Made by a program: the position numbers and the translations under genes. The notes under the pieces were generated by a model. It worked only from the letters and a program-made list of their open reading frames with translations, had not been told where the DNA came from and did no database searches. From contig CALODR010000009.1 of assembly GCA_942492175.1 (NCBI GenBank), positions 249,711-313,710 on the forward strand: a stretch of 64,000 nucleotides of DNA. The letters run 5' to 3'. Positions 1 to 64,000 of this stretch are shown here, piece after piece; within the stretch, counting starts at the first letter, position 1; each line of letters starts with the position of its first letter. Source of the stretch: an uncultured bacterium (GTDB taxonomy: Bacteria; Acidobacteriota; Aminicenantia; UBA2199).

Positions 1-110
1 TTTGACTCAAGCAGTTTTTTATCCTCTTCAAGACTCCTTATTGTCTTCGGTGTGATATTTTCTTCAAATCGGCACAGGGTCCTGATTATTCTGTCAGAGT
101 TATTTGTCAT
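1..110 (-). CDS. N-terminal fragment of a CDS running off the window start (hypothetical)
   Basis: ATG at 110 on the minus strand opens MTNNSDRIIRTLCRFEENITPKTIRSLEEDKKLLES with no stop before the edge; divergent from mntP. Confidence 0.4.
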   Translation of the reverse strand, partial: MTNNSDRIIRTLCRFEENITPKTIRSLEEDKKLLES

Positions 111-205
111 GAAAAAATAGTATATGAAAACTGATCATATCTCAAGATTAAAACCGGTAAATCTTGACTTGATCTGCCTTACATGATAATTCTTACAGAC
201 TGAAA

Positions 206-221
206 ACCTCACTAGTGAGGT
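206..221. promoter_or_regulatory. Perfect 16-bp palindrome ACCTCACTAGTGAGGT upstream of mntP (candidate operator or RBS-masking hairpin)
   Basis: Read directly; ends 17 nt before the ATG at 239; TTGACT at 164-169 and GATAAT at 185-190 lie upstream. Confidence 0.45.
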
Positions 222-238
222 GAAAAGAAAGATTACGA

Positions 239-802
239 ATGGATATTCTTACAATGGTCTTTATTGCAGCGGGTCTCTCTATGGACTCTTTTGCTGTGTC
301 TGTTGTTAATGGTTTCTGCACAACAAAACTAAAAATAAAAAATATACTTATGATTGCAGTTTCATTTACTTTGTTTCAGACGCTTATGCCTGTTTTAGGG
401 TGGTTTGCAGGGCTGACAATTGAATTATATATCAGGAGCCTTGATCATTGGATAGCTTTCCTCCTCCTCCTGTATCTTGGCATCAGAATGATATACAGCA
501 GCTATAGTGATCATGCAAGAACATCATGCAATGAGATCAAAGTCACGGAAATAATTACTCAGTCCTTTGCTACAAGTATTGATGCTCTGGCTGTCGGACT
601 GAGTCTTGCGGTTCTTAAAGTGCAAATAGTACTTCCTGTTATTATAATTGGGGCAACAACATTTATCTTTTCTCTTGCAGGACTTTTTATTGGGAAGTAT
701 TCAGGTAAAAAGTTTAAAAGAGGTTCGGAAATAACGGGCGGAATAATTTTGATACTTATCGGAGTTAAAATATTGATCGAACACCTCTCTGTTCATAATT
801 GA
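239..802 (+). CDS. mntP: Manganese efflux pump MntP (YebN family)
   Basis: Duplicated motif GLSMDSFAVS / ATSIDALAVG, six hydrophobic segments, C-terminal GGIILILIG. Confidence 0.9.
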   Translation: MDILTMVFIAAGLSMDSFAVSVVNGFCTTKLKIKNILMIAVSFTLFQTLMPVLGWFAGLTIELYIRSLDHWIAFLLLLYLGIRMIYSSYSDHARTSCNEIKVTEIITQSFATSIDALAVGLSLAVLKVQIVLPVIIIGATTFIFSLAGLFIGKYSGKKFKRGSEITGGIILILIGVKILIEHLSVHN

Positions 803-883
803 TATATTGTATTGGCTAATGCCGAAATCATTTTTCTGGACAGATTCCCGATTCTCAATTAAAATACCTGTTTGGAGATGAGA

Positions 884-1414
884 ATGAAAAAAATAGCGGT
901 TTTTTCCGGGAGCAATAGTTCCAGGTCAATAAATCAGAAACTTGCTGAATTTGCAGGATCTCTTATTAAAGGGCACTCTGTTAAAATAATTGATCTGGTA
1001 AAGTTTGAAATTCCACTGTACAGCGAGGATCTGGAGAGAGAAGGGTTCCCCTCCGGTTTAAAGGACCTGCATAAAGAAATTTCCGGGCAGGACGGACTGG
1101 TGATCTCAGTTCCGGAGCATAATGGCAATATGCCTGCATTTTTCAAGAATATTCTGGATTGGCTTTCTCGATATGATCGGAAGTTTTTATCAGGAATAAA
1201 AATATTTTTGATGAGTACTTCTCCAGGCGGCAGGGGAGGCGTATCATCGCTTGAGGCAACAGAAAAGATTCTTCCTAAATTTAAAGGAGAAATTGTCTCA
1301 ACTTTCAGTCTCAGTTCTTTCCCGGAAAATTTTTCGGATGGGGATATAGTAGATAACAAGAAAAAAGAAGAACTTGGTAAACTGATCAAGGTATTTTTAA
1401 ACAGCCTTCAGTAG
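884..1414 (+). CDS. NADPH-dependent FMN reductase (flavodoxin-like)
   Basis: FSGSNSSRSIN, PEHNG, KNILDWLSR, STSPGGRGG; start moved to ATG 884, 6 nt after GGAG. Confidence 0.85.
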   Translation: MKKIAVFSGSNSSRSINQKLAEFAGSLIKGHSVKIIDLVKFEIPLYSEDLEREGFPSGLKDLHKEISGQDGLVISVPEHNGNMPAFFKNILDWLSRYDRKFLSGIKIFLMSTSPGGRGGVSSLEATEKILPKFKGEIVSTFSLSSFPENFSDGDIVDNKKKEELGKLIKVFLNSLQ

Positions 1415-1441
1415 GTCAAAGTTGAGAATGGCGGTAAAATT

Positions 1442-2608
1442 ATGATAATAATAGATAAACCTTACGTATCGGATCATGTTGTACAAACCATATTGAAGAA
1501 CAAATTCATGGTCCTGAGAAATCATGTGTCCGAATCTATATTTAATATTTATCCGGAATTATTGCTGAATGAAGATGAAGCTGTCAAGATGTTCAGAGCG
1601 GATCCGGAGCAGAGGATATATACAATATCGGAGAACTCTATTGAATGGGTTGTCAAAAACATAGGTTTTACTGAACTTCCTGAGAAAATTGATCTTTTCA
1701 AGAACAAGACCAGATTCAGGAATATGACGAGAGAGATCTATCCTCATCTGTTCTACAGAGAGGTGGCTGCAGATGGCCTTAAGAATATTAATGTAGAAGA
1801 TCTTCCTCTTCCGGTAATTCTGAAACCGGCAGTCGGATTTTTCAGTATGGGAGTTAATAAGATTAATTCGGCTGAGGATTGGCAAAATGTGGTTGGAACA
1901 ATTGCTTCAGAGCTTGAAAGGTTCGGGGATATCTACCCCGATGAGGTTCTTGATATAAATTCTTTTATAATTGAAGAGTATATAAAAGGTGATGAATATG
2001 CCATAGATGCTTATTTTAATAAGGATGGAGAGCCTGTGATCTTGGGTATATTTAAGCATGTTTTCTCTTCAAATGATGATGTCGGTGACAGACTGTATAT
2101 GACTTCGAAAGATATAGTCCTTGAAAATCTCAATCATTTTACCGGATTCATGAAGAAAATCGGAGCTCTTGCTGATTTAAAAAATTTCCCTCTCCACACT
2201 GAAGTGAGGGTAAATAAGTCAGGTGAGATAGTTCCGATCGAAATTAATCCTTTAAGGTTCGGAGCGTGGTGTACCACGGCAGATGCTACCTGGTTCTCAT
2301 ATCAGATGAACCCTTATGAATACTATTTCTCTGATAGTGTCCCCGATTGGGAGAAGATACTCAATGGGAGGGATGGGATCACTTACAGCATGATTGTTCT
2401 TGATAACACAACCGGACTCAGGACCGAAACTATAGATAATTTTGATCATGAGAAACTCCTCGGACATTTCAACTCAATAATGGAATTCAGGGAGATCGAT
2501 CATAGGAAGTACAATGTATTCGGGTTCATTTATACCCGAACAGACGCAAAAACCCGGTCTGAACTCGACTGGGTACTTCATTCAGATCTGACGGAATTTA
2601 TTTCCTGA
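1442..2608 (+). CDS. ATP-grasp domain protein (substrate unknown)
   Basis: VILKPAVGFFSMGV, FIIEEYIKGDEYAIDAY, HTEVR, PIEINPLRFG. Confidence 0.8.
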   Translation: MIIIDKPYVSDHVVQTILKNKFMVLRNHVSESIFNIYPELLLNEDEAVKMFRADPEQRIYTISENSIEWVVKNIGFTELPEKIDLFKNKTRFRNMTREIYPHLFYREVAADGLKNINVEDLPLPVILKPAVGFFSMGVNKINSAEDWQNVVGTIASELERFGDIYPDEVLDINSFIIEEYIKGDEYAIDAYFNKDGEPVILGIFKHVFSSNDDVGDRLYMTSKDIVLENLNHFTGFMKKIGALADLKNFPLHTEVRVNKSGEIVPIEINPLRFGAWCTTADATWFSYQMNPYEYYFSDSVPDWEKILNGRDGITYSMIVLDNTTGLRTETIDNFDHEKLLGHFNSIMEFREIDHRKYNVFGFIYTRTDAKTRSELDWVLHSDLTEFIS

Positions 2609-2671
2609 TTTGATTTCTTTTCCTTAAAATATTAAGTTAGCAGGGTAAAACAATAATATTTGTCTAAATAA

Positions 2672-3388
2672 TATCCGATACAATACAGAATAATTCATCG
2701 GGATTTTAAACCGGAAAATATTATGGACGGGCCTAATGATGAAGTAGTTGTGATGGATTGGGGAATAGCCAAAAGGATAAGGGAAAAAAATCCCGTGGCC
2801 GGACCGGGAGTTGATGATCTGGAGAAAGAGATCAGGAAAATGGGAAATGATAAATTCAGTAAGGGAGATATATCCAATACTGAAGATGGTTCAATAATCG
2901 GTACTCCTGCATACATGGCGCCTGGCCAGATCACAAAACAACCTCATGATGAGAGGACAGATATTTACAGCATCTCAGCGTTGTTCTATGAATTTCTGAC
3001 TTTAAAACCTTATTTGAGTACGAAAAATTCAATGAAAGAAGTATTAAATGCTGTGATAAAAGAAAAATCTAAATTTGCAATGAATGTAAAGAACAAATTT
3101 CAGCCATCTGTGCCTGCCGATCTGTCTCATATTCTTGCAAAGGGGCTTCAGAAAGATCCGAAGAAAAGGTATCAATCGGTCAGAGAGATACAGATGGTTG
3201 TTGATAATGTAATGGAAGGCCATACGCCGGTTCAATGCCCGTTCTCGTTGACCGAGAGATCTTATCAGGGATTGATAAATTTAGTTACTAAATTTCCGAT
3301 GAGTGGGGTAATGTTCTTTATATTACTTGTTTTGTTTTCGGTATTGGGATTCTGGTATCTCTTCGGTGAAATACTTGGTGTATTCTAA
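2672..3388 (+). pseudogene. 5'-truncated Hanks-type Ser/Thr protein kinase with C-terminal TM helix
   Basis: The frame upstream of the listed ATG 2723 reads YPIQYRIIHRDFKPENIMDGPNDEVVVMDWGIAK, then GTPAYMAPGQ and DIYSISALFYEFLT; an in-frame TAA at 2669-2671 precedes it and no N-lobe is present. Confidence 0.75.
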
Positions 3389-3418
3389 ACATATGTCATT
3401 TTTCAGATAATCCAAAAA

Positions 3419-3461
3419 GGTGCCAGGTAACTTTCCGTAGAACTAAAAGGTACCTGTCCCC
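3419..3461. repeat. REP-like imperfect palindrome, copy 1
   Basis: Degenerate left arm GGTGCCAGGTAACTTT (3419-3434) and right arm AAAAGGTACCTGTCCCC (3445-3461). Confidence 0.65.
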
Positions 3462-3523
3462 ATTTGTTCAATTTGCATTAATTAGTGTGTCGTGATAATT
3501 TAACTCAACTGGAGATTGATATT

Positions 3524-4093
3524 ATGTACCTTTTTTTTGATACTGAGACTACAGGGCTTCCCAGGAACTGGAAAGCTCCCTTAAGTGATTTGGATAATTG
3601 GCCGAGGATGGTTCAGATCGCATGGATAGTATTTAATGAGAATGGAGATAAAATAGATTCAAAAAATTATATTGTTAAACCCGAGAATTTTGAAATTCCT
3701 GTTGAATCATCAGATATTCATGGAATAACTACTGAAAGAGCCCTCTCTGAGGGAGATGACCTGACTTATGTCCTGGCAGTCTTCAGTGATTACATAAACA
3801 GGGCTGACAAGCTTGTCGCCCACAATATGTCGTTTGATGAAAAAATAGTAGGAGCTGAATTCCTGAGAAAAAATATTAAAAACAAACTTTTCTCAAAAGA
3901 GAGAATTTGCACGATGATGAGTTCAAAGGAGTTTTGTGCAATTCAGGGATCTTACGGGATGAAATGGCCTACCTTGTCCGAGCTTCACAGAAAATTATTC
4001 GGGAAAGATTTTGAAAATGCACATGATGCTTACTCGGACATAACTGCTACTGCCGATTGCTTCTGGAAAATGAAAGAATTAAAAATCGTATAG
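3524..4093 (+). CDS. DEDDh 3'-5' exonuclease (DnaQ/epsilon-like)
   Basis: FFDTETTG, HNMSFD, HDAYSD; ATG 3524 with GGAG at 3511-3514. Confidence 0.9.
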   Translation: MYLFFDTETTGLPRNWKAPLSDLDNWPRMVQIAWIVFNENGDKIDSKNYIVKPENFEIPVESSDIHGITTERALSEGDDLTYVLAVFSDYINRADKLVAHNMSFDEKIVGAEFLRKNIKNKLFSKERICTMMSSKEFCAIQGSYGMKWPTLSELHRKLFGKDFENAHDAYSDITATADCFWKMKELKIV

Positions 4094-4102
4094 ATAGAAA
4101 AA

Positions 4103-4564
4103 CTATTTACAACCTTTTTTTTCTACTGTATAGATAATTGATGCTATTTTCCATTTATTTTTATCTTTGATCAGGCTGAAGGAATCCACACCGCAATGAC
4201 TGTATTTACCGTTAATATAAAATTTATACTTTGCCCATACTACTGCAATGTTCTTGTGTATTAAAAAATCCGGATTATAGATAACTTCTTTATATTTTCC
4301 TTTTGTTTTAGGGAGTGACTCAGTAAGTGCTTTGTAGTCAGTAAATCTGATCTTATAAGATTCCCCATCCTCCCTGACTGAAAAATTACTCCCTTTATCC
4401 ATTAATATGATCTTTGCCAACTCTATATCTCCTGTTTTCAGAACTTTGAAGAATTTATTCACTGTTTCCAGAATATCTTTCTTTTCATTGTCAGTATTTC
4501 CGTAAATTGATACATAAAACACAAAAATAATACATATTGTTACCAGAATTTTTGAATATTTCAC
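4103..4564 (-). CDS. Secreted NTF2/SnoaL-like protein
   Basis: Signal-peptide-like N-terminus; IAVVWAKYKFY...HCGVDSFSLIK...WKIASI; GTG start at 4564 after CAGGAG. Confidence 0.7.
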   Translation of the reverse strand: MKYSKILVTICIIFVFYVSIYGNTDNEKKDILETVNKFFKVLKTGDIELAKIILMDKGSNFSVREDGESYKIRFTDYKALTESLPKTKGKYKEVIYNPDFLIHKNIAVVWAKYKFYINGKYSHCGVDSFSLIKDKNKWKIASIIYTVEKKGCK

Positions 4565-4624
4565 CGAATTCTCCTGAAGCAAATAATAATAAAATATAAT
4601 CATTTATACAATTAGGGTCATATC

Positions 4625-4678
4625 TTAAAAGGGGACAGGTACCTTTACTAAAGTAAAAAGGTGTCTGTCCCCGTTTAA
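4625..4678. repeat. REP-like imperfect palindrome, copy 2
   Basis: TTAAAAGGGGACAGGTACCTTT-ACTAAAGTAA-AAAGGTGTCTGTCCCCGTTTAA. Confidence 0.8.
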
Positions 4679-4706
4679 ACGGATGAATTGGTTTGTTAAA
4701 TGCTGC

Positions 4707-5459
4707 TTAATTGAAGATGTATTTTTTGTTGCGGACTGTTATGTTGGGTGGTATTTTGTGTTTTTCGAAGTGATCATAACCCTCTTTCAAGTTTTTCCAG
4801 AAATCTGTCCAGTTTGAGTCTCTGTATTTTATCATGTTGTTCTCAGTCATCTTGAACGGGAATATGTGGATCCTGAAATAGGGCTGACCTTTTTCGAATG
4901 CTTTGTGTATAATTGTGTATATCTCTTTTATTCTCCGGTCGGTCATTGCGTAGCAACCGATCGAGACACAATTCCCGTGAACCATGATAAGTCCTCCTGT
5001 ATATCCGTGGGACCTGTCGTATCTGTTCGGATATCCTATATTGAAGGAGAGGAAAAAGGAGCTCCATGGATTTAATTGGTTCGGTTTTACAAAATAGAAA
5101 CCTTCGGGGCTTTTACCGTCACCCTCTCGCTTTTTGGTCCCGAGACCACCTGAGAAATAGCAGATCCAGTACTCTTTAAACAACTTGTATTCTGAACCCG
5201 ATTTCACCCACATCTCCAGTATCTTTTCAGACTTGAAGATCCGAATATAAATATTGTTCCCGAGCGTAAGATCTTTATTCTCAAATTTTGTTGCCAGTGC
5301 CGGTGCTAATTCATTTATCACTTTTTCAGATCTAGGACTTTTCGGAATATTTACTGCAATTGAGATGGCAGATGATAACAGAATAATTAAAATTGAAAGA
5401 GTGAACTTTTTTATTTTATGTGGTTTCCTGTGATTTTTTTGCCGGAAGTTCATCTTCAA
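4707..5459 (-). CDS. YkuD-domain L,D-transpeptidase family protein (YafK/DpaA-like)
   Basis: KREGDGKSPEGFY, SFNIGYPN, catalytic IMVHGNCVSIGC; N-terminal hydrophobic segment. Confidence 0.85.
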   Translation of the reverse strand: MKMNFRQKNHRKPHKIKKFTLSILIILLSSAISIAVNIPKSPRSEKVINELAPALATKFENKDLTLGNNIYIRIFKSEKILEMWVKSGSEYKLFKEYWICYFSGGLGTKKREGDGKSPEGFYFVKPNQLNPWSSFFLSFNIGYPNRYDRSHGYTGGLIMVHGNCVSIGCYAMTDRRIKEIYTIIHKAFEKGQPYFRIHIFPFKMTENNMIKYRDSNWTDFWKNLKEGYDHFEKHKIPPNITVRNKKYIFN

Positions 5460-6057
5460 ATTTTTTATAATCTATCTTATCTTTTTTCAGAAGCGGATAA
5501 ATTTTCAGGCATACCCATGCATCTGTTGCAGCATAGTTTTTCTGTTTTTCCGACAATTCGTTCCTTGCCCAATTGGTTGTTTGTGCTGTTTTCACAAGCC
5601 TCTTCTGAAGGTACCTTGCTGTAAGCCCTCTGGCCCCTGTCTGAATAATTCCTTTTTCTTTTGCAAGGATGGAGAGGTCTATCAGTCCGTTTAGAGTAAC
5701 ATCGTTGAATCCTTTCAGCTTATTAATATCGTGGGAAAGTCCTACACCTACCTTTTTCACTTTTTGTGAAGAAAGGAGCGGTTCAAGAAGAGGAATAAGC
5801 CCGTTACCGTTTACCTGAAAGAGGTACGATGTTTTTAGAGTGGATATCTGTATCAGTGATATTGGGTGCGAAACTCCTGCTTTAAAAGATGGTTTACTCT
5901 CTGTATCAAAGCCAAGTAGTTTTTCTCTCAACAACTTTTTTATTATTTTCCCGGCGGCGGATACATCGTTTACAACCTTCACTTCACCCTCGAACCGGAT
6001 TATTGGGAGAGAATTAATATAATCCCTGCTTAGTCTGTTTTGTTCGATTAGCGCCAA
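5416..6057 (-). CDS. DEDDy 3'-5' exonuclease (RNase D/WRN-like)
   Basis: GFDTES, LIQIS, SHDI, YAATDAW; the TTG at 6057 avoids overlap with glyA (ORF track start 6099). Confidence 0.85.
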   Translation of the reverse strand: MALIEQNRLSRDYINSLPIIRFEGEVKVVNDVSAAGKIIKKLLREKLLGFDTESKPSFKAGVSHPISLIQISTLKTSYLFQVNGNGLIPLLEPLLSSQKVKKVGVGLSHDINKLKGFNDVTLNGLIDLSILAKEKGIIQTGARGLTARYLQKRLVKTAQTTNWARNELSEKQKNYAATDAWVCLKIYPLLKKDKIDYKKFEDELPAKKSQETT

Positions 6058-6067
6058 TTTTTCTTCT

Positions 6068-7345
6068 TTACCGCCCCAGTTTATTTTTATAATGTTCAAT
6101 TATATCAGAATATATTGAGAATGAAGATGTAAGCTCCTTAACTTTCCCTTTGATCTTAGCAAGAACTGCTTCGTCATTTGTGTTCTTTAATGCTTCAACA
6201 ATTAGTTCAGCAACTCTCTTCATCTCACCCTCTTTCATTCCCCTGGTTGTCAGTGAAGGAGTGCCGAGCCTGATACCGGAACTTACCATTGGGGGATTCT
6301 GGTCGAAGGGGATGGTGTTTTTGTTCACAGTGATCCCGGCAATGTCAAGCGCTGTCTCTGCATCTTTTCCTGTGATGTTCAGGGGGGTGACATCTACGAG
6401 CATCAGATGGTTGTCGGTCCCTCCGGATACAATCCTTAATCCTTGAGCTGTGAGTTCATCTGACAAGACAGATGCATTTTTTACAACCTGTTTCTGGTAT
6501 TTTTTAAAATCATCACCCATTGCTATTTTAAAACAGATAGCTTTTGCAGCGATCACATGCTCAAGAGGACCTCCCTGGATTCCGGGGAATACACTCTTCC
6601 TTAATTCTTTCAAATGCTCTTTTTTTGACAGAATCATTCCGCCTCTCGGGCCTCTTAATGTTTTATGTGTAGTAGAAGTTACAAAATCGGCGTAAGGTAC
6701 AGGTGAAGGATGGACTCCTGCTGCAACCAGTCCGGCAATATGAGCCATGTCGACCATAAATATTGCACCGACGCTATCAGCAATTTTTTTAAATCTTTCA
6801 AAATCAATAAATCTGGGATAAGCAGAGGCTCCTGCCACGATCAGTTTGGGGCGGTGCTCCTTTGCCAGCAATTCCAGCGCATCATAGTCAATAGTCTCTG
6901 TTTCTTTATTTACACCATAGAAAATAATGTTATAAAGTTTTCCGGTGAAATTAAGTGGATGACCATGCGACAGATGACCTCCGTGAGAAAGGTCCATACC
7001 AAACATTGTATCTCCCGGTTCTAGCACGGTCATATAAACGGCCATATTTGCCTGAGTTCCCGAGTGGGGTTGAACATTAGCATACTCAGCCCCAAATAAT
7101 TCTTTTGCTCTCGTTGTTGCAAGTTTCTCTGACACATCTACATTTTCGCATCCGCCGTAATATCTTTTTTTAGGATAACCTTCTGCATATTTATTGGTGA
7201 GGACAGAGCCTGCAGCCTCAAGTATTCCATTCGGAACAAAGTTTTCTGAAGCAATTAACTCCAGATTGTCGTTCTGACGCTGAGTTTCATTCAGAATTAC
7301 TTCTGCGATCTCCGGGTCCAATTGAAAAATATCCTTGTTTAACAT
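6068..7345 (-). CDS. glyA: Serine hydroxymethyltransferase
   Basis: [25 protein letters not shown]-lysine motif [12 protein letters not shown]. Confidence 0.98.
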
Positions 7346-7360
7346 TGTTATTCTCCTGAT

Positions 7361-7816
7361 TTATTTAAAATTCTTTTTTTCCACTTCGTTAGACAGGAAT
7401 GCCAGTCTTTCAGAATGACGTCCCCCTTCGAACCTTGTATTAATCCAAATATCTACTATTTTTTCTGCCTGTTCAGGTGAAACAAGCCTGGCCCCCATAT
7501 TCAGAACATTTGCATTGTTATGCTTCCTGGACATTTCAGCAGAATATTCATCATTGCAAAGAGCAGCTCTTACATTTTTGAACTTGTTCGCTACTATAGA
7601 CATACCTATACCGGAACCGCATATTATAATCCCGAGAGAATTTTCAGGGTCAGAGGATACAGCCTGTGCAGCTTTTGCGCCGTATTCAGCCCAATTTGCA
7701 CTCTCTTCAGAGTATGTCCCCACATCATTTATTGAATAACCTTTTTTTTCGAGGTGTTCCTTTACAGATATTTTTAGTTTATAACCGGCATGGTCAGATG
7801 CAAGATAAATTTTCAT
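7361..7816 (-). CDS. rpiB: Ribose 5-phosphate isomerase B
   Basis: ASDHAG, CGSGIGMSIVANK, HNNANVL, FEGGRH. Confidence 0.95.
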   Translation of the reverse strand: MKIYLASDHAGYKLKISVKEHLEKKGYSINDVGTYSEESANWAEYGAKAAQAVSSDPENSLGIIICGSGIGMSIVANKFKNVRAALCNDEYSAEMSRKHNNANVLNMGARLVSPEQAEKIVDIWINTRFEGGRHSERLAFLSNEVEKKNFK

Positions 7817-7892
7817 CAGGTTCTCTTTAGGAGCTTAATGATTAAATTTAATATATTTGACGACTAAAGTCAATTATTCGGGAGGAAAAGAT

Positions 7893-8804
7893 TCATTTAA
7901 AAGCTGAAGTGTAGTTGCGAAAACTCTCTGCTGAATCCTTGCAGAAGGAGAGGGTTTTGTCAATGTTTATTACCAAATAACCATTAATAACACTTAAATA
8001 TATTGTCTTTTTATCCCTGTCTATAAAAGATATACTTTTCCCTCTGATCGTGAAATCGGAGTATCTTTTCTCTGCTTTGAAAAGAGTGACAAAGCGGTCT
8101 GAATTTTTCCGGGGATCAGCCCCTTTTTTGAATTCAAGAACAAAGATGATAGAGTCGTTGGTTGTCCCTGAAGCTCCATGAAGTATTTCCGATTTTGAAG
8201 AGAACAGGTTGTAAATATTCATCAATCCGAGGTCTCCCTTAAAATAGACCCTGCTCTTATATTTTTCCGGATCAATAATTTTTACTATTTCCGGGAAAGA
8301 TACCGAAGAGATTATTCTTCTTTCAAGTTCTTCCCGTATTGCCTCAATACCTTTTCCGGTTTCTTCATTTATATCTATTGATGTAATAGTGACAAGATTG
8401 TTCCCCAGAAGAATATTAAGATAATAATCTGCTGATGAATATAGGTTTCCATTATTTGTTTTATCCCATTTCCCTCCGGTCTTGAAGGTGAAAATACCAA
8501 ATGCAGATTGAGGGTTATTCATTTTATATATTTCAACGCTGATCCGCCCTGCTCCCTCCTGTTCATACTCTGATGAGATCACCTCTTCAAAACCGTATTC
8601 CTGATATATATCTGCGCCGCCGTTAATATAAAGAAAAAGATCGTCCCCTGTGTATACTTCAGGTTTACCTTTTAATTGCCATTTCTCTATCTTATCCGGA
8701 AGCAATTTTGAAAGGTCTCCGGTCATTTCTGCAAATATGAGATAGTTTGCCAGAACTGCACACAAGAGTATTGTCAGAATTACACATCTAAGGAGTTTAA
8801 GCAT
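7893..8804 (-). CDS. Exported uncharacterised protein (DUF6599-like)
   Basis: Signal peptide, then YTGDDLFLYINGGADIYQEYGF...VEIYKM...AFGIF; recalled family resemblance, usually near DUF362 genes. Confidence 0.55.
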   Translation of the reverse strand: MLKLLRCVILTILLCAVLANYLIFAEMTGDLSKLLPDKIEKWQLKGKPEVYTGDDLFLYINGGADIYQEYGFEEVISSEYEQEGAGRISVEIYKMNNPQSAFGIFTFKTGGKWDKTNNGNLYSSADYYLNILLGNNLVTITSIDINEETGKGIEAIREELERRIISSVSFPEIVKIIDPEKYKSRVYFKGDLGLMNIYNLFSSKSEILHGASGTTNDSIIFVLEFKKGADPRKNSDRFVTLFKAEKRYSDFTIRGKSISFIDRDKKTIYLSVINGYLVINIDKTLSFCKDSAESFRNYTSAFK

Positions 8805-8814
8805 TAAATGAATC

Positions 8815-9753
8815 CTAAATTGAGATCTCAGAAATTTTTAAATATGAGAGATCAATGTTTCCCAACCCATGCTCAAATCCTTTGTTAATCATGACTATGT
8901 CACCCGGATTGAGTCCCCAGAGTTTACAGCAGTATGAATCAATTGCGATGCGGTCAGTCCCCGCGATTACTTTCTGCGGCTTAAATAGTTCTCCAGGTCC
9001 GAATGGTCCGTTTGTTATTATGAACTCTGTCGCATCAACAATAGATAGGGCCGGAGTTATAATCGTATTCAGATCTGCGATCGACTGATCAAGATGAATT
9101 ATACTGTTTCGGTTCGTTTTCCAGTCAGATTTGTGAAATGTCCTGTTGCTTTTTGGTGAGTTAAGCCCCATAAGATTCTTCATTGTACCGGTGAACTTAT
9201 TTCCAATATGGTCTTTTGTGACCGGTACATTTATCAGAAGATCATGTTCAAACAACTTATTCATAACCCTGGCTTCCTTTAGTATCTTCCCTTCAGGGAT
9301 AGGGACAGGTTTAAACATTGATTCGTCTCTCAGGTCTACTGTCTCAAGCTTCCCTCCGGCATTCTCTACAGCCTGTCTCAGTCCTGTTGCCTCCCAAGCT
9401 TTTACAGGCATCCATGATAAATAAGTAACTGTGGATGCACCTGCATTAAGACACATTTCAGTTAATGCTCTGACTACCAGAGGAGATGTGAACGCTCCGG
9501 GATTCGGTCTTTGAGGATTAGCAAGGACTGCTACTTTAGCCCCTTTCCCGACAAACTTTTTCATTCCTCCTATCCTGGAAACAGCTTCTACAGTATTTTT
9601 AAAATAATCATTACCTGTAACAACAGAAATGTCCGGAATTTTTGAAACTGGTTCTGCCTGAATCCTTGTCGGAAATTTTGTAAAAAACAGAGAGGATGCT
9701 CCCAGAACAGCCCCTTTCCTGATAAAAGATCTTCTTGTTATTTTCCCACCCAT
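8815..9753 (-). CDS. DUF362 domain protein with twin-arginine signal
   Basis: TRRSFIRK Tat motif; LINVPVTKDH, TGTMKNLMG, IVDA, DRIAID. Confidence 0.85.
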   Translation of the reverse strand: MGGKITRRSFIRKGAVLGASSLFFTKFPTRIQAEPVSKIPDISVVTGNDYFKNTVEAVSRIGGMKKFVGKGAKVAVLANPQRPNPGAFTSPLVVRALTEMCLNAGASTVTYLSWMPVKAWEATGLRQAVENAGGKLETVDLRDESMFKPVPIPEGKILKEARVMNKLFEHDLLINVPVTKDHIGNKFTGTMKNLMGLNSPKSNRTFHKSDWKTNRNSIIHLDQSIADLNTIITPALSIVDATEFIITNGPFGPGELFKPQKVIAGTDRIAIDSYCCKLWGLNPGDIVMINKGFEHGLGNIDLSYLKISEISI

Positions 9754-9870
9754 TTAGCCTCCTGGAATCATAAATTATAATACTGAAAATAAATTAGAAC
9801 ATCAACAATAAAATATATGCTCTGAAAGTGACAGCTGCCGTATCCCCTTATATAGAATAAAAAATCGGGT

Positions 9871-9899
9871 TTGACTTGCCGGATTTTTTCCTTTATACT
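9871..9899 (+). promoter_or_regulatory. Sigma70-type promoter of the arcE-arcC operon
   Basis: TTGACT (9871-9876), 17 nt spacer, TATACT (9894-9899). Confidence 0.7.
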
Positions 9900-9949
9900 T
9901 ACCAACTTAAATTATAATTTTATATTTGTTTGCAAAATAGGAGGAACAA

Positions 9950-11269
9950 ATGCGTAATGCGATAATTATGGGAGCAGCTGGTAGAGATTTCCACAATTTC
10001 AATCTGTTTTTTAAAGAGAACAAAGATGTTAAGGTTGTAGCTTTCACAGCAACTCAGATCCCTGATATTGATGGGAGAAAATATCCGAAAGAACTTGCAG
10101 GTGATATGTATCCGGACGGTATTAATATTTATCCCGAAGAAGAACTTCTTGACCTGATTGTGAAACTTGATGTTAAAGATGTGTATTTTGCATACAGTGA
10201 CGTACCTTATGAGTATGTACTGGACAAATCGGCCGATGTTATGACGACCGGTGCAAACTTTATTCTTCTCGGCCCCGGAGAGACTATGGTCGAAAGTACA
10301 AAACCTGTTGTTTCCGTTTGTGCTGTAAGAACAGGCTGCGGAAAGAGCCAGACCACAAGAAAGGTAAGCAATATCCTTAAAGAGATGGGATTTAAAGTTG
10401 CAGCTATCCGTCATCCGATGCCTTATGGTGATCTGGTTAAGCAGAGAGTTCAGAAATTTGAAACTATCGAAGATCTGAAAAAGCATAATTGTACTATCGA
10501 AGAGATGGAAGAGTATGAGCCACATATTGCGAACGGTGTGGTTGTTTTTGCAGGTGTAGACTATGAAGCGATCCTCAGAGAAGCAGAAAAGATAGCTGAT
10601 GTTATCCTTTGGGACGGAGGAAACAATGACCTTCCTTTTTACAAATCAGACCTTGAAATAGTTGTTGTCGATCCGCATAGAGCAGGTCATGAACTTACCT
10701 ATTATCCCGGTGGTGCTAATTTTAAAAGGGCAGATGTTATTGTAATAAACAAGATCGATACAGCTGATCTGGAAGATATAATTGATGTTAGAGACAATAT
10801 CAGAGACCATAATCCTACTGCTGTTGTAGTTGACGGTGCTTCTCCTATATTTGTTGAAGGCGGAGATAAGATCAGAGGGAAAAAAGTCCTGGTAATTGAA
10901 GATGGGCCGACCCTTACTCACGGAGAGATGAAATATGGAGCCGGAATTATGGCTGCTCACAAATATGGTGCAGCTGAGCTTGTAGATCCTAGGCCTTTTG
11001 CTGTTGGAACTATTGCCGACACATATGAGAAGTATCCTGAGATAGGAATTCTTCTTCCTGCAATGGGATATGGAGATCAGCAGATGAAGGACCTGGAAGA
11101 AACTATTAACAAGATCGATGCAGATCTGGTCATTGTTGCTACTCCGATCGACCTTGGAAGAATCGTTAAGTTCAAGAAACCAACAGTCAGAGTTTCATAT
11201 GATCTGGAAGAGATCGGAACCCCGACATTAACAGATATTCTCTCTAAACACCCCAAATTAAAGAGGTAA
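9950..11269 (+). CDS. arcE: Probable arginine synthetase (ArcE family; often annotated as cyclic 2,3-diphosphoglycerate synthase-like GTPase)
   Basis: GAAGRDFHNFN, AFTATQIPDI, P-loop AVRTGCGKS, RHPMPYG, WDGGNND, EDGPTLTHG, LPAMGY; carbamate kinase immediately downstream. Confidence 0.75.
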   Translation: MRNAIIMGAAGRDFHNFNLFFKENKDVKVVAFTATQIPDIDGRKYPKELAGDMYPDGINIYPEEELLDLIVKLDVKDVYFAYSDVPYEYVLDKSADVMTTGANFILLGPGETMVESTKPVVSVCAVRTGCGKSQTTRKVSNILKEMGFKVAAIRHPMPYGDLVKQRVQKFETIEDLKKHNCTIEEMEEYEPHIANGVVVFAGVDYEAILREAEKIADVILWDGGNNDLPFYKSDLEIVVVDPHRAGHELTYYPGGANFKRADVIVINKIDTADLEDIIDVRDNIRDHNPTAVVVDGASPIFVEGGDKIRGKKVLVIEDGPTLTHGEMKYGAGIMAAHKYGAAELVDPRPFAVGTIADTYEKYPEIGILLPAMGYGDQQMKDLEETINKIDADLVIVATPIDLGRIVKFKKPTVRVSYDLEEIGTPTLTDILSKHPKLKR

Positions 11270-11306
11270 TAGAGATTATTTATAATTTTGAAATAGGGGA
11301 CAGATC

Positions 11307-12263
11307 ATGAATAAACTTGCGCTTATTGCTTTCGGCGGCAATGCCATGCTTGAATCGGGTGAGAAAGGGACTGCTAAAGAACAATATAGAAATGCAAAAA
11401 AAGCAGCCTCGCTTATGGTTGATATTGTGAAAAAGGGTTACGAACTGATCATTGTTCATGGTAATGGTCCACAGGTGGGAAATGTGCTGCTCCAGATGGA
11501 AGGAGCAGCAACCACTGTCCCCCCATTCCCTCTTGATGTGTGTGATGCAATGACTGAGGGCAGTATGGGATATATGCTGGAAAAAGCAATCCTTAATGAA
11601 CTTAGAAAACAATCGATAGATAAAGAGGTAGTTACTTTGTTAACCCAGGTTATTGTGGACAGGGATGATAAGGCGTTTGAAAATCCGACCAAACCGATAG
11701 GCCCTTTCTATAATAAGTTCAGGGCCGGACAATTGGTGAAAGAAAATCACTGGACTATGGTTGAAGATGCAGGAAGAGGCTTCAGGCGCGTTGTTCCATC
11801 TCCCAAGCCGATAGATATTGTTCCTAAAAGAGCAATCAGGGCAATGGTGGAAAAAGGGATAATTGTAGTTGCAGCCGGTGGTGGAGGGATCCCTGTTTTT
11901 CTTAATTCATCAGGATATGTTGAAGGTGTGGAAGCAGTTATAGATAAGGATTTCGCATCTTCACTTATTTCAAAAGAAGCCGGTGTAGACCTGTTCATTA
12001 TCCTTACCGGTGTTGACAGAGTTGTTGAAAACTTCGGTAAACCGGATGCGGTTCCTTTAAAAGTTATCGATATTGAAAAAGCCGAAAAAATGTTGGAAGA
12101 GGGGCAATTCCCCCCGGGGTCGATGGGACCGAAAATTTCTGCATCGATCGATTATATAAAAAACGGGGGAAGCGAGGTTCTTATTACTTCAGCCGAAAAA
12201 CTGAGGTCGGCTCTGATCGGAAGATCAGGGACACGTATTGTTAAGGATCTTGAAGGAGAGTAA
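11307..12263 (+). CDS. arcC: Carbamate kinase
   Basis: AFGGNA, HGNGPQVG, NPTKPIGPF, RRVVPSP, AVIDKD, GSMGPK. Confidence 0.95.
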   Translation: MNKLALIAFGGNAMLESGEKGTAKEQYRNAKKAASLMVDIVKKGYELIIVHGNGPQVGNVLLQMEGAATTVPPFPLDVCDAMTEGSMGYMLEKAILNELRKQSIDKEVVTLLTQVIVDRDDKAFENPTKPIGPFYNKFRAGQLVKENHWTMVEDAGRGFRRVVPSPKPIDIVPKRAIRAMVEKGIIVVAAGGGGIPVFLNSSGYVEGVEAVIDKDFASSLISKEAGVDLFIILTGVDRVVENFGKPDAVPLKVIDIEKAEKMLEEGQFPPGSMGPKISASIDYIKNGGSEVLITSAEKLRSALIGRSGTRIVKDLEGE

Positions 12264-12264
12264 T

Positions 12265-14472
12265 GTGGAAGTCAACCTGAATATAGAGAATGAAGATATT
12301 AAGTTCCTCAAGGACTTTCTTAAAGGGAAAAAATCCCCGGTGGAAATTGATGAACTGACTAATCAGCTTGCTTTATTCAAAACTGAAAGCAAACTGAATG
12401 ACAAGGTCAAAGTATACAATCCAAAATGTGAATATAAAGTAGATGACCTTATTTACAAGGATTATCATGGAAAGATACCTATTGGAACAAAAAAGTATAT
12501 TGAACTTGACAGAGGAGTTGTCCTCAAAGTTGTTGAAGTAAGGACAAAATTTAAAAATGAGATCAAACTTGAATATGAAGGGACTTCGGATTACAAGAAA
12601 TATCTTGATTATCTGACCAGACAGAAGATTGAATTATTGCTTCCACATAAAATGGAAAAGCCTTGTGAAAAAGCGGAATATCTCGACCCTAAACTGGACC
12701 CGAGAAAGTTTTATGATCCTCTGCTTGAAAAGGATTACAATAATCTCAGGAAAAAACTGGTAGCACTGCTTAATAAAAGTGCGGATATTGCTTTTGCAGG
12801 AAATAAAGCGATCCTGGTGGGAAATCTGATGCCGATAGAAAATGAGGTTTTTACAAAAATCCGGGAATTCCTCACAGATAACGGTCGTTCGGAATCCACA
12901 GAGTTTTTTGTTGAAAATTTTGTAAAAATCAAACCCGGAAGTGAAGATTTCAATTCATTTTGTTTCGCATTGAGTTATAAGATGAGAAATGATTATAAAA
13001 TCGATTTCCAACAGGTCAATTATGAAGGCTGGGGGAAATGGAATCTTATTTCGCAGATCTATTATCTCCGGAAGGATTCAATTATAAGTGATGACAATCC
13101 TTTTTTAAAAAATATTGAAATTGAGAATAAGAAGGGACTCGGGACCTTGAGAAAGAAGTTCGAGGAAAAACTCTTTGATGAGGACAATTCAAAATATTTT
13201 CTGTCCCAGAGGGAGATTTTTGCAGGTGCAATAAGGCTTAAGCAGGGGGTTTTTGATTTCGAGGAATCTATTGAGGTTGAACTTGTAGACGAAAGCACAA
13301 AAAAAACCTATATAGGATACTATTATAGCGAGTCAAATCTGTTAATGGGGCTTAAAGAAATTTTTGACCACTATAAAGTTCTTCAGGGATCTATTATTTC
13401 GTTATCACAGGTCGAAGATACAGTGTTCTTCTTTAATATTAGAACCACAAAAAAGGGAACTGTTTCAGAGAAAATCGAATACGATGAAGAGAAAAAGCTT
13501 TTTATTGTTAAAGATGATAAGATCGCCTCTCAGGTTTTTATTAACAAATCTATCTATCTGGAACAGAAAGATCTGATCGAACTTGAGAACAAAATTGAAC
13601 TTTTCAGAGCAAGCACTTCTTTTAATGAATTGTTAAATAAAGTTTTCCTTGAATTTGGAGTGAGGGAACGGAATTTTGAGATCCATATATTGAAACTGTA
13701 CCATATTCTGGATCTGATAGCTCCGGTAAATCTGAGGACTGTTCTTGATGTTGTATTCGGGAACCAGGCGTATATCCCTTCAGAAAAAATACATGGTGTG
13801 TTTTATCTTGACCCCAGTTCCATAAGTAATCTGGTGGAAGAAGATATAAAACAAAAAGAGATTCATGATACTCAGGCAAGAACAGATCTGGATGTTGAAA
13901 GGCAGCATAAGATAGAAGAAGAGAAGAAGGTTGATGAAGAGATCAGGCTTATTAGAGAAGAGAGGCGTAGAAAAAGAGAAGAAGAGATGAGGAAGGTTGA
14001 GCAGATCGAAAAAGATCGACTTGAAAAGATAACCAAATCTCAATCCAGGGATAAAAAGCCGGAAATACCTGCCGGAAGAAGGCAGGTTCCTGATGTTCAG
14101 GTAGATCCAGGTCTTGCAGATCCGGAACTAACTAAGATTGATAGAACCAAGAAGGAAGCCGCGCATAAGAAAAAAGCTGAAAAAGAGATTTTTAAGCCGG
14201 AAAAAGAAAAATCAACGGCAAAGAAAGTAAAAAAGTCTTCCGCAGATGATCAATTGGATATGGATGATATACAGAGTGAGATCGAACTCCTTAAACTAAA
14301 AGAAGAAGTTGAAAAAGAGAAGCAAAAAATGTTAAATAAAGAGAAGGCAAAAAAAGTGGCTTTTAAAGATACCAATGGTTTTGGCGGTATTTTCGCTTCT
14401 AAGCTTGATGAGATAGCAAAATCTGATAAGAAAGAGAAAAAAGAGACTAAGGGAAAGAAAGAGAAAAAATGA
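12265..14472 (+). CDS. Large cytoplasmic hypothetical protein with charged, coiled-coil-like C-terminus
   Basis: Long ORF; GTG at 12265 follows GAAGGAG; no signal peptide or TM; the last ~200 aa are E/K/R-rich. Confidence 0.8.
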   Translation: MEVNLNIENEDIKFLKDFLKGKKSPVEIDELTNQLALFKTESKLNDKVKVYNPKCEYKVDDLIYKDYHGKIPIGTKKYIELDRGVVLKVVEVRTKFKNEIKLEYEGTSDYKKYLDYLTRQKIELLLPHKMEKPCEKAEYLDPKLDPRKFYDPLLEKDYNNLRKKLVALLNKSADIAFAGNKAILVGNLMPIENEVFTKIREFLTDNGRSESTEFFVENFVKIKPGSEDFNSFCFALSYKMRNDYKIDFQQVNYEGWGKWNLISQIYYLRKDSIISDDNPFLKNIEIENKKGLGTLRKKFEEKLFDEDNSKYFLSQREIFAGAIRLKQGVFDFEESIEVELVDESTKKTYIGYYYSESNLLMGLKEIFDHYKVLQGSIISLSQVEDTVFFFNIRTTKKGTVSEKIEYDEEKKLFIVKDDKIASQVFINKSIYLEQKDLIELENKIELFRASTSFNELLNKVFLEFGVRERNFEIHILKLYHILDLIAPVNLRTVLDVVFGNQAYIPSEKIHGVFYLDPSSISNLVEEDIKQKEIHDTQARTDLDVERQHKIEEEKKVDEEIRLIREERRRKREEEMRKVEQIEKDRLEKITKSQSRDKKPEIPAGRRQVPDVQVDPGLADPELTKIDRTKKEAAHKKKAEKEIFKPEKEKSTAKKVKKSSADDQLDMDDIQSEIELLKLKEEVEKEKQKMLNKEKAKKVAFKDTNGFGGIFASKLDEIAKSDKKEKKETKGKKEKK

Positions 14473-16031
14473 AAGTCTTATTCTCTCAATGGATGAGAGA
14501 GCTTGACTTTAATGCAATAAATAAGACAGGCATACCTTCAATTGTCCTTATGGAGAATGCCTCAAGGGGATCTGCTCAACTGGTAAAAGAGAGGTTCCCT
14601 GTTGAAAAATCTCCGAATGTAATAATTATAGCAGGCCCTGGAAATAATGGGGGAGACGGGATAGCTACCGGAAGAGTTCTTTCTCAATGGGGTTACAATC
14701 CTCACTTTCTGTTCCTTTCCGATCCGGAAAAATTTTCCGGAGATCCATTGATAAATTTTAATATAATTAATGAACTTAAATTAAAATGGACTTTATTATC
14801 AGATAATGAAACTCTTCAGAATATATTGGATGATTATTCTGATTGTGACACTTTAATTATTGATGCAATTTTTGGTACCGGCATGAAGAGGCCGATAAAA
14901 GAGGGAAAATATTGCGAAATTATTAAAATTCTTAATGGATCAGGTTTTAAGATTGTTTCGATTGATCTCCCTTCAGGGCTTTCGGATTCTTTTCCCCCAT
15001 ACGAAGGATGCTTTGTAGAACCTGATATAACTGTTACATTTCAGTCCCTTAAGGTTGCTCATTTATTCCCTGATGATAGAGAAAGGTGTGGTGAAATATT
15101 TGTTATTGATATCGGAATACCCTCATGTTTTATAAATGAGGAAAAGTACTTTATCAGCTTGTCAGAACCTTCAGGTTTTTCTGATTTATTGGTAAAAAGG
15201 AATTCGGGGATACACAAGGGTAATCTCGGGCACGGGCTTATTATTGCTGGTTCTGATGAAAAACCCGGGGCATTAATATTGTCATCAGTATCTGTCTTAA
15301 GGTCCGGAGCCGGCCTCTCGACCTGTGTTGTTTCAGAGAAAAACAGAGAACTTGTAATGAGGGCTTACCCTGAAATTATGACCTTAAGTGAAAGAGAGTT
15401 TGTTAAGCTGGATAGAATACCTGAAGGATATGATTGTGTGCTGGCAGGTCCGGGTATGGGCGTAACAGAAAAGAGTAATAAGCTGATAGAAAACTTATTG
15501 TCTGTTTCTGAGATCCCGGTTGTTCTTGATGCAGATGCCATTAATCTTCTGGGAAAGAACATTTCTATTCTGAAAAATAAAAGAAGATATCCTCTTATCC
15601 TTACCCCTCACCCTAAGGAATTTTCCAGAATTTCCGGTTTAAAGATATCAGAAATACTGGATGATCCTGTTAATTCGGCAAGAGATTTTGCAATAAAATA
15701 TGATCTTTTTCTGGTTTTGAAAGGACATTACTCATTAATTGTCTCTCCGGAAGGACGGGTGGCTGTAAACCAGACTGGTAATCCCGGAATGGCAACTGCA
15801 GGAAGTGGAGATGTCCTCGGGGGAATAATTGCGGGAATGATCGCCCAGTTCAACAGTAAATTGCCAGTTTTTCAAATTTTACAGGCAGCAGTTTTTATTC
15901 ACGGTTATGCCGGAGATTTAGCTTCTTCTTTAAAAGGGGAATCTCCGATGATAGCATCTGATATTGTTGACAATATTTATAGGGCTTTCAGGGAGTTAAA
16001 TGAATATAAATCTGAATTCCGGTTCACCTGA
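14469..16031 (+). CDS. nnr: Bifunctional NAD(P)H-hydrate epimerase/dehydratase (YjeF/Nnr)
   Basis: LMENA, GPGNNGGDG, DAIFGTG, HKG, VLDADA, TPHPKEF, VLKG, MATAGSGDVL. Confidence 0.95.
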   Translation: MKVLFSQWMRELDFNAINKTGIPSIVLMENASRGSAQLVKERFPVEKSPNVIIIAGPGNNGGDGIATGRVLSQWGYNPHFLFLSDPEKFSGDPLINFNIINELKLKWTLLSDNETLQNILDDYSDCDTLIIDAIFGTGMKRPIKEGKYCEIIKILNGSGFKIVSIDLPSGLSDSFPPYEGCFVEPDITVTFQSLKVAHLFPDDRERCGEIFVIDIGIPSCFINEEKYFISLSEPSGFSDLLVKRNSGIHKGNLGHGLIIAGSDEKPGALILSSVSVLRSGAGLSTCVVSEKNRELVMRAYPEIMTLSEREFVKLDRIPEGYDCVLAGPGMGVTEKSNKLIENLLSVSEIPVVLDADAINLLGKNISILKNKRRYPLILTPHPKEFSRISGLKISEILDDPVNSARDFAIKYDLFLVLKGHYSLIVSPEGRVAVNQTGNPGMATAGSGDVLGGIIAGMIAQFNSKLPVFQILQAAVFIHGYAGDLASSLKGESPMIASDIVDNIYRAFRELNEYKSEFRFT

Positions 16032-16464
16032 AGAAACTTTTTTCATTGGTAAATCCCTTGGGAAAGTGTTGAAGGGGAATGAGCTTATTTTCCTGAGTGG
16101 AAATCTTGGCGCAGGGAAAACACTGTTTACCAAGGGGATCGGTCATTCTCTGGGAATTCAAAGAAGGGAGATCGTCAGTCCCAGCTACACTCTTATGAAT
16201 ATTTATGAAGGTAAGTTCACTCTTTTCCACATAGATCTTTACCGTATTGGAGAGCAATTGGATGGTGGTATACCTGAGATTGATGATAATATTGATAATG
16301 GGATCATTGTTGTGGAATGGGCAGAATATATAAAAAAATACTATTCGGAAGAAAATAACCTTATTGATATATCTATCTATCTGACAGAAGAAAGAGAATC
16401 GGGAAGGGCAATATCTATTTCAACAGAGATAAATATTACCCCCGAAAACTTTATAGTTTATTAA
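16000..16464 (+). CDS. tsaE: tRNA t6A biosynthesis ATPase TsaE
   Basis: GNLGAGKT, SPSYTL, HIDLYR, VEWA; classic position after nnr. Confidence 0.95.
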   Translation: MNINLNSGSPEETFFIGKSLGKVLKGNELIFLSGNLGAGKTLFTKGIGHSLGIQRREIVSPSYTLMNIYEGKFTLFHIDLYRIGEQLDGGIPEIDDNIDNGIIVVEWAEYIKKYYSEENNLIDISIYLTEERESGRAISISTEINITPENFIVY

Positions 16465-17408
16465 CGGATCTTATGTTTTAAAACATCTCTGTATTTAGTC
16501 TGTCCTATTTTATCCTCAACCACTATATCAAAATAGTACTTACCTTTCTTTACAGATTGAATTGGCACTTTAAGATAAATATACTTTTTCTTCAGGATTG
16601 AATCGTCAATATTATCGAGTGTACGTTCAGTTTTGTAATTTTTAACCTTGAGATAATCTTTATAAACATATACATTTATACCGAAACTGGCCTGCATTTT
16701 TCCGTTTTTCTCTTCGAAGCTGATCTTTTTAACAGGAATTTTCAGCAGGATCTCATTTTTCTTGACAGATGGTTTAAATGTCAGCTGGTGTCTGAGTTGT
16801 GATTTTGACACATCAAGTACGCTCAATTTTGCCAGATCTATAGCCGTCAGCAGCTGAGCCGGTATTCTAGCCAGTTTGAAGTTCCCGAATCCGTCGTTGT
16901 CAGTAAAGATCAGAAACAATTGGAACCGGTAGTAAAACCATCTTTCCATTGGAAGTCTCTTTGTTGTTGTCAAAGCACCCTCGTATGGACCTCCACGACC
17001 GCCCTGTACTCTACGGTCCAATTCGCCGAACTCTCTTCTGTCGGGGATCCCCAATTGGAGAAGAATTCTCCCCCTCTCTGAATCCCATCCCGTGTTTTTC
17101 CCTTTGCCTTCAGAGAACCATCTGTTTGCATATGCAATTCTCTCAGCATAAGCCATCTGCGCTTCATTCTCAAAATTATCCGGGGTAGGATCTCTCTTCT
17201 CCCAGAACTCTTTAATGAATTTTGCCCTATCAGTATCATCAGGGAGATGTTTGTATATCTCCTTTTCCATTTTTGTCATTATAAATCTGGTTTTTTTGTA
17301 AAAATCATCCACACTTTTAACAACACCCTCTGTGTCTGCCTGTATCTGACCGAAATTCATTGAAACAGCAAACAATAAAACCAATATAATTGTTAAATAT
17401 TTTTTCAT
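16461..17408 (-). CDS. Exported GWxTD-domain protein
   Basis: Signal peptide; FWEKRDPTP...NE...RIAYAN...GWDSERGRILLQLGIPD. Confidence 0.8.
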   Translation of the reverse strand: MKKYLTIILVLLFAVSMNFGQIQADTEGVVKSVDDFYKKTRFIMTKMEKEIYKHLPDDTDRAKFIKEFWEKRDPTPDNFENEAQMAYAERIAYANRWFSEGKGKNTGWDSERGRILLQLGIPDRREFGELDRRVQGGRGGPYEGALTTTKRLPMERWFYYRFQLFLIFTDNDGFGNFKLARIPAQLLTAIDLAKLSVLDVSKSQLRHQLTFKPSVKKNEILLKIPVKKISFEEKNGKMQASFGINVYVYKDYLKVKNYKTERTLDNIDDSILKKKYIYLKVPIQSVKKGKYYFDIVVEDKIGQTKYRDVLKHKIR

Positions 17409-17415
17409 TTTCTCC

Positions 17416-18087
17416 TCATCTAAAAAACAAATTTATTCCTATGTTAAGTGTCAGACCGCTAAGGTCAAGTTTTTCAAAGCCTTCAAACAGAGTGGATAAT
17501 TGTCCTTTAAGGTAATGATATTTAGCTTCAAAAGAAATTCCCATATGTCTTCTGAAACGAAAAACAAATCCACCCCTGAAGTTAAACCCTGCTGTATATT
17601 TTTCTGTATATCCGTAACCTTCATACACTTCCCAGTTTGTGAAGTCGATAAAGTCCCCATTTTGCTCATACTCCCAAAAGTATATTCCCACACCTGCACC
17701 GATGTAAGGATTAAATATTTTTCTATGTCCGAGGGGATATATTTTAATGTTGGCCTCAATTCCGCTAATGCTCAGGTATAAGTCCTGATATATTGGTGAT
17801 CCGTCATCAAATTCATAATCTCTATACTGAGAATAGACTGTCTTCTCGAACGTACCGGCTTCCAGTGTCAGGGAAAAATGCCTTCCCATAAAATGTTCGT
17901 ATTCCAGGCTATATACAAGATCCTTCAAGTCGTCATTTGAAAAATAGAGGTTTTCTTTGTTTACTTCCCAAAGATCAGAATCAAGTGAAGGTGTGAAAAA
18001 CCCAATTTTGAAGTTTAAACTCTGGCCCGGTACTATTAAGGTACTTAATAACAGCACTAAAATTGAAATTATATATTTCTTAATCAT
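17416..18087 (-). CDS. Outer-membrane beta-barrel protein (OmpA/OmpW-like)
   Basis: Signal peptide, alternating beta-strands, NPYIGAGVG, terminal GINLFFR; ATG 18087 after GGAGG. Confidence 0.75.
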   Translation of the reverse strand: MIKKYIISILVLLLSTLIVPGQSLNFKIGFFTPSLDSDLWEVNKENLYFSNDDLKDLVYSLEYEHFMGRHFSLTLEAGTFEKTVYSQYRDYEFDDGSPIYQDLYLSISGIEANIKIYPLGHRKIFNPYIGAGVGIYFWEYEQNGDFIDFTNWEVYEGYGYTEKYTAGFNFRGGFVFRFRRHMGISFEAKYHYLKGQLSTLFEGFEKLDLSGLTLNIGINLFFR

Positions 18088-18176
18088 TTTAACCTCCAAT
18101 ATTGAAAAGCAATATCAATGCCAACAGATACAATGCAGTAGGGTTAAAATGTGTCCCCTAAATGTTACAGGAGCTT

Positions 18177-18482
18177 CTATTTTAATGCAGAAATTATCTT
18201 CTCTTTTGAAGGGACAGAGTTGAATCTTGCCACTTCCTTTCCTCCGTTAAAAATGATAATGGTCGGAACTCCGAGAACGAAAAATTTCATTGCAATACCC
18301 GGATTTTCTGTTACATCAACTTCATAGGCAGATACAGTTTTCTCCTGATTTTCATTAATTATCTCAGTAAGCATTGGAGGTACTTTTTTGCACGGGGCAC
18401 ACCCTGGAGAGCTAAAATCTATTATAACATTACCGGGCGAAGCAATCTTTTCATCAAAAATGTCTTCAGATATCTTTTCCAT
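18177..18482 (-). CDS. Thioredoxin-family protein
   Basis: IDFSSPGCAPC, VDV, GVPT cis-Pro loop, FNGG. Confidence 0.9.
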   Translation of the reverse strand: MEKISEDIFDEKIASPGNVIIDFSSPGCAPCKKVPPMLTEIINENQEKTVSAYEVDVTENPGIAMKFFVLGVPTIIIFNGGKEVARFNSVPSKEKIISALK

Positions 18483-18485
18483 ATT

Positions 18486-19664
18486 TTATTTTCCCAATAA
18501 TTTCTCTATCCTTTTTTTGACTGAATTATGGTTACCTGAACCTATTTTAATATAATCTACATTACCTTCTTTGTTAATAAAAATCATAGTCGGGATGCCT
18601 GATATCATGTAGGAATCAAAATCTTTACCTTCATCCGAAATAGCAACAGGGTAATCTATTTTAAATCTGTCTACAAAACCTTTTATCAGTTCGATCTCTC
18701 TTGCACGGTCAATTTTGCCGACATTTTGAACATCGTCCCTGTAAGATCCGTAAAGTTTGGTAAAGCCTATCACTACCAGGCCGTTATCATTGTGTTTTGC
18801 ATATTCTTCAATAAGGCCGGGGATAACATCACGGCAGGGGCTGCACCAGGGTGCCCAGAAATCAATGATGACCACTTTCCCTTTAAGTTTGTCCAGGGAA
18901 AGAGATGTAGAATTCAGCCAGGTTTCAGCACTGATTGAGGGGGCTTTTCTGCCGAGGAACTCGATCTGGGCAAGTTCAGACTCCAGAGATTTTTTTCCTC
19001 TTGGATCAGTTGTAATTGCGATAGCTTCCCGGAGTATCTTTTTTGCTTCCTCGAGGTCATTTTCTTCTTTAGCTATCGAGGCTAAATTTGCATGGAACAT
19101 ATATTTGTAATTTTTAAATTCTTCTGGAAGATCTATTGCGTCGATAAGCTTTTTTGAATATATTTTCCTGACAGAACTGTCAGATGATTCAAATGCAAAA
19201 CTCATTAATACCGAATAGAAATCTTTTCCTCTATGAAGGTCTGTTTTAATCGCAGTAAAAACCTTGTAGGCTTCATCTACGTTTTTCTTTCCAAGAAGTG
19301 ACTGAACTTTAACCATCCTTGCTTCATCTGCTAATTTTCCTTCAGATGCCACTACTTCATCTGTAAGTTTTTCCGCTTCAGCAAAATTGCCTATTTTCAC
19401 AAGCATCTTTGCCTTAAGAATATCTATCCCTTCTGATTTTGCACTATCTTTATATTTTTCCAGTACATCTTCAAGAGCTTTTTTCTTTTCTGCCATAAAT
19501 GCCTGGTACTCTTTGTAAGATTTAATTTCTGATTCCTTTTTCTGGAACTCGGTTTCAAGGGCTGTATAGTCGTTTGTAATGTTCTTCAGATCAGTGCTGG
19601 AATCTCCTCCGCATGAAATTAGAAAAACAAATACAATCAGAATTGCTATGATTTTTTTGTTCAT
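18486..19664 (-). CDS. Lipoprotein with helical/TPR-like region and C-terminal TlpA-type disulfide reductase domain
   Basis: Lipobox LISC; KGKVVIIDFWAPWCSPC; GIPT. Confidence 0.85.
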   Translation of the reverse strand: MNKKIIAILIVFVFLISCGGDSSTDLKNITNDYTALETEFQKKESEIKSYKEYQAFMAEKKKALEDVLEKYKDSAKSEGIDILKAKMLVKIGNFAEAEKLTDEVVASEGKLADEARMVKVQSLLGKKNVDEAYKVFTAIKTDLHRGKDFYSVLMSFAFESSDSSVRKIYSKKLIDAIDLPEEFKNYKYMFHANLASIAKEENDLEEAKKILREAIAITTDPRGKKSLESELAQIEFLGRKAPSISAETWLNSTSLSLDKLKGKVVIIDFWAPWCSPCRDVIPGLIEEYAKHNDNGLVVIGFTKLYGSYRDDVQNVGKIDRAREIELIKGFVDRFKIDYPVAISDEGKDFDSYMISGIPTMIFINKEGNVDYIKIGSGNHNSVKKRIEKLLGK

Positions 19665-19727
19665 TATGATCTCCTTTTATATAACCAATATTATCACAAT
19701 GCAGGCAGAGATTCAAATTTGACAGGT

Positions 19728-20654
19728 TCAGATCCTGAAGTTCAGAACCTTTTCAATTATCTCAAACCTGGCCGGAACTTTACCCCCCAGCTCCCCGTCA
19801 AATTCGAGATTTGTATCTTCTTTTGCAGTAACTTCTATTGTCCTGGCTCTATGAACCTCAACCTTAGGGTGGTTGATGATTGTCCCTTTGTAAAGCAGAG
19901 GAGTGTTTCTTACAATCTCAAGTTTTTTCATATCTTTAACAAGAATCAGATCGAAATATCCGTCATCCACTTCTGCATTCGGAGCTATCATCATTCCGCC
20001 TCCGAAGATCCCTCCGTTGGCAACAGCACCAATAAGATATTTTCCGGATATTTTCTTGTCGCCGTCTATTGTTATATCAACGTTCTTGCTTTTATAATTT
20101 CTGATTGTGGATAATAAGCCTGTGTAGTATGATAAAGGTCCTCTTTTAGATTCAGGTACTTCTGATATTTTTTTTATAACATCTGCACCAAGCCCGAAAT
20201 CGGCAATGTTTATGAAAAATTTCTGTTCATTGTCAGTTCCAGGATAGGTAATTTTTCCGACATCTATTTTTTTTCTCTTGGAATTTTTTATCAATTCTAC
20301 AGATTTCCTGAAATCTCTCGGTATCTTCAGGTATCTGATAAAATCAGAACCGGTACCCGAAGGGATTATCCCGAGTGATGCATTTTCATTTATCACTTTC
20401 TTCGAACTTCTGGAAAAAAATCCGTTGGTGATCTCATTTAGAGTTCCGTCCCCTCCGATCCCGATTATAAGATTGAAACCATCAGACAGGAGCTCTCTTG
20501 CTATATCAGTGGCTTGGTTAGGTTTTTCAGTGAAAATATATTTGAATTCACTGAAATAGTGCTTAATTACAGATTTTATATTTTCCCATCTGTACTCTGT
20601 TTTACCTCTTGCGGAATACGGGTTTACTATTATATGAACTTTTTCCATTTTCAT
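19728..20654 (-). CDS. Diacylglycerol kinase family lipid kinase (YegS/BmrU-like)
   Basis: VNPYSARG, GGDGTLNE, PSGTGSDF, GGGM, DGE. Confidence 0.9.
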   Translation of the reverse strand: MKMEKVHIIVNPYSARGKTEYRWENIKSVIKHYFSEFKYIFTEKPNQATDIARELLSDGFNLIIGIGGDGTLNEITNGFFSRSSKKVINENASLGIIPSGTGSDFIRYLKIPRDFRKSVELIKNSKRKKIDVGKITYPGTDNEQKFFINIADFGLGADVIKKISEVPESKRGPLSYYTGLLSTIRNYKSKNVDITIDGDKKISGKYLIGAVANGGIFGGGMMIAPNAEVDDGYFDLILVKDMKKLEIVRNTPLLYKGTIINHPKVEVHRARTIEVTAKEDTNLEFDGELGGKVPARFEIIEKVLNFRI

Positions 20655-20662
20655 TGAGAATA

Positions 20663-21361
20663 TTAATCAAATATGGTAACTTTGCCTGTGACCTCTGGCG
20701 GAGGTGAATCAGAAAGTATTATCCTTCCGTCTTTTGTCTCATATTTGAATATAGTAGTTTTTGCTTTTGAATACATTATTCCGGAATAAGGGAGTCCCAT
20801 AAATTTTTTTACTTTTCTTATATAATTCTGTGTCTCTTTGTAAGGAGGAACTCCGTTATATTTAATAACCGCCTGTTCACCTGCATTGTATGCAGCGAGA
20901 ACCAATGAAAGCTTCCTGTTATATTTCTCATAAAGATATTTCAAGTGTCTGATCCCGCCGTCAAGGTTCTGATCTGCATCATATCTGTTGGTTACACCGT
21001 AATGTTTTGCAGTATCTTTCATGAGCTGCATGATCCCGACAGCACCTTTCTTTGATTTCGCGAAAGGGTTAAAGCCCGATTCTGCTCTGGCAACTGCCAG
21101 GATAAGGTCTTCTCTCAACTTATATTTTTTAGACAGCTTTGATATTTTATTGCTGTAGAGGCTGGGTACCTGATTTGTTGAGTATGAAGATACAGTAAAT
21201 TTCACAGCACTTGAACTGCTGGCGGGAGAGAAGTTTGATACTGCCGGATTATTAGAGACAATAATCCGTCCATCTGTTGCCTGTTTTACAATTATTTCTC
21301 CCTGAAGATGAAATGGTAGAATTATAGAAAAAATGATAAATAAAAGAATAAAAATTCTCAT
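20663..21361 (-). CDS. Exported lytic transglycosylase (SLT domain)
   Basis: VARAESGFNP (catalytic Glu), GAVGIMQLM, LAAYNAG, PYKETQNY. Confidence 0.92.
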   Translation of the reverse strand: MRIFILLFIIFSIILPFHLQGEIIVKQATDGRIIVSNNPAVSNFSPASSSSAVKFTVSSYSTNQVPSLYSNKISKLSKKYKLREDLILAVARAESGFNPFAKSKKGAVGIMQLMKDTAKHYGVTNRYDADQNLDGGIRHLKYLYEKYNRKLSLVLAAYNAGEQAVIKYNGVPPYKETQNYIRKVKKFMGLPYSGIMYSKAKTTIFKYETKDGRIILSDSPPPEVTGKVTIFD

Positions 21362-23961
21362 TTTTTATTTTTAAGCAGCTTAATAACCTCTTGCTTGAAC
21401 TGTCCGGGATCTTCGATCCTGTCCCCGCCTGCCTGGGCAAAATCGGGTCGACCACCGCCATTTCCCTTAACTATAGAGGCTATCTGCTTTATTAGAGTAC
21501 TAGCATTGACTTTTTTTGTCAAGTTCTTTGGAACAGAGATAACAATTGCAGATTTATCATCATTATTGGTGGAGAGGATCGCAGTATAGTTAAATTTCAT
21601 CTTGATCTCATCCGCTGTTGAACTGAGCATCTTCCTGTCCATACCATCGGAATGATGAATTATAACTGCTGCTCCGTTGACCTCTGTTTTCTTCTCTGCA
21701 ATTGCTCCGATGTCTGATTTTTCAGTCTGTCCGGACTTGCCTTTTTCTTTTTCCGCCTTTTTGCTCTTCTCTTCAAGATCATTCAGATAGCTAAGAAGTC
21801 TATCACCTTTTTGTTTGAACCTGGACTCGATTTTTTCAAGGTTGCTGAATATGGTCTTAAGGTGATCCGCTCCGGCTTTACCTGCCACCGCTTCGATCCG
21901 TCTGATCCCGGAGGCGATCGAAGATTCTGAAATTATCTTAAAAAATCCTATATTACCTGTTCTCAGAAGGTGGGTGCCGCCGCACAATTCACAGGAAAAT
22001 TCCCCAATGGTCAGCATCCGTACCATATCGGAATATTTTTCATCAAATATCGCTATGGCACCACGGCCGAGTGCATCTTCATAAGTGGTTTCGATTGTCT
22101 TTACACTCAGGTTCTCTCTTATTTTTTCGTTAACCAATTCTTCTATCACGCCCAGTTGATCTTTTCCCACTGATTTATAGTGGGTAAAATCAAATCTTAA
22201 TTTATCTGGGCCGACATAGGAGCCGGATTGCTTAACATGGGTTCCCAGAACTTCTCTTAAAGCTGCATGGAGGAGGTGGGTGGAAGTGTGATGAACTGCA
22301 GTGTTCTCTCTTCGAGGTCTGTCAACAGTGACCCTTACAGCATCGCCCTTAACCAGATCTCCTCTTAGGATTTTTATGAAATGGAGATGGCCTCCCGCTG
22401 AATTCTTTCGGGTGTCAGATATTGAGAATAGCGCCTTATCACTTTTTCCCGATCCTGTGTCCCCTGATTGGCCCCCGGATTCCCCGTAAAAAGGGGACTT
22501 TTGAAGGAATATAACAGCTTCATCACCTTCGGTAACCGACGCGGCCTCTTTATTATTTACAAAAATTGAAGTTACAATTGATTCTTCCTCAAAGGATTCA
22601 TATCCTGTAAAAAGTGTTTCTATTCTGTCCATTTTGACGGGGAGGTTAACAGCCCTTTTATCTGACACCCCCTTTCGCGATTTTTCCTGCTGGCCGGCAA
22701 GCTCTTTCCTGAAACCCTCGAGATCTATTTTCATATTCTTCTCAGATGCAAGGTCAACTGAAAAATCAACAGGAAATCCGTAGGTATCGGAGAGCTTGAA
22801 TACTTCAGCGCCTGGGATTGTAGTCTCCCCTTTTTCAATTGAATTCCGGATTAATTCTTCGAATCGTTTTAATCCTGTGAGCAGGGTCCTTTCAAATCTT
22901 TCTTCTTCCGATCTGATAACTTCAGAAATAAATTTTCTGTTCAGTGCCAGCTCAGGATAGGCATTCTCCATTATGTCTATGACGATAGGTGTTATCCGGT
23001 AGAGGAAACTTTTATTAAATCCAATCGAACGGCCATGTCTTGATGCTCTCCTTAGGAGCCGTCTGAGAATATATCCTCTGCCGTCATTTGAGGGGATAAC
23101 TCCGTCGGAGATAAGAAATGTGAGAGCTCTTGAATGGTCTGCAATAACGTTAAGGGCAACTTTAACTTCATCATTATCGGGACTAATTCCGGCCATCTCT
23201 GATGTGAAATCGATGATCGGCCGGAAAAGATCTGTTTCATAATTACTTGAATTACCGTTGATCAGAGCAGTCAGTCTCTCCATACCCATTCCCGTATCGA
23301 TGGAAGGGGAGGGTAAAGGGGTCATAACACCGGATTCATCTTTAAAATACTGCATAAATACGAGGTTCCATATCTCTACAAATCTCTTGTTATCACCTGT
23401 CAGCTCGTCAGGGCCGAACTCTTTTCCTCTATCGTAATGAATTTCCGAACATGGACCGCAGGGGCCGGTATTACCCATTTGCCAGAAATTATCTTTTTCA
23501 CCTAGACGGGCTATCCTGCCTGGCGGAAGCCCTATCTTATCTTCCCAGATCCTGAATGCATCATCATCCTCATGAAAAACCGAGACACTCAGATCTTCAG
23601 GTTTGAATCTGAAGCTTTCTGTCATCAATTCCCATGCAAATTCTATTGCCTTTTCTTTGAAATAATCTCCGAAAGAGAAGTTGCCCAGCATTTCAAAGAA
23701 AGTGTGATGATATTCAGTTCTTCCCACTTCATCAAAATCGTTGTGTTTCCCCGATACCCTCATGCATTTCTGGATAGAGACTGCTCTCGAATAATTTCTC
23801 TTTTCATTCCCGATGAAAACATCTTTGAACTGGTTCATCCCAGCATTTGTGAACAGAATAGTTGGATCTTTAGCCGGGACAAGAGGGGAGGACATCACTT
23901 TGTAGTGATCCTTTTTTCTGAAAAAATCAAAAAAGATATCCCTTATTTCACTGCTTTCCAT
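21358..23961 (-). CDS. alaS: Alanine--tRNA ligase
   Basis: FTNAGMNQFK, HHTFFEMLGNFSFGDYFK, DTGMGMER, editing motifs HTSTH and ELCGGTH, GGGRPDFAQAGG. Confidence 0.98.
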   Translation of the reverse strand: MESSEIRDIFFDFFRKKDHYKVMSSPLVPAKDPTILFTNAGMNQFKDVFIGNEKRNYSRAVSIQKCMRVSGKHNDFDEVGRTEYHHTFFEMLGNFSFGDYFKEKAIEFAWELMTESFRFKPEDLSVSVFHEDDDAFRIWEDKIGLPPGRIARLGEKDNFWQMGNTGPCGPCSEIHYDRGKEFGPDELTGDNKRFVEIWNLVFMQYFKDESGVMTPLPSPSIDTGMGMERLTALINGNSSNYETDLFRPIIDFTSEMAGISPDNDEVKVALNVIADHSRALTFLISDGVIPSNDGRGYILRRLLRRASRHGRSIGFNKSFLYRITPIVIDIMENAYPELALNRKFISEVIRSEEERFERTLLTGLKRFEELIRNSIEKGETTIPGAEVFKLSDTYGFPVDFSVDLASEKNMKIDLEGFRKELAGQQEKSRKGVSDKRAVNLPVKMDRIETLFTGYESFEEESIVTSIFVNNKEAASVTEGDEAVIFLQKSPFYGESGGQSGDTGSGKSDKALFSISDTRKNSAGGHLHFIKILRGDLVKGDAVRVTVDRPRRENTAVHHTSTHLLHAALREVLGTHVKQSGSYVGPDKLRFDFTHYKSVGKDQLGVIEELVNEKIRENLSVKTIETTYEDALGRGAIAIFDEKYSDMVRMLTIGEFSCELCGGTHLLRTGNIGFFKIISESSIASGIRRIEAVAGKAGADHLKTIFSNLEKIESRFKQKGDRLLSYLNDLEEKSKKAEKEKGKSGQTEKSDIGAIAEKKTEVNGAAVIIHHSDGMDRKMLSSTADEIKMKFNYTAILSTNNDDKSAIVISVPKNLTKKVNASTLIKQIASIVKGNGGGRPDFAQAGGDRIEDPGQFKQEVIKLLKNKK

Positions 23962-23966
23962 ATATT

Positions 23967-25148
23967 CTATACATCCAGAAGGTTGTGATCGTTAAAATCT
24001 TTATCTGAAGAATCTCCCCCGTCATTTGAGATATCGGAGATCCTCTGTTCCATCTCTTCAAGAGACATCTCCTTGGTTGACTGGATTCCCGATTTCTTAA
24101 GTTTAAATTCATCTGAATTGGTTGCCCATTTCAATGCTTCCTCATATGTGATCAGGCCACGTTCATAAAGGAAAAAGAGTGACTGGTCGAATGTCTGCAT
24201 TCCGTATTGAGAGATACCCTGTTCAATGGCTTCTCCGATAAGTTTGGTTTTTTCCGGATTTTCAATACAATCCTGTATATATGGGGTATTGATTAAGATC
24301 TCAACAGCAGGTACCCTCCCTTTTTCATCAGCCATGGGGATCAGCCTCATTGATATGATAGCTTTCAAAACAGAAGCAAGCTGGATCCTTATCTGTTTCT
24401 GATGATGAGGCGGAAAGATCGAGATAATTCTGTTGATGGTCTCAGTCGCATCAAGGGTGTGAAGTGTTGACAGAAGCATATGGCCGGTTTCGGCTGCGAG
24501 TAATGCGGTCTCAATTGTTTCCATATCCCTCATCTCACCCACGAGAATAACATCCGGATCTTCCCTGAGAGCACTTCTGAGTGCAGAGGAGAAATTGATG
24601 GTGTCATGCCCGATCTCACGTTGGTTAACAATACTTTTTTTGTCTCTGTGAAGATATTCTATAGGATCTTCAATCGTTATTATGTGTTCGATCCTGTGGA
24701 TATTAATATGATCGATCATGGCAGCAAGGCTGGTTGACTTACCACTACCTGTTGTCCCGGTCACCAGGACCATACCTCTCTTTTCGTCAGCGATTTTCTC
24801 TAGAATTAACGGCAGGTTAAGGTCTGAAATTGATTTGACCTGAGTGGGGATGATCCTCAAGACCAGACCGACCGCTCCGCGCTGCTGAAATACATTGCAC
24901 CTGAACCTTCCGAGTCCGGGGACGGAATAAGCCATATCGAGCTCGTGCTGGGTCTTGAATTTTTCCTTCTGCTCGGGATTCATGATTGAGAACGACATTG
25001 CTATTGTGTCCTCCTGCATCAGTCTTTTAAGTTCGACCATCGGATGCAGTTTCCCGTTGATCCTGAGAATGGGATGGTTCCCGACCTTCAGATGGAGATC
25101 AGATGCGCTTCGTTCAACTGCAATCTTTAACAGATCATCAATATTCAT
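23967..25148 (-). CDS. pilT: PilT/PilU-family type IV pilus retraction ATPase
   Basis: SDLHL, GTTGSGKS, TIEDPIE, ALREDPDVILVGEMRD, AETGH...TLHT, GMQTFDQ. Confidence 0.9.
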   Translation of the reverse strand: MNIDDLLKIAVERSASDLHLKVGNHPILRINGKLHPMVELKRLMQEDTIAMSFSIMNPEQKEKFKTQHELDMAYSVPGLGRFRCNVFQQRGAVGLVLRIIPTQVKSISDLNLPLILEKIADEKRGMVLVTGTTGSGKSTSLAAMIDHINIHRIEHIITIEDPIEYLHRDKKSIVNQREIGHDTINFSSALRSALREDPDVILVGEMRDMETIETALLAAETGHMLLSTLHTLDATETINRIISIFPPHHQKQIRIQLASVLKAIISMRLIPMADEKGRVPAVEILINTPYIQDCIENPEKTKLIGEAIEQGISQYGMQTFDQSLFFLYERGLITYEEALKWATNSDEFKLKKSGIQSTKEMSLEEMEQRISDISNDGGDSSDKDFNDHNLLDV

Positions 25149-25232
25149 ATTAATCTCCTAAATCATCCCTATTATATCCTATTTGGAAAAATAGTAAATA
25201 GAGCTATGATCAGGAGATCAGAGACCCTGATA

Positions 25233-28200
25233 TCAGAAATCGAAACCGATCCAGAATTTCATTCCGTAAAACCTGGCTTCCTTAAGGTTTGTTTTATATA
25301 CCCACTCAAAATGGAGGGGGTAGCCCCACAGATTTATATTTAGACCGAATCCATAAGATGAGAGCGGATCCTTCAACTCTATCCCCTTTGAGAAGAAATC
25401 GAAATTCCTTAATTCATCATAGTAATTCTTCCAATAGGGGTCGGGTCCGTTATAGGCGGGAATGGAACTATCCCAGACTCCACCGAGGTCAAAAAAGAGG
25501 ACTCCCCTGATCGGGCCAATTAAGCCTAACGGGGTTGCCATGTATTTGATCAGAGGAAATCTCAGCTCAGTTGTAAAGGCAAATCCGTCTGTACCGACCA
25601 GAGATCTGAATTGTGCTGCTCTCAAAGTGTTGTTCCCTCCGGTAGCGAAAAGCATGGGGTTGTCTCCTGATGAAGTGAAACCGGTCAATCTCATTGCCAG
25701 CAGGGTGTTGGGAGCCAGTTTGAAATATTTCCTAAGGTCAACATCAATTGCAGTTGAATCGAGAAAATCTTTACTGAGTTTAAAATATTTGCTGAAAGAT
25801 ATTCTGAAAGTGTGTCCCATCAGAGGACCGAAATTTGTAAATCTTGTTGTCTCACCGACCAGAGATAAAGTGGCGGGTAATGCATATCCGTCAAAGGTCT
25901 GATTGTATGGGAGCTCAGTGCCGTACAGTAATTCATCTGTAAGCTCTTTCTGATGATGAATCGAAAGAGAGAACTCTGCTCTGTATGATCTGCTGAATGG
26001 ATAGAAAAAACCGGTTGTCAGCCCTATTCTCTGGCTTACCAGAGTATAGTTCCGTTTATCAAGGTATGCTGTACTGGTTGGATCTATATATCCTCCCCCT
26101 CCGAGGAAGTATGAGTTTGAGTACCAGTATAAACGGGAAAAGAACTGGAGCCTGCTCTTAAGATTTACATAAGTGAGGCCGTACGACCGGTATCCGTAAT
26201 AGGACGAAACGAGAAGAGAAAATGAGTGATCTTTCATAACATCTGTCAACTGTAGAAAAGAATATCCGAAGATCGATCCATCCGAACCAAATCCGGCAGT
26301 AATGGGGGGAAGTGACGGGATGGAGAGATTTTTAAGAGGTTTATACTTTTTTCTGTTTGCAAGATTGAAATTCAGGTCCTCTTCAAGTTCTTTATTGAAA
26401 CTTCTGTTAGCCTTGATCTCTCCGTCAATGAGAGAGAATTTTGTTCCATGGATATTTTCTCTTCCATATTTTTTTATAACTTCTTCTGAAAAACGGATCT
26501 CTTCTTTCCCGTTCTCACCTTTAACCAGTTGAGGTGATTCAAAATTTACTTCTCTCTTTTCTTTGAATTCAGAGATGTCTTTCTTAAGAAGGACAAAAGT
26601 ACCTTTGAGATATGAAGAAACCAGAAGTTTGTTCTCCTCGTTCGGGATCTCCATAGGGAAAAAGATAGCAGTCTGAACATCTGTGTATCTGTAATTAATC
26701 TTCTTCTCAATGTCGGTTGAATAGAGATTGTAAGCACCCTTCTCATCCGAAGTAAAATATACTTTTTTTCCGTCTGATGAAAAAGTGGGCGTTATGTTGT
26801 TTGTGTTGCCGGAGGTGATCTTCATTGCCATTTCCGGATTATCAATACTTCCGATATAGATATGGGAGTATTTCCCGTCACTTGCAGAGAAAACAACTCT
26901 TTTACCATCCGGAGAAAGGTTGAGTGATTTTATATATAAAAAACCCCTGCTTATTCTATCTGTTTTACCTGAAGAGAGGTTGTGTCTGTACATGAATGAT
27001 CTTGAACCGTCTACACCTGTAAAGTATATGTTCTTCCCGTCTTTGGAAAAATCCGGAGATGAAGGTTCCATAATACCATCAAGCTTTATCATTTTTACTA
27101 CTTTGCTTGACAGCACATCAATGATCACGATATAGGATGTGTATTCTTTCCTTGCAAAAAAAGCTATTTTATCCCCTTTCATGTCCCACGTGAATGTACT
27201 TCCATCTTCCGGATTGAAGAGTACGGAGATACCATCATGTTTTGATGTGAAACCCGGTGTAAGAGTTTTAACGGTTGTGCCGTCTTTCATTGAGATAAGA
27301 ATAATATCTATTTTTCTGCTTTTAAAATTAGCTGTTACGGTTGCAGCAAGTTCCCCTCCAGGAGATATCTGATGTGAAAATGAATAGGCAAAGGGGTAAT
27401 TGGGTCCTATTATATAGCTGTAATCTTCTGCACTCTCTTTTGGAATAAAATCTTTGAACCTGTTCTTTACATATTTTCTTAATTCGAAGTTGAATTCATT
27501 TTTTGTAGTTCCGAATTGTCTGAAAATATTCCGGCTGGATCCGTAAATCCTCCCGCGGAAGGAGAATAGAAGATTCCTGACCCCTCTCACACCGTATTTT
27601 GATTCAATGAACTCATAGATGATATGTCCGAAATCGTAAGGTGTTCTGCCGCTTCTGTTTGCCATCATCAAATCTCCGCTTTTGGAAATGGCGGGGAATG
27701 TGTCGTTCAGGGCAGCATCTCTTATGGTAAGAAGACTAAAGGGGTCCCAGTCCCGTGTTATAAACTCGGAAAACCCTTCCATGATCCATAATGGAGGTGA
27801 GCTGAAGCGGAAAAGGCTTTTAGAACTTTTTTTATAAAGAACTGTATATTCAAATACGTGTCCCAACTCATGTATCAATGTTCGCATAAGGTCTTCGGCT
27901 GATGAATCTCCATGAAGTACCATTCTGTTTGTTAACGGTTCAGCAAACGCCTCCGCGCCGGGAGGAAGAAAACCGGGGTAGATATTGGTCTGTTCGAAAT
28001 CTGTATGAGTTCTGTAGAATACCAGGGGGATCCTCTTCTCCACTTCCACATTCAGGTATTTAGACATTTTGTCATAACCGTTCTCTGCTGTAATTGCTAT
28101 TTTTTTCAGGAGTTTCATGTCATCTGTATAGTGATAGACCCTGAAGTTTGGGGTGTCGAAATATTTCCAGTTAAAACTTTTGGTAACTACTTTATTTTTT

Positions 28201-28292
28201 CCGTAATAGTATGCATAAAATTGAGAGAATACCATTGCAGGTAAAACAAATATCAGAACAAATATAATTAATTTATTAAATTTTCTTTCCAT
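25233..28292 (-). CDS. Omp85/BamA-superfamily outer-membrane protein with peptidase-MA-like (HExxH) domain and TolB/WD40-like propeller
   Basis: Signal peptide; LIHELGH plus WIMEGFSEF; repeats such as PDFSKDG, LSPDGK, TFSSDGK; barrel motifs GGNNTLR, ELRFP, FFDLG; terminal IGFDF. Confidence 0.8.
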   Translation of the reverse strand: MERKFNKLIIFVLIFVLPAMVFSQFYAYYYGKNKVVTKSFNWKYFDTPNFRVYHYTDDMKLLKKIAITAENGYDKMSKYLNVEVEKRIPLVFYRTHTDFEQTNIYPGFLPPGAEAFAEPLTNRMVLHGDSSAEDLMRTLIHELGHVFEYTVLYKKSSKSLFRFSSPPLWIMEGFSEFITRDWDPFSLLTIRDAALNDTFPAISKSGDLMMANRSGRTPYDFGHIIYEFIESKYGVRGVRNLLFSFRGRIYGSSRNIFRQFGTTKNEFNFELRKYVKNRFKDFIPKESAEDYSYIIGPNYPFAYSFSHQISPGGELAATVTANFKSRKIDIILISMKDGTTVKTLTPGFTSKHDGISVLFNPEDGSTFTWDMKGDKIAFFARKEYTSYIVIIDVLSSKVVKMIKLDGIMEPSSPDFSKDGKNIYFTGVDGSRSFMYRHNLSSGKTDRISRGFLYIKSLNLSPDGKRVVFSASDGKYSHIYIGSIDNPEMAMKITSGNTNNITPTFSSDGKKVYFTSDEKGAYNLYSTDIEKKINYRYTDVQTAIFFPMEIPNEENKLLVSSYLKGTFVLLKKDISEFKEKREVNFESPQLVKGENGKEEIRFSEEVIKKYGRENIHGTKFSLIDGEIKANRSFNKELEEDLNFNLANRKKYKPLKNLSIPSLPPITAGFGSDGSIFGYSFLQLTDVMKDHSFSLLVSSYYGYRSYGLTYVNLKSRLQFFSRLYWYSNSYFLGGGGYIDPTSTAYLDKRNYTLVSQRIGLTTGFFYPFSRSYRAEFSLSIHHQKELTDELLYGTELPYNQTFDGYALPATLSLVGETTRFTNFGPLMGHTFRISFSKYFKLSKDFLDSTAIDVDLRKYFKLAPNTLLAMRLTGFTSSGDNPMLFATGGNNTLRAAQFRSLVGTDGFAFTTELRFPLIKYMATPLGLIGPIRGVLFFDLGGVWDSSIPAYNGPDPYWKNYYDELRNFDFFSKGIELKDPLSSYGFGLNINLWGYPLHFEWVYKTNLKEARFYGMKFWIGFDF

Positions 28293-28304
28293 TTTTTTTC
28301 CTGT

Positions 28305-28910
28305 TCATTTAATCAGATATCTTACTTCCATTCTTCCAAGACCCATAAAAAGACGTATAAGTTTCTCAGTAATGTTTTTGAAAAGAAACTCAAAGTTATA
28401 ATCGGGTTTGTTCCTGTCGGCGCCATTGAAGGACTCTTTAATTGTTCTGGAAAAAACATCTTTTCCGGTAACTGCATCCTTGAAAAATACATTGAGTGTC
28501 AAGTCCCAGTTCTCGATCTTTACAAAAACTCTCACACCTTTTTTCTCTTTATCATCGTCAATCACATTCCTTTCTTTAATTGTGAGTGAAAGATCACCAC
28601 CGACCAGAAGCAGGTCACCCTCTTTCAGTACAGAAGAGGTTTTGTCTTCGGGTGTATATCTTGAAACCGGTTTTTTCAGTGTTTTAGGCAATTCGTTTAA
28701 GAAGAAATAGTCAATGCTCGGGCCCGGATCATATTCTGACGGAAATTTTTCGACCTTCACCGGAACGTAAGCAATATCTTTATATTTAAGAAAATTGATC
28801 GCATTAACACTCTTTACTGGAATTCTCACCAGATTTACCGGCCTTGTATTGCAGCTGGCGGCGAGGAGGGTAAAGATCAAAGAGAAGACTATTACAAGTG
28901 TTTTTTTCAT
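28305..28910 (-). CDS. Uncharacterised lipoprotein
   Basis: Lipobox LAASC; start overlaps the upstream TPR gene stop. Confidence 0.7.
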   Translation of the reverse strand: MKKTLVIVFSLIFTLLAASCNTRPVNLVRIPVKSVNAINFLKYKDIAYVPVKVEKFPSEYDPGPSIDYFFLNELPKTLKKPVSRYTPEDKTSSVLKEGDLLLVGGDLSLTIKERNVIDDDKEKKGVRVFVKIENWDLTLNVFFKDAVTGKDVFSRTIKESFNGADRNKPDYNFEFLFKNITEKLIRLFMGLGRMEVRYLIK

Positions 28911-29305
28911 TTTCTTCCTCCCAACTCTTCTTTTTTCATCTTTTTCATTCTTTTCATGTCCTCTTTGTCTTCAGCATTTAATTTCATGTCGGGATTCATT
29001 CGCCTTTTCAGTCTGCTGAGGTTTCTTTTTATATATTCATTTCCGGGAGAAAGTTTCAATGCTTTTTCATATTCCTTTTTTGCCTCTTCCAGTTTATTCT
29101 GAAACTCCAGCGAGATAGCAATATTGTTATGGATTGATGCAGTGTTTTTTCCGGTACGCAAAGCTCTTGTCCACCTGTAATGAGCTTCTTTCCATAAACC
29201 CATTTTTGCCAGTTTATTTCCAAATTTATACTCGGTTTCCACTCTGGTGGCAGAACATCCTGCAAACAGGAATGCCGTAAGCAGCAATAGTGTGATCTGT
29301 TTCAA
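28907..29305 (-). CDS. TPR lipoprotein
   Basis: Lipobox FAGC; IHNNIAISLE...EAKKEYEKALKLSP TPR pattern. Confidence 0.8.
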   Translation of the reverse strand: MKQITLLLLTAFLFAGCSATRVETEYKFGNKLAKMGLWKEAHYRWTRALRTGKNTASIHNNIAISLEFQNKLEEAKKEYEKALKLSPGNEYIKRNLSRLKRRMNPDMKLNAEDKEDMKRMKKMKKEELGGRK

Positions 29306-29581
29306 TGGATCCTCCTATAATAAAATGTCTTTGTTTTATTTTTTATATTTTCAGGTATCTTTATATCCACGAAAATTATATAGCAATATTGTTTCCTGTT
29401 TTCATAAGCCGGTTCTGTACCATTATTGTGACAGGATAAATATTTCAGTGACTCTTATCATACACATATTCAAAAACCGGGCCTGATTAAAGGTGCTTCT
29501 GCCATTCCGGCAGTTCACTCCCCGTTGCTTCTAATGTCCATTTGTTTTTCTGATATGGTAAAATCGTGGCAGGGAAAAATA

Positions 29582-29953
29582 ATGATAAAGGGTACAGGGG
29601 CGGATATAATTGCAATAGACAGGATAAAGAAGGCAATAAATAAAGATTCGAAATTCACCGACAAGATATTTTCTGAAGAAGAGATAGAATATTGTAATTC
29701 CAAATTCCGGAAGGAGATCCACTTTGCAGGGAGGTTTGCAGCTAAGGAAGCATTTTTCAAAGCTCTCGGTACAGGATGGCGGGACGGTATGAAGTGGACT
29801 GAAATTAATATTGTAAATGATAAACTGGGTAAGCCGGAGATCCGGATAACAGGGAAAACGCTGGAGTTATTCGGAGAGCTGGGAATGGAGAACATTAACC
29901 TCTCAATCTCACATACTAAAGAGTTTGCCGTCGCTTTTGTTATAATTGAATAA
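29582..29953 (+). CDS. acpS: Holo-ACP synthase
   Basis: GTGADI, AGRFAAKEAFFKALGTG, GKP, SISHT; start moved to ATG 29582. Confidence 0.95.
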   Translation: MIKGTGADIIAIDRIKKAINKDSKFTDKIFSEEEIEYCNSKFRKEIHFAGRFAAKEAFFKALGTGWRDGMKWTEINIVNDKLGKPEIRITGKTLELFGELGMENINLSISHTKEFAVAFVIIE

Positions 29954-30054
29954 GAACGTTTGCTCTACCTGTTGATTGATTTTTAATTTTTTCTATATTA
30001 GAATTTGTTAAGCAGGGTGCGGTGAAATTCCGTATCTTGAATTTGGAGAAAATT

Positions 30055-30408
30055 ATGAGGAATTTCCTTATTAAGTCAAAAACAATCGATAATGTCGGAG
30101 TTCTTTATCCGACCGGGCATCTCGATGCGCACAGCGTTGAGAAATTCGAGAATGAGATGATAAAGATGCTGGATGACAGCATCGTTAAAATTGTGGTTAA
30201 TTGTAACGATCTTAATTATATAAGTTCTGCCGGAATGGGTATCATAATGGGCTATCTTGATGAGATAAGGGAAAAGGGCGGAGATATTAAATTATCTAAT
30301 GTGATAGACCGGGTGTACGAGATCTTCGATCTTGTGGGATTTACAGAGATATATGATTTTGAGAAAAGCGAAACTGAGGCAATAGAAAAATTTAATAATG
30401 TTTCCTGA
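30055..30408 (+). CDS. STAS anti-sigma-factor antagonist (RsbV/SpoIIAA-like)
   Basis: GHLDA, DLNYISSAG with phosphorylatable Ser, GGDIKL; ATG 30055 after GGAG. Confidence 0.9.
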   Translation: MRNFLIKSKTIDNVGVLYPTGHLDAHSVEKFENEMIKMLDDSIVKIVVNCNDLNYISSAGMGIIMGYLDEIREKGGDIKLSNVIDRVYEIFDLVGFTEIYDFEKSETEAIEKFNNVS

Positions 30409-30826
30409 AACCCCTGAGCTTACAGTCTCAATACCGGCTAAGACCGAACTGCTTAAAATGCTGGTTGAACTGACCAATTATATTGCAGTCAGAAATTTCT
30501 TCTCTCCTCCGGAATCCAGGAAGATTGCCCTTGCTGTTGATGAGGCAATAACAAATGTTATCAAACATTCTTATAAAGAATCTGAGGACTCTGAAATAAA
30601 GCTCGATTTTTATTGCAGTAATGAAGGTATGAAGATTAAAATAGAATTTACAGGGATACCTCCCCAACTCAGTGAATCTATGGTAAATCTTGAGAAGATG
30701 ATCAAAGCGAAAAAGAAAGGAGGGCTGGGAGTCGCCCTGATAAAGAGGATCATGGATTCGGTCGAATACAGAACCATTGAGGATGTGAACTACCTGGAAA
30801 TGATCAAATGGAAGAGAAGCAGCTAA
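30398..30826 (+). CDS. RsbW/SpoIIAB-like anti-sigma factor Ser/Thr kinase
   Basis: LAVDEAITNVIKHSY, GGLGVALIKRIMD. Confidence 0.9.
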   Translation: MFPETPELTVSIPAKTELLKMLVELTNYIAVRNFFSPPESRKIALAVDEAITNVIKHSYKESEDSEIKLDFYCSNEGMKIKIEFTGIPPQLSESMVNLEKMIKAKKKGGLGVALIKRIMDSVEYRTIEDVNYLEMIKWKRSS

Positions 30827-32058
30827 AAGATCTTGTCAAAGAATTAAAAGTAAAAAATTTTCAGTTCAACTCAATATATGAATTTTCCTCCTCAATTTAC
30901 TCGTCATTTAATCTTGAAAGCATTTTCCGTATCTTTTTTTCAACCATAATGGGTCATATGGGTATAACAAGGGCATTCTTTTTTGACGAAAAAAACAAAC
31001 TGCTTGAGAAGAGGGGATTCAGGTTCGGCAAGAACGAGAGACAGGCGCTTATGGAAGGGATAAAAGCTGCCGGGGATGAATGGGAGCATATTGAAGTCAG
31101 ATCAATTGAGAAAAAAAATCCAGAATTGTTTGAACTTCTTGCCGAGAAAAATATATCTAATCTGATTAATCTGACTGAAAAAGGGACAAAGGTGATCGTT
31201 CTGGGGCTCGGTCAAAAGTTTAACAGGCTTGACCTGAAACAGGAAGATCTTGACTTTTCTCTCTTTCTTTCAAGATTCACACTTATTGCCATCGAGAACA
31301 GCTTCATGATATCCAAAATGATAGAGAAGCAGAAGATGGAGCATGAGATCAACATTGCAAAGGAGATACAACTATCACTTCTGCCCCAGGAGCTTCCGGA
31401 GTTTAAGAATTTCGACATTGCAGTAAAGTATGAACCGATACAGGGTGTTGGTGGAGATTATTATGATATCTTGAAGGAGAAAGACGGAAAAACACCTGTC
31501 CTTATTGCAGATGTAGAGGGGAAAGGTTTGTCGGCAGCGCTGCTTGCAGCTTCATCACAGGCTGTTTTTCATGCTGTGAACGACCTCTATTTTTCCGGAC
31601 CCGAGGATTTTGTATCGAAGGCAAATTCTCTTATATACAATTTTACAAGAGGTAACAGATTTATCACAATATTCTGGATGATAGTCGATGATAAAAAAAG
31701 ATCTGTCTCATATGTCAATGCCGGGCATATTGAACCTATTCTTATTTCAGGGAAAAAGGCCACTCCCCTCTCCAGGGGCGGGTTCCTGACCGGATTTACA
31801 AATGATGCAAAGTACGAAAAAGGGGAATTGTCTCTCAAGTCAGGTGATGTTATAGCTGCATTCACAGACGGTGTGCCTGAGATAGAGAATGATAAAGGAG
31901 AGGAGTTCGGTGTTAAAAGGATGATCGACTTTGTCATGAAAAAAAAGGATAAAACGGCAGCGGAAATTAATGAAGGAATATATAAACAGATGTTCAAGTT
32001 CAGCGGTAACAGAAAACCTTCGGATGACTGTACTCTTATTATTTTAAAAGTAAAGTAG
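30808..32058 (+). CDS. RsbU/SpoIIE-type PP2C phosphatase with N-terminal GAF-like region
   Basis: GGDYYD, IADVEGKG, NAGH, FTDG, DDCTL. Confidence 0.92.
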   Translation: MEEKQLKDLVKELKVKNFQFNSIYEFSSSIYSSFNLESIFRIFFSTIMGHMGITRAFFFDEKNKLLEKRGFRFGKNERQALMEGIKAAGDEWEHIEVRSIEKKNPELFELLAEKNISNLINLTEKGTKVIVLGLGQKFNRLDLKQEDLDFSLFLSRFTLIAIENSFMISKMIEKQKMEHEINIAKEIQLSLLPQELPEFKNFDIAVKYEPIQGVGGDYYDILKEKDGKTPVLIADVEGKGLSAALLAASSQAVFHAVNDLYFSGPEDFVSKANSLIYNFTRGNRFITIFWMIVDDKKRSVSYVNAGHIEPILISGKKATPLSRGGFLTGFTNDAKYEKGELSLKSGDVIAAFTDGVPEIENDKGEEFGVKRMIDFVMKKKDKTAAEINEGIYKQMFKFSGNRKPSDDCTLIILKVK

Positions 32059-32065
32059 GCAGACC

Positions 32066-33616
32066 CTAATATTCGAACTCTCTCTGTTCTTCTTCTGCAG
32101 AATTCACTATCCCGGGTGCGTCTGATCTGGGACATACATTTTCACATATACCGCATCCTATACATAGATCAGGTACAACATATATCTGCTTAACTTTTAC
32201 AAGTTTTCCTTCAAAGTTCCAGACATCGACTTCCCTGAACCTTATAGCCTTATCGGGGACTGGGCAATGTTCTTCACAGACAGCACAATTGTAACCGTCA
32301 GCATAAGTGTAGCATCTGTCTTTTACTACAACTGCAGTACCGATCTTAAAGTTCTTCTTTTCTTTAAGAGAAAGTGCTTCTATCGCTTTTGTGGGGCAGA
32401 CCTGGGTACACCGGTGACATTCATATTCACAATAGCCTATTGCCGGCTCCAGTATCGGTGTCCAAAGCCCGTCAATTCCTGTTTCAAAAAAAGCGGGCTG
32501 AATAAAATTCGTGGGGCATGCCTGCATACATTCTCCGCATCTTATACACTTGTCAAGAAAATCTACTTCTGAAACCGATCCTGGAGGCCTTTCAAATTTG
32601 TGTATTCTGGATTTTGAAGTTCCTGAAAATCTTGGGAGTGATGCAGCAAAGATCCCTGAAACAATCGATCCTGTAATTTTTCTGCGTCCCAGATCAATAT
32701 GATTCCTTCTCTCTTTAATTGGCAGCTGAAATTTTGTGCTGATAGATTTCGGAGGGCAGGAATCTTCACAATTGTAGCAGACCATACACTCTGATTTCTT
32801 GTAGTCCTGATAGGGGCTCCCGTTGTATGTGCAGTCCGTAGCGCATATGTTGCATTTTTTACAGGTATCCTTATTCACATTCAGGTTGAGGATGCTGAAT
32901 TTTGCAAACAGGCCGTATAGTGCTCCGAGTGGGCAAAGGTAATTACAAAAAAATCTCCTCTTATAAAAGTTCGCTCCTATCAGCAGGAAGAAGATGAATC
33001 CAATGAATACGGATTGGAGAAATTTCCTCGGCTTGTTCGGGAGAATGTTCTTCTTGGAAAAATCGTATGCGGGTTTAATAGCTTTTGATATAATTCCCGA
33101 ATCTTCTGCACCCCCTTTCAGAGTCTCTTCAATAACATAATTTGCAGAGGGACTGACAACAACTGATGTACTTCTTGTAAGGATGGAGAACGGATCAAAC
33201 CATCCCCCGATATTTGTCCCGAACAAAGTCATGACCAGTACAATCGTCAATATCACATATTTCAATTTGAGAAGTTTATGATCTACCTGCTCCACTCTCT
33301 TTCTTTTCCTTCTGAACAGCCAAGAAAAGAAGTGATGAATAGTACCCATAGGGCATATCCACCCACAGAAGAACCTGCCGAATATCAGTGTAAGCCCGAG
33401 TGGTATCAATGACAACAGGAAAAGGTTGATTATTGTATGGGTGGAGAACAGGTTTATGATCAGAAGCAGTGGGTCAAAATAGAAGAAGTAATCAGAATAC
33501 CTGAATGTTTCGGTGGCTGGGGCACCTGTTCTTATCAGGAGCCAGAAAAAAATTGTCAGGAAAAATATTTGGAAAAAAAGCCTTATTAGTTTTTTCTTGG
33601 GAAATTTTATAGACAT
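32066..33616 (-). CDS. Membrane polyferredoxin (NapH/MauN-like membrane part fused to NapG/MauM-like ferredoxin)
   Basis: GRFFCGWICPMG, RFFCNYLCPLG, CKKCNICATDC, CMVCYNCEDSCP, RPPG, CIRCGECMQACP, CIGCGICENVCP. Confidence 0.85.
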   Translation of the reverse strand: MSIKFPKKKLIRLFFQIFFLTIFFWLLIRTGAPATETFRYSDYFFYFDPLLLIINLFSTHTIINLFLLSLIPLGLTLIFGRFFCGWICPMGTIHHFFSWLFRRKRKRVEQVDHKLLKLKYVILTIVLVMTLFGTNIGGWFDPFSILTRSTSVVVSPSANYVIEETLKGGAEDSGIISKAIKPAYDFSKKNILPNKPRKFLQSVFIGFIFFLLIGANFYKRRFFCNYLCPLGALYGLFAKFSILNLNVNKDTCKKCNICATDCTYNGSPYQDYKKSECMVCYNCEDSCPPKSISTKFQLPIKERRNHIDLGRRKITGSIVSGIFAASLPRFSGTSKSRIHKFERPPGSVSEVDFLDKCIRCGECMQACPTNFIQPAFFETGIDGLWTPILEPAIGYCEYECHRCTQVCPTKAIEALSLKEKKNFKIGTAVVVKDRCYTYADGYNCAVCEEHCPVPDKAIRFREVDVWNFEGKLVKVKQIYVVPDLCIGCGICENVCPRSDAPGIVNSAEEEQREFEY

Positions 33617-33622
33617 TTGCGA

Positions 33623-34510
33623 TCAGATCTTTATTGTTTTTAAATTGATCTTACTAATATCTTTCTGGCCCATTCCTCTTCTGAACCCGGCTCCGATGAA
33701 ATCTATTTCATCCACACTTTTTCCGAAGAGATCGACTGCCACAACATCAGCTTCAAATATATTTTTTGAACATATTATGGTCTTCTTAAGTTCAACATCA
33801 CTCAATCTTCCGCCGACAGGACCGTTCTTTTTCAAAATTCTATACGCATCTACAACGGTAAGGTCGGTCTTAAAACCGTTAGCAAGATCTGCAATATTCT
33901 CACCCATACTTCTGTGAAGTTTCCCCCTTCTCCCTCCAATGATTCCATACAGATTTTTCATCCCTATTGTAAGTCCCGCGCTTGAATGATGTTTTAAAAT
34001 TGGCACATTTATGAATTTATCAACCTCGAGGTGGTCCTTGAAAACCGGCCACTTTTTCAATGTTTCTCCATTAAAATTGTGAATTACAAGTTTGTTCTCA
34101 TCAGAGAATCTTATTTCTGCACCGCTCTTCTCAACGGCTTCCTTAATTCCGCTTCGCCTGTATGTGTCTTCTGATTTATGGCAGGAGTTATCCATTACTA
34201 TAACTTTTTTTGCACCAGCATCGAATGCCATTTCTATTAATGCTCTTAATACTTCCGGGTTAGTGTTAGCTGCATGCTCCACCTTCCGGTTCCAGCCTAT
34301 ATTCGGTTTTATCATAACTATATCTTGTTTGCTGATAAACTTTTTCATCCCTCCTATGAGTTCAATTCCTTTTTTGGTAATATCATAAGGGGATTCACCT
34401 GTAACTTTTGCAACAAGATCTACTCCTCCCTCAGAGAAAGCGGGAATTCTGGAGATAAATGCTGTGGTGGCAGCTATTGTTGAAGTTTTGATAAATTTTC
34501 TTCTTTTCAT
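33623..34510 (-). CDS. DUF362 domain protein with twin-arginine signal
   Basis: MKRRKFIK Tat motif; IKPNIGW, NTNPEV, INVPILKHH, GMKNLYG. Confidence 0.88.
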   Translation of the reverse strand: MKRRKFIKTSTIAATTAFISRIPAFSEGGVDLVAKVTGESPYDITKKGIELIGGMKKFISKQDIVMIKPNIGWNRKVEHAANTNPEVLRALIEMAFDAGAKKVIVMDNSCHKSEDTYRRSGIKEAVEKSGAEIRFSDENKLVIHNFNGETLKKWPVFKDHLEVDKFINVPILKHHSSAGLTIGMKNLYGIIGGRRGKLHRSMGENIADLANGFKTDLTVVDAYRILKKNGPVGGRLSDVELKKTIICSKNIFEADVVAVDLFGKSVDEIDFIGAGFRRGMGQKDISKINLKTIKI

Positions 34511-34591
34511 TTTCGCTCCTTTTAATCATTATCCATAATAATGGACATATTTTCAACATGAAAATTTTGTTAATGAGGATAATCATTTTTC

Positions 34592-34620
34592 TTGACATAA
34601 ACATTAAAATATTGTATCTT
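34592..34620 (+). promoter_or_regulatory. Sigma70-type promoter of the tRNA/tmRNA cluster
   Basis: TTGACA (34592-34597), 17 nt spacer, TATCTT (34615-34620), 11 nt before tRNA-Val. Confidence 0.7.
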
Positions 34621-34631
34621 TTATGGCGATC

Positions 34632-34704
34632 GGGCGATTAGCTCAGCTGGAAGAGCATCGGTTTTACACGCCGAGGGTCAGAGGTTCAAGTCCTCTATCG
34701 CCCA
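34632..34704 (+). tRNA. tRNA-Val (TAC)
   Basis: Acceptor GGGCGAT/ATCGCCC, anticodon arm TCGGT-TTTACAC-GCCGA, T-loop GGTTCAAGTCC; CCA not encoded. Confidence 0.95.
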
Positions 34705-34716
34705 ATCTTAATGAGC

Positions 34717-34793
34717 GGGGTCGTAGTTCAGTTGGTTAGAACGCTGGCCTGTCACGCCAGAGGCCGCGAGTTCGAGTCTCGTCGGCCCCGCCA
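34717..34793 (+). tRNA. tRNA-Asp (GTC)
   Basis: Acceptor GGGGTCG/CGGCCCC, anticodon arm CTGGC-CTGTCAC-GCCAG, TTCGAGT loop, encoded CCA. Confidence 0.96.
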
Positions 34794-34804
34794 TTTCCCA
34801 TTTC

Positions 34805-35145
34805 GGGGGCGAAATGGGTTCGACAGTATTGATTATGTCAAAGCAGCAGATTGAGCTGAGTAACTCATTAAACTGTTCAAAAAAAGAAACGCAAACGATT
34901 TTGCACTCGCAGCATAATTAATGTTGCCGTTCCGGTTGCCTTTTCCTGCTGGGTTCCCGGGGCGTCACTTCGCAGGATAAGCCGGACATAGTTGTCTTTG
35001 ACTCTGACCCGGACGAAAATTTGATAAAGACTCCCTCAGGGCTTTTTGTTTGTTTTTTATCTGGGGGGCATAAAAAAACAAACTAAATCTGAAGAAACTT
35101 TGACTGAGTCCTTATTGGACGCGGGTTCAACTCCCGCCGCCTCCA
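34805..35145 (+). ncRNA. ssrA: tmRNA, tag peptide ANDFALAA
   Basis: 5' GGGGGCG pairs with 3' CGCCTCC(A) with G3-U70; GGGTTCAACTCCC T-arm; tag ORF GCA AAC GAT TTT GCA CTC GCA GCA TAA at 34891-34917. Confidence 0.95.
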
Positions 35146-35159
35146 GTTGACTGGAATAG

Positions 35160-36317
35160 ATGAAGAAGTTTTATTGTTTTTTAATATATATATTGATTGC
35201 CGGTTCTCAGGTTTTCCCTTTAGCTATTAAAATCAGAACATTTGACCACAATGAATTTACCAGGATCGTGTTTGAAAGCGACAATAGTTTTTCCTATGAA
35301 AGCAAGAGGGAGTCGGATAAAGACATTACGATTATTCTCAAAGATCAGACTGAAAGTCTGATGGTGAGATCAGATCTTTCCGGATCAGAATTACTTAACA
35401 AAGTGGAGAATATCACTGATGGAGATAACCGAGGAATAAGGGTGAGAGGCAATGAAAGGTTTGATATCCTTAAATCATTTATTCTTAAAGATCCGTTCAG
35501 GATTGTTTTTGATGTGAACAAAAAAACAATTATCCCTGATCCTTCTGCCGCTGTTTCACCGGAAGGGCAGGGATCGGAAGAATTCAGGAATGATGTTTCA
35601 TCTGCTGAAAACAAAAAAAAGAAAAGATCAACGATAGAAGTTGTTTGTATTGATCCCGGGCATGGTGGAAGTGATCTTGGAGCAGTCGGGAAAAAGGATA
35701 CAAAAGAAAAAGATATTACTCTTAAAGTCAGTAATAAACTGAAGAGAATCCTTGAGCGGGAACTGGGAGTCAGGGTTGTAATGACCCGGGATTCAGATGT
35801 GGAGGTTGCTCTGGATTCGAGAGTTGCCAAAGCGAATAACCAGAACGCTCAAATGTTCCTCTCGATCCATGTTAATTCATCCTACAGAAAGTCAGCAAGA
35901 GGGCCTGAGACCTATTTTGTAAGCCTAAAGGCAACAGATAAAGTATCAATGCAGCTTGCAATGAAAGAGAACAGTTCTTTTACCGAAATGGGAGATGATG
36001 CGGAGGATGATGATCTGAAGATGATCTTGTGGAGTATGGCACAGACTGAACATATAAAAGAATCAAGCAGGCTGGCGGATTATATACAGAATGAATTGAA
36101 TCTGCTTCTGAATACAAAGAACAGGGGAGTAAAGCAGGCTCCTTTCAGGGTACTTATGAGGGCGTCAATGCCTGCAGTTCTTATAGAGATCGCATTTGTA
36201 TCCAACAAGTATGAGGAGAATATGTTAAGCAATGATTCTTTCCTTGATAAGGTTGCTGAGTCTATCTACAGTGGAGTTTCAAAGTATATTTATTATTACA
36301 ATTCGGTATTTAAATGA
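35160..36317 (+). CDS. N-acetylmuramoyl-L-alanine amidase with N-terminal AMIN-like domain
   Basis: IDPGHGG, EKDITL, SIHVNS, GPETY, PAVLIEIAF. Confidence 0.92.
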   Translation: MKKFYCFLIYILIAGSQVFPLAIKIRTFDHNEFTRIVFESDNSFSYESKRESDKDITIILKDQTESLMVRSDLSGSELLNKVENITDGDNRGIRVRGNERFDILKSFILKDPFRIVFDVNKKTIIPDPSAAVSPEGQGSEEFRNDVSSAENKKKKRSTIEVVCIDPGHGGSDLGAVGKKDTKEKDITLKVSNKLKRILERELGVRVVMTRDSDVEVALDSRVAKANNQNAQMFLSIHVNSSYRKSARGPETYFVSLKATDKVSMQLAMKENSSFTEMGDDAEDDDLKMILWSMAQTEHIKESSRLADYIQNELNLLLNTKNRGVKQAPFRVLMRASMPAVLIEIAFVSNKYEENMLSNDSFLDKVAESIYSGVSKYIYYYNSVFK

Positions 36318-36889
36318 ATAAAAAAGTAATATATATTCTGATCAGTCTCGCTGTGATATTTTTTGTCACTTCGCTTATTATATATCTCAGTTCAAGTGGT
36401 ACTTTCAAGCGTGTAGTAAAGGACAAGAAAGGTGAAATTGAAATTGTGGAAGAGGATTCTCCTGAACTTGAAAAAGTAAAAATTTTTTTTTTAACCAACA
36501 ACTCTTCGCTGTTTATTCCAAAAAATTTTGAGATTGAAAAGAATGAGAACAGGATCGAGTTTTTCAAAAGCTATCTGGATCTGATGATCAGAGAGTCTTC
36601 AAAATATATATCTCCATTTCCCGAGCAGACGAAACTTCAGAGTTTTTTCTATATTGATGATAAGCAGATGGCGGTTCTCGATTTTAATGAAGAATTAATT
36701 ATTAACTTCCCCGGAGGATCGAGTGGCGAAATAGAATTCATCTATTTCTTTGTTAACAATCTTTGCTATAATTTTAAAGAGATCAAAAAAGTGAAGATTC
36801 TTGTTGCTGGAAATGAATATAAAACCTTGTCCGGACACCTTGACCTGGAGAATCCGTATTTCCCTGATTATAAATATTTCAAACAATGA
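36314..36889 (+). CDS. GerMN domain protein
   Basis: Single N-terminal TM; AVLDFN...GGSSGEI...NNL...VKILVAG...TLSGHLDL; between amidase and murI. Confidence 0.75.
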   Translation: MNKKVIYILISLAVIFFVTSLIIYLSSSGTFKRVVKDKKGEIEIVEEDSPELEKVKIFFLTNNSSLFIPKNFEIEKNENRIEFFKSYLDLMIRESSKYISPFPEQTKLQSFFYIDDKQMAVLDFNEELIINFPGGSSGEIEFIYFFVNNLCYNFKEIKKVKILVAGNEYKTLSGHLDLENPYFPDYKYFKQ

Positions 36890-37683
36890 ACAGAAAAGCG
36901 ATAGGTGTGTTTGATTCCGGCATAGGAGGTTTGACGGTCTACAAAGCCATAAAGGAACTCATGCCTGGAGAAAAGGTGATTTACCTTGGAGATACGGCAC
37001 ACCTCCCTTATGGGACAAAATCTCCCGACACGATAATAAGGTTCTCGGAAGCAAATTCCCGTTTCCTGACAGGCAAGGGTGTAAAGATAATAGTAATAGC
37101 GTGCAACTCCTCATCTTCATATGCAGTCAGCCATTTACAGAATCTTCTGGAAATACCTGTCCTGGGAGTGATAGACCCGGGATCAGAAGCTGCGGTGACT
37201 CAGGGACATAAGAAGATCGGGGTCATAGGGACTTCAGCAACAATCTCTTCCGGAGCGTATGAAAGGTCAATTCTGGATAGAGAACCGGAGGCGGATATAA
37301 TTTCTAAAGCCTGCCCTCTTTTTGTATCCCTCGTTGAAGAGGGGTGGATAGATCACAAGGTTACGGAGATGGTAATTGAAGAGTATCTTGTCCCCCTTAA
37401 AGAAAAAGGGATTAAAACACTTGTTCTCGGATGTACACATTATCCGGTTCTGAAAGATGCGATTTCCAGAGTTCTAGGAAGCGGGATTACACTCATAGAC
37501 TCTGCAGAAGTCATGGCCGTAAGGGTACATTCGATCCTCACCAAACTCGGATGGCTCAAAGAAGCCGGATCTGAAAACGGTGGGGATGAGTTCTATGTCA
37601 CCGATTTTCCCGAAAGGTTCAGAATGGTTGGGGAAATATTCCTGAAAAGGAAGATAGATAAGGTCGAAATGATCTCCCTCTGA
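36886..37683 (+). CDS. murI: Glutamate racemase
   Basis: FDSGIGG, PYG, IACNSSS, VLGCTHY. Confidence 0.96.
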   Translation: MNRKAIGVFDSGIGGLTVYKAIKELMPGEKVIYLGDTAHLPYGTKSPDTIIRFSEANSRFLTGKGVKIIVIACNSSSSYAVSHLQNLLEIPVLGVIDPGSEAAVTQGHKKIGVIGTSATISSGAYERSILDREPEADIISKACPLFVSLVEEGWIDHKVTEMVIEEYLVPLKEKGIKTLVLGCTHYPVLKDAISRVLGSGITLIDSAEVMAVRVHSILTKLGWLKEAGSENGGDEFYVTDFPERFRMVGEIFLKRKIDKVEMISL

Positions 37684-37796
37684 GGGCATATTTGACCTGA
37701 AATTGAACTCCTGGCGGTTGAAATGGTGTCGGAAATATGATGTAATAAGCATACAATAAATTAATTGTTATATATCAAATTTTTCGGGAGATTCAT

Positions 37797-40154
37797 ATGG
37801 GAGATGTTGAAATCATAAAAACTGAAAAGAAAAGTTTTTTTAAAGAGCTTTTGCATAGAAGAGTATTGCAGATAACAGGATTTTATCTTGGCGGCGGATG
37901 GGGGGTTCTTCAATTCCTCGACTGGATAGTAGAGAGGTACCTGCTCTCCCCTCTTCTTGTGGACATGGCTTTAACAATCATTATTTCTCTCCTCCCAACT
38001 ATTGTGACAATTGCATATTTTCATGGAATCCCGGGGAAGGACAAATGGAGGAAGCGCGAAAAGATCCTTATACCTTTGAATCTTACATTGGCAATAGTAC
38101 TAGTTTTTTTTATATTCGGGAGTAAAGATCTCAGCTCTTTAGCTAAACGTGTCTCGGTTGTTGATGAGGAAGGGAATAGAATAGAACAATTGGTCCCGAG
38201 AAAAGGAGTAGTTAAAAATCTAACTGCTTTTTTCTTCGAAAATGAATCCGGAGACAAAAAATCAGACTGGCTCCAATATGTAATTATGGATATGTTCGTT
38301 TTTGATATTTCCCAGGATCCGTTTATTAATGTGTTGTACCCATTCACTCAGGATGTAATGAAGGGGTTTTATGTTTATCAGAAATTCAAGGATGCAGGGT
38401 TCCCTGATGCAACTGGAGCTCCTCTTATGCTGAAAAAAAATATCGCAACCGATCTGAAATCTGAAAATTTCATGTCAGGGAGTATTACCAGCGCTGGAGA
38501 TGAGATAGAGATTGATGTCAAGATATACAGAACCAGGGATAATAGTATTGCCGCAGAGAAAACTTTTAAAGCCAACGATATTTTCTTACTTGTCGATGAT
38601 CTTACAGACTTTATAAAAAAAGTTTTAAAACTCCCGAGTTACAATAACAGGGAGATCATAGATCTCCAGATAAAGGATATGTTTACAAGTTCCCTAAAAG
38701 CAGCCCGTTTCTTTACTGAAGGAGGGTATGAAGTTGTAAAGAACAATGATTATAACGCCGCTCAGAAACTTTTTGAAGATGCGGTGAATGAAGATACTAC
38801 ATTTACCATCGCATACTCACAATTGTCCGAGATCTATGCATTGAACAACAGAATCGATAAATGGAAGTCGACAGTCAAAGAAATGATGAAACACTTGTAT
38901 AAATTACCGGAAAAAATGCAGATGCAGCTGAAAGCAGGATATTATCTGAGCGTAAAAGGTGAGCCTGAAAAAGCTGAATCGATCCTAAAAATGATCATAA
39001 AGCTTTATCCGAATGATACTAAAAGTTATTTCCAGCTGGCGTCACGTCTGGATCTGACAGGTAACTATAAAGAGGCGATTTTGTATTATCAGAAAATACT
39101 TGAGTTAGATCCGGGACAGGATGAGATCTATAATAAAATAGGGAGAGCTTATGAAAATCTTGATGAGCTGAATGAAGCCCTTGAAAACTATAGAAAATTT
39201 TCGGAATTATACCCAAAGGATATACCAGGTTTTCTCAGGATAGGCAAAATTGAAGAGATGCTGGGGCATTTTAATAAAGCCGCGGAAATTTATGATAAAG
39301 CACTTCTGCTGGATCCGGAAAGAACCGGCACTATTCTCTTGCTGGCAGGACTTGATATAAAAACGGGGGAATTCGCTGAAGCGCTTGTGAAATATCAGGA
39401 AGCCCTCGAAACATCAAAGAATAGCAGAGAAAAAGCGTCTGTCTACAGTGCCATGGAAAATTATTTTCAGATGAAGGGTCAGCAGAATAAAGCTGTTGAA
39501 ATGATGAATAAGTTCTATCAGAGTAATGATCAATACCTCCCGCCTCTTCAGACTTTATTCGTGAAGGTGGTGACGGTTGATATTTTCATGAAGAAAGGTA
39601 TGGTGAAGGAAGTGAAAGAATTGCTGGATAAAGCAAGGAAACAGCTGTCCCCTCCTTTTGATAATATAGTTTCTGTCGGATACATTACATATTATAAATA
39701 TCTAGGAGAACTTGAAAAAGCAGAAAGTTATCTTCCTGATATAGATGAGTTTGTCAAATTGACAGGAAATAAGCAATTACTTCAAGTCTCGGGAAGGAGA
39801 AAAGCTGAGATAGCTTTTTTAAGAGGGGAATTTGATAAAGCATTTCTTTACTACAAAGAACTGCTTGAACAGGACCGGGACGGTATATCACTCAACCTCC
39901 AGATCGCCAATTGTCTGAAAAAACTGGGAAGATATGAAGAGGGACTGGAATATATTAATAAGATATTAAAGCTCTCTCCCTATCATCCCGAACTGAATTT
40001 TACTGCAGGCCAACTTAATTCAGAATTAAAAAATAGGGCAAAGGCAATTTTCCACCTTGAGCTTGCTGTAAAAGGCTGGGAAAATTCTGATGAGGATTTC
40101 GAACCGGCCGTTAAAGCAGGTAAAATGCTGGAAAACCTTAGAAAGGGAAAGTAA
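37797..40154 (+). CDS. Membrane-anchored TPR protein with TolB-N/FlgO-like domain
   Basis: N-terminal ELLHRRVLQ...W..LQ and 2-3 TM helices, LTAFFFENESGD, many TPR-like repeats. Confidence 0.75.
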   Translation: MGDVEIIKTEKKSFFKELLHRRVLQITGFYLGGGWGVLQFLDWIVERYLLSPLLVDMALTIIISLLPTIVTIAYFHGIPGKDKWRKREKILIPLNLTLAIVLVFFIFGSKDLSSLAKRVSVVDEEGNRIEQLVPRKGVVKNLTAFFFENESGDKKSDWLQYVIMDMFVFDISQDPFINVLYPFTQDVMKGFYVYQKFKDAGFPDATGAPLMLKKNIATDLKSENFMSGSITSAGDEIEIDVKIYRTRDNSIAAEKTFKANDIFLLVDDLTDFIKKVLKLPSYNNREIIDLQIKDMFTSSLKAARFFTEGGYEVVKNNDYNAAQKLFEDAVNEDTTFTIAYSQLSEIYALNNRIDKWKSTVKEMMKHLYKLPEKMQMQLKAGYYLSVKGEPEKAESILKMIIKLYPNDTKSYFQLASRLDLTGNYKEAILYYQKILELDPGQDEIYNKIGRAYENLDELNEALENYRKFSELYPKDIPGFLRIGKIEEMLGHFNKAAEIYDKALLLDPERTGTILLLAGLDIKTGEFAEALVKYQEALETSKNSREKASVYSAMENYFQMKGQQNKAVEMMNKFYQSNDQYLPPLQTLFVKVVTVDIFMKKGMVKEVKELLDKARKQLSPPFDNIVSVGYITYYKYLGELEKAESYLPDIDEFVKLTGNKQLLQVSGRRKAEIAFLRGEFDKAFLYYKELLEQDRDGISLNLQIANCLKKLGRYEEGLEYINKILKLSPYHPELNFTAGQLNSELKNRAKAIFHLELAVKGWENSDEDFEPAVKAGKMLENLRKGK

Positions 40155-40155
40155 T

Positions 40156-41805
40156 ATGTTTGACAAAAATTGCTGCCATTCAAATCTGAGAGGGTATGCT
40201 TCAAGGGTTGACGGGAATGAGATTCCATACTCGATATGTGAGACATGTAAAAGTATCTGGCTTGACAGGGAAGAAGCCATAAAATTGAGATCAAAATACA
40301 GTGAAGAGAAAAGTAATATGATTTCTGATTACTTCTGCCCCAGATGTGGGGATAATTTTTTGGAGACAATTAAAGATGATTTTGTTGAAGGGTTGTCAAT
40401 TCACCAGTGCAGAAAATGCAATGGGATAAGAATAAACCTTCTTGATCCTGAAAAGACAATGATAAAAAAAAGCGGAAATGAACTTTTTTACTCTTTTATC
40501 AATACACTCTCAGATTCCTTTAATAGAGAAATAAATCGAAAACAAAGTCATAAATTGCCACTTAGTTTTAAAATCAGCAAAACAGAAGAAACAGACAATA
40601 AATGTCCCGCCTGCAGCGCTAAGTTGTCAAATTACAGGGTTCATGAAAATGATGGGGAAAGCGAAGTAGAATTTGATATATGTGATTCGTGTTATGGAGT
40701 TTGGTTTGATAAAGAAGATATGGTTTCCCATAGGTCTGGTTTAGAGAAAAAACTCAATATTGATCTAGATAATATTGCTCCTACCGACAGGACCTGTCCT
40801 AAATGCCGTGATATTAAACTGGTTTCCCTAAAGTATAAGGAACTTGACACAATAATTGACTGCTGCCCTGATTGTTTCGGCACCTGGTTGGACGGGGGGG
40901 AATTATTAGAATTCTCAGATCATCTGGGAATTAGTGGTCAGATGATAATTGATGTTCTGATCGATAATGCTCTGTTTAAAGACCCTGTATTAACAGGAGT
41001 ATTGAAGCAATTCAGCAGAACAATTCATAAAATGGAATCGCTTAACAGGGAGCAGGAGGAGAATCTTGATCAGGCAAGAGAAATACAGGAAAAATTAATA
41101 TTTGCAGATAAAGAGCCAAATTCTCTTGAACCCTATTTGTATTTTAAATATTCAATCCTCAGTCATTGGATCCCAGCTAAAGTAGTAGGAGGAGATTACT
41201 TTGCTATGATCCCATTTAAATATAAAGGGAAAGACCTGATGGGTATTTGCATTGCAGATGTCTCGGGGAAAGGATTACCGGCATCTTTGCTGATGTCAAA
41301 TTTACAGGCATTGCTGAATTCATTTGCTCGACACACTGATTCTCCTGCAAAACTTTGTACTCAGTTAAATAGTATCCTGCATAATTTTACAATGTCCAAC
41401 AAATTTATAACTTTTTTCTATGGCGTTCTGGATCCCGCATCAGGATCTTTTAAATACTGTAATGGAGGGCATAATCCTCCGGTATTTCTTTCTTCAACCG
41501 GTAGTTACGAATGGATGAAAACAGGGGGGAGTGTATTAAGTTTTTTCCCTGATTGGGAATACAATGAAGATGTAGTTTATCTCAAAAAAGGGGACAGAAT
41601 TCTGTTTTATACGGATGGAGCGTCAGAAACTGAGAATAAAGCCGGAGAAGAGTTTGGAGAAGCAAGACTTGCATCTTTATTAAAGAATTATAGTAATCTT
41701 GATATTACTCAGGCAATGCAGTCCCTGATAAGGGATATAAAAGAATACAATCTCGGACAATACAATGATGATACGACCCTTCTGCTCATGGAAAGATATG
41801 AATAG
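40156..41805 (+). CDS. Four tandem zf-TFIIB-like Zn ribbons fused to a SpoIIE/PP2C phosphatase
   Basis: CPxC...CxxC.G.W.D repeats; GGDYF, IADVSGKG, NGGH, YTDG, DDTTL; ATG 40156 one base after the upstream stop. Confidence 0.85.
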   Translation: MFDKNCCHSNLRGYASRVDGNEIPYSICETCKSIWLDREEAIKLRSKYSEEKSNMISDYFCPRCGDNFLETIKDDFVEGLSIHQCRKCNGIRINLLDPEKTMIKKSGNELFYSFINTLSDSFNREINRKQSHKLPLSFKISKTEETDNKCPACSAKLSNYRVHENDGESEVEFDICDSCYGVWFDKEDMVSHRSGLEKKLNIDLDNIAPTDRTCPKCRDIKLVSLKYKELDTIIDCCPDCFGTWLDGGELLEFSDHLGISGQMIIDVLIDNALFKDPVLTGVLKQFSRTIHKMESLNREQEENLDQAREIQEKLIFADKEPNSLEPYLYFKYSILSHWIPAKVVGGDYFAMIPFKYKGKDLMGICIADVSGKGLPASLLMSNLQALLNSFARHTDSPAKLCTQLNSILHNFTMSNKFITFFYGVLDPASGSFKYCNGGHNPPVFLSSTGSYEWMKTGGSVLSFFPDWEYNEDVVYLKKGDRILFYTDGASETENKAGEEFGEARLASLLKNYSNLDITQAMQSLIRDIKEYNLGQYNDDTTLLLMERYE

Positions 41806-41855
41806 ATTAGATTTCAATAAAACTTAAATTCCCCGGTAATCCGCGATTGGATTTT

Positions 41856-43814
41856 TTAAGTTATTTTTTCAGCAATTATCTCAGCTATATCTTTAACTTT
41901 GACTGACTCCTCTTTTTCTTTGTCTTTGATCCCGTCTGTCAGCATTGTTGTACAGAAGGGGCAGGAAGTACAGACGGTATCTACGCCGGTTCTAATTACT
42001 TCATCTGTCCTGACGTGGTTAATCCTCTCGCCCTGGTCCTCTTCAGCCCACATAAGACTCCCGCCTCCACCGCAACAGAAACTGTGATTCTTGTTATTCT
42101 TCATCTCTTTTAGTTTCAGGCCTGCACTTTTTATTACTTTTCTCGGCTGATCATAAATCCCGTTATGACGCCCCAGGTAGCACGGATCATGGAAAGTTAC
42201 ATCATATTCTGAATCTTTATTGATCTTAAGTTTTCCCTGAGAGACAAGTTCGTTTATCAACTGGGAGTGGTGGAATATTTCGGGCATTTTGAATTCCATC
42301 CCTGTAAGTTTTGCTATATCGTTGTACTCATTTTTAAATATGTTCATTCCGTGAGGACAGGTTGTTACGATCTTTTTAAATTTGTATCTCATCAGAGTTT
42401 CAATATTCTGAACTGCCATCATTTGAAAAAGGTATTCATTCCCTGCTCTTCTGGCAGGATCACCGCAGCAATTTTCTTCAGCTCCGAGTACAGCATAATC
42501 GAGACCTGATTTGTTCAATATTGAGATCATAGCTTTTGTCACATTTTTATTCCTGTCATCAAAGGAACCTGAACAACCCACCCAGAATAGTATCTCCGCA
42601 TCATCATGATCTGATGCTTTCCTGACCTCCAGGTCTTCCATCCATTCACCCCTTGTCGAAGATCCGAATCCCCAGGGGTTACTATTGGTCTCAAGATTTC
42701 TGAAGAACTGATTGAATACTTCCGGAAATTTAGCCTCCATAAGGACACGGCTCTGTCTCATCCCGATGATTTTCGGTATGTGCTCATTCAGTACCGGACA
42801 TGCATCCATGCAGGCCCCGCAGGTTGTACAGCTCCAGATCTCATTGTCTACAAATACCCTGTCCATTAGTGGGGGGATCTGGTAAGCCGGGTCTTTAAGT
42901 TTTTTTGCTCCCTCTTTCAGAAGGTCATCTCTCATTTTTGTGATAATTGTTTTTGGTGACAACTCTTTTCCTGTCTGGGATGCAGGGCAATAGTCTGTGC
43001 AGCGGCCGCAGTCTATACAGGCAAAACCGTCAAACAGGTCTTTCCATGTCATATCCACCTGCGTTGTAACACCGAATGTTTCAGCGGATTCCAGATCTAC
43101 GGTTTTCAGATATGAGGTAGGATTTCCGGCTTTAAAAGCAATGTTGGCCGGCCCCATGAACATGTGCATATATTTTGAACGGGGTACATATAGTATAAAC
43201 ATGAATACATTTATGATGTGGAGCCACCATGTTGCTTTGACAAGGGCCCATGATGCGGGAAGCCATCCGGCAAATATTTTTCCTACAAAAGCCACGCTTT
43301 CATCATAGGTGCCGTGATAAGAGATAGCAGCCCCCTCATAAAGGAGGAAGGTTAGTGTTACAGTTACCAGTAATGCATAGATTAACGGAGATTCCAAAGT
43401 GCCGTAGGTGTAGGATGATCTCCTTACAACATAACGTTTCACTATAAAAAATATTACTGCAAGAATGACTGCTATCGAAAAGAAATCAGCGATAATCGTG
43501 TGAATATTTGATGGATGTATATTTTTGTTAAATCCCTCCAGTATATGGAAAACTGTTATTGTATCAAAAGTTAAAGATCCATATAAAAGAAATATATGTA
43601 CCAATCCGGTTACTATTCTCTCTTTCTTAACGGAGCACATTAGAAGAAAAAAGTTTGCAATTGCATTAGTGATCCTTTTAAAGGGGTTGTCGAACCTTTC
43701 AGACTTCTGTCCCAATTGAACAAGTTTTATCCTGTGAACAACCGGTGTGAAAAAGAACCATATAGTAAAACCCAGCATTAATACAAAAACTATTGTTTCA
43801 ATAATATTAAGCAT
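41856..43814 (-). CDS. Membrane Fe-S oxidoreductase (FadF/HdrD-like; NarI-like TM region, two 4Fe-4S motifs, two CCG domains)
   Basis: CIDCGRCTDYCP, CTTCGACMDACP, WVGC, CCGD, HDPCYLGR, CCGGGG. Confidence 0.88.
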   Translation of the reverse strand: MLNIIETIVFVLMLGFTIWFFFTPVVHRIKLVQLGQKSERFDNPFKRITNAIANFFLLMCSVKKERIVTGLVHIFLLYGSLTFDTITVFHILEGFNKNIHPSNIHTIIADFFSIAVILAVIFFIVKRYVVRRSSYTYGTLESPLIYALLVTVTLTFLLYEGAAISYHGTYDESVAFVGKIFAGWLPASWALVKATWWLHIINVFMFILYVPRSKYMHMFMGPANIAFKAGNPTSYLKTVDLESAETFGVTTQVDMTWKDLFDGFACIDCGRCTDYCPASQTGKELSPKTIITKMRDDLLKEGAKKLKDPAYQIPPLMDRVFVDNEIWSCTTCGACMDACPVLNEHIPKIIGMRQSRVLMEAKFPEVFNQFFRNLETNSNPWGFGSSTRGEWMEDLEVRKASDHDDAEILFWVGCSGSFDDRNKNVTKAMISILNKSGLDYAVLGAEENCCGDPARRAGNEYLFQMMAVQNIETLMRYKFKKIVTTCPHGMNIFKNEYNDIAKLTGMEFKMPEIFHHSQLINELVSQGKLKINKDSEYDVTFHDPCYLGRHNGIYDQPRKVIKSAGLKLKEMKNNKNHSFCCGGGGSLMWAEEDQGERINHVRTDEVIRTGVDTVCTSCPFCTTMLTDGIKDKEKEESVKVKDIAEIIAEKIT

Positions 43815-43881
43815 TTAATACTCCTGGATAGAAATTTGAAGTTTAACAAATTGGCGACTTTTTATCAATCCGAAAAATCAT

Positions 43882-43924
43882 AAAAGGGGACAGACACCTT
43901 TGCAAATGGTACCTGTCCCCTTTT
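43882..43924. repeat. REP-like imperfect palindrome, copy 3
   Basis: AAAAGGGGACAGACACCTTTGCAAATGGTACCTGTCCCCTTTT in a divergent intergenic region. Confidence 0.8.
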
Positions 43925-43983
43925 GATTATCTTGAATGGGGGGATGGATTGTGTTAATCTTTTGGGGTAGAAAAGGAGATAAA

Positions 43984-44460
43984 ATGACAGATAAAATAAT
44001 TAATATAGGGGATAATGCCCCCGATTTCACTCTTAAAGATAATTCAGGTAATGACTTTTCACTCAGCAGTTTAAAGGGAAAATGGGTTGTGCTCTATTTC
44101 TATCCGAAGGATAACACTCCCGGATGTACTACCGAAGCTGTTGAATTTTCCGAAGTAAAGGACAATTTTCAGAAAAGAGGAGTGGAGGTGCTTGGAGTAA
44201 GCCCGGACTCGGTAAAGAGCCATATTAATTTTATTGAAAAAAAGGAATTGACTATAAAATTACTCAGTGATCCCGATAAAGATGTGCTTAAAAATTATGG
44301 GGTCTGGCAGTTGAAGAAAAATTACGGCAGGGAATATTGGGGAGTTGTAAGGTCAACTTTTTTAATTTCACCTGACATGAAGGTTGCACATTCATGGAGT
44401 TCTGTAAAAGTTAAAGGGCACGTTGAAGCTGTTGAGAAGAAACTGGAGGAATTGATCTGA
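43984..44460 (+). CDS. bcp: BCP/PrxQ peroxiredoxin (single Cys)
   Basis: YFYPKDNTPGCTTEA, GVSPD, LLSD, RSTF; ATG 43984 after GGAG. Confidence 0.92.
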   Translation: MTDKIINIGDNAPDFTLKDNSGNDFSLSSLKGKWVVLYFYPKDNTPGCTTEAVEFSEVKDNFQKRGVEVLGVSPDSVKSHINFIEKKELTIKLLSDPDKDVLKNYGVWQLKKNYGREYWGVVRSTFLISPDMKVAHSWSSVKVKGHVEAVEKKLEELI

Positions 44461-44472
44461 CGAAATCCCGAT

Positions 44473-46170
44473 TCAGGTCTTAGGCCTTCCGGGATCATCT
44501 TCTTTTTTCTTGAGCTTTTTTAGTTCCTCTTCGATTGCTTTCTTCTCTTTTATAAGCTGCTCTATCTCTTTTTTGTATTTTTCCAGGCTCTCTTTTCTCC
44601 TTTTTTCAATCTCTTCCTGAAGCTGCTTATTCTCTTTATTAAGAAACCTTTTTTCCTGAAGTTCTTTCTCTTTCAGTTCCAACAATCTGATCTTTTCGAG
44701 CTCCTCTTTCATTTTTAACTGATGCTGTCTATCCATCCAGAATTGTGCACCTGAAAATTTCTTGTTGAATTCATCGATCAACCGGGACTTATAAACCAGC
44801 CTTGAAGGGGCGATCTCTTTTTCGATAGTTTTCCCTTTTCTGATCAGTTTTATCTTCACTTTTTCATTCCTTTTTACTTTTTTAAGGGATGAAGTGAGAT
44901 CGGAAGTTGTTTTCAAGGGGAGATCATTGGAACTGATAAGTATGTCTCCTACTTTTAATTGCGATGCCTCTCCTTTTTTTTCCGATTTTACTTTTGAAAC
45001 AAGGAGTCCCCTGCCTGACTTTACTTTAAACTCTTCTGCAAGTTCAGGGGTGAGGGGGATAACATCAACACCGAGGCTGAATGATTCTGATAGATTGAAA
45101 GTATAGTTTTGTATTTTGGGTATAGATTCGATGAACTCGGGTGCTTCTGATAATCTGTTTACTAACTGCTGCTCTTTTATCTCGATCAGCTTCTTTTCCC
45201 TAAGATCCAGATCGGCAAGCTTTACATTTACTTTATGGAATTTTCCATCCCTTTCTATGGATACGATTATTTTATCTCCCGGTTTCAGCATTTTAATACT
45301 GTTGGAAAGGTGGGCCGGTGTTTTTATTTTCTTTCCTGAAATGTCTAAGATTCTGTCTCCTTCTTTAATCCCGCCAATTTCTGCAGGGGAGGTTTTTATT
45401 ACTTTCTCAACTTGTACCACCCCTCTGTTGTCGCTTATGATATTAACCCCCAACCATCCTCTTTTTACATGCCCGAACTCTTTGAGGTCATCTGCTATCC
45501 TGAATACCAATTCGTTTGGAATCGCATAACAAAGGTCCTTTCCTCCCCTCATTGATGATACGATCTTGAGTTCCGAATGGTCATCTTTAAAAGTGTATTG
45601 AGGGAAGAACTTATATCCGAAAACACCCCTTATTATACCGATGAATTCACCTTTCCTGTTTACAACTGCACCTCCTGTTGAACCGGGAGCGACAGTGGCA
45701 TTCAGGATAAGGTCTGTGCTGCTTTTACTACTGATTATTCCCTGGTTAAGGGATGGGAATTGTTTGTAGAACACTCCCACAAGTCCTACCCACTCACCTG
45801 TTCCCGGAAGTTTTCCCTTCCTGACAGGTTTAAGTACCCTTTCTTTGGTCCTCAGAAGGATCAGGGAGGAGTTCTTATCTTTTCCCACTATTTTCACATC
45901 GTGGATATTTCCTTTAACCGTTTCAATAAAGATCCTGTCGAAAGGGTGATTGAGAACCATTATATTTGATAATACCAGATCTTTCTCAATAGCAACGCCT
46001 GTGGCAATATATCTCCTGTGATTCTGAGTGACCACTTTTACAACGGAGGGCGAAATTTTGTCCAGTGCTTTCTTTACAAAAGTATCATTCCTGTTCACTT
46101 TTTCCGCACCATTCAGTCCGGCGGACAGCATTATTAATATTATGTATATGATAAACAGTATCCTTTTCAT
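44473..46170 (-). CDS. Exported HtrA/DegP-like protein with two PDZ domains, degenerate catalytic triad and C-terminal coiled coil
   Basis: PSVV, GKD, GIIS, GGAVVN.KGE.IGI, RGWLGV, SPA..GGIKEGD; SNIMV, SSLIL and PGSTGG at the triad positions. Confidence 0.8.
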   Translation of the reverse strand: MKRILFIIYIILIMLSAGLNGAEKVNRNDTFVKKALDKISPSVVKVVTQNHRRYIATGVAIEKDLVLSNIMVLNHPFDRIFIETVKGNIHDVKIVGKDKNSSLILLRTKERVLKPVRKGKLPGTGEWVGLVGVFYKQFPSLNQGIISSKSSTDLILNATVAPGSTGGAVVNRKGEFIGIIRGVFGYKFFPQYTFKDDHSELKIVSSMRGGKDLCYAIPNELVFRIADDLKEFGHVKRGWLGVNIISDNRGVVQVEKVIKTSPAEIGGIKEGDRILDISGKKIKTPAHLSNSIKMLKPGDKIIVSIERDGKFHKVNVKLADLDLREKKLIEIKEQQLVNRLSEAPEFIESIPKIQNYTFNLSESFSLGVDVIPLTPELAEEFKVKSGRGLLVSKVKSEKKGEASQLKVGDILISSNDLPLKTTSDLTSSLKKVKRNEKVKIKLIRKGKTIEKEIAPSRLVYKSRLIDEFNKKFSGAQFWMDRQHQLKMKEELEKIRLLELKEKELQEKRFLNKENKQLQEEIEKRRKESLEKYKKEIEQLIKEKKAIEEELKKLKKKEDDPGRPKT

Positions 46171-46180
46171 TTATTTTCTC

Positions 46181-46513
46181 CTAAATTGTCCCGGGATCTT
46201 CAAAGTTCCCCACCTGTTCGATCACATAATTATTGGAATCATCTGAAGCGGCAAAGGTAACATAATCGGTAACCGGCACTTCTTCCCGGGCGATAGGCCC
46301 TCCTTTTGTGAACAATGTATCGTTCTTCTCCGGAAGGAAAAGTGTCACGGAAATGAACAGGAATCCTCCTAGAAGAAAGGCTCCGAATGAAGAGGCTGCC
46401 ATGACTCTCTGTCTCTTCTTTCTTTTTATCTTGTGGAACACCATATCTTCAAAATTGTCGTTCAGTTGTTCCGTACGGGTGTAATCTCTGAAAATATCAT
46501 CCCTGCTACCCAT
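46181..46513 (-). CDS. Small single-pass membrane protein (putative anti-sigma factor)
   Basis: Overlaps the ECF sigma stop; basic patch followed by one TM helix. Confidence 0.6.
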   Translation of the reverse strand: MGSRDDIFRDYTRTEQLNDNFEDMVFHKIKRKKRQRVMAASSFGAFLLGGFLFISVTLFLPEKNDTLFTKGGPIAREEVPVTDYVTFAASDDSNNYVIEQVGNFEDPGTI

Positions 46514-47030
46514 TGTTTCCTCCGAATTGTACTTTTAATTTACTTCTCATTTTTTCTTTTCCTCTGAAAACAAGAGATTTTAGAGTTCCTACAGGTTTCT
46601 GCAGAATGTCCGACATTTCTTCAAATGAAAAATTGTCAACCTCTTTCATGATCAGAGGTACCCTGTATTTCTCTGCAAGGTGTGCCAGTGCTTCCTCAAT
46701 GATTATATTCTCTCCGAGCTTCTGCTCATAGGAATAATTAAGTTCATTGACATCACCAAGTGAGAACAGGTTCTTGATCCTCTTTTTTCTGAATTCAGAA
46801 AGTGCAAGATTTGTAGCGATCTTATATATCCAGGCCTTGAGGTTTTCTGTTTTAAGTGATCCGGCTTTGAAGTATACCCTCACAAATGTATCCTGGGTGA
46901 GTTCCTCCGCCTGCTCTCTGTTACCGAGCATCAGCAGAAGATAATTGAATATCTGACCTTTGTACATTCTCATCACCTCTTTAAGTGCCCACTCATCCTT
47001 CTGTTTCAGTTTGTTAATAAGTTCTGTCAT
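46506..47030 (-). CDS. ECF RNA polymerase sigma factor
   Basis: AEELTQDTF, AWIYKIATN, region 4 SFEEMSDILQKPVGTLKS. Confidence 0.93.
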   Translation of the reverse strand: MTELINKLKQKDEWALKEVMRMYKGQIFNYLLLMLGNREQAEELTQDTFVRVYFKAGSLKTENLKAWIYKIATNLALSEFRKKRIKNLFSLGDVNELNYSYEQKLGENIIIEEALAHLAEKYRVPLIMKEVDNFSFEEMSDILQKPVGTLKSLVFRGKEKMRSKLKVQFGGNNG

Positions 47031-47116
47031 CTTACACTAATAAGACTGGAGCATTCTTAAAAAAGTTGCAAAAATAATACTTTGCTCATGCAGTGTCTGT
47101 CGCCGGATATTATACT

Positions 47117-48220
47117 CTATTTGGAAACAAATTTTTTAAAATTAAAAATAGATATTGAGGATATCACAAGGGTGATCAATCCGAGTGAAAGCAGGTCTCC
47201 GTAGAATTGCTCAATTCCGTTACCCTTCAGAAAAATTTCCCTGATAATTTTTATCAGGTAGCTGAGAGGATTTATTCTAGCCAGCCATTTTAATCCTGCG
47301 GGAATATTCTCCAAAGGAGTAAAAAGCCCTGATAGAAGAATGAAAGTGATCATTGAAAATAGTGAGAAAAAGAGGGACTGCTGCTGGGAAGTCGAAAAAA
47401 CTGAAATGATCATCCCATAGGATGATATAGCTGCCAGGTAAATAAGTGCTGAGATCAGAAGATAGATCAGGCTCCCCCTGACAGGGATGTTGAACCAGAG
47501 AACGGCAACCAGAGTGCCGATACAGAGATTTAGAATTCCCATAAGGATCATCGGAAGAGCTTTGCCGATATAGATCTCGAAAGGGTTCAATCTTGATATA
47601 AGGAGTGTGTCGATAGTCTGCTGTTCCTTTTCCCTTACCAGAGATATCGATGTGATGAACACAGTTATCATTGTCAGGAGAAGTGCTACGATTCCAGGGC
47701 CCATATAATTTATGCTTCTAAGTTCGGGGTTGAACCTGATCAGAGGTTTGCTTCTCAAAACAGGAGAGACTCCGAGAGATCTTATATCTTCCAATATAAA
47801 ATTTCTTATTACACCATTAAAATAGCCTGCAGCGATCTGAGAAGTGTTCGAATCCACTCCGTCCATCAGTATCTGAACTTCCGGATATTTTTTTATCTTA
47901 TTCCCCGATTTTACCGGATCCCGGAACACTATGACTGTTTTTATATTACCTTGCCTCAATTCTTTGACTGTATCACGGTTTGTTCTGGAAATGTATTTTA
48001 CGTCGAACAGGTCTGATCCTGTGATCCTGTTTATGATCTTTACCGTTTCTTTTCCGGATGAGAGGTTGATTATCCCAACCGGAACATTCTTCACATCTGT
48101 TGTTACAATATACCCCAGGACCAGCAGCTGGAATATAGGTGCAACTATCATCATAAAAAGGAGCTCACGCTGTCTGCTGATCTCAAGGAACTCTTTTTTC
48201 ATAATGTAAAGGATCTTCAT
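47117..48220 (-). CDS. ABC-2 exporter permease (YbhR-like)
   Basis: KKEFLE, FNPEL, PG, VREKEQQT, LSGLFTPLENIP. Confidence 0.9.
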   Translation of the reverse strand: MKILYIMKKEFLEISRQRELLFMMIVAPIFQLLVLGYIVTTDVKNVPVGIINLSSGKETVKIINRITGSDLFDVKYISRTNRDTVKELRQGNIKTVIVFRDPVKSGNKIKKYPEVQILMDGVDSNTSQIAAGYFNGVIRNFILEDIRSLGVSPVLRSKPLIRFNPELRSINYMGPGIVALLLTMITVFITSISLVREKEQQTIDTLLISRLNPFEIYIGKALPMILMGILNLCIGTLVAVLWFNIPVRGSLIYLLISALIYLAAISSYGMIISVFSTSQQQSLFFSLFSMITFILLSGLFTPLENIPAGLKWLARINPLSYLIKIIREIFLKGNGIEQFYGDLLSLGLITLVISSISIFNFKKFVSK

Positions 48221-49335
48221 TATGCCACCTTCCTCATGTTTGAAAATTTCTTTGCTGCAACGGCGATCAGGATGATACTCATAAGGATCAATATAGCTCC
48301 GTCAGTGACAAAATCAGAAAATGATGCTCCCTTTAATACGACCCCCCTGATGATCTTCAGGAAGTAGGTGGCCGGGACGATACTTGAGATGACCCTGAGG
48401 ACCTTCCCGAGGGAAGTGATGGGGAAAATAAAACCCGATAACATTATTGAAGGGAGCATTGTGGCAAGGAGTGTGGCAAGCATGGCTGTCTTCTGGTCGG
48501 GAGCAGCCATTGAGATCATGATCCCGAGAGAGAGTCCCGTAAATATAAAGATCAGTGAGAAGAAGAAGAGGGTCAGAATGTCTCCCCGGATGGGAAGTCC
48601 GAACCAGAAATTGCTGAAAAGAAGAATAAGTGCCTCAACTAAAAATGAGACGAATATATAGGCAATTGTTTTCCCGATGATTATTTCATAGGATTTGATC
48701 GGAGAAATGAATATCAGATCTATTGATCCCGACTCCTTCTCTCTTGACATACTGAGTGAGGTTAAAAGTGCAGATATCATCATCAGAAGAATTGCATTGA
48801 TCCCGGGAATAAAAAAATAGGCGCTTTTCAGTTCCGGATTGAAATAAATTTTTGTGCTGATGTTAAGCATGTTCCTAATGTTCTGATGGTCCTCAATGAA
48901 GGCCATCAGGATCATTTCATCATACTGGTATATTATATTCGCTGTATTGGAGTCGGAACCGTCTATTATAAACCCGATATCAACAGGCGTTCCGTTCTTT
49001 ACCTTTTCAGAAAAATCCCTGGGGATTATCATTATTTCATGAAGTTCACCGCTTTTTAAGAGTTTTTCATAGGTTTCTATAGAATGGTCATCACCGGCCT
49101 TCGGTCCTGATAATGTGAAATATTTATTATTCAGAAATTTCCCCTGAAGCTTTTCTGAAAGATCCGATTTGGAATAATCGATGATCCCGATGTTAATGTT
49201 ATTGAGATCAAAAGATATTGCATATCCGTAGATAAACACCATAAATACAGGCATAATGAATATGATAATCAGGCTCTTGGGGTCCCTGAGTATATGGTAT
49301 AGCTCTTTTCTGGTTACCGGTTTAATCCCTTTCAT
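48220..49335 (-). CDS. ABC-2 exporter permease (YbhS-like)
   Basis: RKELYHILRD, FNPELKS, REKESGS, LSGFIFPI, PATYF. Confidence 0.9.
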   Translation of the reverse strand: MKGIKPVTRKELYHILRDPKSLIIIFIMPVFMVFIYGYAISFDLNNINIGIIDYSKSDLSEKLQGKFLNNKYFTLSGPKAGDDHSIETYEKLLKSGELHEIMIIPRDFSEKVKNGTPVDIGFIIDGSDSNTANIIYQYDEMILMAFIEDHQNIRNMLNISTKIYFNPELKSAYFFIPGINAILLMMISALLTSLSMSREKESGSIDLIFISPIKSYEIIIGKTIAYIFVSFLVEALILLFSNFWFGLPIRGDILTLFFFSLIFIFTGLSLGIMISMAAPDQKTAMLATLLATMLPSIMLSGFIFPITSLGKVLRVISSIVPATYFLKIIRGVVLKGASFSDFVTDGAILILMSIILIAVAAKKFSNMRKVA

Positions 49336-50056
49336 TTTTTTTCACCGCTTCCTTGAATAGTGTCTCCACGGAATCTACCCGGTGTTCACGGAGCAATTGT
49401 GCCGGTTCCCCTTCTACTATTATGTTTCCCCTGTGAAGGATAACTATCCTGTCTGCATATTCGACCTCGTCCAGGTTGTGTGTTGTCACAAGTATTGTTT
49501 TTCCCTCTTTTTTTAGGGAATAGATATCCTGCCAGAAATTTCTTCTCATCTCGGGATCTACACCGGATGTCGGCTCATCCAGAAGAAGTATTTCCGGTTC
49601 CGGAATGAGAGATGTGAATAATGCAACTTTCTGTTTTATGCCGGGTGGAAGTTTATCCACACTATTATCAATAAGATCTCTTTGTATAATCCCGCTGAGA
49701 TCAGCGATTTTTTTGTTGATCTCTGCACGTTCGAGTCCTGATATTCCTGCAAAGAATTCCACATTTTCCCTTGCACTCAGTTTCGGATAGAGAGAAAATT
49801 TTTGTGACATATATCCCAGCTTTTCCTTTATCCTCTTTCTGAACTTTCCTGATTCCATACCGTCAACGATGATCGTGCCTTCTGTTATTCTGAGCAGGCC
49901 TATGATCATTTTTATTGTTGTGGTTTTCCCTGCTCCATTTGGCCCGAGGAAACCGAGGATCTCTCCTCTCTTTACACCAAAATTTATAGAATTGACGGCG
50001 GTAAAGTTGCCGAATTTTTTTGTAAGGTTTATCACTTCTATTATGTTATCGTTCAT
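49322..50056 (-). CDS. ABC transporter ATP-binding protein
   Basis: GPNGAGKT, LLDEPTSG, TTH; LPPG signature; start moved to ATG 50056. Confidence 0.92.
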   Translation of the reverse strand: MNDNIIEVINLTKKFGNFTAVNSINFGVKRGEILGFLGPNGAGKTTTIKMIIGLLRITEGTIIVDGMESGKFRKRIKEKLGYMSQKFSLYPKLSARENVEFFAGISGLERAEINKKIADLSGIIQRDLIDNSVDKLPPGIKQKVALFTSLIPEPEILLLDEPTSGVDPEMRRNFWQDIYSLKKEGKTILVTTHNLDEVEYADRIVILHRGNIIVEGEPAQLLREHRVDSVETLFKEAVKKNERD

Positions 50057-50057
50057 G

Positions 50058-50966
50058 CTAGTTGCTGTCTCTATTATGGCCCTGTTTCTCGTAATACATA
50101 TAAATATCCTCGAGCGCCGGTTTTTGCTCGGTGACCTCCAGAGTGTCAATGCTGTCCATTAAAATACTTTTCTGTTTCCCGATAAAATTCAGATATTTCC
50201 CCTTGATGAAGAAACTTTCTCCCTGCCCATTTTTCCCCTTTAATTTTTCTACAAGCTCAAAAATATTCTCTTTAGGTAATATTCTCCAGAGACGAAAAGG
50301 GACATCCCTCTTCAACTCACTGATATTTCCTTTTTTTATTATTTCTCCGTCCTTCAGGAATATAATATGGTCTCCATTCTCCGCTTCATCGAGATAGGGT
50401 GTGGATATAAAAATGGTTTTCCCCTCATTCTTAAGCATTTCAATGATCAGAAAGAACTCTATACGTGAGAGGGGGTCGACACCTGTTGTCGGTTCGTCCA
50501 GTATGATCAGTTCCGGTGAAGAGAGGAGAATTGAAGAGAGTGAAAGTTTCTGTTTCATCCCTCCCGAGAGTGCCCCTGCTTTTCTATTGCGGAATTTGAT
50601 CATTCCGGTGTTTTCAAGCAGTCTGTTTTTCAGGCTCTCTCTCCTTTTAAAAGGGACATTGTTTATATCAGCAAAAAAATTCAGATTTTCCTCAACTGTA
50701 AGATCTGTATAGAGTGAAAATCTTTCTGGCATGAATCCTGATATACTTGTGATCTTTGAAAAATCTTTTCTGATAGGTTCATCTTTTATATAAATATCTC
50801 CGGAGTCTGCTTTCTCCAGACCGAGAATTATTCTGAATAGCGTTGACTTCCCTGCCCCGTCAGCTCCAGCTATTATTGTTATTTTAGATTGGGGGAAATT
50901 GACTGAAATTCCATTCAGTGCTTCAACATTCCCAAAGGATTTTGTTATGTTGTTCAGTCTGATCAT
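50058..50966 (-). CDS. ABC transporter ATP-binding protein
   Basis: GADGAGKS, LSGGMKQK, ILDEPTTG, STPY. Confidence 0.92.
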   Translation of the reverse strand: MIRLNNITKSFGNVEALNGISVNFPQSKITIIAGADGAGKSTLFRIILGLEKADSGDIYIKDEPIRKDFSKITSISGFMPERFSLYTDLTVEENLNFFADINNVPFKRRESLKNRLLENTGMIKFRNRKAGALSGGMKQKLSLSSILLSSPELIILDEPTTGVDPLSRIEFFLIIEMLKNEGKTIFISTPYLDEAENGDHIIFLKDGEIIKKGNISELKRDVPFRLWRILPKENIFELVEKLKGKNGQGESFFIKGKYLNFIGKQKSILMDSIDTLEVTEQKPALEDIYMYYEKQGHNRDSN

Positions 50967-50993
50967 TTTACGTTTTTTGTTTTGTGCTTCCTT

Positions 50994-51884
50994 CTATTTC
51001 CTTTTGCTGATCAATACTGTAACAGGCATTCCGATCTTGAATATTTCAAGATTCTCACTCAACCGTATTTTTACTTTGTAAAGGAGAGACTTCCTTTCAA
51101 CTTCCGATACTACATATTTTGGAGAGAACTCAGCTTTCCTCCCGATCTCTGATACTACACCCTTCAGATCCATATCATCCGCTCCATCAACTATTATCTT
51201 TACTTGGGATCCGGTTTTTACTGCAAAAAGTTCCTTCTCTTCAATAAAAATTTCAACATACATTGATCCCCTGTCGAGTATGTCAATAATCGGAGATCCC
51301 GGGAAAACGTTTTCTCCGGTTGAAATAAATTTCTCCATTACTATTCCAGAAACCCCTGATTTTAAATTGTAATCTTCAAGCATTATCCCGAGGTATTCCC
51401 GGTTGTTTGAGAGGACTTTATTTTGAACATTTGACTCTTCCAGCGATTTGTTAATATCGAATAATGTGGTTTCAGCTTCAAGAAGTTTAAGTTTCATCTT
51501 TTCCAGATCATCTCCGGAGACCGATCTGTTTTTGCTCAGCCTTTCAAATTTGTCTACCTGGGTTTTCAGGTATCTGTAATTCCCGTCAGCGAGTCTCTTT
51601 TTTTTATTGAGTTTTTCAACTTTTAACTCCAATCCCTGAAGATTAAGATCTATATCTTTAATTTTATTTTTCAGAGCTCTTGGATCAAATTTTACAAGTT
51701 CATCCCCTGCACTTACTTCATCTCCTTCCAAAGCGCTTATCTTTATTACATTTGAAGCCACCCTGGATTTCATTGTGATGATCTCCCCTTCAACCATTCC
51801 GGGAGCTTTGATGATATCTTTATCTCCATCATTGCATCCGTATATAATTGAGATAAACAAAAGAATTAATATTGCCTTTTTCAT
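50994..51884 (-). CDS. HlyD-family periplasmic adaptor (YbhG-like)
   Basis: Lipobox IYGC; EGDEV, GENV, AEFSPK, GMP. Confidence 0.88.
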   Translation of the reverse strand: MKKAILILLFISIIYGCNDGDKDIIKAPGMVEGEIITMKSRVASNVIKISALEGDEVSAGDELVKFDPRALKNKIKDIDLNLQGLELKVEKLNKKKRLADGNYRYLKTQVDKFERLSKNRSVSGDDLEKMKLKLLEAETTLFDINKSLEESNVQNKVLSNNREYLGIMLEDYNLKSGVSGIVMEKFISTGENVFPGSPIIDILDRGSMYVEIFIEEKELFAVKTGSQVKIIVDGADDMDLKGVVSEIGRKAEFSPKYVVSEVERKSLLYKVKIRLSENLEIFKIGMPVTVLISKRK

Positions 51885-53185
51885 TTTTCCTCCTTTATTC
51901 CAACCATTGTGTTGATCTCCACTTTGACCAATTCAGCCTGCAGGGCCGTTTTCTCTTTGAGAGACCTGAGATTCTCGACGTTAAGAACAGAATCAATATA
52001 TTCCCTGTTGGAGATCTGCTTCTCATTAAACATCATAAGCTTGAGTTCCGACTCCTCAACTGCAATACTGATCATTTCACCATATGTATCAAGCCTTTCT
52101 TTAAGGTTTGTTAATGTTGAAAAGAGGTTGGACAATTGAAGCCCGGTTTTTCGGATCAGATCTTTTTTCAGGTTTTCTGTCTTTTTTATATTATAGTTAT
52201 TGATCCTGTTCTCTTTTACGGTTTTCCCCCAATTGAAGATGTTAAGTTTAACTTCTATACCGCCCTGAAAGTATGAGTTCCATTCATTGCCGATAAAATT
52301 AATGCCGGGGACACCATAATGAACCTCGGCAAATCCTCCAATCCGGGGGAGATTTTTCCCCCTTGTGATCTTCTTGTTTATATCCAGCATATTTTTCCTG
52401 TTTGACAGGATCTTCAGGTTGGGATGATTAAGGACAAACAATTCCATTGAGGATTTATGATCCTTTATGTCTTCTCTATACCCCCTCTCTATATTTTTTA
52501 TGTTATATCCCGTCAGTTCATTGAATGTGGAAGCGATCCTGTTTATGTTGTTCTCAACCTCTTTGATTGAAAGCACGATCTCTTTCTGTTTCAATTTCGT
52601 TTCAAGAACCTGACTTTTTCCGACAAGGTCTTCCTTAAAAAGGTCTTCAAGTTTTTTAAGGTGATTATTTATTCTCTTTTTAAGTGCTGTAAGAGACTGG
52701 TTCTGGCTTTCAAGCATCTGATAGTTAAAGAAAACAGCTTTGATCCTTCCCCCCAGCATTAACTCAAGCAGTTCCCTTTCATTAAGTGTAAGAGCCTGTC
52801 TGAGTTCATTCATGCTGATCATGCCGGAGATGGCATTCCCGGTAAAAATAGGTTGAGTTAAGCTTACTTTAAAGTCAAAATTGTGATAAACACCACCGGA
52901 AATTTTCAGACCTGATATGGACATTCCCGGGGCGATGTTAATATCAGGCATTGCAATTTCTGTTTTGTCAGACTTATACAGATAATATCCGTTGCCGTTG
53001 AGGGTGAAATACTTTTGAGATATTTTTATTTTATTGTCCACCTTTAATATTTTTGATTCCAGATCATTGTTCTGAATCTCTGTGTTTATCCGTATCCCGT
53101 TCTCAATAGCCTGCTGCAGCGGTACAACTGAATGAATGCAGATATAAAGAGCAAAAACCGTTATAAAGATCAGTGTTTTCTTCAT
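51881..53185 (-). CDS. TolC-family outer-membrane efflux protein
   Basis: Signal peptide; SLTQPIFTG, NLPRI, LNIFNWG, long helical repeats. Confidence 0.85.
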   Translation of the reverse strand: MKKTLIFITVFALYICIHSVVPLQQAIENGIRINTEIQNNDLESKILKVDNKIKISQKYFTLNGNGYYLYKSDKTEIAMPDINIAPGMSISGLKISGGVYHNFDFKVSLTQPIFTGNAISGMISMNELRQALTLNERELLELMLGGRIKAVFFNYQMLESQNQSLTALKKRINNHLKKLEDLFKEDLVGKSQVLETKLKQKEIVLSIKEVENNINRIASTFNELTGYNIKNIERGYREDIKDHKSSMELFVLNHPNLKILSNRKNMLDINKKITRGKNLPRIGGFAEVHYGVPGINFIGNEWNSYFQGGIEVKLNIFNWGKTVKENRINNYNIKKTENLKKDLIRKTGLQLSNLFSTLTNLKERLDTYGEMISIAVEESELKLMMFNEKQISNREYIDSVLNVENLRSLKEKTALQAELVKVEINTMVGIKEEK

Positions 53186-53790
53186 TTTAAAATCCCTCTT
53201 TTTAATATATTTTTAACACTTCTAATTCTCTCTTCTATGAACTTCTCGTTTTCAAGATCAACATCAAAAATAACTTCGGGGAATGCTTTAGCGATCAAAG
53301 GGAATATACAAAGGGACATTATGTTCAAAAACAGATGCATCGGTTCCGGCTCAGTGATCTTTCCCTGTTTGTACCATTCCCTGAAAGTGTTTTGGATGTT
53401 CAACGGGATCCCCTTTATGTCAGATTCAAAAACATTCTTCAAGGCTCCTTTAAAATTGATGGGGTTCTGGATAAGGTCCGTACCTATAATTTTCATATAC
53501 TCCCTGTTCCCGGAGAAGAATCTGATATAGTTCTCTGTAAAATTTTCAATAAATATTTCAGGCTTAATATCCGGGATCAAACCTCCGCTGTTTTTTATAA
53601 CTTCGAAAAGTTCGCTGATGATTTTTTTTATTATCTTTTTATACAATTCTTCCTTTGATCCGAAGTAATAAAAGATCATGGCTTTGTTGACACCTGCATT
53701 TGACGCGATGTTCTCGACTCTGGCGCCCGGGTATCCTCCTTTGGAAAACTCTGAGACGGCAGCATTGATAATTTTTTCTTTAGTAGTCAC
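53182..53790 (-). CDS. TetR/AcrR-family transcriptional regulator
   Basis: EFSKGGYPGARVENIASNAGVNKAMIFYYFGSKEEL helix-turn-helix. Confidence 0.95.
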   Translation of the reverse strand: MTTKEKIINAAVSEFSKGGYPGARVENIASNAGVNKAMIFYYFGSKEELYKKIIKKIISELFEVIKNSGGLIPDIKPEIFIENFTENYIRFFSGNREYMKIIGTDLIQNPINFKGALKNVFESDIKGIPLNIQNTFREWYKQGKITEPEPMHLFLNIMSLCIFPLIAKAFPEVIFDVDLENEKFIEERIRSVKNILKRGILK

Positions 53791-53801
53791 TTTACTTCCT
53801 T

Positions 53802-53831
53802 AACCAACCGTTTGGTTTAACCATATGGTTA
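53802..53831. promoter_or_regulatory. Two adjacent palindromes sharing AACCA half-sites (probable TetR operators)
   Basis: AACCAA-CCGT-TTGGTT (53802-53817) and TAACCATATGGTTA (53818-53831), between the -10 box and the tetR start. Confidence 0.7.
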
Positions 53832-53859
53832 GTATAATTCAGATTTAATTTTCTGTCAA
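53831..53859 (-). promoter_or_regulatory. Sigma70-type promoter of the tetR-efflux operon
   Basis: Minus strand TTGACA (53859-53854), 17 nt spacer, TATACT (53836-53831). Confidence 0.8.
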
Positions 53860-53929
53860 CTTTTTTATTCTTTTTATTCTTGACAAGTATTATTTTATTT
53901 GAGAAAATACAACAAAGATAGGAGGTTTC

Positions 53930-54346
53930 ATGGGTGCTGAATTAGGTGCAGGTGCAAAGTCGGAACCGAATGTGGTTCCTCTGTGTGACATTTTACTCGT
54001 ATTGCTGATCATTTTTATGGTAATTACTCCGGTTGCTCAGAAGGGGATTGATATTAAACTGCCGGAAACCAGCACAACTGAAGACCAGAGACAAGGACCA
54101 TCACAATCACTCGTACTGGTTATTGAAAGTGACCTTACTATCACCATCAACAGAGAACCAATTACGAAAGAGATGCTTGAGACGAGACTGAGAGACCTCT
54201 ATCAGACCGATTCGAAGAAACCGTTATTCGTTAAAGCTGACGAAACCGTATCTTATAAAGAAGTTCTTGCTGTAATTGATATAGCAAAGGGAGCCGGTGT
54301 TGAAGTAGTCGGTGTTTACACGGACAGATATCAGACAGGTCAGTAA
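53930..54346 (+). CDS. ExbD/TolR biopolymer transport protein
   Basis: EPNVVPLCDILLVLLIIFMV with the conserved TM Asp; KAD...Y. Confidence 0.9.
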   Translation: MGAELGAGAKSEPNVVPLCDILLVLLIIFMVITPVAQKGIDIKLPETSTTEDQRQGPSQSLVLVIESDLTITINREPITKEMLETRLRDLYQTDSKKPLFVKADETVSYKEVLAVIDIAKGAGVEVVGVYTDRYQTGQ

Positions 54347-54443
54347 AAAAGTAATTTTCAGGAATTTTTCTAAGGTATATTTCTATACAATATTGAAAAA
54401 TTCCCCCATCCGTTGTAGAATATCATAACTGAAGGAGTTAGAA

Positions 54444-54953
54444 ATGAAACTGAAAGAAGATAATCAACTAAATGAGATATCAAAGAAATTTTCCGAAGCA
54501 ATAAAGAAATACACGAAGAAAGAATACAAGGAAGCTGCCGTTGATTTTGGAAACATCATTGAAGAATATAAGGATTCGGAATTTTATAGTGTTCTTGAAA
54601 TTCAGACAAAGTCAAAATCTTATAAGAATATTTGTGATCAAAGGGCAAAAAAAAAGAAAATCGAATCTGATGATGAAGATGAAATACTGAATGAACTCCT
54701 CTTTTCAATAAACATAGGAGATGAAAAAGAATCTGAAAAAATAATAAAAAAGCTTGAAGAAAAAAAAATAAATTCTCCATACTCGATCTACCTGAAGGCT
54801 TTATTCGCATTCAGTCAGGAAGATATTGATGCCGGACTGGGATTGCTGAAAAAAGCTGTCGCTAAGGATGAAAAATATAAAATAATTGCCAACAATGAGC
54901 CGGACCTCCAGGATCTTCAGGAGAATGAGGAATTTCTTACAATCATTGAATGA
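54444..54953 (+). CDS. TPR-like helical hypothetical protein
   Basis: [14 protein letters not shown]...LKKAV helical repeats; stop overlaps the next start. Confidence 0.6.
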
Positions 54954-55747
54954 AAAATAAAACCCCGGGTAATAAGGATATTAAAGCTTTGATAAGGGGA
55001 AAAGATACCGGTTTCTGGATAAATAACCTGAAGATCAAAGAGGATATTTCAACTATTTCTCTTCCCGAACAGGAAAAGATAATTGTCAGATATCAGGTTG
55101 AATATTATCTTGGAAAAGGTGTTACCTTCAGAGATTACTCCGGATTTTTTATAGAAGGGCTCCCTTCAATCGGGGAGGGAAGTATTATATCCACCGGTGT
55201 ATTCATAGACTCTGATTCTATTATAGGTAAGCATGTTGAGATCTATCCGAATTCATATATTGAAGACTCTGAGATTGGTAATTCCTCTGTGGTACTCCCC
55301 GGATCTGTAATAAGGGGGTCTATTGTGAAGGACAATACTCAGATTGGTCCCTATTCCCACTTGAGAAACGGTGTTGTTATTGAATCCGGAGCAAAAGTAG
55401 GTAACTTCGTCGAGATGAAGAAAACCTTTTTCGGCAAAGGTTCGAAAGCGATGCACCTCAGTTATGTGGGAGATGCAATTGTCGGGAAAGATGTTAACAT
55501 CGGGGCGGGAACCATTACCTGCAATTATGATGGTGTAAAAAAGAATCAGACAATAATCAAGGATAAAGCATTTATCGGCTCCGGGACTGAACTTATCGCT
55601 CCAGTCACTATCGAAGAGAACAGTTATGTTGCTGCCGGATCCACGATAAACGAAAATGTTCCCCCTGATTCTCTTGCTGTTGCCAGGCAGAGGCAGAGGA
55701 TAGTCAAAGGGTGGAGTGAGAGAAAGAAAAGAAAAAAGTCAGATTGA
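54950..55747 (+). CDS. glmU: GlmU C-terminal glucosamine-1-phosphate N-acetyltransferase domain only
   Basis: [47 protein letters not shown]; 265 aa with no nucleotidyltransferase domain. Confidence 0.85.
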
Positions 55748-55772
55748 CAATTTTTTTTATTTTATTTATTAT
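55744..55772 (+). promoter_or_regulatory. Sigma70-type promoter of the Hfq-like gene
   Basis: TTGACA (55744-55749), 17 nt spacer, TATTAT (55767-55772). Confidence 0.65.
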
Positions 55773-55794
55773 GCATTGAACCCGGAATTCTGAA

Positions 55795-56082
55795 ATGACA
55801 CGAAAACTTATTAAACCAGATTTGACTGAAGTAAAAAAAACATTTAAAAAAGATGTAAAAAAAAAGACTCCTCCTCCATACAGAACTCACGCTGAAAGCT
55901 ACTATTATGTCAAACAGATGAACAATAAGACAATGCTGGTTATAGAACTTGTCGACAACACTTCTGTAAAAGGGACGATTGAGTGGTATGATGATAAATG
56001 CCTGAAAATAAAAAAAGATGACGGGAGCAATATTATATTATTCAAACATTTTATTAAATTTATCCATAAAGCTGCCGAATAG
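55795..56082 (+). CDS. Divergent Hfq/LSm-like RNA chaperone
   Basis: Sm1-like V.G.IEWYD and Sm2-like ILFKHFIKFI; basic N-terminal extension. Confidence 0.7.
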   Translation: MTRKLIKPDLTEVKKTFKKDVKKKTPPPYRTHAESYYYVKQMNNKTMLVIELVDNTSVKGTIEWYDDKCLKIKKDDGSNIILFKHFIKFIHKAAE

Positions 56083-56090
56083 AATATATA

Positions 56091-57014
56091 GTGGATTATT
56101 TACCTGCTGAAAATGCACTCCTGATCACTTTGGGTGACCCTGAGGGGATTGGCCCCGAGACAATAAAAAAAGCTTTATCCAAATTGAATACTTCAGCACA
56201 GGTGGTTATCCTGGGAAACAAAAAATTCTATAATGACAATTCGATTAAAGTTATTGATGATTTAAAGGATTATGTCTCCGGAAGCCCTGTATTTCTGGAA
56301 GTTAAGACCGGGAATAATGACCCTTCATTCATGTATGTGAAAAAAGCAGTAGAAATTGCTCTTGAGGGACGCGCAGGTGCAATTGTCACAGCACCTATCT
56401 CGAAAGAGAAGTGGATAGATGCAGGGAATTCTTTCATGGGGCATACGGACTTTCTTGTCAGATCTGCCAATGTCAATAAGTGGGCTATGTTCTTCTGGTC
56501 GGAATCGATTAAAGTTGCATTATATACAACCCATATTCCTCTCCGGGATGTTTTCGATGAGATCCGTAAAGATAAAATATCTGAATTCTGCAGGTTTATA
56601 GATTCGGAACTTTTCAGAATTACCGGGAAAAAGTTCGATCTGTTAATGAGTGGCCTTAATCCTCATTCCGGTGAAAGTGGTACGATCGGAAGGGAGGAAG
56701 AGGAAGAAATTGAGCCGGCAGTAAATGATCTGAAAAAAGAGATGCGGATCGAAGGGCCTTTTCCTCCTGATACAATTTTTCTCGAAGCCGTAAAAAGGGA
56801 AAATCCTGTGATTATTTCACTATATCATGATCAGGGCCTGACACCTTTTAAATTGCAGAATATTAATTCCGGAGTGAATATGACCCTCGGCCTTCCATTT
56901 ATAAGAACATCTCCTGATCATGGGACTGCTTATGATATAGCAGGGAAAGGTATTGCAAATCCCGGAAGTATGATAGAAGCTGTCAGACTTGCTGAACAGT
57001 TATTGAAAGTATAA
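56091..57014 (+). CDS. pdxA: 4-hydroxythreonine-4-phosphate dehydrogenase
   Basis: TLGDPEGIGPE, TAPISK, GHT, GLNPHSGE, YHDQGL, RTSPDHGTA. Confidence 0.93.
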   Translation: MDYLPAENALLITLGDPEGIGPETIKKALSKLNTSAQVVILGNKKFYNDNSIKVIDDLKDYVSGSPVFLEVKTGNNDPSFMYVKKAVEIALEGRAGAIVTAPISKEKWIDAGNSFMGHTDFLVRSANVNKWAMFFWSESIKVALYTTHIPLRDVFDEIRKDKISEFCRFIDSELFRITGKKFDLLMSGLNPHSGESGTIGREEEEEIEPAVNDLKKEMRIEGPFPPDTIFLEAVKRENPVIISLYHDQGLTPFKLQNINSGVNMTLGLPFIRTSPDHGTAYDIAGKGIANPGSMIEAVRLAEQLLKV

Positions 57015-57030
57015 AGCTGAAATTTTATTC

Positions 57031-57858
57031 TTACTTACTTTTCTTCAATTGAGAATATCGTTTTTTGATATCATTCAGATCTGTAGGGGCAGGTCTTTTT
57101 TCAACTATTTTCATTTTCCACAATTTTGCATATTTCAGGAACACGTAATACATTGATAATCCGGAAACAATAAGCCCCGGTTTTCCGTCAAGGAATCCAA
57201 GCTGCAGGATGTAGTGGCGGAAGAATCTCCAGGACGGAGTAAAAGTGAGGTTCAGAAAACTTGGTTTTACCCCTTTGTCTCTCATATCTTCGGCTGCCCA
57301 AGTTGTGTACATATCGTATGTTTTCATTATCTGCAAATAGCTCCAATATGTGTAATGGTCAAATTTTGCCCTCAGTTTTCCAACCTTGCCTGAACTGATT
57401 ATTATCTCAGAATGGACTCTCATATCTTTGTATTTCGCCAAATCCCTTTTGAACAATCTAAGAACACTATCGTTTCCCCATCCGCTCCTCTTTACATGGA
57501 CTCCAAAAAGATAGTTCCTTCTTCCTATAAAGTATCCGTCATGTTCCGGAGTCTCTTTTTCAAGTGTAGCTGATATTTCTGCTGCCAGCTCGGGAGTAAC
57601 CCTCTCATCAGAATCAACTATTAAAACCCATTCGTGTTCCGCTTTCGGAATGGCCCAGTTCTTAAAGTTCGCTGAATTTATGTATTCTCGCTCAATTATC
57701 CGGCAATTATACTCTCTGGCGATTTCCATTGTTTTATCCGAGGATCCTGAATCGGCAACCAGAATTTCATCTGCGATGGGAAGTACACTTTCAATACAGA
57801 AAGTTATATTCTTTTCTTCATCTTTACATGGGATAATAACACTCAGTTTATTTGGCAT
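57031..57858 (-). CDS. GT2 glycosyltransferase (WaaE/KdtX-like, LPS-related)
   Basis: ADSGSSDKT, WVLIVDSDE, RLFK, VHSE, GFLDG. Confidence 0.88.
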   Translation of the reverse strand: MPNKLSVIIPCKDEEKNITFCIESVLPIADEILVADSGSSDKTMEIAREYNCRIIEREYINSANFKNWAIPKAEHEWVLIVDSDERVTPELAAEISATLEKETPEHDGYFIGRRNYLFGVHVKRSGWGNDSVLRLFKRDLAKYKDMRVHSEIIISSGKVGKLRAKFDHYTYWSYLQIMKTYDMYTTWAAEDMRDKGVKPSFLNLTFTPSWRFFRHYILQLGFLDGKPGLIVSGLSMYYVFLKYAKLWKMKIVEKRPAPTDLNDIKKRYSQLKKSK

Positions 57859-57985
57859 TCAGATTTCTCCTATTCAACCTTAGTATTATATCAGAAGCAG
57901 CATAAGAGTAACAAAATTGAGTATTGACTCGATTGTGACCTTATAGATTTGAAATTTAAAAGCCTTTATTGTATACATTTTTTAT

Positions 57986-59191
57986 ATGTTTAAAAGTAAA
58001 AAGAATAGAGATTCAGCACTCCTTATTTTTATGGCACTTGTTATGGTTGTCTTTCTCCTCTATCTCTTCTTCCCTTCTGCTTCAGGGAATGAAAAGGATA
58101 GCAAAGTTCCTTTAAAAAAAATAAAGAGAGTGAAAACTCCCGAGAAAAACCGGGAAATAGTTGAAAACGGAAAGAACTTATTTGCGGATCTGAGGGAGAT
58201 CTTAAGGGTATATTTTAACGGGGTCAATACAGGAGACAGGGCCATTATCGATATCCCTGTCGAGAAGATCGAAGAGGAGCTCAGGCGGTTACTGGATCAG
58301 AAGTATTCCGAAGAGATAGTAAGAACCCTTAAATACAGGCTTAGAGATTTAGACAGGGCGATAGATGTATTTAAGGATTCCGAACTTTCTGATCCGGAAA
58401 AATTTGATCTTTATATTGCCCTTTTCCTGATCAGAGCATCCCGGGAGGATATAATCGGAAGGAGCCTGAACTATACTTTAGATGAGATAAAAGCCCTGCT
58501 TAGTCTTAAACATTATTCACTTATTAATAATGAAGCTTCTGAAAACTATCACGCAATTCCGGTGATAATTTATGCAGATATATTGATAAAAAAAGCGGAT
58601 TTATTTATGCCCGGAGAAGATGCAAAGATTTTTTCGGATATGCTGAGCAAGATAGGGGATATCTCTCCAATGCAGCATATTAATTCACTGAAAGATATTT
58701 TTTCCTTTTCAAAGGAGCTTAGAAAATTTTCATTCACCTGGGTGGAAAAAGATGCACTCGATCCCGATGACAAAGGAGAGTATAAAAATGTCAGCGTAAA
58801 GAGGCGGAGGTCTTTTAAACTCTTTTATCTTCTATTTCCCAATCCCGTAAAAGGGGGTGATAATACTTGGATAAAGGATCTTGTAAGTGCAGACAGCGGG
58901 TCCATTGAATTGTCAGACTTGAAAATTGCTGATGAAACCCCAGGCGAGAACTATTCAGCAAAATCTTTAATATATTCAGCCGGTACATCCCGTTTCATTA
59001 TTGTCATGGACTCGCCTTCTTTTGTTTCAGAACGGGGATATATTGCCATAATGATGAATGAAAAAATGAGCAGGGTGAACTCAGAAAATGTAGTTATAAA
59101 CTTTGCGGAAAAACTTTATTCTAAAAAAGAGTTCCAGAATAAAATGGGGATTTTCGGCAAGTTCCTCTACAAAATCCGTTCAGTGTTCTGA
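57986..59191 (+). CDS. Membrane-anchored hypothetical protein
   Basis: 401-aa ORF with one N-terminal TM helix; no motif recognised. Confidence 0.7.
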   Translation: MFKSKKNRDSALLIFMALVMVVFLLYLFFPSASGNEKDSKVPLKKIKRVKTPEKNREIVENGKNLFADLREILRVYFNGVNTGDRAIIDIPVEKIEEELRRLLDQKYSEEIVRTLKYRLRDLDRAIDVFKDSELSDPEKFDLYIALFLIRASREDIIGRSLNYTLDEIKALLSLKHYSLINNEASENYHAIPVIIYADILIKKADLFMPGEDAKIFSDMLSKIGDISPMQHINSLKDIFSFSKELRKFSFTWVEKDALDPDDKGEYKNVSVKRRRSFKLFYLLFPNPVKGGDNTWIKDLVSADSGSIELSDLKIADETPGENYSAKSLIYSAGTSRFIIVMDSPSFVSERGYIAIMMNEKMSRVNSENVVINFAEKLYSKKEFQNKMGIFGKFLYKIRSVF

Positions 59192-59192
59192 A

Positions 59193-59738
59193 TTAGATCT
59201 TTAAGCCGTCTCTGAAGGGTAAAAAGGTCATGAAATCTGCATGATGAACGACATAAGCTTCAGTTGATCTTTTAACCATATTTCCTTCACCTGCATGAGT
59301 GGCTATTATATGGCAGACCTCCGGAGGGCATCCTGCTTCCTCGGCAAGAGAAACACCTGAGAATGGATGACGAAGATATTTTCCGTAAGTTCCCTGAACA
59401 GCTTTTCCGTCTTTTAAGACATACTCAAGCAGTTTACCGACATCTGCAAGAATAGCACCCGATATAAGTACATCCATATTTACAGGAAGATCATCTTTGA
59501 AGAATTCATTCATCTTTTTTCCGCTTTCGAGTGCAATATGGACAACAGCTCTCTTATGGGCCATAAATGTTACTTTCAGATCCGGGACAAGAAGGGTGAA
59601 AGGGATAGTGTTAAGATCCTCAACTGTGAGGACAGATCTTTCAAGTGCGATCTCCCAGGTTTTGGCTGTTTTTTCTCTCAGGTCTATATTTCCTATCCAA
59701 TCAAGTTCGGGCCATAACTTTTTTACTTCTTCTCTCAT
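59193..59738 (-). CDS. HD-superfamily phosphohydrolase-like protein (AD in place of HD)
   Basis: MAH, GAILADVGKLLEY, HPFSG, HIIATH, HHAD. Confidence 0.75.
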   Translation of the reverse strand: MREEVKKLWPELDWIGNIDLREKTAKTWEIALERSVLTVEDLNTIPFTLLVPDLKVTFMAHKRAVVHIALESGKKMNEFFKDDLPVNMDVLISGAILADVGKLLEYVLKDGKAVQGTYGKYLRHPFSGVSLAEEAGCPPEVCHIIATHAGEGNMVKRSTEAYVVHHADFMTFLPFRDGLKI

Positions 59739-59834
59739 TTAAGACTCCTGTTAACTTTTAAAAGTGCATTCTATAAAAACTCTGTTATAAAGTAAACAAA
59801 TTTCAGAAAAATATTTCTGCTTTGTTTAAATTAT

Positions 59835-59861
59835 GTAGAAAGGTACCTGTCCCCTTTCTAC
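59835..59861. repeat. REP-like element, copy 4 (one arm inside a GTAGAAAGG/CCTTTCTAC hairpin)
   Basis: GTAGAAAGGTACCTGTCCCCTTTCTAC. Confidence 0.65.
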
Positions 59862-59956
59862 TCTGCAGAGTAAATGCAGAATTCATTCATGGTTGTTTTT
59901 GAGTTCGGAAGAGATAGATGTTATAATTTTTTACGCTGCTAAAGCTGTGAGGTAAG

Positions 59957-61864
59957 ATGATAACGATTCAGAAAGAGCTTAGAGATATATTATTTAATGA
60001 ACTGAAAACGGATTATGAGATCGAATCTGATGACATCCAATTTTCAATTCCACCTCAGAGGAAATTCGGGGATATTTCCTCAACCATACCTTTTGTCCTT
60101 GCTAAGAGAGCGGGGGAAAAGCCTTTTCTGATAGGTAAAAAACTTATTGAAAAACTCTCAGGAAAAATTCCTTTTATTTCTAAAGTAAGAATTGAAGGGG
60201 GCGGATTTCTGAACTTCACATTGGAGAGGAAGTACTTACTTGATCATCTCCTTTCAAAGAGGGGACTTGAACCTGAGAAAAAAGGCATTAAAGTTATTGT
60301 TGAACACACCAGTATTAATCCTAATAAATCAGCACATATAGGTCATATTAGAAATTCCAGTCTTGGTGACACTCTTGCTAAATCTTTAAAATTTCTCGGA
60401 TTCGAAGTTGAGATACAAAATTATCTGGATGATACAGGGATACAGGTTGCTGATGTAGTTTGGGGATTGATGGAACTGGATGGGAAAAGTGGAGATGAGA
60501 TAAAGGCAATTGATAATCTCCCGGTATTTTTATGGAAAAGGTACCCTTTTTATAGTCAGCAATTATCAGAAAATGATAAAAAAAGTCATGCAAGGAATCT
60601 GGTTCATAAAAGGATAGAAGAGAAAAAAGATCCTTATTATTCCATAAGTTCTTATATTGCCGAAGTTGTAGTTAAGGATCATATAGATCTGATGGAGCGT
60701 CTTAATATAAGGTATGACAGCCTTGTAAGGGAGAGTGATATCATCGAGCTTCATCTTTTTGAAGAAGCATCCGGAATTCTTAAAAAGAAAAAAATAATGT
60801 ACCCGTCAGATGATCCTGATAAGGATAATTGTTGGGTGATAAAATACAGACGTGAAAATCTTGAGAAGATTGTTATCAGATCAAACGGGACAGCAACTTA
60901 TATAGCGAAAGACATTGCGTATGCACTCTGGAAAGTAGGGCTTCTTGAAAAAAATTTTTATTTCAAAGATTTTTATAAATACGAAGACGGACAGATCATA
61001 CATATGTCGGATTTCAAAAAGAATGGTTCTCAGATGGACTATGGCAATGGAGACAGGGTATTTACAGTCATTGATGTGAGACAGTCATATCTTCAGAAGA
61101 TAATTTCGGAAGAGGTTATATCTCCTCTGAGTGAAAAGGGGAAAGAGAAGGAGTACATTCATTTTTCTTATGAAATGGTTGCTTTAACTCCTGGTTGTGT
61201 CGAGGATCTCGGTTTTGATTTGTCGGATGAGGAGAAGAAGAGATCATACGTTGAAGTTTCGGGAAGAAAAGGGATCGCAGTAAGCGGAGAAGAGCTGATT
61301 GATAAACTTATTGAAAAATCGAAAGGAGAGATTGTTAAGAGAAATCCGGACCTGAACAAAAATTCTATCGATCTCATTGCAGAGGATATAGCAGTAGGAG
61401 CATTAAGATATTATATGATCAAATTTAACTCCAACTCGGTAATCTCCTTCGATTTTGATGATGCCCTTTCATTTGAAGGAGATACAGGCCCGTATATGCA
61501 GTATACGATTGCCAGGATTAACAGTATTTTCAGGAAGATCGACGGAGCTGTAATTTCCGGAAATACTCCTGACCCTGCAGTTCTGGGGGATAAAGAATCG
61601 GAGCTCTTTTTTGATATTCTGCTACACATATCGTTGATCGAAGTTCAACTTGATCATGCTGTTGAAAAAAGGGAAATCTCTTCCATTGCCAGTCATTCCT
61701 ATCAATTGTGTCAGAAAATGAACCATTATTATCATCAGTATCCTGTAATCTCTGAAACTGATCCGAATCTTAAAGGTTTAAGAATTATATTACTCGGGCT
61801 GTTCAGAGAGAACGTGTCTACCCTGTTCGGAATAATGGGGATACCAGTTCCGGAAAGGATGTAG
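59957..61864 (+). CDS. argS: Arginine--tRNA ligase
   Basis: FGD, GGFLNF, EHTSINPNKSAHIGH, YIAKDIAY, SGRKG, EGDTGPYMQY, PERM terminus. Confidence 0.95.
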   Translation: MITIQKELRDILFNELKTDYEIESDDIQFSIPPQRKFGDISSTIPFVLAKRAGEKPFLIGKKLIEKLSGKIPFISKVRIEGGGFLNFTLERKYLLDHLLSKRGLEPEKKGIKVIVEHTSINPNKSAHIGHIRNSSLGDTLAKSLKFLGFEVEIQNYLDDTGIQVADVVWGLMELDGKSGDEIKAIDNLPVFLWKRYPFYSQQLSENDKKSHARNLVHKRIEEKKDPYYSISSYIAEVVVKDHIDLMERLNIRYDSLVRESDIIELHLFEEASGILKKKKIMYPSDDPDKDNCWVIKYRRENLEKIVIRSNGTATYIAKDIAYALWKVGLLEKNFYFKDFYKYEDGQIIHMSDFKKNGSQMDYGNGDRVFTVIDVRQSYLQKIISEEVISPLSEKGKEKEYIHFSYEMVALTPGCVEDLGFDLSDEEKKRSYVEVSGRKGIAVSGEELIDKLIEKSKGEIVKRNPDLNKNSIDLIAEDIAVGALRYYMIKFNSNSVISFDFDDALSFEGDTGPYMQYTIARINSIFRKIDGAVISGNTPDPAVLGDKESELFFDILLHISLIEVQLDHAVEKREISSIASHSYQLCQKMNHYYHQYPVISETDPNLKGLRIILLGLFRENVSTLFGIMGIPVPERM

Positions 61865-61871
61865 GGAGAAA

Positions 61872-62345
61872 ATGAAAATCAGAATAATTACAATTGTTTT
61901 CCTTATTCTTGCATTCATCGGTGGATGTATCTATTTTGAGAAGAAAAAGGGTGAATTAATATCTGAACTTGATAATGTAAGATCTGAGCACAGCAGTATG
62001 ATTTCCAAACAGATCAGAATCGATGAATTAAAAAAGAAGAGGGCGGAATATTTTGAGAGGGTTTTTATGATTAACAGGCCGGGGGATATAAACAGATCTT
62101 TAACAGGCCTGATAAGTGTCCTTGTCATGATGGATGACAGATCAGTAAGATTTTCTGAAATAAATATTAAAAGCAGAACCGGAGCTATTGAGTTTGAAAT
62201 AACCGGGTACTCACGAAAGACAGCATTTCTCCTTGATCTTACCGATAAACTTGAGAGCTCAGCCGGTGCCTTTATAATTTCAAAAACGGTCAGCGAAAAA
62301 AATCCCGGGGAATTTATAATAAGGGGGGAGGTAGCGGCTGAATGA
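61872..62345 (+). CDS. PilN/GspL-like bitopic membrane protein
   Basis: TM helix, coiled coil, then a ferredoxin-like pattern (FEITGYS...L.D.LE). Confidence 0.5.
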   Translation: MKIRIITIVFLILAFIGGCIYFEKKKGELISELDNVRSEHSSMISKQIRIDELKKKRAEYFERVFMINRPGDINRSLTGLISVLVMMDDRSVRFSEINIKSRTGAIEFEITGYSRKTAFLLDLTDKLESSAGAFIISKTVSEKNPGEFIIRGEVAAE

Positions 62346-63019
62346 AAAAAGGGATTTTTATTAAATCTGTCTCCTTCCTGCTTTTTTTCTTATTCCTTAT
62401 TTCATTGTATCTCGGGTTCTACTTATTTCCATCGCTAAAAAAAATAAATATGCTTAAGAGAGGGATAAAGCAATATACTATAAAAATTGAAAATGCAAAG
62501 ATAGAAAAAACAATATTTATTAAAAATGATAATAGAGAGGATCTGCTTTTCAAAGAGTGTGAATCTGAATTTTTAAAAAGGCTCGAAGAGTGGAAAAATG
62601 ATAAGATCACTTTTCGTGATGCTCTTCGAAACAGGGGGGAAAAGGCAGGTGTCAGCAGATTGAGAATTTCTTCTGAATCTGGTGAGAACATATTTTCTTT
62701 CTCTCCCGGCAGTGAGCTAATAAAACAGAAAAATATTGATATGACTTTTATTGCCGGGCTCCGATATGGCGGTGAATTTATAAGGGTCCTACCTTTATCG
62801 GGACAATACTTGCTCATAACAAATATAAGCGCTGTCCGAACGGGAGGCTACTACAATTTCACTGTTAATACTAAACATCTTTATATAGGGGAGGTAGAAA
62901 CAGACAAGACTAAACCTTCAAGCCTGAGGAAGGGTGACCTGTTAGATATGAATTCCCCTCTATTGAAAAGGCCGGTCTACCTCAGTTCTCAAAAGATAAG
63001 GAGAGGGACGGGGAAGTGA
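62342..63019 (+). CDS. PilO/GspM-like bitopic membrane protein
   Basis: TM helix, coiled coil, beta-rich C-terminal domain; start overlaps the PilN-like gene stop. Confidence 0.45.
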   Translation: MKKGIFIKSVSFLLFFLFLISLYLGFYLFPSLKKINMLKRGIKQYTIKIENAKIEKTIFIKNDNREDLLFKECESEFLKRLEEWKNDKITFRDALRNRGEKAGVSRLRISSESGENIFSFSPGSELIKQKNIDMTFIAGLRYGGEFIRVLPLSGQYLLITNISAVRTGGYYNFTVNTKHLYIGEVETDKTKPSSLRKGDLLDMNSPLLKRPVYLSSQKIRRGTGK

Positions 63020-63468
63020 GGATCGTTGTTCAGAGGGTACGATCTGCTGATGTCAGAGTAGGTTCCAAAATTGTAGGTAAGATAGGACCCGGGCTGCTTA
63101 TATATACAGGGATCGAAAAAGGGGATTCTGAAAAAGAGATAGAATTTATTGCAGATAAAGTTCTGAACCTCAGGATATTTCCTGATAAGAACGGAAAGAT
63201 GGACAGGTCTGTAATTGAATTGTCAAAAGGTGCAATCCTTTCAATATCTCAGTTCACTCTCGCTTCCTATATCAGGAAAGGACGGAGGCCCGATTTCTCT
63301 AATGCAATGGAGCCGGAGATAGCGGAAGAGCTCTATCACAAATTCAACAAAATTCTGGATAGAAATATAAAGGTCGAAACTGGGATTTTTGGAGAGATGA
63401 TGGATGTAACATCAGTAAATGACGGACCTGTAACTTTTATTCTGGAAAAAAAATTCTCTAATCCCTGA
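63016..63468 (+). CDS. dtd: D-aminoacyl-tRNA deacylase
   Basis: MRIVVQRV, LRIF, SQFT, GRRP, NDGPVT. Confidence 0.96.
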   Translation: MRIVVQRVRSADVRVGSKIVGKIGPGLLIYTGIEKGDSEKEIEFIADKVLNLRIFPDKNGKMDRSVIELSKGAILSISQFTLASYIRKGRRPDFSNAMEPEIAEELYHKFNKILDRNIKVETGIFGEMMDVTSVNDGPVTFILEKKFSNP

Positions 63469-63470
63469 AA

Positions 63471-64000
63471 TTATTTTCCCGGGACTATTTCAATTCTGTA
63501 TTTTCCAATCTGAGGGTTTTCATATGATCTGTATCCCCCTTTAATATAAAGCGCTATCTGATCGTCATAAAATCTGCTCATAAAATGTCCGCTCTGTCCT
63601 GATGAGTTTATCATTTTTGAATTTGAATGATCTCCCATATCAATGATCATCCTGAAAGTAGACAGATGGACCACATTAAAGTCGGTTCTATTCCTGAATG
63701 TTGATACCATTATGCAATCTTTCCCGCCTTTAACTCCGTAAGGCCCTCTATTCAGAAAATATTTCAGGGGAAAGACAGAGCCGAGAGGATGAGTATATTT
63801 TAGTTTATGGATGTCTTTCCATTCAAGTGATCCCTTGTCTTTTCTTGCAAGATAATCTTTATTTGTCAGTTCAAGAGCCTTTTCAATAATGTCTGTGAAT
63901 GTCTCCTCAACATCTGTTCCCCGGATATCAGCCCATCTGTCAACCGCATATTTGTCAAAATCTCCGCCCGGATATTTTAACAGGCGGTATATCCAGGACC
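63471..64000 (-). CDS. Penicillin acylase family (Ntn-hydrolase), C-terminal part; 5' end outside the window
   Basis: Frame open to the window edge: W..IH..KYTHPLG...LNRGP...STFRMIID...GQSGHFMSRFYDDQ. Confidence 0.85.
   Translation of the reverse strand, partial: SWIYRLLKYPGGDFDKYAVDRWADIRGTDVEETFTDIIEKALELTNKDYLARKDKGSLEWKDIHKLKYTHPLGSVFPLKYFLNRGPYGVKGGKDCIMVSTFRNRTDFNVVHLSTFRMIIDMGDHSNSKMINSSGQSGHFMSRFYDDQIALYIKGGYRSYENPQIGKYRIEIVPGK

What the first reader, a model, noticed from the sequence alone, without database searches (positions are those of the whole stretch)
25233..29305. Omp85-like barrel fused to an HExxH domain and beta-propeller, preceded by two lipoproteins
Seen: a three-gene unit of TPR lipoprotein, unknown lipoprotein and a 1019-aa protein. 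The large protein has HELGH plus downstream EGFSE (gluzincin-like), several PD40/WD40-like repeats, no obvious POTRA repeats and a terminal Phe. Established: WD40-type Omp85 paralogues exist and are functionally uncharacterised; BamB is a propeller and BamD a TPR lipoprotein. Inference: a second, self-contained Bam-like or proteolytic OM assembly/secretion machine, possibly processing its substrates.
Basis: partly seen in the sequence, partly recalled or inferred. Interest (0 to 1): 0.62.

Follow-up and report, generated by a model that had tools for sequence, protein, structure and literature searches.

The report
Peptidase-propeller Omp85 barrel with two partners
This operon encodes an outer-membrane barrel of the BamA type that carries a zinc peptidase and a TolB-like propeller instead of POTRA domains, plus two small partner proteins; the protein type was catalogued in 2014 and is still untested, so this is a new member of a known kind with a well-documented partner set.

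Summary
On the minus strand, three tightly packed genes encode a 132-aa TPR lipoprotein, a 201-aa lipoprotein and a 1019-aa protein. The large protein has a signal peptide, an MA-clan zinc peptidase domain, a six-bladed TolB-like propeller, an unconserved linker and a 16-stranded BamA-type barrel ending in Phe.

HExxH plus Glu172 are invariant in 78 of 78 relatives. The barrel's loop-6 and wall residues are also invariant.

This architecture is the "WD40-like Omp85" subfamily of Heinz & Lithgow (2014). Their supplement already lists the peptidase domain. I found no functional study.

The lipoprotein link is conserved. In 201 Acidobacteriota genomes, barrel and second lipoprotein co-occur in 99, occur alone in 5 and 1, and are both absent in 96. 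They are adjacent in 83 of the 99.

The second lipoprotein has the LptE/PelC/CsgG fold.

The same genome also holds a canonical BamA, BamD and LptE. The "self-contained second BAM" reading is therefore not supported by homology.

Most likely this is an outer-membrane-tethered, periplasm-facing peptidase complex acting in envelope protein quality control or processing. That is inference, not shown.

The parts
28907..29305 (-). Gene 1: small TPR lipoprotein. 132 aa, TTG start behind AGGAGG, lipobox LFAG-C, about 2-3 TPR units, Lys/Glu-rich tail.
   Evidence: A homologue lies directly upstream of the unit in 58 of 80 related loci. The lipobox Cys is kept in 46 of 59 aligned sequences; Vicinamibacteria and Marinacidobacterales homologues carry an ordinary signal peptide instead. 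No match to BamD family PF13525.
28305..28910 (-). Gene 2: 201-aa lipoprotein (lipobox LAAS-C) with an LptE/PelC/CsgG/HpaA-type alpha/beta fold. No Pfam or NCBIfam family.
   Evidence: AlphaFold2 pLDDT 89.4. Foldseek matches HpaA, CsgG, PelC and LptE at E 1e-5 to 1e-4, TM 0.4-0.6. The lipobox Cys is kept in 60 of 61 complete sequences of a 65-row alignment. At least 6017 database clusters, none with a Pfam domain.
25233..28292 (-). Gene 3: 1019-aa peptidase-propeller-Omp85 protein (WD40-like Omp85 subfamily). The end coordinate includes the stop codon.
28224..28292 (-). Signal peptide of gene 3, residues 1 to about 23. The cleavage site was read by eye, after VFS.
   Evidence: Sequence. Residues 2-19 form a hydrophobic helix, and residues 1-30 have low pLDDT in the model.
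27408..28202 (-). MA-clan (gluzincin) zinc peptidase domain, residues about 31-295. HELGH is at 141-145 (window 27858-27872). The third ligand, Glu172, sits in WIMEGFSEF (window 27777-27779).
   Evidence: H141, E142, H145, W169, E172 and G173 are invariant in 41/41 and 78/78 relatives. Weak family matches to Peptidase_MA_2, M9, DUF6782 and Zincin_1. Phyre2 M1/M9 hits for the subfamily are listed in Table S3 of PMC4104836.
26493..27407 (-). TolB-like PD40 beta-propeller, residues about 296-600. About six blades by strand count.
   Evidence: Model pLDDT is mostly 86-95 here. Foldseek matches TolB at E 1e-10.
26313..26492 (-). Variable linker, residues about 601-660. Not a recognisable POTRA domain.
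   Evidence: pLDDT 52-80. Mean frequency of the commonest residue is 0.19, and no column reaches 95% conservation. No POTRA match.
25236..26312 (-). Omp85/BamA-type 16-stranded beta-barrel, residues about 661-1019. Carries the loop-6 motif GGNNTLR (G885, G886, R891), wall residues E909, R911 and D935, and the C-terminal WIGFDF.
   Evidence: PF01103 at 30.6 bits, cut-off 24. 16 strands by DSSP. Foldseek matches BamA barrels with target TM up to 0.66. Invariant residues.

Best explanation
The 1019-aa protein belongs to the catalogued but untested 'WD40-like Omp85' subfamily.

Most likely arrangement and function:
- After export, its C-terminal 16-stranded barrel sits in the outer membrane.
- As in other Omp85 proteins, the N-terminal part stays in the periplasm on a flexible 60-residue tether.
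- That part is an apparently active gluzincin peptidase next to a six-bladed TolB-like propeller. The propeller probably selects or gates substrates, as propellers do in tricorn, prolyl oligopeptidase and DPP-IV.
- The barrel works with two dedicated partners: a small TPR protein (a lipoprotein in this lineage) and an LptE/PelC-fold lipoprotein.
- The lipoprotein probably docks on the periplasmic face of the barrel rather than inside it.
- The complex most likely cuts or degrades envelope proteins at the outer membrane, as quality control or maturation. In function it would resemble the TPR-bearing zinc protease BepA acting at BAM/LptDE in E. coli.

Shown: the domain architecture, intact catalytic and barrel motifs, and the partner linkage.

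Inferred: the topology, the physical complex, the substrates and the catalysis.
For: Architecture:
-. The whole-protein model has pLDDT 80.4 and pTM 0.78.
- It matches TolB and BamA barrels.

Catalytic and barrel residues:
- HExxH plus Glu172 are invariant in 78/78 relatives, down to about 30% identity.
- A nearly invariant R216/Y219/H223 block lies 74-78 residues after the motif. M1 and thermolysin enzymes carry their transition-state Tyr/His at a similar distance (my knowledge).
- Loop-6 GG..R891 and E909/R911 are invariant. D935 is invariant in the 41 closer relatives and kept in 51 of 78. This parallels the BamA loop-6 lock, so the barrel is probably more than an anchor.
- The barrel has more columns at 95% conservation or above (41) than the peptidase domain (30) or the propeller (18).

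Partnership:
- The order TPR, lipoprotein, barrel is found in 61 of 80 loci.
- Across 201 genomes of the phylum the counts are 99 both, 5 barrel only, 1 lipoprotein only and 96 neither. The two genes are adjacent in 83 of the 99.
- Where they are unlinked, the TPR and lipoprotein genes stay together as a pair, one copy per genome.
- The lipoprotein has the fold of known outer-membrane barrel partners.

Periplasmic topology:
- This is the Omp85 default.
- The linker is unconserved and low-confidence.

Envelope-stress hint:
- In the Vicinamibacterales clade the gene lies head-to-head with an ECF sigma / anti-sigma / secreted redoxin operon in 10-14 of 17 loci.
Against: - No experiment exists for any member.
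- I could not run a multimer prediction, so the physical complex is inferred from gene linkage alone.
- I could not inspect model coordinates. The side of the barrel on which the peptidase sits was therefore not examined.
- About half of Acidobacteriota lack the system, so it is not a universal housekeeping function.
- The BepA analogy is functional only. The peptidase family differs (M1/M9-like, not M48).
- Co-occurrence across a phylum is partly explained by shared descent.
Confidence: 0.5

Rival explanations
1. One reading: a self-contained second BAM-like insertase. The barrel would insert a dedicated set of outer-membrane proteins. The fused propeller would play BamB, the TPR lipoprotein BamD and the second lipoprotein BamE or BamC. 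The peptidase would trim or proofread substrates.
For: - The barrel is BamA-type with a conserved loop-6 lock and a beta-signal-like C-terminus.
- Two dedicated lipoproteins co-occur with it.
Against: - There are no POTRA domains.
- The propeller is a six-bladed TolB/PD40 type, not the eight-bladed BamB type.
- The TPR protein has only about 2-3 repeats and no BamD (PF13525) match.
- The genome already has a 5-POTRA BamA, a second POTRA Omp85 and a BamD.
- The second lipoprotein has an LptE/PelC fold, not a BamE or BamC fold.
Confidence: 0.15
2. A type-V-like self-exporter. The barrel would translocate its own peptidase-propeller passenger to the cell surface, as proposed for the patatin-Omp85 protein PlpD. 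There it would degrade external proteins for nutrition.
For: - The passenger lies N-terminal to an Omp85 barrel, as in type Vd.
- The peptidase is intact.
- Heinz & Lithgow raise surface export as an option for Omp85-enzyme fusions.
Against: - There is no POTRA domain between passenger and barrel.
- The 60-residue linker is unconserved and is not predicted as a pore-spanning helix.
- A 570-residue passenger with a closed propeller would be large for this route.
- The gene is mostly single-copy, and its dedicated periplasm-type partners point to an envelope role.
- None of these points is decisive.
Confidence: 0.15
3. A Pel- or alginate-style export gate. TPR protein, PelC-like lipoprotein and outer-membrane barrel would form a conduit for a secreted polymer, peptide or surface lipoprotein. 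The peptidase would process the cargo.
For: - The triad of TPR, PelC/LptE-fold lipoprotein and barrel recurs in PelB/PelC and LptD/LptE (comparison from my knowledge).
- Earlier notes of this scan report that relatives in other phyla sit beside type IX secretion genes (not verified by me).
Against: - No polysaccharide or secretion genes are linked here. The neighbours are pilT and alaS, and only in the closest relatives.
- No PorV scores above the cut-off in this genome.
- Omp85 barrels with a locked loop 6 are not known to act as open channels.
Confidence: 0.1

Closest known systems
'WD40-like Omp85' subfamily (Heinz & Lithgow 2014, Front Microbiol 5:370, PMC4104836; restated as 'WD40 and peptidase domains' in PMC11358297, 2024)
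   Same: Same three-part design: a peptidase-like domain, a TolB-like PD40 propeller and an Omp85 barrel, with no POTRA. Their Table S3 lists BamA barrel, TolB and M1/M9 peptidase Phyre2 hits for members of the subfamily.
   Different: - The paper's examples come from other phyla (my reading of the UniProt accessions).
- Its main text discusses only the propeller.
- It does not mention partner genes.
- Here the protein comes with a TPR protein and an LptE/PelC-fold lipoprotein, conserved across the Acidobacteriota lineages that carry it.
BamA / BAM complex (E. coli)
   Same: A 16-stranded Omp85 barrel with a conserved loop-6 Arg, acidic wall residues and a C-terminal aromatic residue. It is accompanied by lipoproteins, one of them a TPR protein.
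   Different: - No POTRA domains.
- The partners are not homologous to BamB, BamD or BamE.
- Canonical BamA and BamD are encoded elsewhere in the same genome.
BepA (E. coli periplasmic M48 zinc protease with a TPR domain, acting on stalled LptD/BamA at the BAM complex; from my knowledge)
   Same: Combines a zinc protease, TPR repeats, an Omp85 barrel and an LptE-type lipoprotein in one functional setting at the outer membrane.
   Different: - Different peptidase family.
- BepA is soluble and binds BAM non-covalently.
- Here the peptidase is fused to its own barrel and the TPR is a separate small protein.
- This is a resemblance of parts only, not homology.
LptE, PelC, CsgG and HpaA lipoproteins
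   Same: Gene 2 shares their alpha/beta fold and N-terminal lipid anchor. Several of them partner with outer-membrane barrels.
   Different: - No sequence-family match.
- TM scores are only 0.4-0.6.
- The genome has its own LptE elsewhere.
- A 16-stranded barrel is too small to hold such a domain as an internal plug (inference).
PlpD / type Vd autotransporters
   Same: An enzyme domain N-terminal to an Omp85-type barrel.
   Different: PlpD has a patatin passenger and a POTRA domain. Here there is a peptidase plus propeller and no POTRA.

Membership tests
WD40-like Omp85 subfamily | C-terminal Omp85 (PF01103) 16-stranded barrel | tested here: met
   PF01103 at 30.6 bits, cut-off 24. 16 strands in the model. 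BamA barrels match with target TM up to 0.66.
WD40-like Omp85 subfamily | TolB-like PD40/WD40 propeller N-terminal to the barrel | tested here: met
   PD40 at E 3e-13. TolB model at E 6e-22. TolB structures at E about 2e-12. Foldseek TolB at E 1e-10.
WD40-like Omp85 subfamily | M1/M9-like peptidase domain at the N-terminus (Table S3 of PMC4104836) | tested here: met
   HExxH plus Glu are invariant. Peptidase_MA_2 and M9 each match 5 of 10 aligned N-domains, best E 1.2e-5. These are weak sequence-family matches; no separate fold search of the domain was possible.
WD40-like Omp85 subfamily | No POTRA domains | tested here: met
   No POTRA family at E <= 1. The own-genome BamA gives POTRA at E 4e-50 with the same tool.
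Gluzincin (clan MA(E)) metallopeptidases | HExxH motif with a third-ligand Glu about 18-30 residues downstream | tested here: met
   H141, E142, H145 and E172 (27 residues after H145) are present in 78/78 relatives.
Gluzincin (clan MA(E)) metallopeptidases | Zinc binding and peptide hydrolysis | not testable with these tools
   Needs purified protein and an assay.
Canonical BamA | Five (or at least one) POTRA domains that bind substrates and BamB/BamD | tested here: not met
   none found. The true BamA lies at G000:C4:331275.
Canonical BamA | Loop-6 (V/I)RG(F/Y) motif locked to the barrel wall | tested here: inconclusive
   The variant GGNNTLRAA keeps an invariant G885, G886 and R891, plus invariant E909 and R911.
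BamD (gene 1) | Match to YfiO/BamD family PF13525; about five TPR units | tested here: not met
   No PF13525 hit at E <= 1, and only about 2-3 TPR units. A BamD at 84.5 bits lies elsewhere in the genome.
LptE (gene 2) | Match to PF04390; genomic or functional pairing with LptD | tested here: not met
   No Pfam hit. A PF04390 gene at 53 bits lies on contig 8. Gene 2 pairs with the Omp85 gene instead. The fold resemblance is real.
Type Vd autotransporter (PlpD-like) | Patatin passenger and a POTRA domain before the barrel | tested here: not met
   neither domain is found.

The most novel reading that the evidence does not exclude
The three proteins would form a third functional class of Omp85 machine, a proteolytic counterpart of BAM.
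- The barrel would use its BamA-like seam to engage stalled or misassembled outer-membrane proteins or lipoproteins.
- It would hand them through the propeller to its own fused zinc peptidase.
- The TPR protein and the LptE/PelC-fold lipoprotein would be obligatory subunits.
- In some lineages the system would be under ECF envelope-stress control.
Probability: 0.15. Interest if true: 0.8.

Novelty: new member of a known kind. Interest (0 to 1): 0.42.

Why it matters
Omp85 proteins are central to building bacterial and organelle outer membranes, yet this subfamily has had no assigned function since it was catalogued in 2014.

This report adds three things:
- The catalytic and barrel motifs are intact.
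- The protein comes with two dedicated partners, one of them in a large family (at least 6017 clusters) that carries no annotation.
- The partners are nearly always inherited together with it.

Together these give a concrete three-component system to test.

If the barrel and peptidase cooperate, this would be a new way of policing the outer membrane. If the barrel is only an anchor, it is an ordinary tethered periplasmic protease.

Tried and rejected
- **Profile search of the N-terminal domain against PDB sequences:** only chance hits, E about 1.
- **Separate fold search of the peptidase domain:** not possible. The whole-chain search is dominated by the propeller and barrel, and I spent the second structure job on gene 2.
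- **PF26549 and PF26550:** these are precomputed on most homologues but are not in the local Pfam copy. I could not name them.
- **pilT and alaS as part of the unit:** rejected. They follow the Omp85 gene only in the two closest loci, L004 and L005.
- **Promoter and terminator scan:** at chance level.
- **Type IX secretion link reported for other phyla by earlier scan notes:** no PorV above the cut-off in this genome, so it does not apply here.
- **Gene 2 as the genome's LptE, or gene 1 as its BamD:** rejected.
- **Partner family outside Acidobacteriota:** the top 120 database hits are Acidobacteriota except one short contig labelled Planctomycetes. This stays open.
Full report
**1. What is in the sequence**

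On the minus strand, three genes are packed together.
- Gene 1 runs 29305..28907 and encodes 132 aa. It starts at TTG, 5 nt after an AGGAGG.
- Gene 2 runs 28910..28305 and encodes 201 aa. It overlaps gene 1 by 4 nt.
- Gene 3 runs 28292..25233 and encodes 1019 aa, after a 12-nt gap.

Both small proteins begin with a signal peptide ending in a lipobox, LFAG-C and LAAS-C. Gene 1 carries TPR repeats (TPR_2, E 8e-9). Gene 2 matches nothing in Pfam or NCBIfam.

Downstream lie pilT, after an 84-nt gap, and then alaS. These two follow the unit only in the two closest relatives, so they are not part of it.

**2. The large protein**

It has a signal peptide, HELGH at 141-145 and EGFSE at 172-176. PD40 repeats match at E 3e-13. 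There is TolB-like similarity over residues 374-540 (NCBIfam E 6e-22, PDB E about 2e-12). No POTRA domain appears at E <= 1. The protein ends in WIGFDF.

An AlphaFold2 model built on 41 homologues has pLDDT 80.4 and pTM 0.78. It shows four parts:
- a mixed alpha/beta domain, residues about 31-295;
- about six four-stranded blades, residues 296-600;
- a low-confidence linker, residues 601-660;
- 16 long strands, residues 664-1015.

Foldseek against the PDB returns TolB (E 1e-10) and many BamA structures. Barrel-only BamA chains align over about 400 columns with target TM up to 0.66. A six-frame search of the genome scores the last 306 residues at 30.6 bits against PF01103, whose cut-off is 24 bits. 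The plain hmmscan had not listed this.

**3. Conservation**

I examined 41 homologues and 78 full-length proteins from related loci, down to about 30% identity.
- H141, E142, H145, W169, E172 and G173 are invariant in both sets.
- In the barrel, G885, G886 and R891 (loop 6, between strands 11 and 12) and E909 and R911 are invariant in both sets.
- D935 is invariant in the 41 and kept in 51 of the 78. The C-terminal aromatic residue is nearly invariant.
- The barrel has 41 columns at 95% conservation or above. The peptidase domain has 30, the propeller 18 and the linker none.

The motif W-x-x-E-G-F resembles the third-ligand motif of M1 aminopeptidases (my knowledge). N-terminal domains of relatives give weak matches to Peptidase_MA_2 and M9 collagenase, 5 of 10 each, best E 1.2e-5.

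The peptidase therefore looks active. The barrel looks constrained beyond what a simple membrane anchor would need.

**4. It is a known kind**

Heinz & Lithgow (2014, PMC4104836) defined a 'WD40-like Omp85' cluster and compared it to a BamA-BamB fusion. Their Table S3 lists, for its members, BamA barrel hits, TolB hits and a 'best aminopeptidase hit' at about 99% Phyre2 confidence: 1z5h, 4kxd, 4fgm, 3qnf and the collagenase 4ar1. A 2024 paper describes the subfamily as having 'WD40 and peptidase domains' (PMC11358297).

Three full-text searches found no functional study. Earlier notes of this scan reached the same classification for many other genomes. I treated those notes as leads and re-tested the parts that matter here.

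**5. The partners**

*Linkage in related loci.* A scan of species-representative genomes found at least 499 related loci. The best 80 appear to be Acidobacteriota: their titles name Aminicenantes, Vicinamibacteria, Marinacidobacterales and Luteitalea, apart from 'uncultured' titles that look mislabelled. With iterated profiles, 61 of the 80 loci have the gene 2 homologue just upstream on the same strand. In 58 of them the TPR gene lies upstream of that.

*Lipid anchors.* The lipobox Cys of gene 2 is kept in 60 of 61 complete sequences. That of the TPR protein is kept in 46 of 59. Vicinamibacteria and Marinacidobacterales homologues have an ordinary signal peptide instead.

*Co-occurrence.* I searched an even sample of 201 Acidobacteriota genomes (I tallied the tables by hand).

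| Barrel protein | Gene 2 family | Genomes |
|---|---|---|
| present | present | 99 |
| present | absent | 5 |
| absent | present | 1 |
| absent | absent | 96 |

- The barrel protein is present in 104 genomes in all and the gene 2 family in 100.
- Most of the five barrel-only genomes are fragmented or belong to families whose gene 2 hits are weak.
- The two genes are adjacent in 83 of the 99 genomes that have both.
- All 17 sampled genomes of the window's own class carry the barrel protein.

*The unlinked clade.* In three genomes of the Vicinamibacterales/Luteitalea clade, where the genes are unlinked, the TPR and lipoprotein genes still sit together as a pair elsewhere. There is one copy per genome, and obg lies nearby in two of the three.

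*Size of the gene 2 family.* At least 6017 clusters match. None of the 120 listed has a Pfam domain, and every source name shown is 'hypothetical protein'.

**6. Fold of gene 2**

The AlphaFold2 model has pLDDT 89.4. It matches HpaA, CsgG, PelC, LptE, FlgT and GNA1162 at E 1e-5 to 1e-4 and TM 0.4-0.6. This is the alpha/beta lipoprotein fold that recurs next to outer-membrane barrels.

It is not the genome's LptE. A PF04390 gene lies on another contig.

**7. Is it a second BAM?**

The genome encodes three pieces of the canonical machinery elsewhere:
- a canonical BamA with five POTRA matches;
- a second POTRA-bearing Omp85;
- a BamD at 84.5 bits.

Gene 1 does not match the BamD family. The propeller is the TolB type. 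The literal BamA/B/D/E analogy is therefore not supported, although a barrel-centred complex with lipoproteins remains likely.

**8. Most likely mechanism (inference)**

The N-terminal part of an Omp85 protein normally stays in the periplasm, and the unconserved linker fits a flexible tether. I therefore read the protein as an outer-membrane-tethered, propeller-gated zinc peptidase. Its conserved barrel and two partners would form one complex acting on envelope proteins.

Two observations give this some colour.
- The parts list (zinc protease, TPR, Omp85 barrel, LptE-fold lipoprotein) mirrors the E. coli BepA-BAM-LptDE quality-control setting (my knowledge; resemblance only).
- In the Vicinamibacterales clade the gene lies head-to-head with an ECF sigma / zf-HC2 anti-sigma / secreted AhpC-TSA redoxin operon in 10-14 of 17 loci.

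The rivals are surface export of the peptidase, a specialised insertase and an export gate. None can be excluded without topology and genetics.

**9. Limits**

- No multimer prediction was possible, and I had no access to model coordinates.
- Two Pfam accessions seen on homologues could not be identified.
- I could not test whether the partner family extends beyond Acidobacteriota.

**10. Verdict**

The feature is real and well conserved. It is a new member of a catalogued, uncharacterised Omp85 subfamily. The useful addition is a quantified, phylum-wide partnership with a TPR protein and an unannotated LptE/PelC-fold lipoprotein. Interest is moderate.

Noticed in passing
window 23967-25148 (-) and 21358-23961 (-): A PilT/PilU-type ATPase (TIGR01420, E 2e-142) and alaS follow the Omp85 gene on the same strand, after 84-nt and 5-nt gaps. 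This neighbourhood is kept only in the two closest relatives (L004, L005).
   Followed up: partly
L067, L071, L073, L074, L075, L078, L079, L083 and others (upstream of the match, opposite strand): In the Vicinamibacterales/Luteitalea clade the Omp85-peptidase gene lacks adjacent partners. It lies head-to-head with an ECF sigma / zf-HC2 anti-sigma / secreted AhpC-TSA redoxin operon, often with a 4HBT thioesterase gene downstream. This may point to envelope-stress control.
   Followed up: partly
L099 1209-4262 (-), L100 726-3869 (-), L101 491-3826 (+): Some Acidobacteriota genomes carry a second, divergent paralogue with the same peptidase-PD40-Omp85 design, yet most have only one gene 2 homologue. 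Whether the paralogue shares the partners or has none is unknown.
   Followed up: partly
L046, L047, L051-L056, L059, L061, L063, L066, L077, L081 (TPR gene upstream of the match): The TPR partner is a lipoprotein in Aminicenantes. In Vicinamibacteria and Marinacidobacterales it has an ordinary signal peptide without the Cys, so its membrane anchoring is not a fixed feature of the system.
   Followed up: partly
L002 (G000:C4:601709-605605): The genome has a second POTRA-bearing Omp85, about 784-908 aa, besides BamA. It could be a TamA-like or BamA-like paralogue. I did not look for TamB nearby.
   Followed up: no
window 25236-26153 (-): Tool discrepancy. hmmscan of the whole protein listed no PF01103 match at E <= 1. 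The six-frame genome search scored the same stretch at 30.6 bits. Divergent barrels of this subfamily can be missed by routine annotation, which fits the mixed names 'PD40 domain-containing' and 'BamA/TamA family' given by sources.
   Followed up: partly
L005, L011, L012, L014, L021, L023, L025, L078-L080 (record titles): Several public MAG records that hold this Acidobacteriota-type operon are titled 'uncultured Clostridia', 'Eubacteriales' or 'Bifidobacteriaceae bacterium'. These look like mislabelled taxonomy.
   Followed up: no
window 28907-28990 (-): The TPR lipoprotein ends in a Lys/Glu/Met-rich low-complexity tail (...EDKEDMKRMKKMKKEELGGRK). I did not examine its conservation.
   Followed up: no

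What the first reader, a model, noticed from the sequence alone, without database searches (positions are those of the whole stretch)
37797..41805. Membrane TPR receptor-like protein coupled to a four-Zn-ribbon PP2C phosphatase
Seen: gene 1 has TM helices, a TolB-N-like domain and many TPRs but no cytoplasmic enzyme domain. Gene 2 starts one base later with four modules: CCH...CETC..IWLD, CPRC...CRKC.GI, CPAC...CDSC.GVWFD and CPKC...CPDC.GTWLDGGEL. A short helical linker then leads to an intact SpoIIE domain. Established: SpoIIE/RsbU phosphatases usually carry PAS, GAF, HAMP or REC inputs; zf-TFIIB-like ribbons are usually small proteins or linked to rhomboids. I do not recall this architecture being described. 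Inference: a two-gene signalling system in which Zn/thiol-redox status or a TPR-bound ligand controls dephosphorylation of a STAS protein.
Basis: partly seen in the sequence, partly recalled or inferred. Interest (0 to 1): 0.66.

Follow-up and report, generated by a model that had tools for sequence, protein, structure and literature searches.

The report
Zinc-ribbon phosphatase paired with membrane sensor
An uncultured Acidobacteriota bacterium encodes an ordinary-looking signalling phosphatase with a rare, unstudied input module of four zinc ribbons, translationally coupled in its own clade to an envelope sensor that has no output domain; it is a new variant of a known signalling scheme, not a new kind.

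Summary
Gene 1 (37797-40154) encodes a 785-aa protein with three N-terminal membrane helices, a domain with the TolB-N fold, about a dozen TPRs and no enzyme domain. Gene 2 (40156-41805) starts one base after gene 1's stop. It encodes a soluble 549-aa protein with four PF13453 zinc ribbons, a 40-residue helix and an intact SpoIIE/RsbU-type PP2C domain.

The ribbon module is an internal duplication of a double-ribbon unit. The full four-ribbon-plus-PP2C architecture is rare: about 31 clusters among 5.8 billion, all ~550-aa PP2Cs from Acidobacteriota-like metagenomes. I found no paper on it.

- The gene pair, with overlapping or abutting stop and start codons, is kept in 7 of 7 loci of the window's own clade. 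It is absent from every more distant family member, and one gene 1 orthologue lacks the phosphatase.
- The TolB-N/TPR part is most likely periplasmic. Any coupling must therefore pass through about 40 cytoplasmic residues of gene 1.
- Nothing specifically supports redox or zinc sensing.
- A phosphorylatable STAS protein with its kinase lies 8 kb upstream, so a STAS substrate is plausible.

Verdict: new variant of a known kind, of moderate interest.

The parts
37797..40154 (+). Gene 1: 785-aa membrane protein with a TolB-N-fold domain and TPRs, and no enzyme domain
   Evidence: ORF. TPR Pfam hits. Orthologues at 45-62% identity, and 28-32% relatives fused to a kinase or cyclase.
37797..37865 (+). 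Gene 1 aa 1-23: short, basic, conserved cytoplasmic N-terminus (R21 and R22 nearly invariant)
   Evidence: In P0133 and P0136 a cytoplasmic kinase or cyclase is attached directly before this segment.
37866..38120 (+). Gene 1 aa 24-108: three hydrophobic helices (24-45 weaker, 52-75, 88-108). They enclose the conserved basic loop YFHGxPGKxxWxKxEK (aa 74-89), which is predicted to be cytoplasmic.
   Evidence: Kyte-Doolittle profile and charge counts. H76, G77, G80 and K89 are invariant or nearly so.
38148..38636 (+). Gene 1 aa ~118-280: alpha/beta domain with the TolB-N fold, inferred to be periplasmic
   Evidence: AF2 pLDDT 88.3, pTM 0.83. Foldseek matches TolB 4pwz/7mx5/1crz at E ~5e-6, then LpoB, PelC, CsgG and the CadC periplasmic domain. 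No Pfam hit.
38703..40091 (+). Gene 1 aa ~303-765: TPR array of about a dozen repeats
   Evidence: Pfam TPR_19, TPR_2, TPR_14, TPR_8, TPR_1 and others, E down to 7e-29. NCBIfam gives only sub-threshold TPR matches.
40156..41805 (+). Gene 2: 549-aa soluble protein with four zinc ribbons and a PP2C phosphatase domain. Its ATG lies one base after gene 1's stop.
   Evidence: No hydrophobic segment.
40171..40266 (+). Ribbon 1 (aa 6-37): C6-C7-H8 ... C28-x2-C31 ... IWLD. The first knuckle is non-canonical in this clade.
   Evidence: The first knuckle is CxxC or Cx4C in distant family members.
40336..40440 (+). Ribbon 2 (aa 61-95): CPRC ... CRKC. It lacks the W-x-D motif.
   Evidence: C61, C64, C85 and C88 are invariant. 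AF2 predicts strands 55-95.
40480..40548 (+). Helix aa 109-131 joining the two double-ribbon units. It is the most variable part of the module.
   Evidence: AF2. Conservation 0.37.
40603..40722 (+). Ribbon 3 (aa 150-189): CPAC ... CDSC-YGVWFD
   Evidence: C150, C153, C176, C179, G181, W183 and D185 are invariant. Best PF13453 stretch 149-189.
40795..40911 (+). Ribbon 4 (aa 214-252): CPKC ... CPDC-FGTWLDGGEL. It is the most conserved ribbon.
   Evidence: C214, C217, C237, C240 and G242-E249 are invariant. Conservation 0.77. Matches PDB 8yoz_A.
40984..41103 (+). Linker helix aa 277-316, running into the alpha0 motif AREIQEKLIF of the PP2C domain
   Evidence: AF2 helix 277-316. Q300, A307, Q311 and L314 are invariant. 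The region aligns with the linker of P. aeruginosa RssB (3eq2, query 288-496).
41128..41802 (+). PP2C/PPM catalytic domain (SpoIIE family) with intact metal-binding residues
   Evidence: PF07228 E 5.6e-46. Foldseek matches Rv1364c, RssB, SiaA, RsbX and SpoIIE. D347, D368, D487, D538 and D539 are invariant.
30022..30826 (+). Candidate substrate module: STAS protein (30022-30408, Ser motif ISSAGMG) and an RsbW-like kinase (30398-30826). The assignment as substrate is inferred, not shown.
   Evidence: PF01740 E 3e-17 and PF13581 E 2e-19. Translation.

Best explanation
Gene 2 is a cytoplasmic, Mn/Mg-dependent phosphoserine phosphatase of the RsbU/SpoIIE branch of PP2C. It is built on the usual plan of an N-terminal input domain, a long helical linker and a PPM domain. 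The unusual part is the input domain: a duplicated double zinc-ribbon unit, arranged as ribbons 1-2, a helix, then ribbons 3-4.

I propose that the ribbons are structural Zn(Cys)4 modules that act as a protein-docking or dimerisation platform. Occupancy of that platform would set the conformation of the linker (aa 277-316) and hence of the PP2C switch helices and metal site, as in RsbU-RsbT.

In the window's clade, the partner is most likely gene 1. Gene 1 is a three-helix membrane protein whose TolB-N-fold domain and TPR array face the periplasm. Only about 40 conserved basic residues (aa 1-23 and loop 76-91) face the cytoplasm. An envelope signal sensed outside would be relayed through the membrane helices to these segments, which would recruit or release the phosphatase.

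The phosphatase would then dephosphorylate a phospho-STAS anti-sigma antagonist, with 30022-30408 as a candidate, switching a partner-switching output.

Shown here: domain anatomy, intact catalytic residues, rarity, clade-specific operon conservation, and fold assignments. Inferred: topology, ribbon-to-gene 1 contact, direction of regulation, and substrate.
For: PP2C identity:
- PF07228 E 5.6e-46.
- Invariant metal ligands.
- Foldseek top hits are Rv1364c, RssB, SiaA, RsbX and SpoIIE.
- The nearest sequence relatives are REC-PP2C RsbU-like proteins.

Linker:
- AF2 predicts a helix at 277-316 at good confidence (overall pLDDT 83.1, pTM 0.71).
- It aligns with the RssB linker.
- It is highly conserved (0.69 overall, 0.88 within the clade).
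- The linker/switch mechanism is established for RsbU, RsbP, RssB and others (PMC12143880).

Ribbon module:
- Four PF13453 stretches.
- Internal duplication: hhalign probability 97.3%, E 2e-11.
- The complete module occurs only in this family.

Pairing:
- Gene 1 and gene 2 are adjacent with an 8-11 nt overlap or a 0-1 nt gap in the window, L001, L002, L008, L088, L168 and L170. The flanking genes are otherwise unrelated.
- P0003/P0122 and P0008/P0304 share contig lengths.

Gene 1 as a sensor body:
- Full-length relatives carry an N-terminal Pkinase (P0133, aa 55-306) or a cyclase (P0136, aa 9-163) directly before the same membrane region. This places the N-terminus in the cytoplasm.
- Three helices then put the C-terminal part outside.
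- All best structural matches of the juxtamembrane domain are periplasmic or envelope proteins.
- An outer-membrane efflux protein in the window indicates a diderm cell.

Substrate:
- A STAS protein with a conserved Ser, plus an RsbW-like kinase, lies 8 kb upstream.
Against: - More distant family members (38-54% identity) keep all four ribbons yet have no gene 1 homologue nearby. The ribbon module therefore works without gene 1, and gene 1 cannot be its universal partner.
- One gene 1 orthologue (L169) has no phosphatase downstream.
- Positions specific to the paired clade are not concentrated in the ribbons, so no sequence signal marks an interface.
- Gene 1 exposes very little to the cytoplasm.
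- No complex prediction could be run.
- The STAS/RsbW pair already has its own PP2C (30808-32058).
- Gene 2 is not adjacent to any STAS gene in any locus examined.
Confidence: 0.5

Rival explanations
1. Thiol or zinc redox switch. The 15-16 zinc-bound cysteines would be oxidised by peroxide or other oxidants in this probable anaerobe. Zinc would be released, the ribbons would unfold, and the linker and PP2C would be freed or locked, making the phosphatase itself the oxidant sensor.
For: - Twelve invariant and two nearly invariant Cys.
- The Fe-S-rich gene content suggests an anaerobe.
- Anecdotal redox neighbours: a Bcp peroxiredoxin at 43936-44460, MsrA/B in L168 and a nitroreductase in L170.
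- The family functions without gene 1 in most lineages, which fits a self-contained sensor.
Against: - Cys4 ribbons are normally structural.
- PF13453 ribbons occur in about 1,700 or more unrelated representative proteins, including pure poly-ribbon proteins and a protease fusion, with no known redox role.
- The ZAS motif HxxxCxxC is absent from the sequence.
- The redox neighbours are on other strands or in other operons and are not conserved between loci.
- No experiment bears on this.
Confidence: 0.15
2. The two genes are co-transcribed but do not signal to each other. The phosphatase would be regulated by a soluble partner or ligand that binds the ribbons, as it must be in the unpaired lineages. 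Gene 1 would be an envelope TPR scaffold whose co-expression is only a regulatory convenience.
For: - Unpaired family members occur in five contexts.
- A gene 1 orthologue exists without the phosphatase.
- Gene 1 has a tiny cytoplasmic surface.
- No clade-specific signature appears in the ribbons.
Against: - Stop/start overlap is conserved in 7 of 7 loci across 45-62% (gene 1) and 57-71% (gene 2) identity, while all flanking genes differ. This is the classic signature of functional coupling.
- The CC[H/P] variant of the ribbon-1 knuckle is found only in the paired clade, although this is confounded with phylogeny.
Confidence: 0.25
3. The ribbons bind nucleic acid or RNA polymerase, as the 'TFIIB-like' and 'Zn-finger nucleic acid-binding' annotations suggest, tethering the phosphatase to the transcription machinery.
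For: The names given by Pfam (PF13453) and by JGI. TFIIB-type ribbons bind polymerase in archaea and eukaryotes (established knowledge).
Against: - The naming reflects clan-level similarity only.
- No DNA- or RNA-binding domain or basic surface was identified.
- No supporting literature was found.
- The only solved homologue (8yoz, 82 aa) carries just the generic name.
Confidence: 0.05

Closest known systems
B. subtilis RsbU (with its activator RsbT) and RsbP (with RsbQ)
   Same: A SpoIIE-family PP2C with an N-terminal regulatory domain joined by a long helical linker. Regulation comes from a separately encoded partner, and the substrate is a phospho-STAS protein. The mechanism is taken from PMC12143880 and PMC3183031.
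   Different: The input is four zinc ribbons instead of a four-helix bundle or PAS domain. The neighbouring partner is a membrane TolB-N/TPR protein, not a kinase-like RsbT or a hydrolase RsbQ. The gene is not located in a sigma-factor operon.
P. aeruginosa RssB (3eq2/3f7a) and acidobacterial REC-PP2C proteins
   Same: These are the closest sequence and structure relatives of the linker and PP2C half: 40-43% identity for the REC-PP2C proteins, and Foldseek E ~1e-12 for RssB.
   Different: The input is a receiver domain controlled by phosphorylation. They have no zinc ribbons.
M. tuberculosis Rv1364c (3ke6)
   Same: The best PDB match of the PP2C domain (E 4e-14 by sequence; E 2e-13 by fold).
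   Different: It has a PAS input and fused RsbW and STAS domains in one chain.
P. aeruginosa SiaA and Chlamydia RsbU (membrane-anchored PP2C sensors)
   Same: They couple an extracytoplasmic or membrane sensor to a partner-switching PP2C. The SiaA PP2C is a structural match (6k4e).
   Different: Sensor and phosphatase are a single polypeptide there. Here the putative sensor (gene 1) and the phosphatase (gene 2) are separate proteins.
Receptor Ser/Thr kinases and adenylate cyclases built on the same TM/TolB-N/TPR body (P0133, P0136), and the CadC periplasmic domain (3lya)
   Same: Gene 1 aligns over 98-99% of its length with the sensor body of these proteins. The juxtamembrane fold matches TolB-N and the CadC periplasmic domain.
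   Different: Gene 1 has no cytoplasmic catalytic or DNA-binding domain. Its output, if any, must be supplied in trans.
Stand-alone PF13453 double-ribbon proteins (about 110-140 aa) and PDB 8yoz
   Same: Ribbons 3-4 match hundreds of such proteins over aa 149-255. Ribbon 4 matches 8yoz_A.
   Different: Those proteins have no enzyme domain and no known function. Here two such units are fused to a phosphatase.

Membership tests
PPM/PP2C phosphatase, SpoIIE family (PF07228) | Profile match above the curated threshold | tested here: met
   157.3 bits against a cutoff of 25, aa 361-547
PPM/PP2C phosphatase, SpoIIE family (PF07228) | Conserved metal-binding Asp residues and the D-x-S-G-K/H-G motif | tested here: met
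   GGD347YF, AD368VSGKG, TD487G and D538D539T are invariant in 30 sequences
PPM/PP2C phosphatase, SpoIIE family (PF07228) | PP2C fold | tested here: met
   AF2 pLDDT is mostly 82-97 over the domain. Foldseek matches 3ke6, 3f79, 6k4e, 3w40 and 5ucg with TMt 0.5-0.8.
PPM/PP2C phosphatase, SpoIIE family (PF07228) | Mn2+/Mg2+-dependent phosphoserine phosphatase activity | not testable with these tools
   Needs an enzyme assay
RsbU-type partner-switching phosphatase | N-terminal regulatory domain joined to the PPM domain by a long alpha-helical linker that packs on alpha0/alpha1 | tested here: met
   Helix 277-316. It aligns with the RssB linker. Mechanism reference PMC12143880. Dimeric crossing of the linkers was not testable.
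RsbU-type partner-switching phosphatase | A phosphorylatable STAS antagonist and an RsbW-type kinase in the genome | tested here: met
   30022-30408 is STAS with ISSAGMG; 30398-30826 is HATPase_c_2
RsbU-type partner-switching phosphatase | Genetic linkage of the phosphatase to its STAS/anti-sigma/sigma genes | tested here: not met
   Gene 2 lies 8 kb from the triad, which has its own PP2C. No STAS gene lies next to any family member examined.
RsbU-type partner-switching phosphatase | Dephosphorylates phospho-STAS | not testable with these tools
   Needs biochemistry
Zn_ribbon_TFIIB (PF13453) | Profile match | tested here: met
   E 7e-24 with 3 stretches. E 4.2e-25 with 4 stretches on the N-terminal fragment.
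Zn_ribbon_TFIIB (PF13453) | Two CxxC knuckles per ribbon (four Zn ligands) | tested here: inconclusive
   Ribbons 2-4 are canonical and invariant. Ribbon 1 has C6-C7-H8 in place of the first CxxC in this clade. Zinc content was not measured.
TPR repeat proteins | Multiple 34-residue TPR profile matches | tested here: met
   More than ten TPR Pfam families above threshold, aa ~303-765
TolB N-terminal domain (fold level) | Sequence-profile match to TolB_N | tested here: not met
   No Pfam hit in aa 1-309, even at E up to 10
TolB N-terminal domain (fold level) | Structural similarity of the alpha/beta domain | tested here: met
   Foldseek matches 4pwz_A at E 5e-6 (TMq 0.49), 1crz and 7mx5. The same fold class includes LpoB, PelC, CsgG and CadC-peri.
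ZAS-type zinc redox sensors (RsrA-like) | HxxxCxxC motif in an anti-sigma domain | tested here: not met
   The sequence has no HxxxCxxC (read from the, 17 translation). No anti-sigma domain was found.
Anti-phage defence systems (PADLOC) | Match to a defence-system protein model | tested here: not met
   Gene 2 has no hit. Gene 1 has only a generic TPR hit.

The most novel reading that the evidence does not exclude
The four-ribbon module is a new class of cytoplasmic adaptor domain. It reads the state of an 'output-less' three-helix TolB-N/TPR envelope receptor through the receptor's roughly 40 conserved cytoplasmic residues. This would make a split receptor-phosphatase, the mirror image of the receptor kinases built on the same sensor body. 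Its Zn(Cys)4 sites might additionally make the relay oxidant-sensitive. In unpaired lineages the same module would dock to other partners, which would make double PF13453 ribbons a general, unrecognised docking module of bacterial signalling.
Probability: 0.2. Interest if true: 0.7.

Novelty: new variant of a known kind. Interest (0 to 1): 0.45.

Why it matters
RsbU/SpoIIE-type phosphatases start general-stress and developmental programmes. What varies, and what decides which signal they read, is the input domain. The inputs catalogued so far are PAS, GAF, HAMP, REC and the RsbU N-domain (PMC12143880).

A duplicated zinc-ribbon input would add a new entry to that list. It would also give the very abundant but functionless PF13453 'double ribbon' proteins a first testable role, as docking or dimerisation modules.

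The pairing with an output-less member of a sensor family that is elsewhere fused to Ser/Thr kinases and cyclases suggests that this periplasmic TolB-N/TPR sensor body can be wired to different outputs, either in cis or in trans.

The practical limits are considerable:
- The organisms are uncultured, Acidobacteriota/Aminicenantes-like.
- The family is tiny.
- Everything about mechanism is inference.

Tried and rejected
- **Pfam and NCBIfam on gene 1 aa 1-309.** No TolB_N or any other domain was found. The question was resolved only by structure prediction and Foldseek.
- **Literature.** Searches for 8YOZ, PF13453, zf-TFIIB, Zn_ribbon_TFIIB, IPR027392, COG3809 and 'zinc ribbon + PP2C + partner switching' gave nothing relevant.
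- **GTDB genome scan.** The scan with the full-length alignment was swamped by generic PP2C hits.
- **Metagenome scan.** A ribbon-only alignment returned four family loci and many generic ribbon proteins.
- **Clade-specific residue analysis.** This was meant to locate a gene 1 interface, but the positions are spread evenly and are not enriched in the ribbons.
- **Defence-system reading.** This was prompted by the Cas10/RAMP neighbours of P0031. It was rejected for the window because PADLOC gives no hit and that context is unique to the most distant member.
- **Alternative start at 40090.** Rejected because orthologues start at the position matching 40156.
- **Promoter/terminator scan.** Not informative: the counts are close to those of shuffled sequence.
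- **P0021 look-up.** The protein is not on record. Its locus was recovered instead as L090.

Full report
**1. Observation**

The region holds two same-strand ORFs. Gene 1 is 37797-40154 (785 aa). A second ORF's conserved start, the ATG at 40156, lies one base after gene 1's TAA and is preceded by a purine-rich stretch. Orthologues begin at the equivalent position, so the upstream in-frame ATG at 40090 is not the start.

Pfam gives gene 1 many TPR families between about aa 303 and 765, and nothing enzymatic. Gene 2 gets SpoIIE PF07228 (aa 361-547, E 5.6e-46) and Zn_ribbon_TFIIB PF13453. The ribbon family hits three stretches in the full protein and four when the N-terminal 323 aa are scanned alone.

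**2. Anatomy of gene 2**

An alignment of 30 family members (A1) shows the following:
- The 12 Cys of ribbons 2-4 are invariant, and C28/C31 of ribbon 1 are at least 90% conserved.
- The first knuckle of ribbon 1 varies. It is CC[H/P] in the window's clade and CxxC or Cx4C elsewhere. Some apparent losses are only mis-called starts.
- The PP2C metal ligands D347, D368, D487 and D538/D539, and the DVSGKG motif, are invariant.

AlphaFold2 with this alignment gives pLDDT 83.1 and pTM 0.71. The model has four small beta modules, a helix at 109-131 between ribbons 2 and 3, short helices at 249-275, and a 40-residue helix (277-316) entering the PP2C domain.

Profile-profile comparison shows that ribbons 1-2 and ribbons 3-4 are copies of one double-ribbon unit (probability 97.3%, E 2e-11, 90 columns). 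Ribbon 4, the helices after it and the linker are the most conserved N-terminal parts. Ribbons 1-2 and the central helix are the most variable.

The PP2C half matches Rv1364c, P. aeruginosa RssB, SiaA, RsbX and SpoIIE in both sequence and fold. The sequence alignment to RssB includes its linker. The protein has no hydrophobic segment, so it is cytoplasmic.

**3. Anatomy of gene 1**

Hydrophobicity shows strong helices at about 52-75 and 88-108 and a weaker one at 24-45. A very basic conserved loop (aa 76-91, six K/R) lies between helices 2 and 3.

Full-length relatives at 28-32% identity carry an N-terminal Ser/Thr kinase (P0133, Pkinase aa 55-306) or an adenylate cyclase (P0136, aa 9-163) directly before the same membrane region. 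These ATP-using domains fix the N-terminus in the cytoplasm. Three helices then place everything after aa ~108 outside the cytoplasm.

A model of aa 105-305 (pLDDT 88.3, pTM 0.83) matches TolB N-domains best. The next matches are FlgT, GNA1162, LpoB, PelC, CsgG and the CadC periplasmic domain, all envelope proteins. The window also encodes an outer-membrane efflux protein, so a periplasm exists.

The important addition is that the TolB-N/TPR part is most likely periplasmic. Only about 40 residues face the cytoplasm: aa 1-23 and the 76-91 loop.

**4. Rarity**

- A word-indexed search of 5.8 billion clusters found about 31 proteins with both domains over the full length (38-71% identity). The next hits share only the PP2C half and are mostly REC-PP2C proteins.
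- An exhaustive HMMER search of 1.84 billion representatives with the N-terminal 295 aa found the complete module only in this family: P0004, P0022, P0029, P0031 and fragments. Some 1,700 other proteins match only as generic PF13453 ribbons, mostly over aa 149-255, which is the double-ribbon unit.
- Pure poly-ribbon proteins and a protease fusion exist.
- Named relatives are Acidobacteriota and 'candidate division CSSED10-310'. The window's AlaS is closest to Acidobacteriota MAGs (84%) and Ca. Aminicenantes (55-58%).
- No paper on the architecture or on PF13453 function was found.

**5. Is the pair a system?**

In every locus where the gene 2 homologue is at least 57% identical to the window's, a gene 1 orthologue (45-62% identical) sits immediately upstream. 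These loci are the window, L001, L002, L008, L088, L168 and L170. The stop and start codons overlap by 8-11 nt or are 0-1 nt apart, while the surrounding genes all differ. That pattern indicates selection for co-expression and probably for physical interaction.

Three findings limit this conclusion:
- Family members at 38-54% identity have no gene 1 nearby. They lie in five unrelated contexts: next to a type IV pilus cluster in L005/L006, after a leucine operon, next to Cas10/RAMP genes in L003/L004, and in L007 and L090.
- One gene 1 orthologue (L169) has no phosphatase within 5 kb.
- Residues specific to the paired clade are not concentrated in the ribbons.

The two-gene system is thus a lineage-specific wiring of a phosphatase family that can also work alone.

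**6. Mechanism**

For RsbU, RsbP, RssB and other bacterial PPMs, the established model runs as follows. An N-terminal domain and its partner order a crossing helical linker. The linker sets the alpha1/alpha2 switch and hence metal binding in a PPM dimer (PMC12143880).

Gene 2 has that linker and an intact catalytic centre. The most economical reading is that the duplicated zinc-ribbon module replaces the RsbU N-domain as the docking or dimerisation platform. In this clade, the conserved cytoplasmic segments of gene 1 would be the docked partner, relaying an envelope signal sensed by the periplasmic TolB-N/TPR domain.

The likely substrate class is phospho-STAS. The window has a STAS protein with the conserved Ser (ISSAGMG) and an RsbW-like kinase at 30022-30826, followed by a second PP2C. 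Two phosphatases converging on one antagonist would parallel RsbU and RsbP. These steps are inference.

The redox/zinc idea remains possible but has no specific support. Simple co-transcription without direct signalling is the main rival.

**7. Verdict**

This is a known kind of signalling enzyme, an RsbU-type PP2C, with a new and rare input module and a clade-specific membrane partner. It is a new variant of a known kind and of moderate interest.

Noticed in passing
window 30022-32058 (+): A complete partner-switching triad: a STAS protein (30022-30408, ISSAGMG Ser motif), an RsbW-like HATPase_c_2 kinase (30398-30826, overlapping) and a second SpoIIE PP2C (30808-32058). The N-terminal ~220 aa of the PP2C have no Pfam hit.
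   Followed up: partly
window 34632-35148 (+): Two tRNA genes followed directly by a tmRNA (Rfam 137.9 bits), upstream of the amidase/GerM/MurI cell-wall genes that precede gene 1.
   Followed up: no
window 43936-47030: A Bcp-type peroxiredoxin (+), then on the minus strand an HtrA-like Trypsin_2+PDZ protease, a 110-aa membrane protein without a Pfam hit (a possible anti-sigma factor) and an ECF sigma factor. Together these form an envelope-stress-like module 2-5 kb downstream of the pair.
   Followed up: partly
L003/L004 8001-9719 and flanks: The most distant family member (P0031, 38% identity) lies between a cluster containing a Tubulin_2 (PF13809) protein and genes with Cas10-palm and RAMP hits.
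   Followed up: no
L005 and L006, 800-7900: In the unpaired sub-clade (P0014, P0009), the phosphatase is conserved divergently next to a pilB-pilT-pilC-pilS-pilR type IV pilus cluster in two independent metagenomes.
   Followed up: no
P0161, P0162, P0167, P0232, P0233: Some proteins consist of 5-6 PF13453 ribbons and nothing else. One has DUF4124, two retropepsin-like protease domains and four ribbons. Tandem ribbons are a widespread module of unknown function.
   Followed up: partly
window 12238-14472 (+): A 744-aa ORF with no Pfam match at E 1e-5.
   Followed up: no
window 41856-43814 (-) and 32066-34510 (-): An HdrD-like CCG/4Fe-4S membrane protein is convergent with gene 2. A large poly-ferredoxin next to a DUF362 protein also lies nearby. 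This Fe-S-rich content suggests an anaerobic lifestyle.
   Followed up: no
L169 2881-3582: A HigB-toxin/HTH pair lies upstream of the one gene 1 orthologue that lacks the phosphatase.
   Followed up: no

What the first reader, a model, noticed from the sequence alone, without database searches (positions are those of the whole stretch)
44473..47030. ECF sigma operon ending in an apparently catalytically dead HtrA (all three triad residues replaced)
Seen by manual alignment to DegP: TNNHV becomes SNIMV (His to Met), DPRSDIAL becomes DKNSSLIL (Asp to Ser), and NRGNSGG becomes APGSTGG (Ser to Thr). Fold motifs, signal peptide and two PDZ domains are kept, and a ~70-aa charged coiled coil is added. 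The gene follows an ECF sigma and a 110-aa bitopic protein without a ZAS motif. Established: active HtrA/DegS proteases trigger or execute ECF envelope-stress responses. Inference: a pseudoprotease acting as chaperone, PDZ sensor or decoy that controls the anti-sigma factor without proteolysis, which may be an undescribed mode of ECF regulation.
Basis: partly seen in the sequence, partly recalled or inferred. Interest (0 to 1): 0.66.

Follow-up and report, generated by a model that had tools for sequence, protein, structure and literature searches.

The report
ECF sigma operon with dead HtrA
A three-gene stress-signalling operon (sigma factor, small membrane protein, periplasmic HtrA-like protein) in which the HtrA has lost its catalytic residues is conserved across a whole uncultured bacterial lineage, so the dead protease probably works by binding rather than cutting, possibly by holding the tail of the membrane protein.

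Summary
On the minus strand, 44473-47030 holds an ECF sigma factor, a 110-aa single-pass membrane protein and a 565-aa DegP/DegQ-like protein. In that protein the catalytic His, Asp and Ser are Met71, Ser102 and Thr165. This is a family trait, not a one-off. About 86 clusters at 90% identity, and about 60 at 50%, all lack His and Asp. The nucleophile position is Ser, Thr, Ala or Pro, depending on the clade. The genes are under strong purifying selection, and the protease-like domain is the most constrained part.

The order sigma, small protein, dead HtrA is kept in 41 of 48 assessable Aminicenantes/Acidobacteriota genomes. A conserved ECF-type promoter (TGCAAC-N18-RTCTTA) lies just upstream of sigma. 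A distant Acidobacteriota group has the same layout, with a zinc-motif (HxxxCxxC) anti-sigma as the middle gene.

The small protein always ends in a hydrophobic residue (Ile, Tyr or Phe), which could be a PDZ ligand. Paralogues of the dead HtrA that lack the sigma genes mostly carry such an ending on their own tail.

My best reading is a non-proteolytic periplasmic partner that docks the anti-sigma tail. That step is inferred, not shown. The main rival is a holdase that is only an output of the sigma factor. I rate this a new variant of known kinds.

The parts
47041..47070 (-). ECF-type promoter TGCAAC-N18-GTCTTA. It ends 10 nt upstream of the sigma ATG and there is no Shine-Dalgarno sequence, so the sigma mRNA is probably near-leaderless.
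   Evidence: The motif GCAAC-N17-19-RTCTW is found at the same place upstream of sigma in 33 of 41 sigma-linked loci. Near variants occur in most of the others. There are 2 window matches against 0.18 expected. Sequence verified.
46506..47030 (-). ECF (group 4) sigma factor, 174 aa.
   Evidence: Pfam Sigma70_r2 and Sigma70_r4_2. TIGR02937 scores 71 bits, above its 42.9 cut-off. The best named models (SigW, SigM, RpoE) all score below their cut-offs.
46181..46513 (-). 110-aa single-pass membrane protein, the candidate anti-sigma factor. Cytoplasmic residues 1-37 are at 46403-46513, the TM segment 38-60 at 46334-46402 and the periplasmic tail 61-110 at 46184-46333. It ends in -GTI. Its start overlaps the sigma stop by 8 nt and has a GGAGG ribosome-binding site.
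   Evidence: ORF, sequence, parts. No Pfam, NCBIfam or PDB match. The AF2 model has helices 4-14 and 20-59, a hairpin at 85-101 and a loose tail, at low confidence.
44473..46170 (-). 565-aa HtrA (DegP/DegQ)-type pseudoprotease. It has a GGAG ribosome-binding site and starts 10 nt after the small gene.
46105..46170 (-). N-terminal signal peptide or signal anchor (residues 1-22, MKRILFIIYIILIMLSAGLNGA).
   Evidence: Read from the sequence. Other family members have typical cleavable signal peptides. No predictor was run.
45463..46065 (-). Trypsin-like domain (residues 36-236) without a triad: Met71 (45958-45960), Ser102 (45865-45867), Thr165 (45676-45678). It keeps the PGxxGG L1 loop. It also has a family-specific insertion of about 20 aa (residues 190-209).
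   Evidence: pLDDT is about 90 except in the insertion. It has the lowest dN of the protein.
45205..45462 (-). PDZ1 (residues 237-322), with its carboxylate-binding loop RGWLGV nearly invariant in the family.
   Evidence: Pfam PDZ_2, PDZ and PDZ_6. G238 and W239 are conserved in at least 90% of members and G241 is invariant. Model.
44803..45105 (-). PDZ2 (residues 356-456), with the loop SLGVDV (G367 invariant).
   Evidence: Second PDZ_2 stretch. DegQ PDZ alignments..
44500..44784 (-). C-terminal helix of about 95 residues, rich in Glu, Lys and Arg (residues 463-557). Its last 40 residues or so show a heptad pattern. A DDPGRPxx tail follows.
   Evidence: AF2 helix 463-557. The last 100 residues are 50-65% charged or Gln (D, E, K, R, Q) across the family. 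The heptad reading is by eye.

Best explanation
This is a self-contained, autoregulated envelope-signalling module of three co-translated genes, conserved across Aminicenantes and related Acidobacteriota.

(1) An ECF sigma factor drives its own operon from a TGCAAC-N18-RTCTTA promoter.

(2) A small N-in single-pass protein is its anti-sigma factor. It has a cytoplasmic segment of about 37 aa with two short helices, which is the size of the segment in CnrY-type (class II) anti-sigma factors. It also has a periplasmic tail of about 50 aa, with a conserved beta-hairpin motif and an invariant hydrophobic last residue.

(3) A periplasmic DegP/DegQ-type protein lost His and Asp in the ancestor of the family, and later lost the Ser in several branches. 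It cannot be a serine protease. It keeps the peptide-binding hardware: the L1 loop and both PDZ carboxylate-binding loops.

The most likely mechanism is inferred, not shown. The dead HtrA docks the anti-sigma tail, with the C-terminus in a PDZ pocket and the hairpin motif perhaps in the dead cleft. This stabilises or shields the anti-sigma, much as RseB/MucB or CnrX do. Exposed C-termini or unfolded envelope proteins would compete for the same sites and free the tail. The anti-sigma is then inactivated, by unlinked proteases or by a conformational change. Sigma is released and the operon is induced. The extra dead HtrA then binds clients and resets the system.

Shown here: the anatomy, the triad loss, purifying selection, operon and promoter conservation, and the terminal-residue pattern. 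Inferred: the anti-sigma activity of the small protein, the physical contact, the competing ligand and the sign of regulation.
For: Triad loss is universal. None of 86 clusters has His or Asp, and the same holds for the roughly 60 full-length representatives at 50% identity. The canonical HtrAs in the same alignment keep all three residues.

The gene is functional. dN/dS is about 0.05-0.12, and the protease-like domain has the lowest dN. The fold is DegQ/DegP/DegS/MucD-like.

The peptide-binding loops are kept. G163 and G166 of PGxxGG, the GWLGV loop of PDZ1 and the LGV loop of PDZ2 are invariant or nearly so.

The operon is conserved. Sigma, small protein and dead HtrA occur in 41 of 48 assessable genome loci, with the same 8-nt overlap and roughly 10-nt gap. 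The same order is seen in L080, L081 and L084.

The promoter is conserved across genomes of very different GC content.

All 45 small proteins end in Ile (39), Tyr (5) or Phe (1), although the segment just before the end varies in length.

The sigma-less paralogues form one derived clade. Seven of these 8 end in -I, -V or -L themselves, whereas most sigma-linked copies end in polar residues.

A distant dead-HtrA group in Acidobacteriota has the same layout. One middle-gene homologue there is labelled Polarisedimenticolia. The middle gene has an invariant HxxxCxxC, an FExRV motif before the TM segment, and a C-terminus RAS[F/Y/L]. The same position therefore holds a recognisable anti-sigma factor with the same kind of ending.

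Precedents come from papers. The periplasmic C-terminus of CnrY docks in CnrX, and CnrY has a 45-aa cytoplasmic domain (PMC6851896). MamO is a non-catalytic HtrA relative with Thr at the nucleophile position (PMC4794232).
Against: No interaction was modelled or measured, because complex prediction was not possible with these tools.

The small protein matches no known anti-sigma family. Its homology to the zinc-motif anti-sigma of the distant group is not established. HMMER finds nothing. hhalign aligns only the 17-column FExRV motif (probability 51%, E 1.6e-4).

The complementary C-terminus pattern has exceptions. L080, L027 and L044-46 are sigma-linked yet have hydrophobic or Cys endings. L023 is sigma-less and ends in -SLP.

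Co-transcription is equally expected if the dead HtrA is only a regulon product.

The regulon could not be defined from 64 kb. The only other motif hit in the window is intragenic. No expression data could be obtained.
Confidence: 0.5

Rival explanations
1. Output only. The dead HtrA is a periplasmic holdase or chaperone, a natural equivalent of DegP S210A. It is produced when the sigma factor is activated and buffers unfolded envelope proteins. It does not touch the anti-sigma factor. Co-transcription reflects co-regulation only.
For: Proteolytically inactive HtrA variants protect cells and suppress aggregation (PMC11642142). degP-type genes are classic members of envelope-stress regulons (established knowledge). 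The peptide-binding loops are conserved. Sigma-less paralogues exist, so the protein can work without the sigma pair.
Against: It does not explain why the periplasmic tail of the small protein keeps a conserved motif and an invariant hydrophobic last residue over such deep divergence. It does not explain why the sigma-less copies acquired such an ending themselves. The strict gene order has been kept since before the two Acidobacteriota groups diverged, which is tighter than is usual for a mere target gene.
Confidence: 0.3
2. Non-catalytic adaptor or activator. The dead HtrA presents the anti-sigma tail to an unlinked active protease (DegS/AlgW-like or other), or forms mixed oligomers with it. 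It would promote cleavage rather than prevent it, as MamO activates MamE.
For: MamO is catalytically dead, has Thr at the nucleophile position and activates MamE-dependent proteolysis (PMC4794232). DEG7 uses a degenerate protease domain for oligomerisation (PMC3194040). The trimer-forming N-terminal strand (SPSVVKV) is conserved.
Against: No active HtrA is encoded in the window or next to the operon in any locus examined. The partner would have to be unlinked. Nothing found here speaks for mixed oligomers.
Confidence: 0.12
3. The protein is still a protease and uses unconventional residues, for example the Thr/Ser nucleophile with Lys or a nearby His.
For: Thr165 or Ser is present at the nucleophile position in many members. 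Some have Lys at the His position (P0013-P0018). His51 is present in 71% of members and His75 in 41%.
Against: The residue at the His position varies freely (M, K, L, A, Q, I, N, E, T, F, V). The nucleophile is Ala or Pro in large clades that keep everything else. No polar residue that could replace the triad is conserved across the family.
Confidence: 0.03

Closest known systems
Pseudomonas algU-mucA-mucB-mucC-mucD and mycobacterial sigE / rseA-htrA-tatB (an ECF sigma, its anti-sigma and a linked HtrA)
   Same: An ECF sigma factor, a single-pass anti-sigma factor and a periplasmic HtrA-family protein are encoded together (PMC10027907; MucD structure among the best fold matches). The promoter is of the usual ECF AAC...CGT/TCT type.
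   Different: MucD and mycobacterial HtrA are active serine proteases. Here His and Asp are missing in every member, and the nucleophile is often missing too. There is no MucB/RseB or TatB gene. The anti-sigma is much shorter and has no ZAS motif in the window clade. A C-terminal helix of about 95 aa is added.
MamO and other magnetosome HtrA-type pseudoproteases
   Same: They are bacterial trypsin/HtrA-fold proteins with a degenerate triad that were retained for a non-catalytic role. MamO also has Thr at the nucleophile position (PMC4794232).
   Different: MamO keeps His and Asp, binds metal through a di-His motif and works in biomineralisation, not in a sigma operon. I tested for no metal motif here. 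The two families are not close: the nearest fold and sequence matches here are DegQ, DegP and DegS.
CnrY-CnrX-CnrH (class II anti-sigma plus a periplasmic sensor)
   Same: A small single-pass anti-sigma has a short cytoplasmic domain (45 aa in CnrY, about 37 aa here). Its periplasmic C-terminal part docks into a separate periplasmic sensor protein, and signalling is non-proteolytic (PMC6851896).
   Different: There is no sequence similarity. The sensor here would be a dead HtrA with two PDZ domains, not a metal-binding four-helix bundle. The docking is inferred only.
RseB/MucB protection of RseA/MucA, and PDZ sensing of C-termini by DegS/AlgW
   Same: A periplasmic protein binds the anti-sigma tail and gates the response. 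PDZ domains of HtrA-type proteins read hydrophobic C-termini (PMC8545111 abstract; otherwise established knowledge).
   Different: RseB is unrelated in fold. DegS and AlgW cleave the anti-sigma after peptide binding, whereas cleavage by this protein is impossible. The logic would be 'displacement of a protector' rather than 'activation of a protease'.
DegP S210A / HtrA chaperone function
   Same: A cage-forming HtrA scaffold acts as a holdase without proteolysis (PMC11642142).
   Different: That protein is an engineered mutant of a bifunctional enzyme. This one is a natural, lineage-wide loss with extra features (an insertion at 190-209 and the C-terminal helix).

Membership tests
HtrA/DegP family (MEROPS S1C serine endopeptidases) | Trypsin-like two-barrel protease domain | tested here: met
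   Pfam Trypsin_2, E 7.6e-10 and 40.1 bits against a cut-off of 27.6. Foldseek top hits are DegQ, DegP, DegS, MucD and AlgW at probability 1.00.
HtrA/DegP family (MEROPS S1C serine endopeptidases) | One or two C-terminal PDZ domains | tested here: met
   Two PDZ_2 stretches. The AF2 model shows PDZ1 at 237-322 and PDZ2 at 356-456.
HtrA/DegP family (MEROPS S1C serine endopeptidases) | His-Asp-Ser catalytic triad | tested here: not met
   Met71, Ser102 and Thr165 in the window. His and Asp are absent in all family members. It is a non-peptidase homologue, not a functional member.
HtrA/DegP family (MEROPS S1C serine endopeptidases) | Score above the NCBIfam Do-family cut-off (TIGR02037) | tested here: not met
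   148.7 bits against a cut-off of 416.2. The DegQ, DegS and DegP equivalog models also score far below their cut-offs.
ECF (group 4) sigma-70 factors | [quoted passage not shown] | tested here: met
   Sigma70_r2 and r4_2 in 174 aa. TIGR02937 scores 71 bits against 42.9.
ECF (group 4) sigma-70 factors | Autoregulated promoter with an AAC -35 element and a CGT/TCT-type -10 element upstream of its own operon | tested here: met
   TGCAAC-N18-RTCTTA is conserved upstream of sigma in 33 of 41 loci, with variants elsewhere. Transcription from it was not measured.
ECF (group 4) sigma-70 factors | Assignment to a named ECF group (ECF Hub classification) | not testable with these tools
   No ECF-group models were available. 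All named NCBIfam sigma models (SigW, SigM, RpoE and others) score below their cut-offs. The supplements of PMC7826278 are not held.
Class I anti-sigma domain / ZAS anti-sigma factors | HxxxCxxC zinc motif and a four-helix cytoplasmic domain of about 90 aa | tested here: not met
   The window protein has no Cys and only about 37 cytoplasmic residues. It has no zf-HC2 hit. The middle gene of the distant group does have an invariant HxxxCxxC. Its zf-HC2 scores are below threshold (E 0.03-0.05), and one member carries a precomputed PF13490 hit.
Class II (CnrY-type) anti-sigma factors | Short N-terminal cytoplasmic segment with helical propensity, one TM segment and a short periplasmic tail that contacts a periplasmic partner | tested here: inconclusive
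   Topology and size fit. There are 37 cytoplasmic aa with predicted helices 4-14 and 20-37, a TM segment, and a 50-aa tail (CnrY features from PMC6851896). There is no sequence similarity, and sigma binding was not tested.
MamO-type pseudoproteases | Degenerate active site together with a surface di-His metal site and a magnetosome context | tested here: not met
   The degenerate site is present. However, no His is conserved across the family, and the context is a sigma operon, not a magnetosome island.

The most novel reading that the evidence does not exclude
The DegS logic is inverted. A dead HtrA holds the anti-sigma factor by its C-terminal residue in a PDZ pocket, and perhaps by a pseudo-substrate hairpin in the dead cleft. 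Envelope stress is then sensed by competition: exposed C-termini of unfolded proteins displace the tail. The signal step is therefore loss of a protector, not activation of a protease. The long charged helix in Aminicenantes, or the Pro-rich tail in the distant group, could act as a periplasm-spanning spacer, which would make the complex sensitive to envelope geometry. This would be a non-proteolytic, PDZ-based input to ECF signalling that has not been described.
Probability: 0.3. Interest if true: 0.78.

Novelty: new variant of a known kind. Interest (0 to 1): 0.62.

Why it matters
ECF sigma factors are among the commonest bacterial signalling devices. For most ECF groups the input mechanism is unknown. 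HtrA proteins are the textbook proteolytic trigger (DegS, AlgW) or modulator (MucD) of such pathways.

Here a lineage-wide HtrA has been stripped of catalysis yet is kept under strong constraint next to a sigma/anti-sigma pair. This gives a natural test of how much of HtrA signalling is binding rather than cutting. It would add bacterial pseudoenzymes to ECF regulation.

It also gives a concrete, testable handle on envelope-stress sensing in Aminicenantes, an uncultured and widespread sediment and subsurface lineage. The handles are a promoter motif, a three-protein set that can be rebuilt in E. coli, and one terminal residue to mutate.

Tried and rejected
- **Alternative triad.** I looked for any conserved His, Asp, Ser or Lys that could replace the triad. 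His51 (71%) and His75 (41%) are not family-wide, and the nucleophile is Ala in the largest clade. Rejected.
- **Pseudogene or decay.** Rejected, because the ORFs are intact in more than 80 clusters and dN/dS is 0.05-0.12.
- **Second promoter hit.** The hit at 5267-5294 lies inside an ORF and lacks the T-run. I treat it as chance.
- **Small protein against known families.** Pfam on 21 members gave only scattered single hits with E > 0.01. A PDB profile search gave nothing meaningful.
- **Homology to the zinc-motif anti-sigma of the distant group.** HMMER was negative. hhalign aligned only short motifs. Not established.
- **Promoter motif near the sigma-less paralogues.** None was found, so there is no sign that they belong to this regulon.
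- **ECF group assignment.** The re-classification paper's main text does not mention HtrA or PDZ, and its supplements are not held.
- **Complex modelling.** Modelling anti-sigma with the dead HtrA, or sigma with anti-sigma, is not possible with the single-chain predictor.
- **ABC-2 exporter link.** ABC-2 exporter genes lie upstream on the same strand in two clades, but they are of different types and are absent in a third clade. I do not count them as part of the module.
Full report
**1. What is there**

The minus strand of 44473-47030 carries three tightly packed ORFs.

- The first is a 174-aa sigma factor (46506-47030).
- The second is a 110-aa protein (46181-46513). Its ATG overlaps the sigma stop by 8 nt and is preceded by GGAGG.
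- The third is a 565-aa protein (44473-46170). It starts 10 nt after the small gene and is preceded by GGAG.

The next gene downstream is convergent. It is a Bcp-type peroxiredoxin at 43936-44460, so the unit ends with the 565-aa gene.

The sigma factor has only regions 2 and 4. It passes the general ECF model (TIGR02937, 71 bits against a cut-off of 42.9) but none of the named models such as SigW, SigM or RpoE.

The small protein has no Pfam, NCBIfam or PDB match and contains no cysteine. Its layout is 37 cytoplasmic residues ending in KIKRKKRQR, one TM segment, and 50 periplasmic residues.

**2. The dead triad**

The 565-aa protein matches Trypsin_2 and has two PDZ stretches. HMMER alignments to solved DegP-like, DegQ and MucD chains put Met71 opposite the His, Ser102 opposite the Asp and Thr165 opposite the Ser. 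The codons were checked. MAFFT shifts the His column by one residue, to Val72, and there is no His either way.

The protein scores 148.7 bits on the Do-family model, whose cut-off is 416.2.

An AlphaFold2 model built on 52 family members has mean pLDDT 77, and about 90 in the protease-like domain. It shows the two-barrel domain, PDZ1, PDZ2 and a single helix over residues 463-557. Foldseek against the PDB returns DegQ, DegP, DegS, MucD and AlgW at probability 1.00.

The helix is about 95 residues rather than 70.

**3. It is a family, and the loss is old**

A search of 5.8 billion clustered proteins found 86 relatives scoring at least 191 bits. There is then a sharp drop to canonical HtrAs at 88 bits or less.

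None of the 86 has His or Asp at the catalytic columns. The 31 canonical HtrAs in the same alignment have His, Asp and Ser at 100%. An exhaustive profile search of 1.84 billion representatives added about 45 more full-length 50% clusters, and the result was the same.

- The residue at the His position varies freely (M, K, L, A, Q, I, N, E, T, F, V).
- The Asp position is mostly Ser.
- The nucleophile is Ser in deep branches and in the sigma-less clade, Thr in the window's clade, and Ala in the largest clade.

On a neighbour-joining tree the Thr and Ala states are separate, later changes. This pattern is what decay of a nucleophile that was already useless would produce.

The gene is not decaying. 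Against four relatives dN/dS is 0.05-0.12, although dS is saturated. The protease-like domain has the lowest dN of the three parts.

The family keeps G163 and G166 of the PGxxGG L1 loop, the GWLGV loop of PDZ1 and the LGV loop of PDZ2. It adds an insertion of about 20 aa at residues 190-209 and the charged C-terminal helix.

**4. The operon is conserved, with its promoter**

A scan of one genome per species (GTDB r232) found 50 family loci. Nearly all are labelled Candidatus Aminicenantes or Acidobacteriota, and a few carry labels such as 'uncultured Clostridia' or Chrysiogenales.

Two of these loci lack upstream sequence. Of the other 48, 41 have sigma, a small bitopic protein and the dead HtrA in this order, with the same spacing. 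In 36 the small protein was found by phmmer and in 5 by ORF inspection. Three further metagenome contigs show the same order.

The motif TGCAAC(TTTT)-N-(C/G)(A/G)TCTTA lies upstream of sigma and ends 10-14 nt before the ATG. It is found in 33 of the 41 loci by an exact pattern and in near variants in most others. These genomes range from AT-rich to very GC-rich. In the window it lies at 47041-47070.

This is a typical ECF promoter shape and implies autoregulation. The very short leader and the lack of a ribosome-binding site suggest a near-leaderless sigma mRNA.

**5. The small protein**

Forty-five small proteins were compared. All share (D/N)FExxVFxKI(K/R)KKK just before the TM segment. They also share a periplasmic motif, (K/R)EE(I/V)Px(T/S)E(D)xxF-(A/S)(A/S)SD-xx-Y-x-(I/L)E(Q/P)V. 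All end in a hydrophobic last residue: Ile in 39, Tyr in 5 and Phe in 1. The segment just before the end varies in length and sequence.

A low-confidence AF2 model (pLDDT 61) predicts helices 4-14 and 20-59, a hairpin at 85-101 and a loose C-terminal tail.

Position in the operon, topology and size fit an anti-sigma factor of the short, CnrY-like kind (CnrY features from PMC6851896). Sigma binding was not tested.

**6. A complementary pattern**

Seven genome loci and one metagenome contig carry the dead HtrA without sigma or the small protein. They lie next to a radical-SAM-like protein or a deoxyhypusine-synthase-like protein. These eight copies form one clade nested inside the sigma-linked family, so they are derived.

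Seven of the eight end in -KNI, -ETI, -DVI, -TSV or -VTL. Most sigma-linked copies end in polar residues such as -RPKT, -KKTD, -GDGR or -SSQE.

One reading is that a PDZ pocket is filled in trans by the small protein's C-terminus, and in cis when the partner is absent. There are exceptions: L080 ends in -TEV, L027 in -KQI, L044-46 in -C and L023 in -SLP. This is an inference.

**7. A distant echo**

The exhaustive search also returned more remote dead HtrAs, P0259 and P0281. At the three catalytic positions they read VTIAS, SGLAVL and PGAAGGP. P0259 is labelled Acidobacteriota, and a homologue of the middle protein is labelled Candidatus Polarisedimenticolia.

They too follow an ECF sigma and a middle protein. 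Here the middle protein is 188-204 aa. It has an invariant HxxxCxxC, and its zf-HC2 hits are below threshold (E 0.03-0.05), although one member carries PF13490. It also has an FExRV motif before the TM segment and a periplasmic motif PPREIPFxxRQDLVGxRxGRIPxTTYVLEP. Its C-terminus is RAS(F/Y/L). The promoter is TGAAAC-N17-CGTTCT.

So the same slot holds a recognisable zinc-motif anti-sigma factor that also ends in a hydrophobic residue.

Homology between the two kinds of middle protein is not established. HMMER finds nothing. hhalign aligns only the FExRV motif (probability 51%, E 1.6e-4) or, against single sequences, the Y-x-LEP motif (E 0.036).

These distant dead HtrAs end in a Pro-rich tail instead of the charged helix.

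**8. How it most likely works**

The following points are shown:
- The protein cannot use the serine-protease mechanism.
- It is constrained and it keeps its peptide-binding loops.
- It has travelled with a sigma/anti-sigma pair and an ECF promoter since before these lineages split.
- Its neighbour always offers a hydrophobic C-terminus.

From this I infer that the dead HtrA is a periplasmic receptor for the anti-sigma tail. It would act as a co-anti-sigma or sensor in the manner of RseB/MucB or CnrX. Competing ligands from a stressed envelope would displace it. As a regulon product it would also close a feedback loop. I put this at about 0.5.

The main rival is a holdase that is only an output, at 0.3. 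This is supported by the known chaperone function of inactive HtrA variants (PMC11642142). It leaves the conserved tail and terminal residue unexplained.

A MamO-like activator of an unlinked active protease is at 0.12. This is possible, but no active HtrA lies in the window or near any locus.

Residual catalysis is at 0.03. The Ala and Pro nucleophile positions and the variable His position argue against it.

**9. Compared with what is known**

ECF operons with an HtrA are known: algU-mucABCD, and mycobacterial sigE with rseA-htrA-tatB (PMC10027907). Those HtrAs are active.

Bacterial HtrA-type pseudoproteases are known in MamO and relatives (PMC4794232), and plants have the degenerate domain of DEG7 (PMC3194040). 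None of these sits in a sigma operon.

Non-proteolytic control of a short anti-sigma by a periplasmic partner is known for CnrYXH (PMC6851896), but the fold there is unrelated.

Searches for Aminicenantes with ECF sigma or HtrA, and for inactive HtrA with ECF, found nothing relevant. The ECF re-classification paper's main text does not mention HtrA or PDZ. Within those limits the combination is undescribed. I rate it a new variant of known kinds, not a new category.

**10. Limits**

- All functional statements beyond the loss of the triad are inference from sequence, context and predicted structure.
- The signal peptide, the heptad pattern of the helix and the motif resemblance to the distant anti-sigma were read by eye.
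- The taxon labels are those of the deposited MAGs.
- The window's own source is not named. Its closest relatives (84-86% identity) are Aminicenantes MAGs.

Noticed in passing
L010, L016, L018, L023, L024, L025, L037, L082 (dead-HtrA gene at about 6000 in each locus; 3501-5270 in L082): A derived clade of the same dead-HtrA family sits without sigma or anti-sigma. It lies downstream of a 605-aa radical-SAM-like protein or a deoxyhypusine-synthase-like protein. It keeps Ser at the nucleophile position and mostly ends in -I, -V or -L.
   Followed up: partly
L083:1229-4043 and L086:2310-5024: A distant, GC-rich Acidobacteriota group has an ECF sigma, a zinc-motif (HxxxCxxC) anti-sigma ending in RAS(F/Y/L), and a dead HtrA with a Pro-rich tail. 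A homologue of the anti-sigma is labelled Polarisedimenticolia. The unit is flanked by a DsbH-type thioredoxin and an FHA-domain protein.
   Followed up: partly
Proteins P0212, P0218, P0224, P0232, P0233, P0248, P0254; locus L088:3501-6584: Other HtrA-like proteins with several PDZ domains read 'NPGSFGGP' (Phe at the nucleophile position) and have no His. In L088 one of them sits next to a second Trypsin_2-PDZ protein and near an FHA-GAF histidine kinase. Degenerate HtrA domains seem common in metagenomes beyond this family.
   Followed up: no
window 47031-47070 (and the same place in about 40 loci): The -10 element of the sigma promoter ends only 10-14 nt before the ATG and there is no Shine-Dalgarno sequence. 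The two downstream genes do have GGAG(G). The sigma mRNA is probably near-leaderless.
   Followed up: no
window 47117-50149 (minus strand); L012:370-4959: ABC-2 type exporter genes lie directly upstream on the same strand. In the window clade they are an ATPase and two ABC2_membrane_3 permeases. In the main clade they are a different set: an ATPase, an ABC-2 permease, a GldG-like ABC_transp_aux protein and DUF4340. They are absent in the L044-47 clade.
   Followed up: partly
window 40090-41805 (+): A 571-aa protein has three TFIIB-type zinc-ribbon repeats in front of a SpoIIE/PP2C phosphatase domain. This is an unusual input domain for a PP2C phosphatase.
   Followed up: no
window 41856-43814 (-): A 652-aa membrane protein has a 4Fe-4S dicluster and two CCG cysteine-rich domains (HdrD/DsrK-like). 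The gene was also detected near the operon in L001-L003.
   Followed up: no
L003, L005, L008, L023, L026, L028, L038, L041, L046 (record titles): Several MAGs that carry this Aminicenantes-type operon are deposited as 'uncultured Clostridia' or 'Eubacteriales'. Others are labelled Chrysiogenales or Patescibacteria. These labels look unreliable.
   Followed up: no
L042:5054-5588 and L050:6001-7663: The sigma gene in L042 and the dead-HtrA gene in L050 are each split into two ORFs. This may be a frameshift or an assembly error in those MAGs.
   Followed up: no
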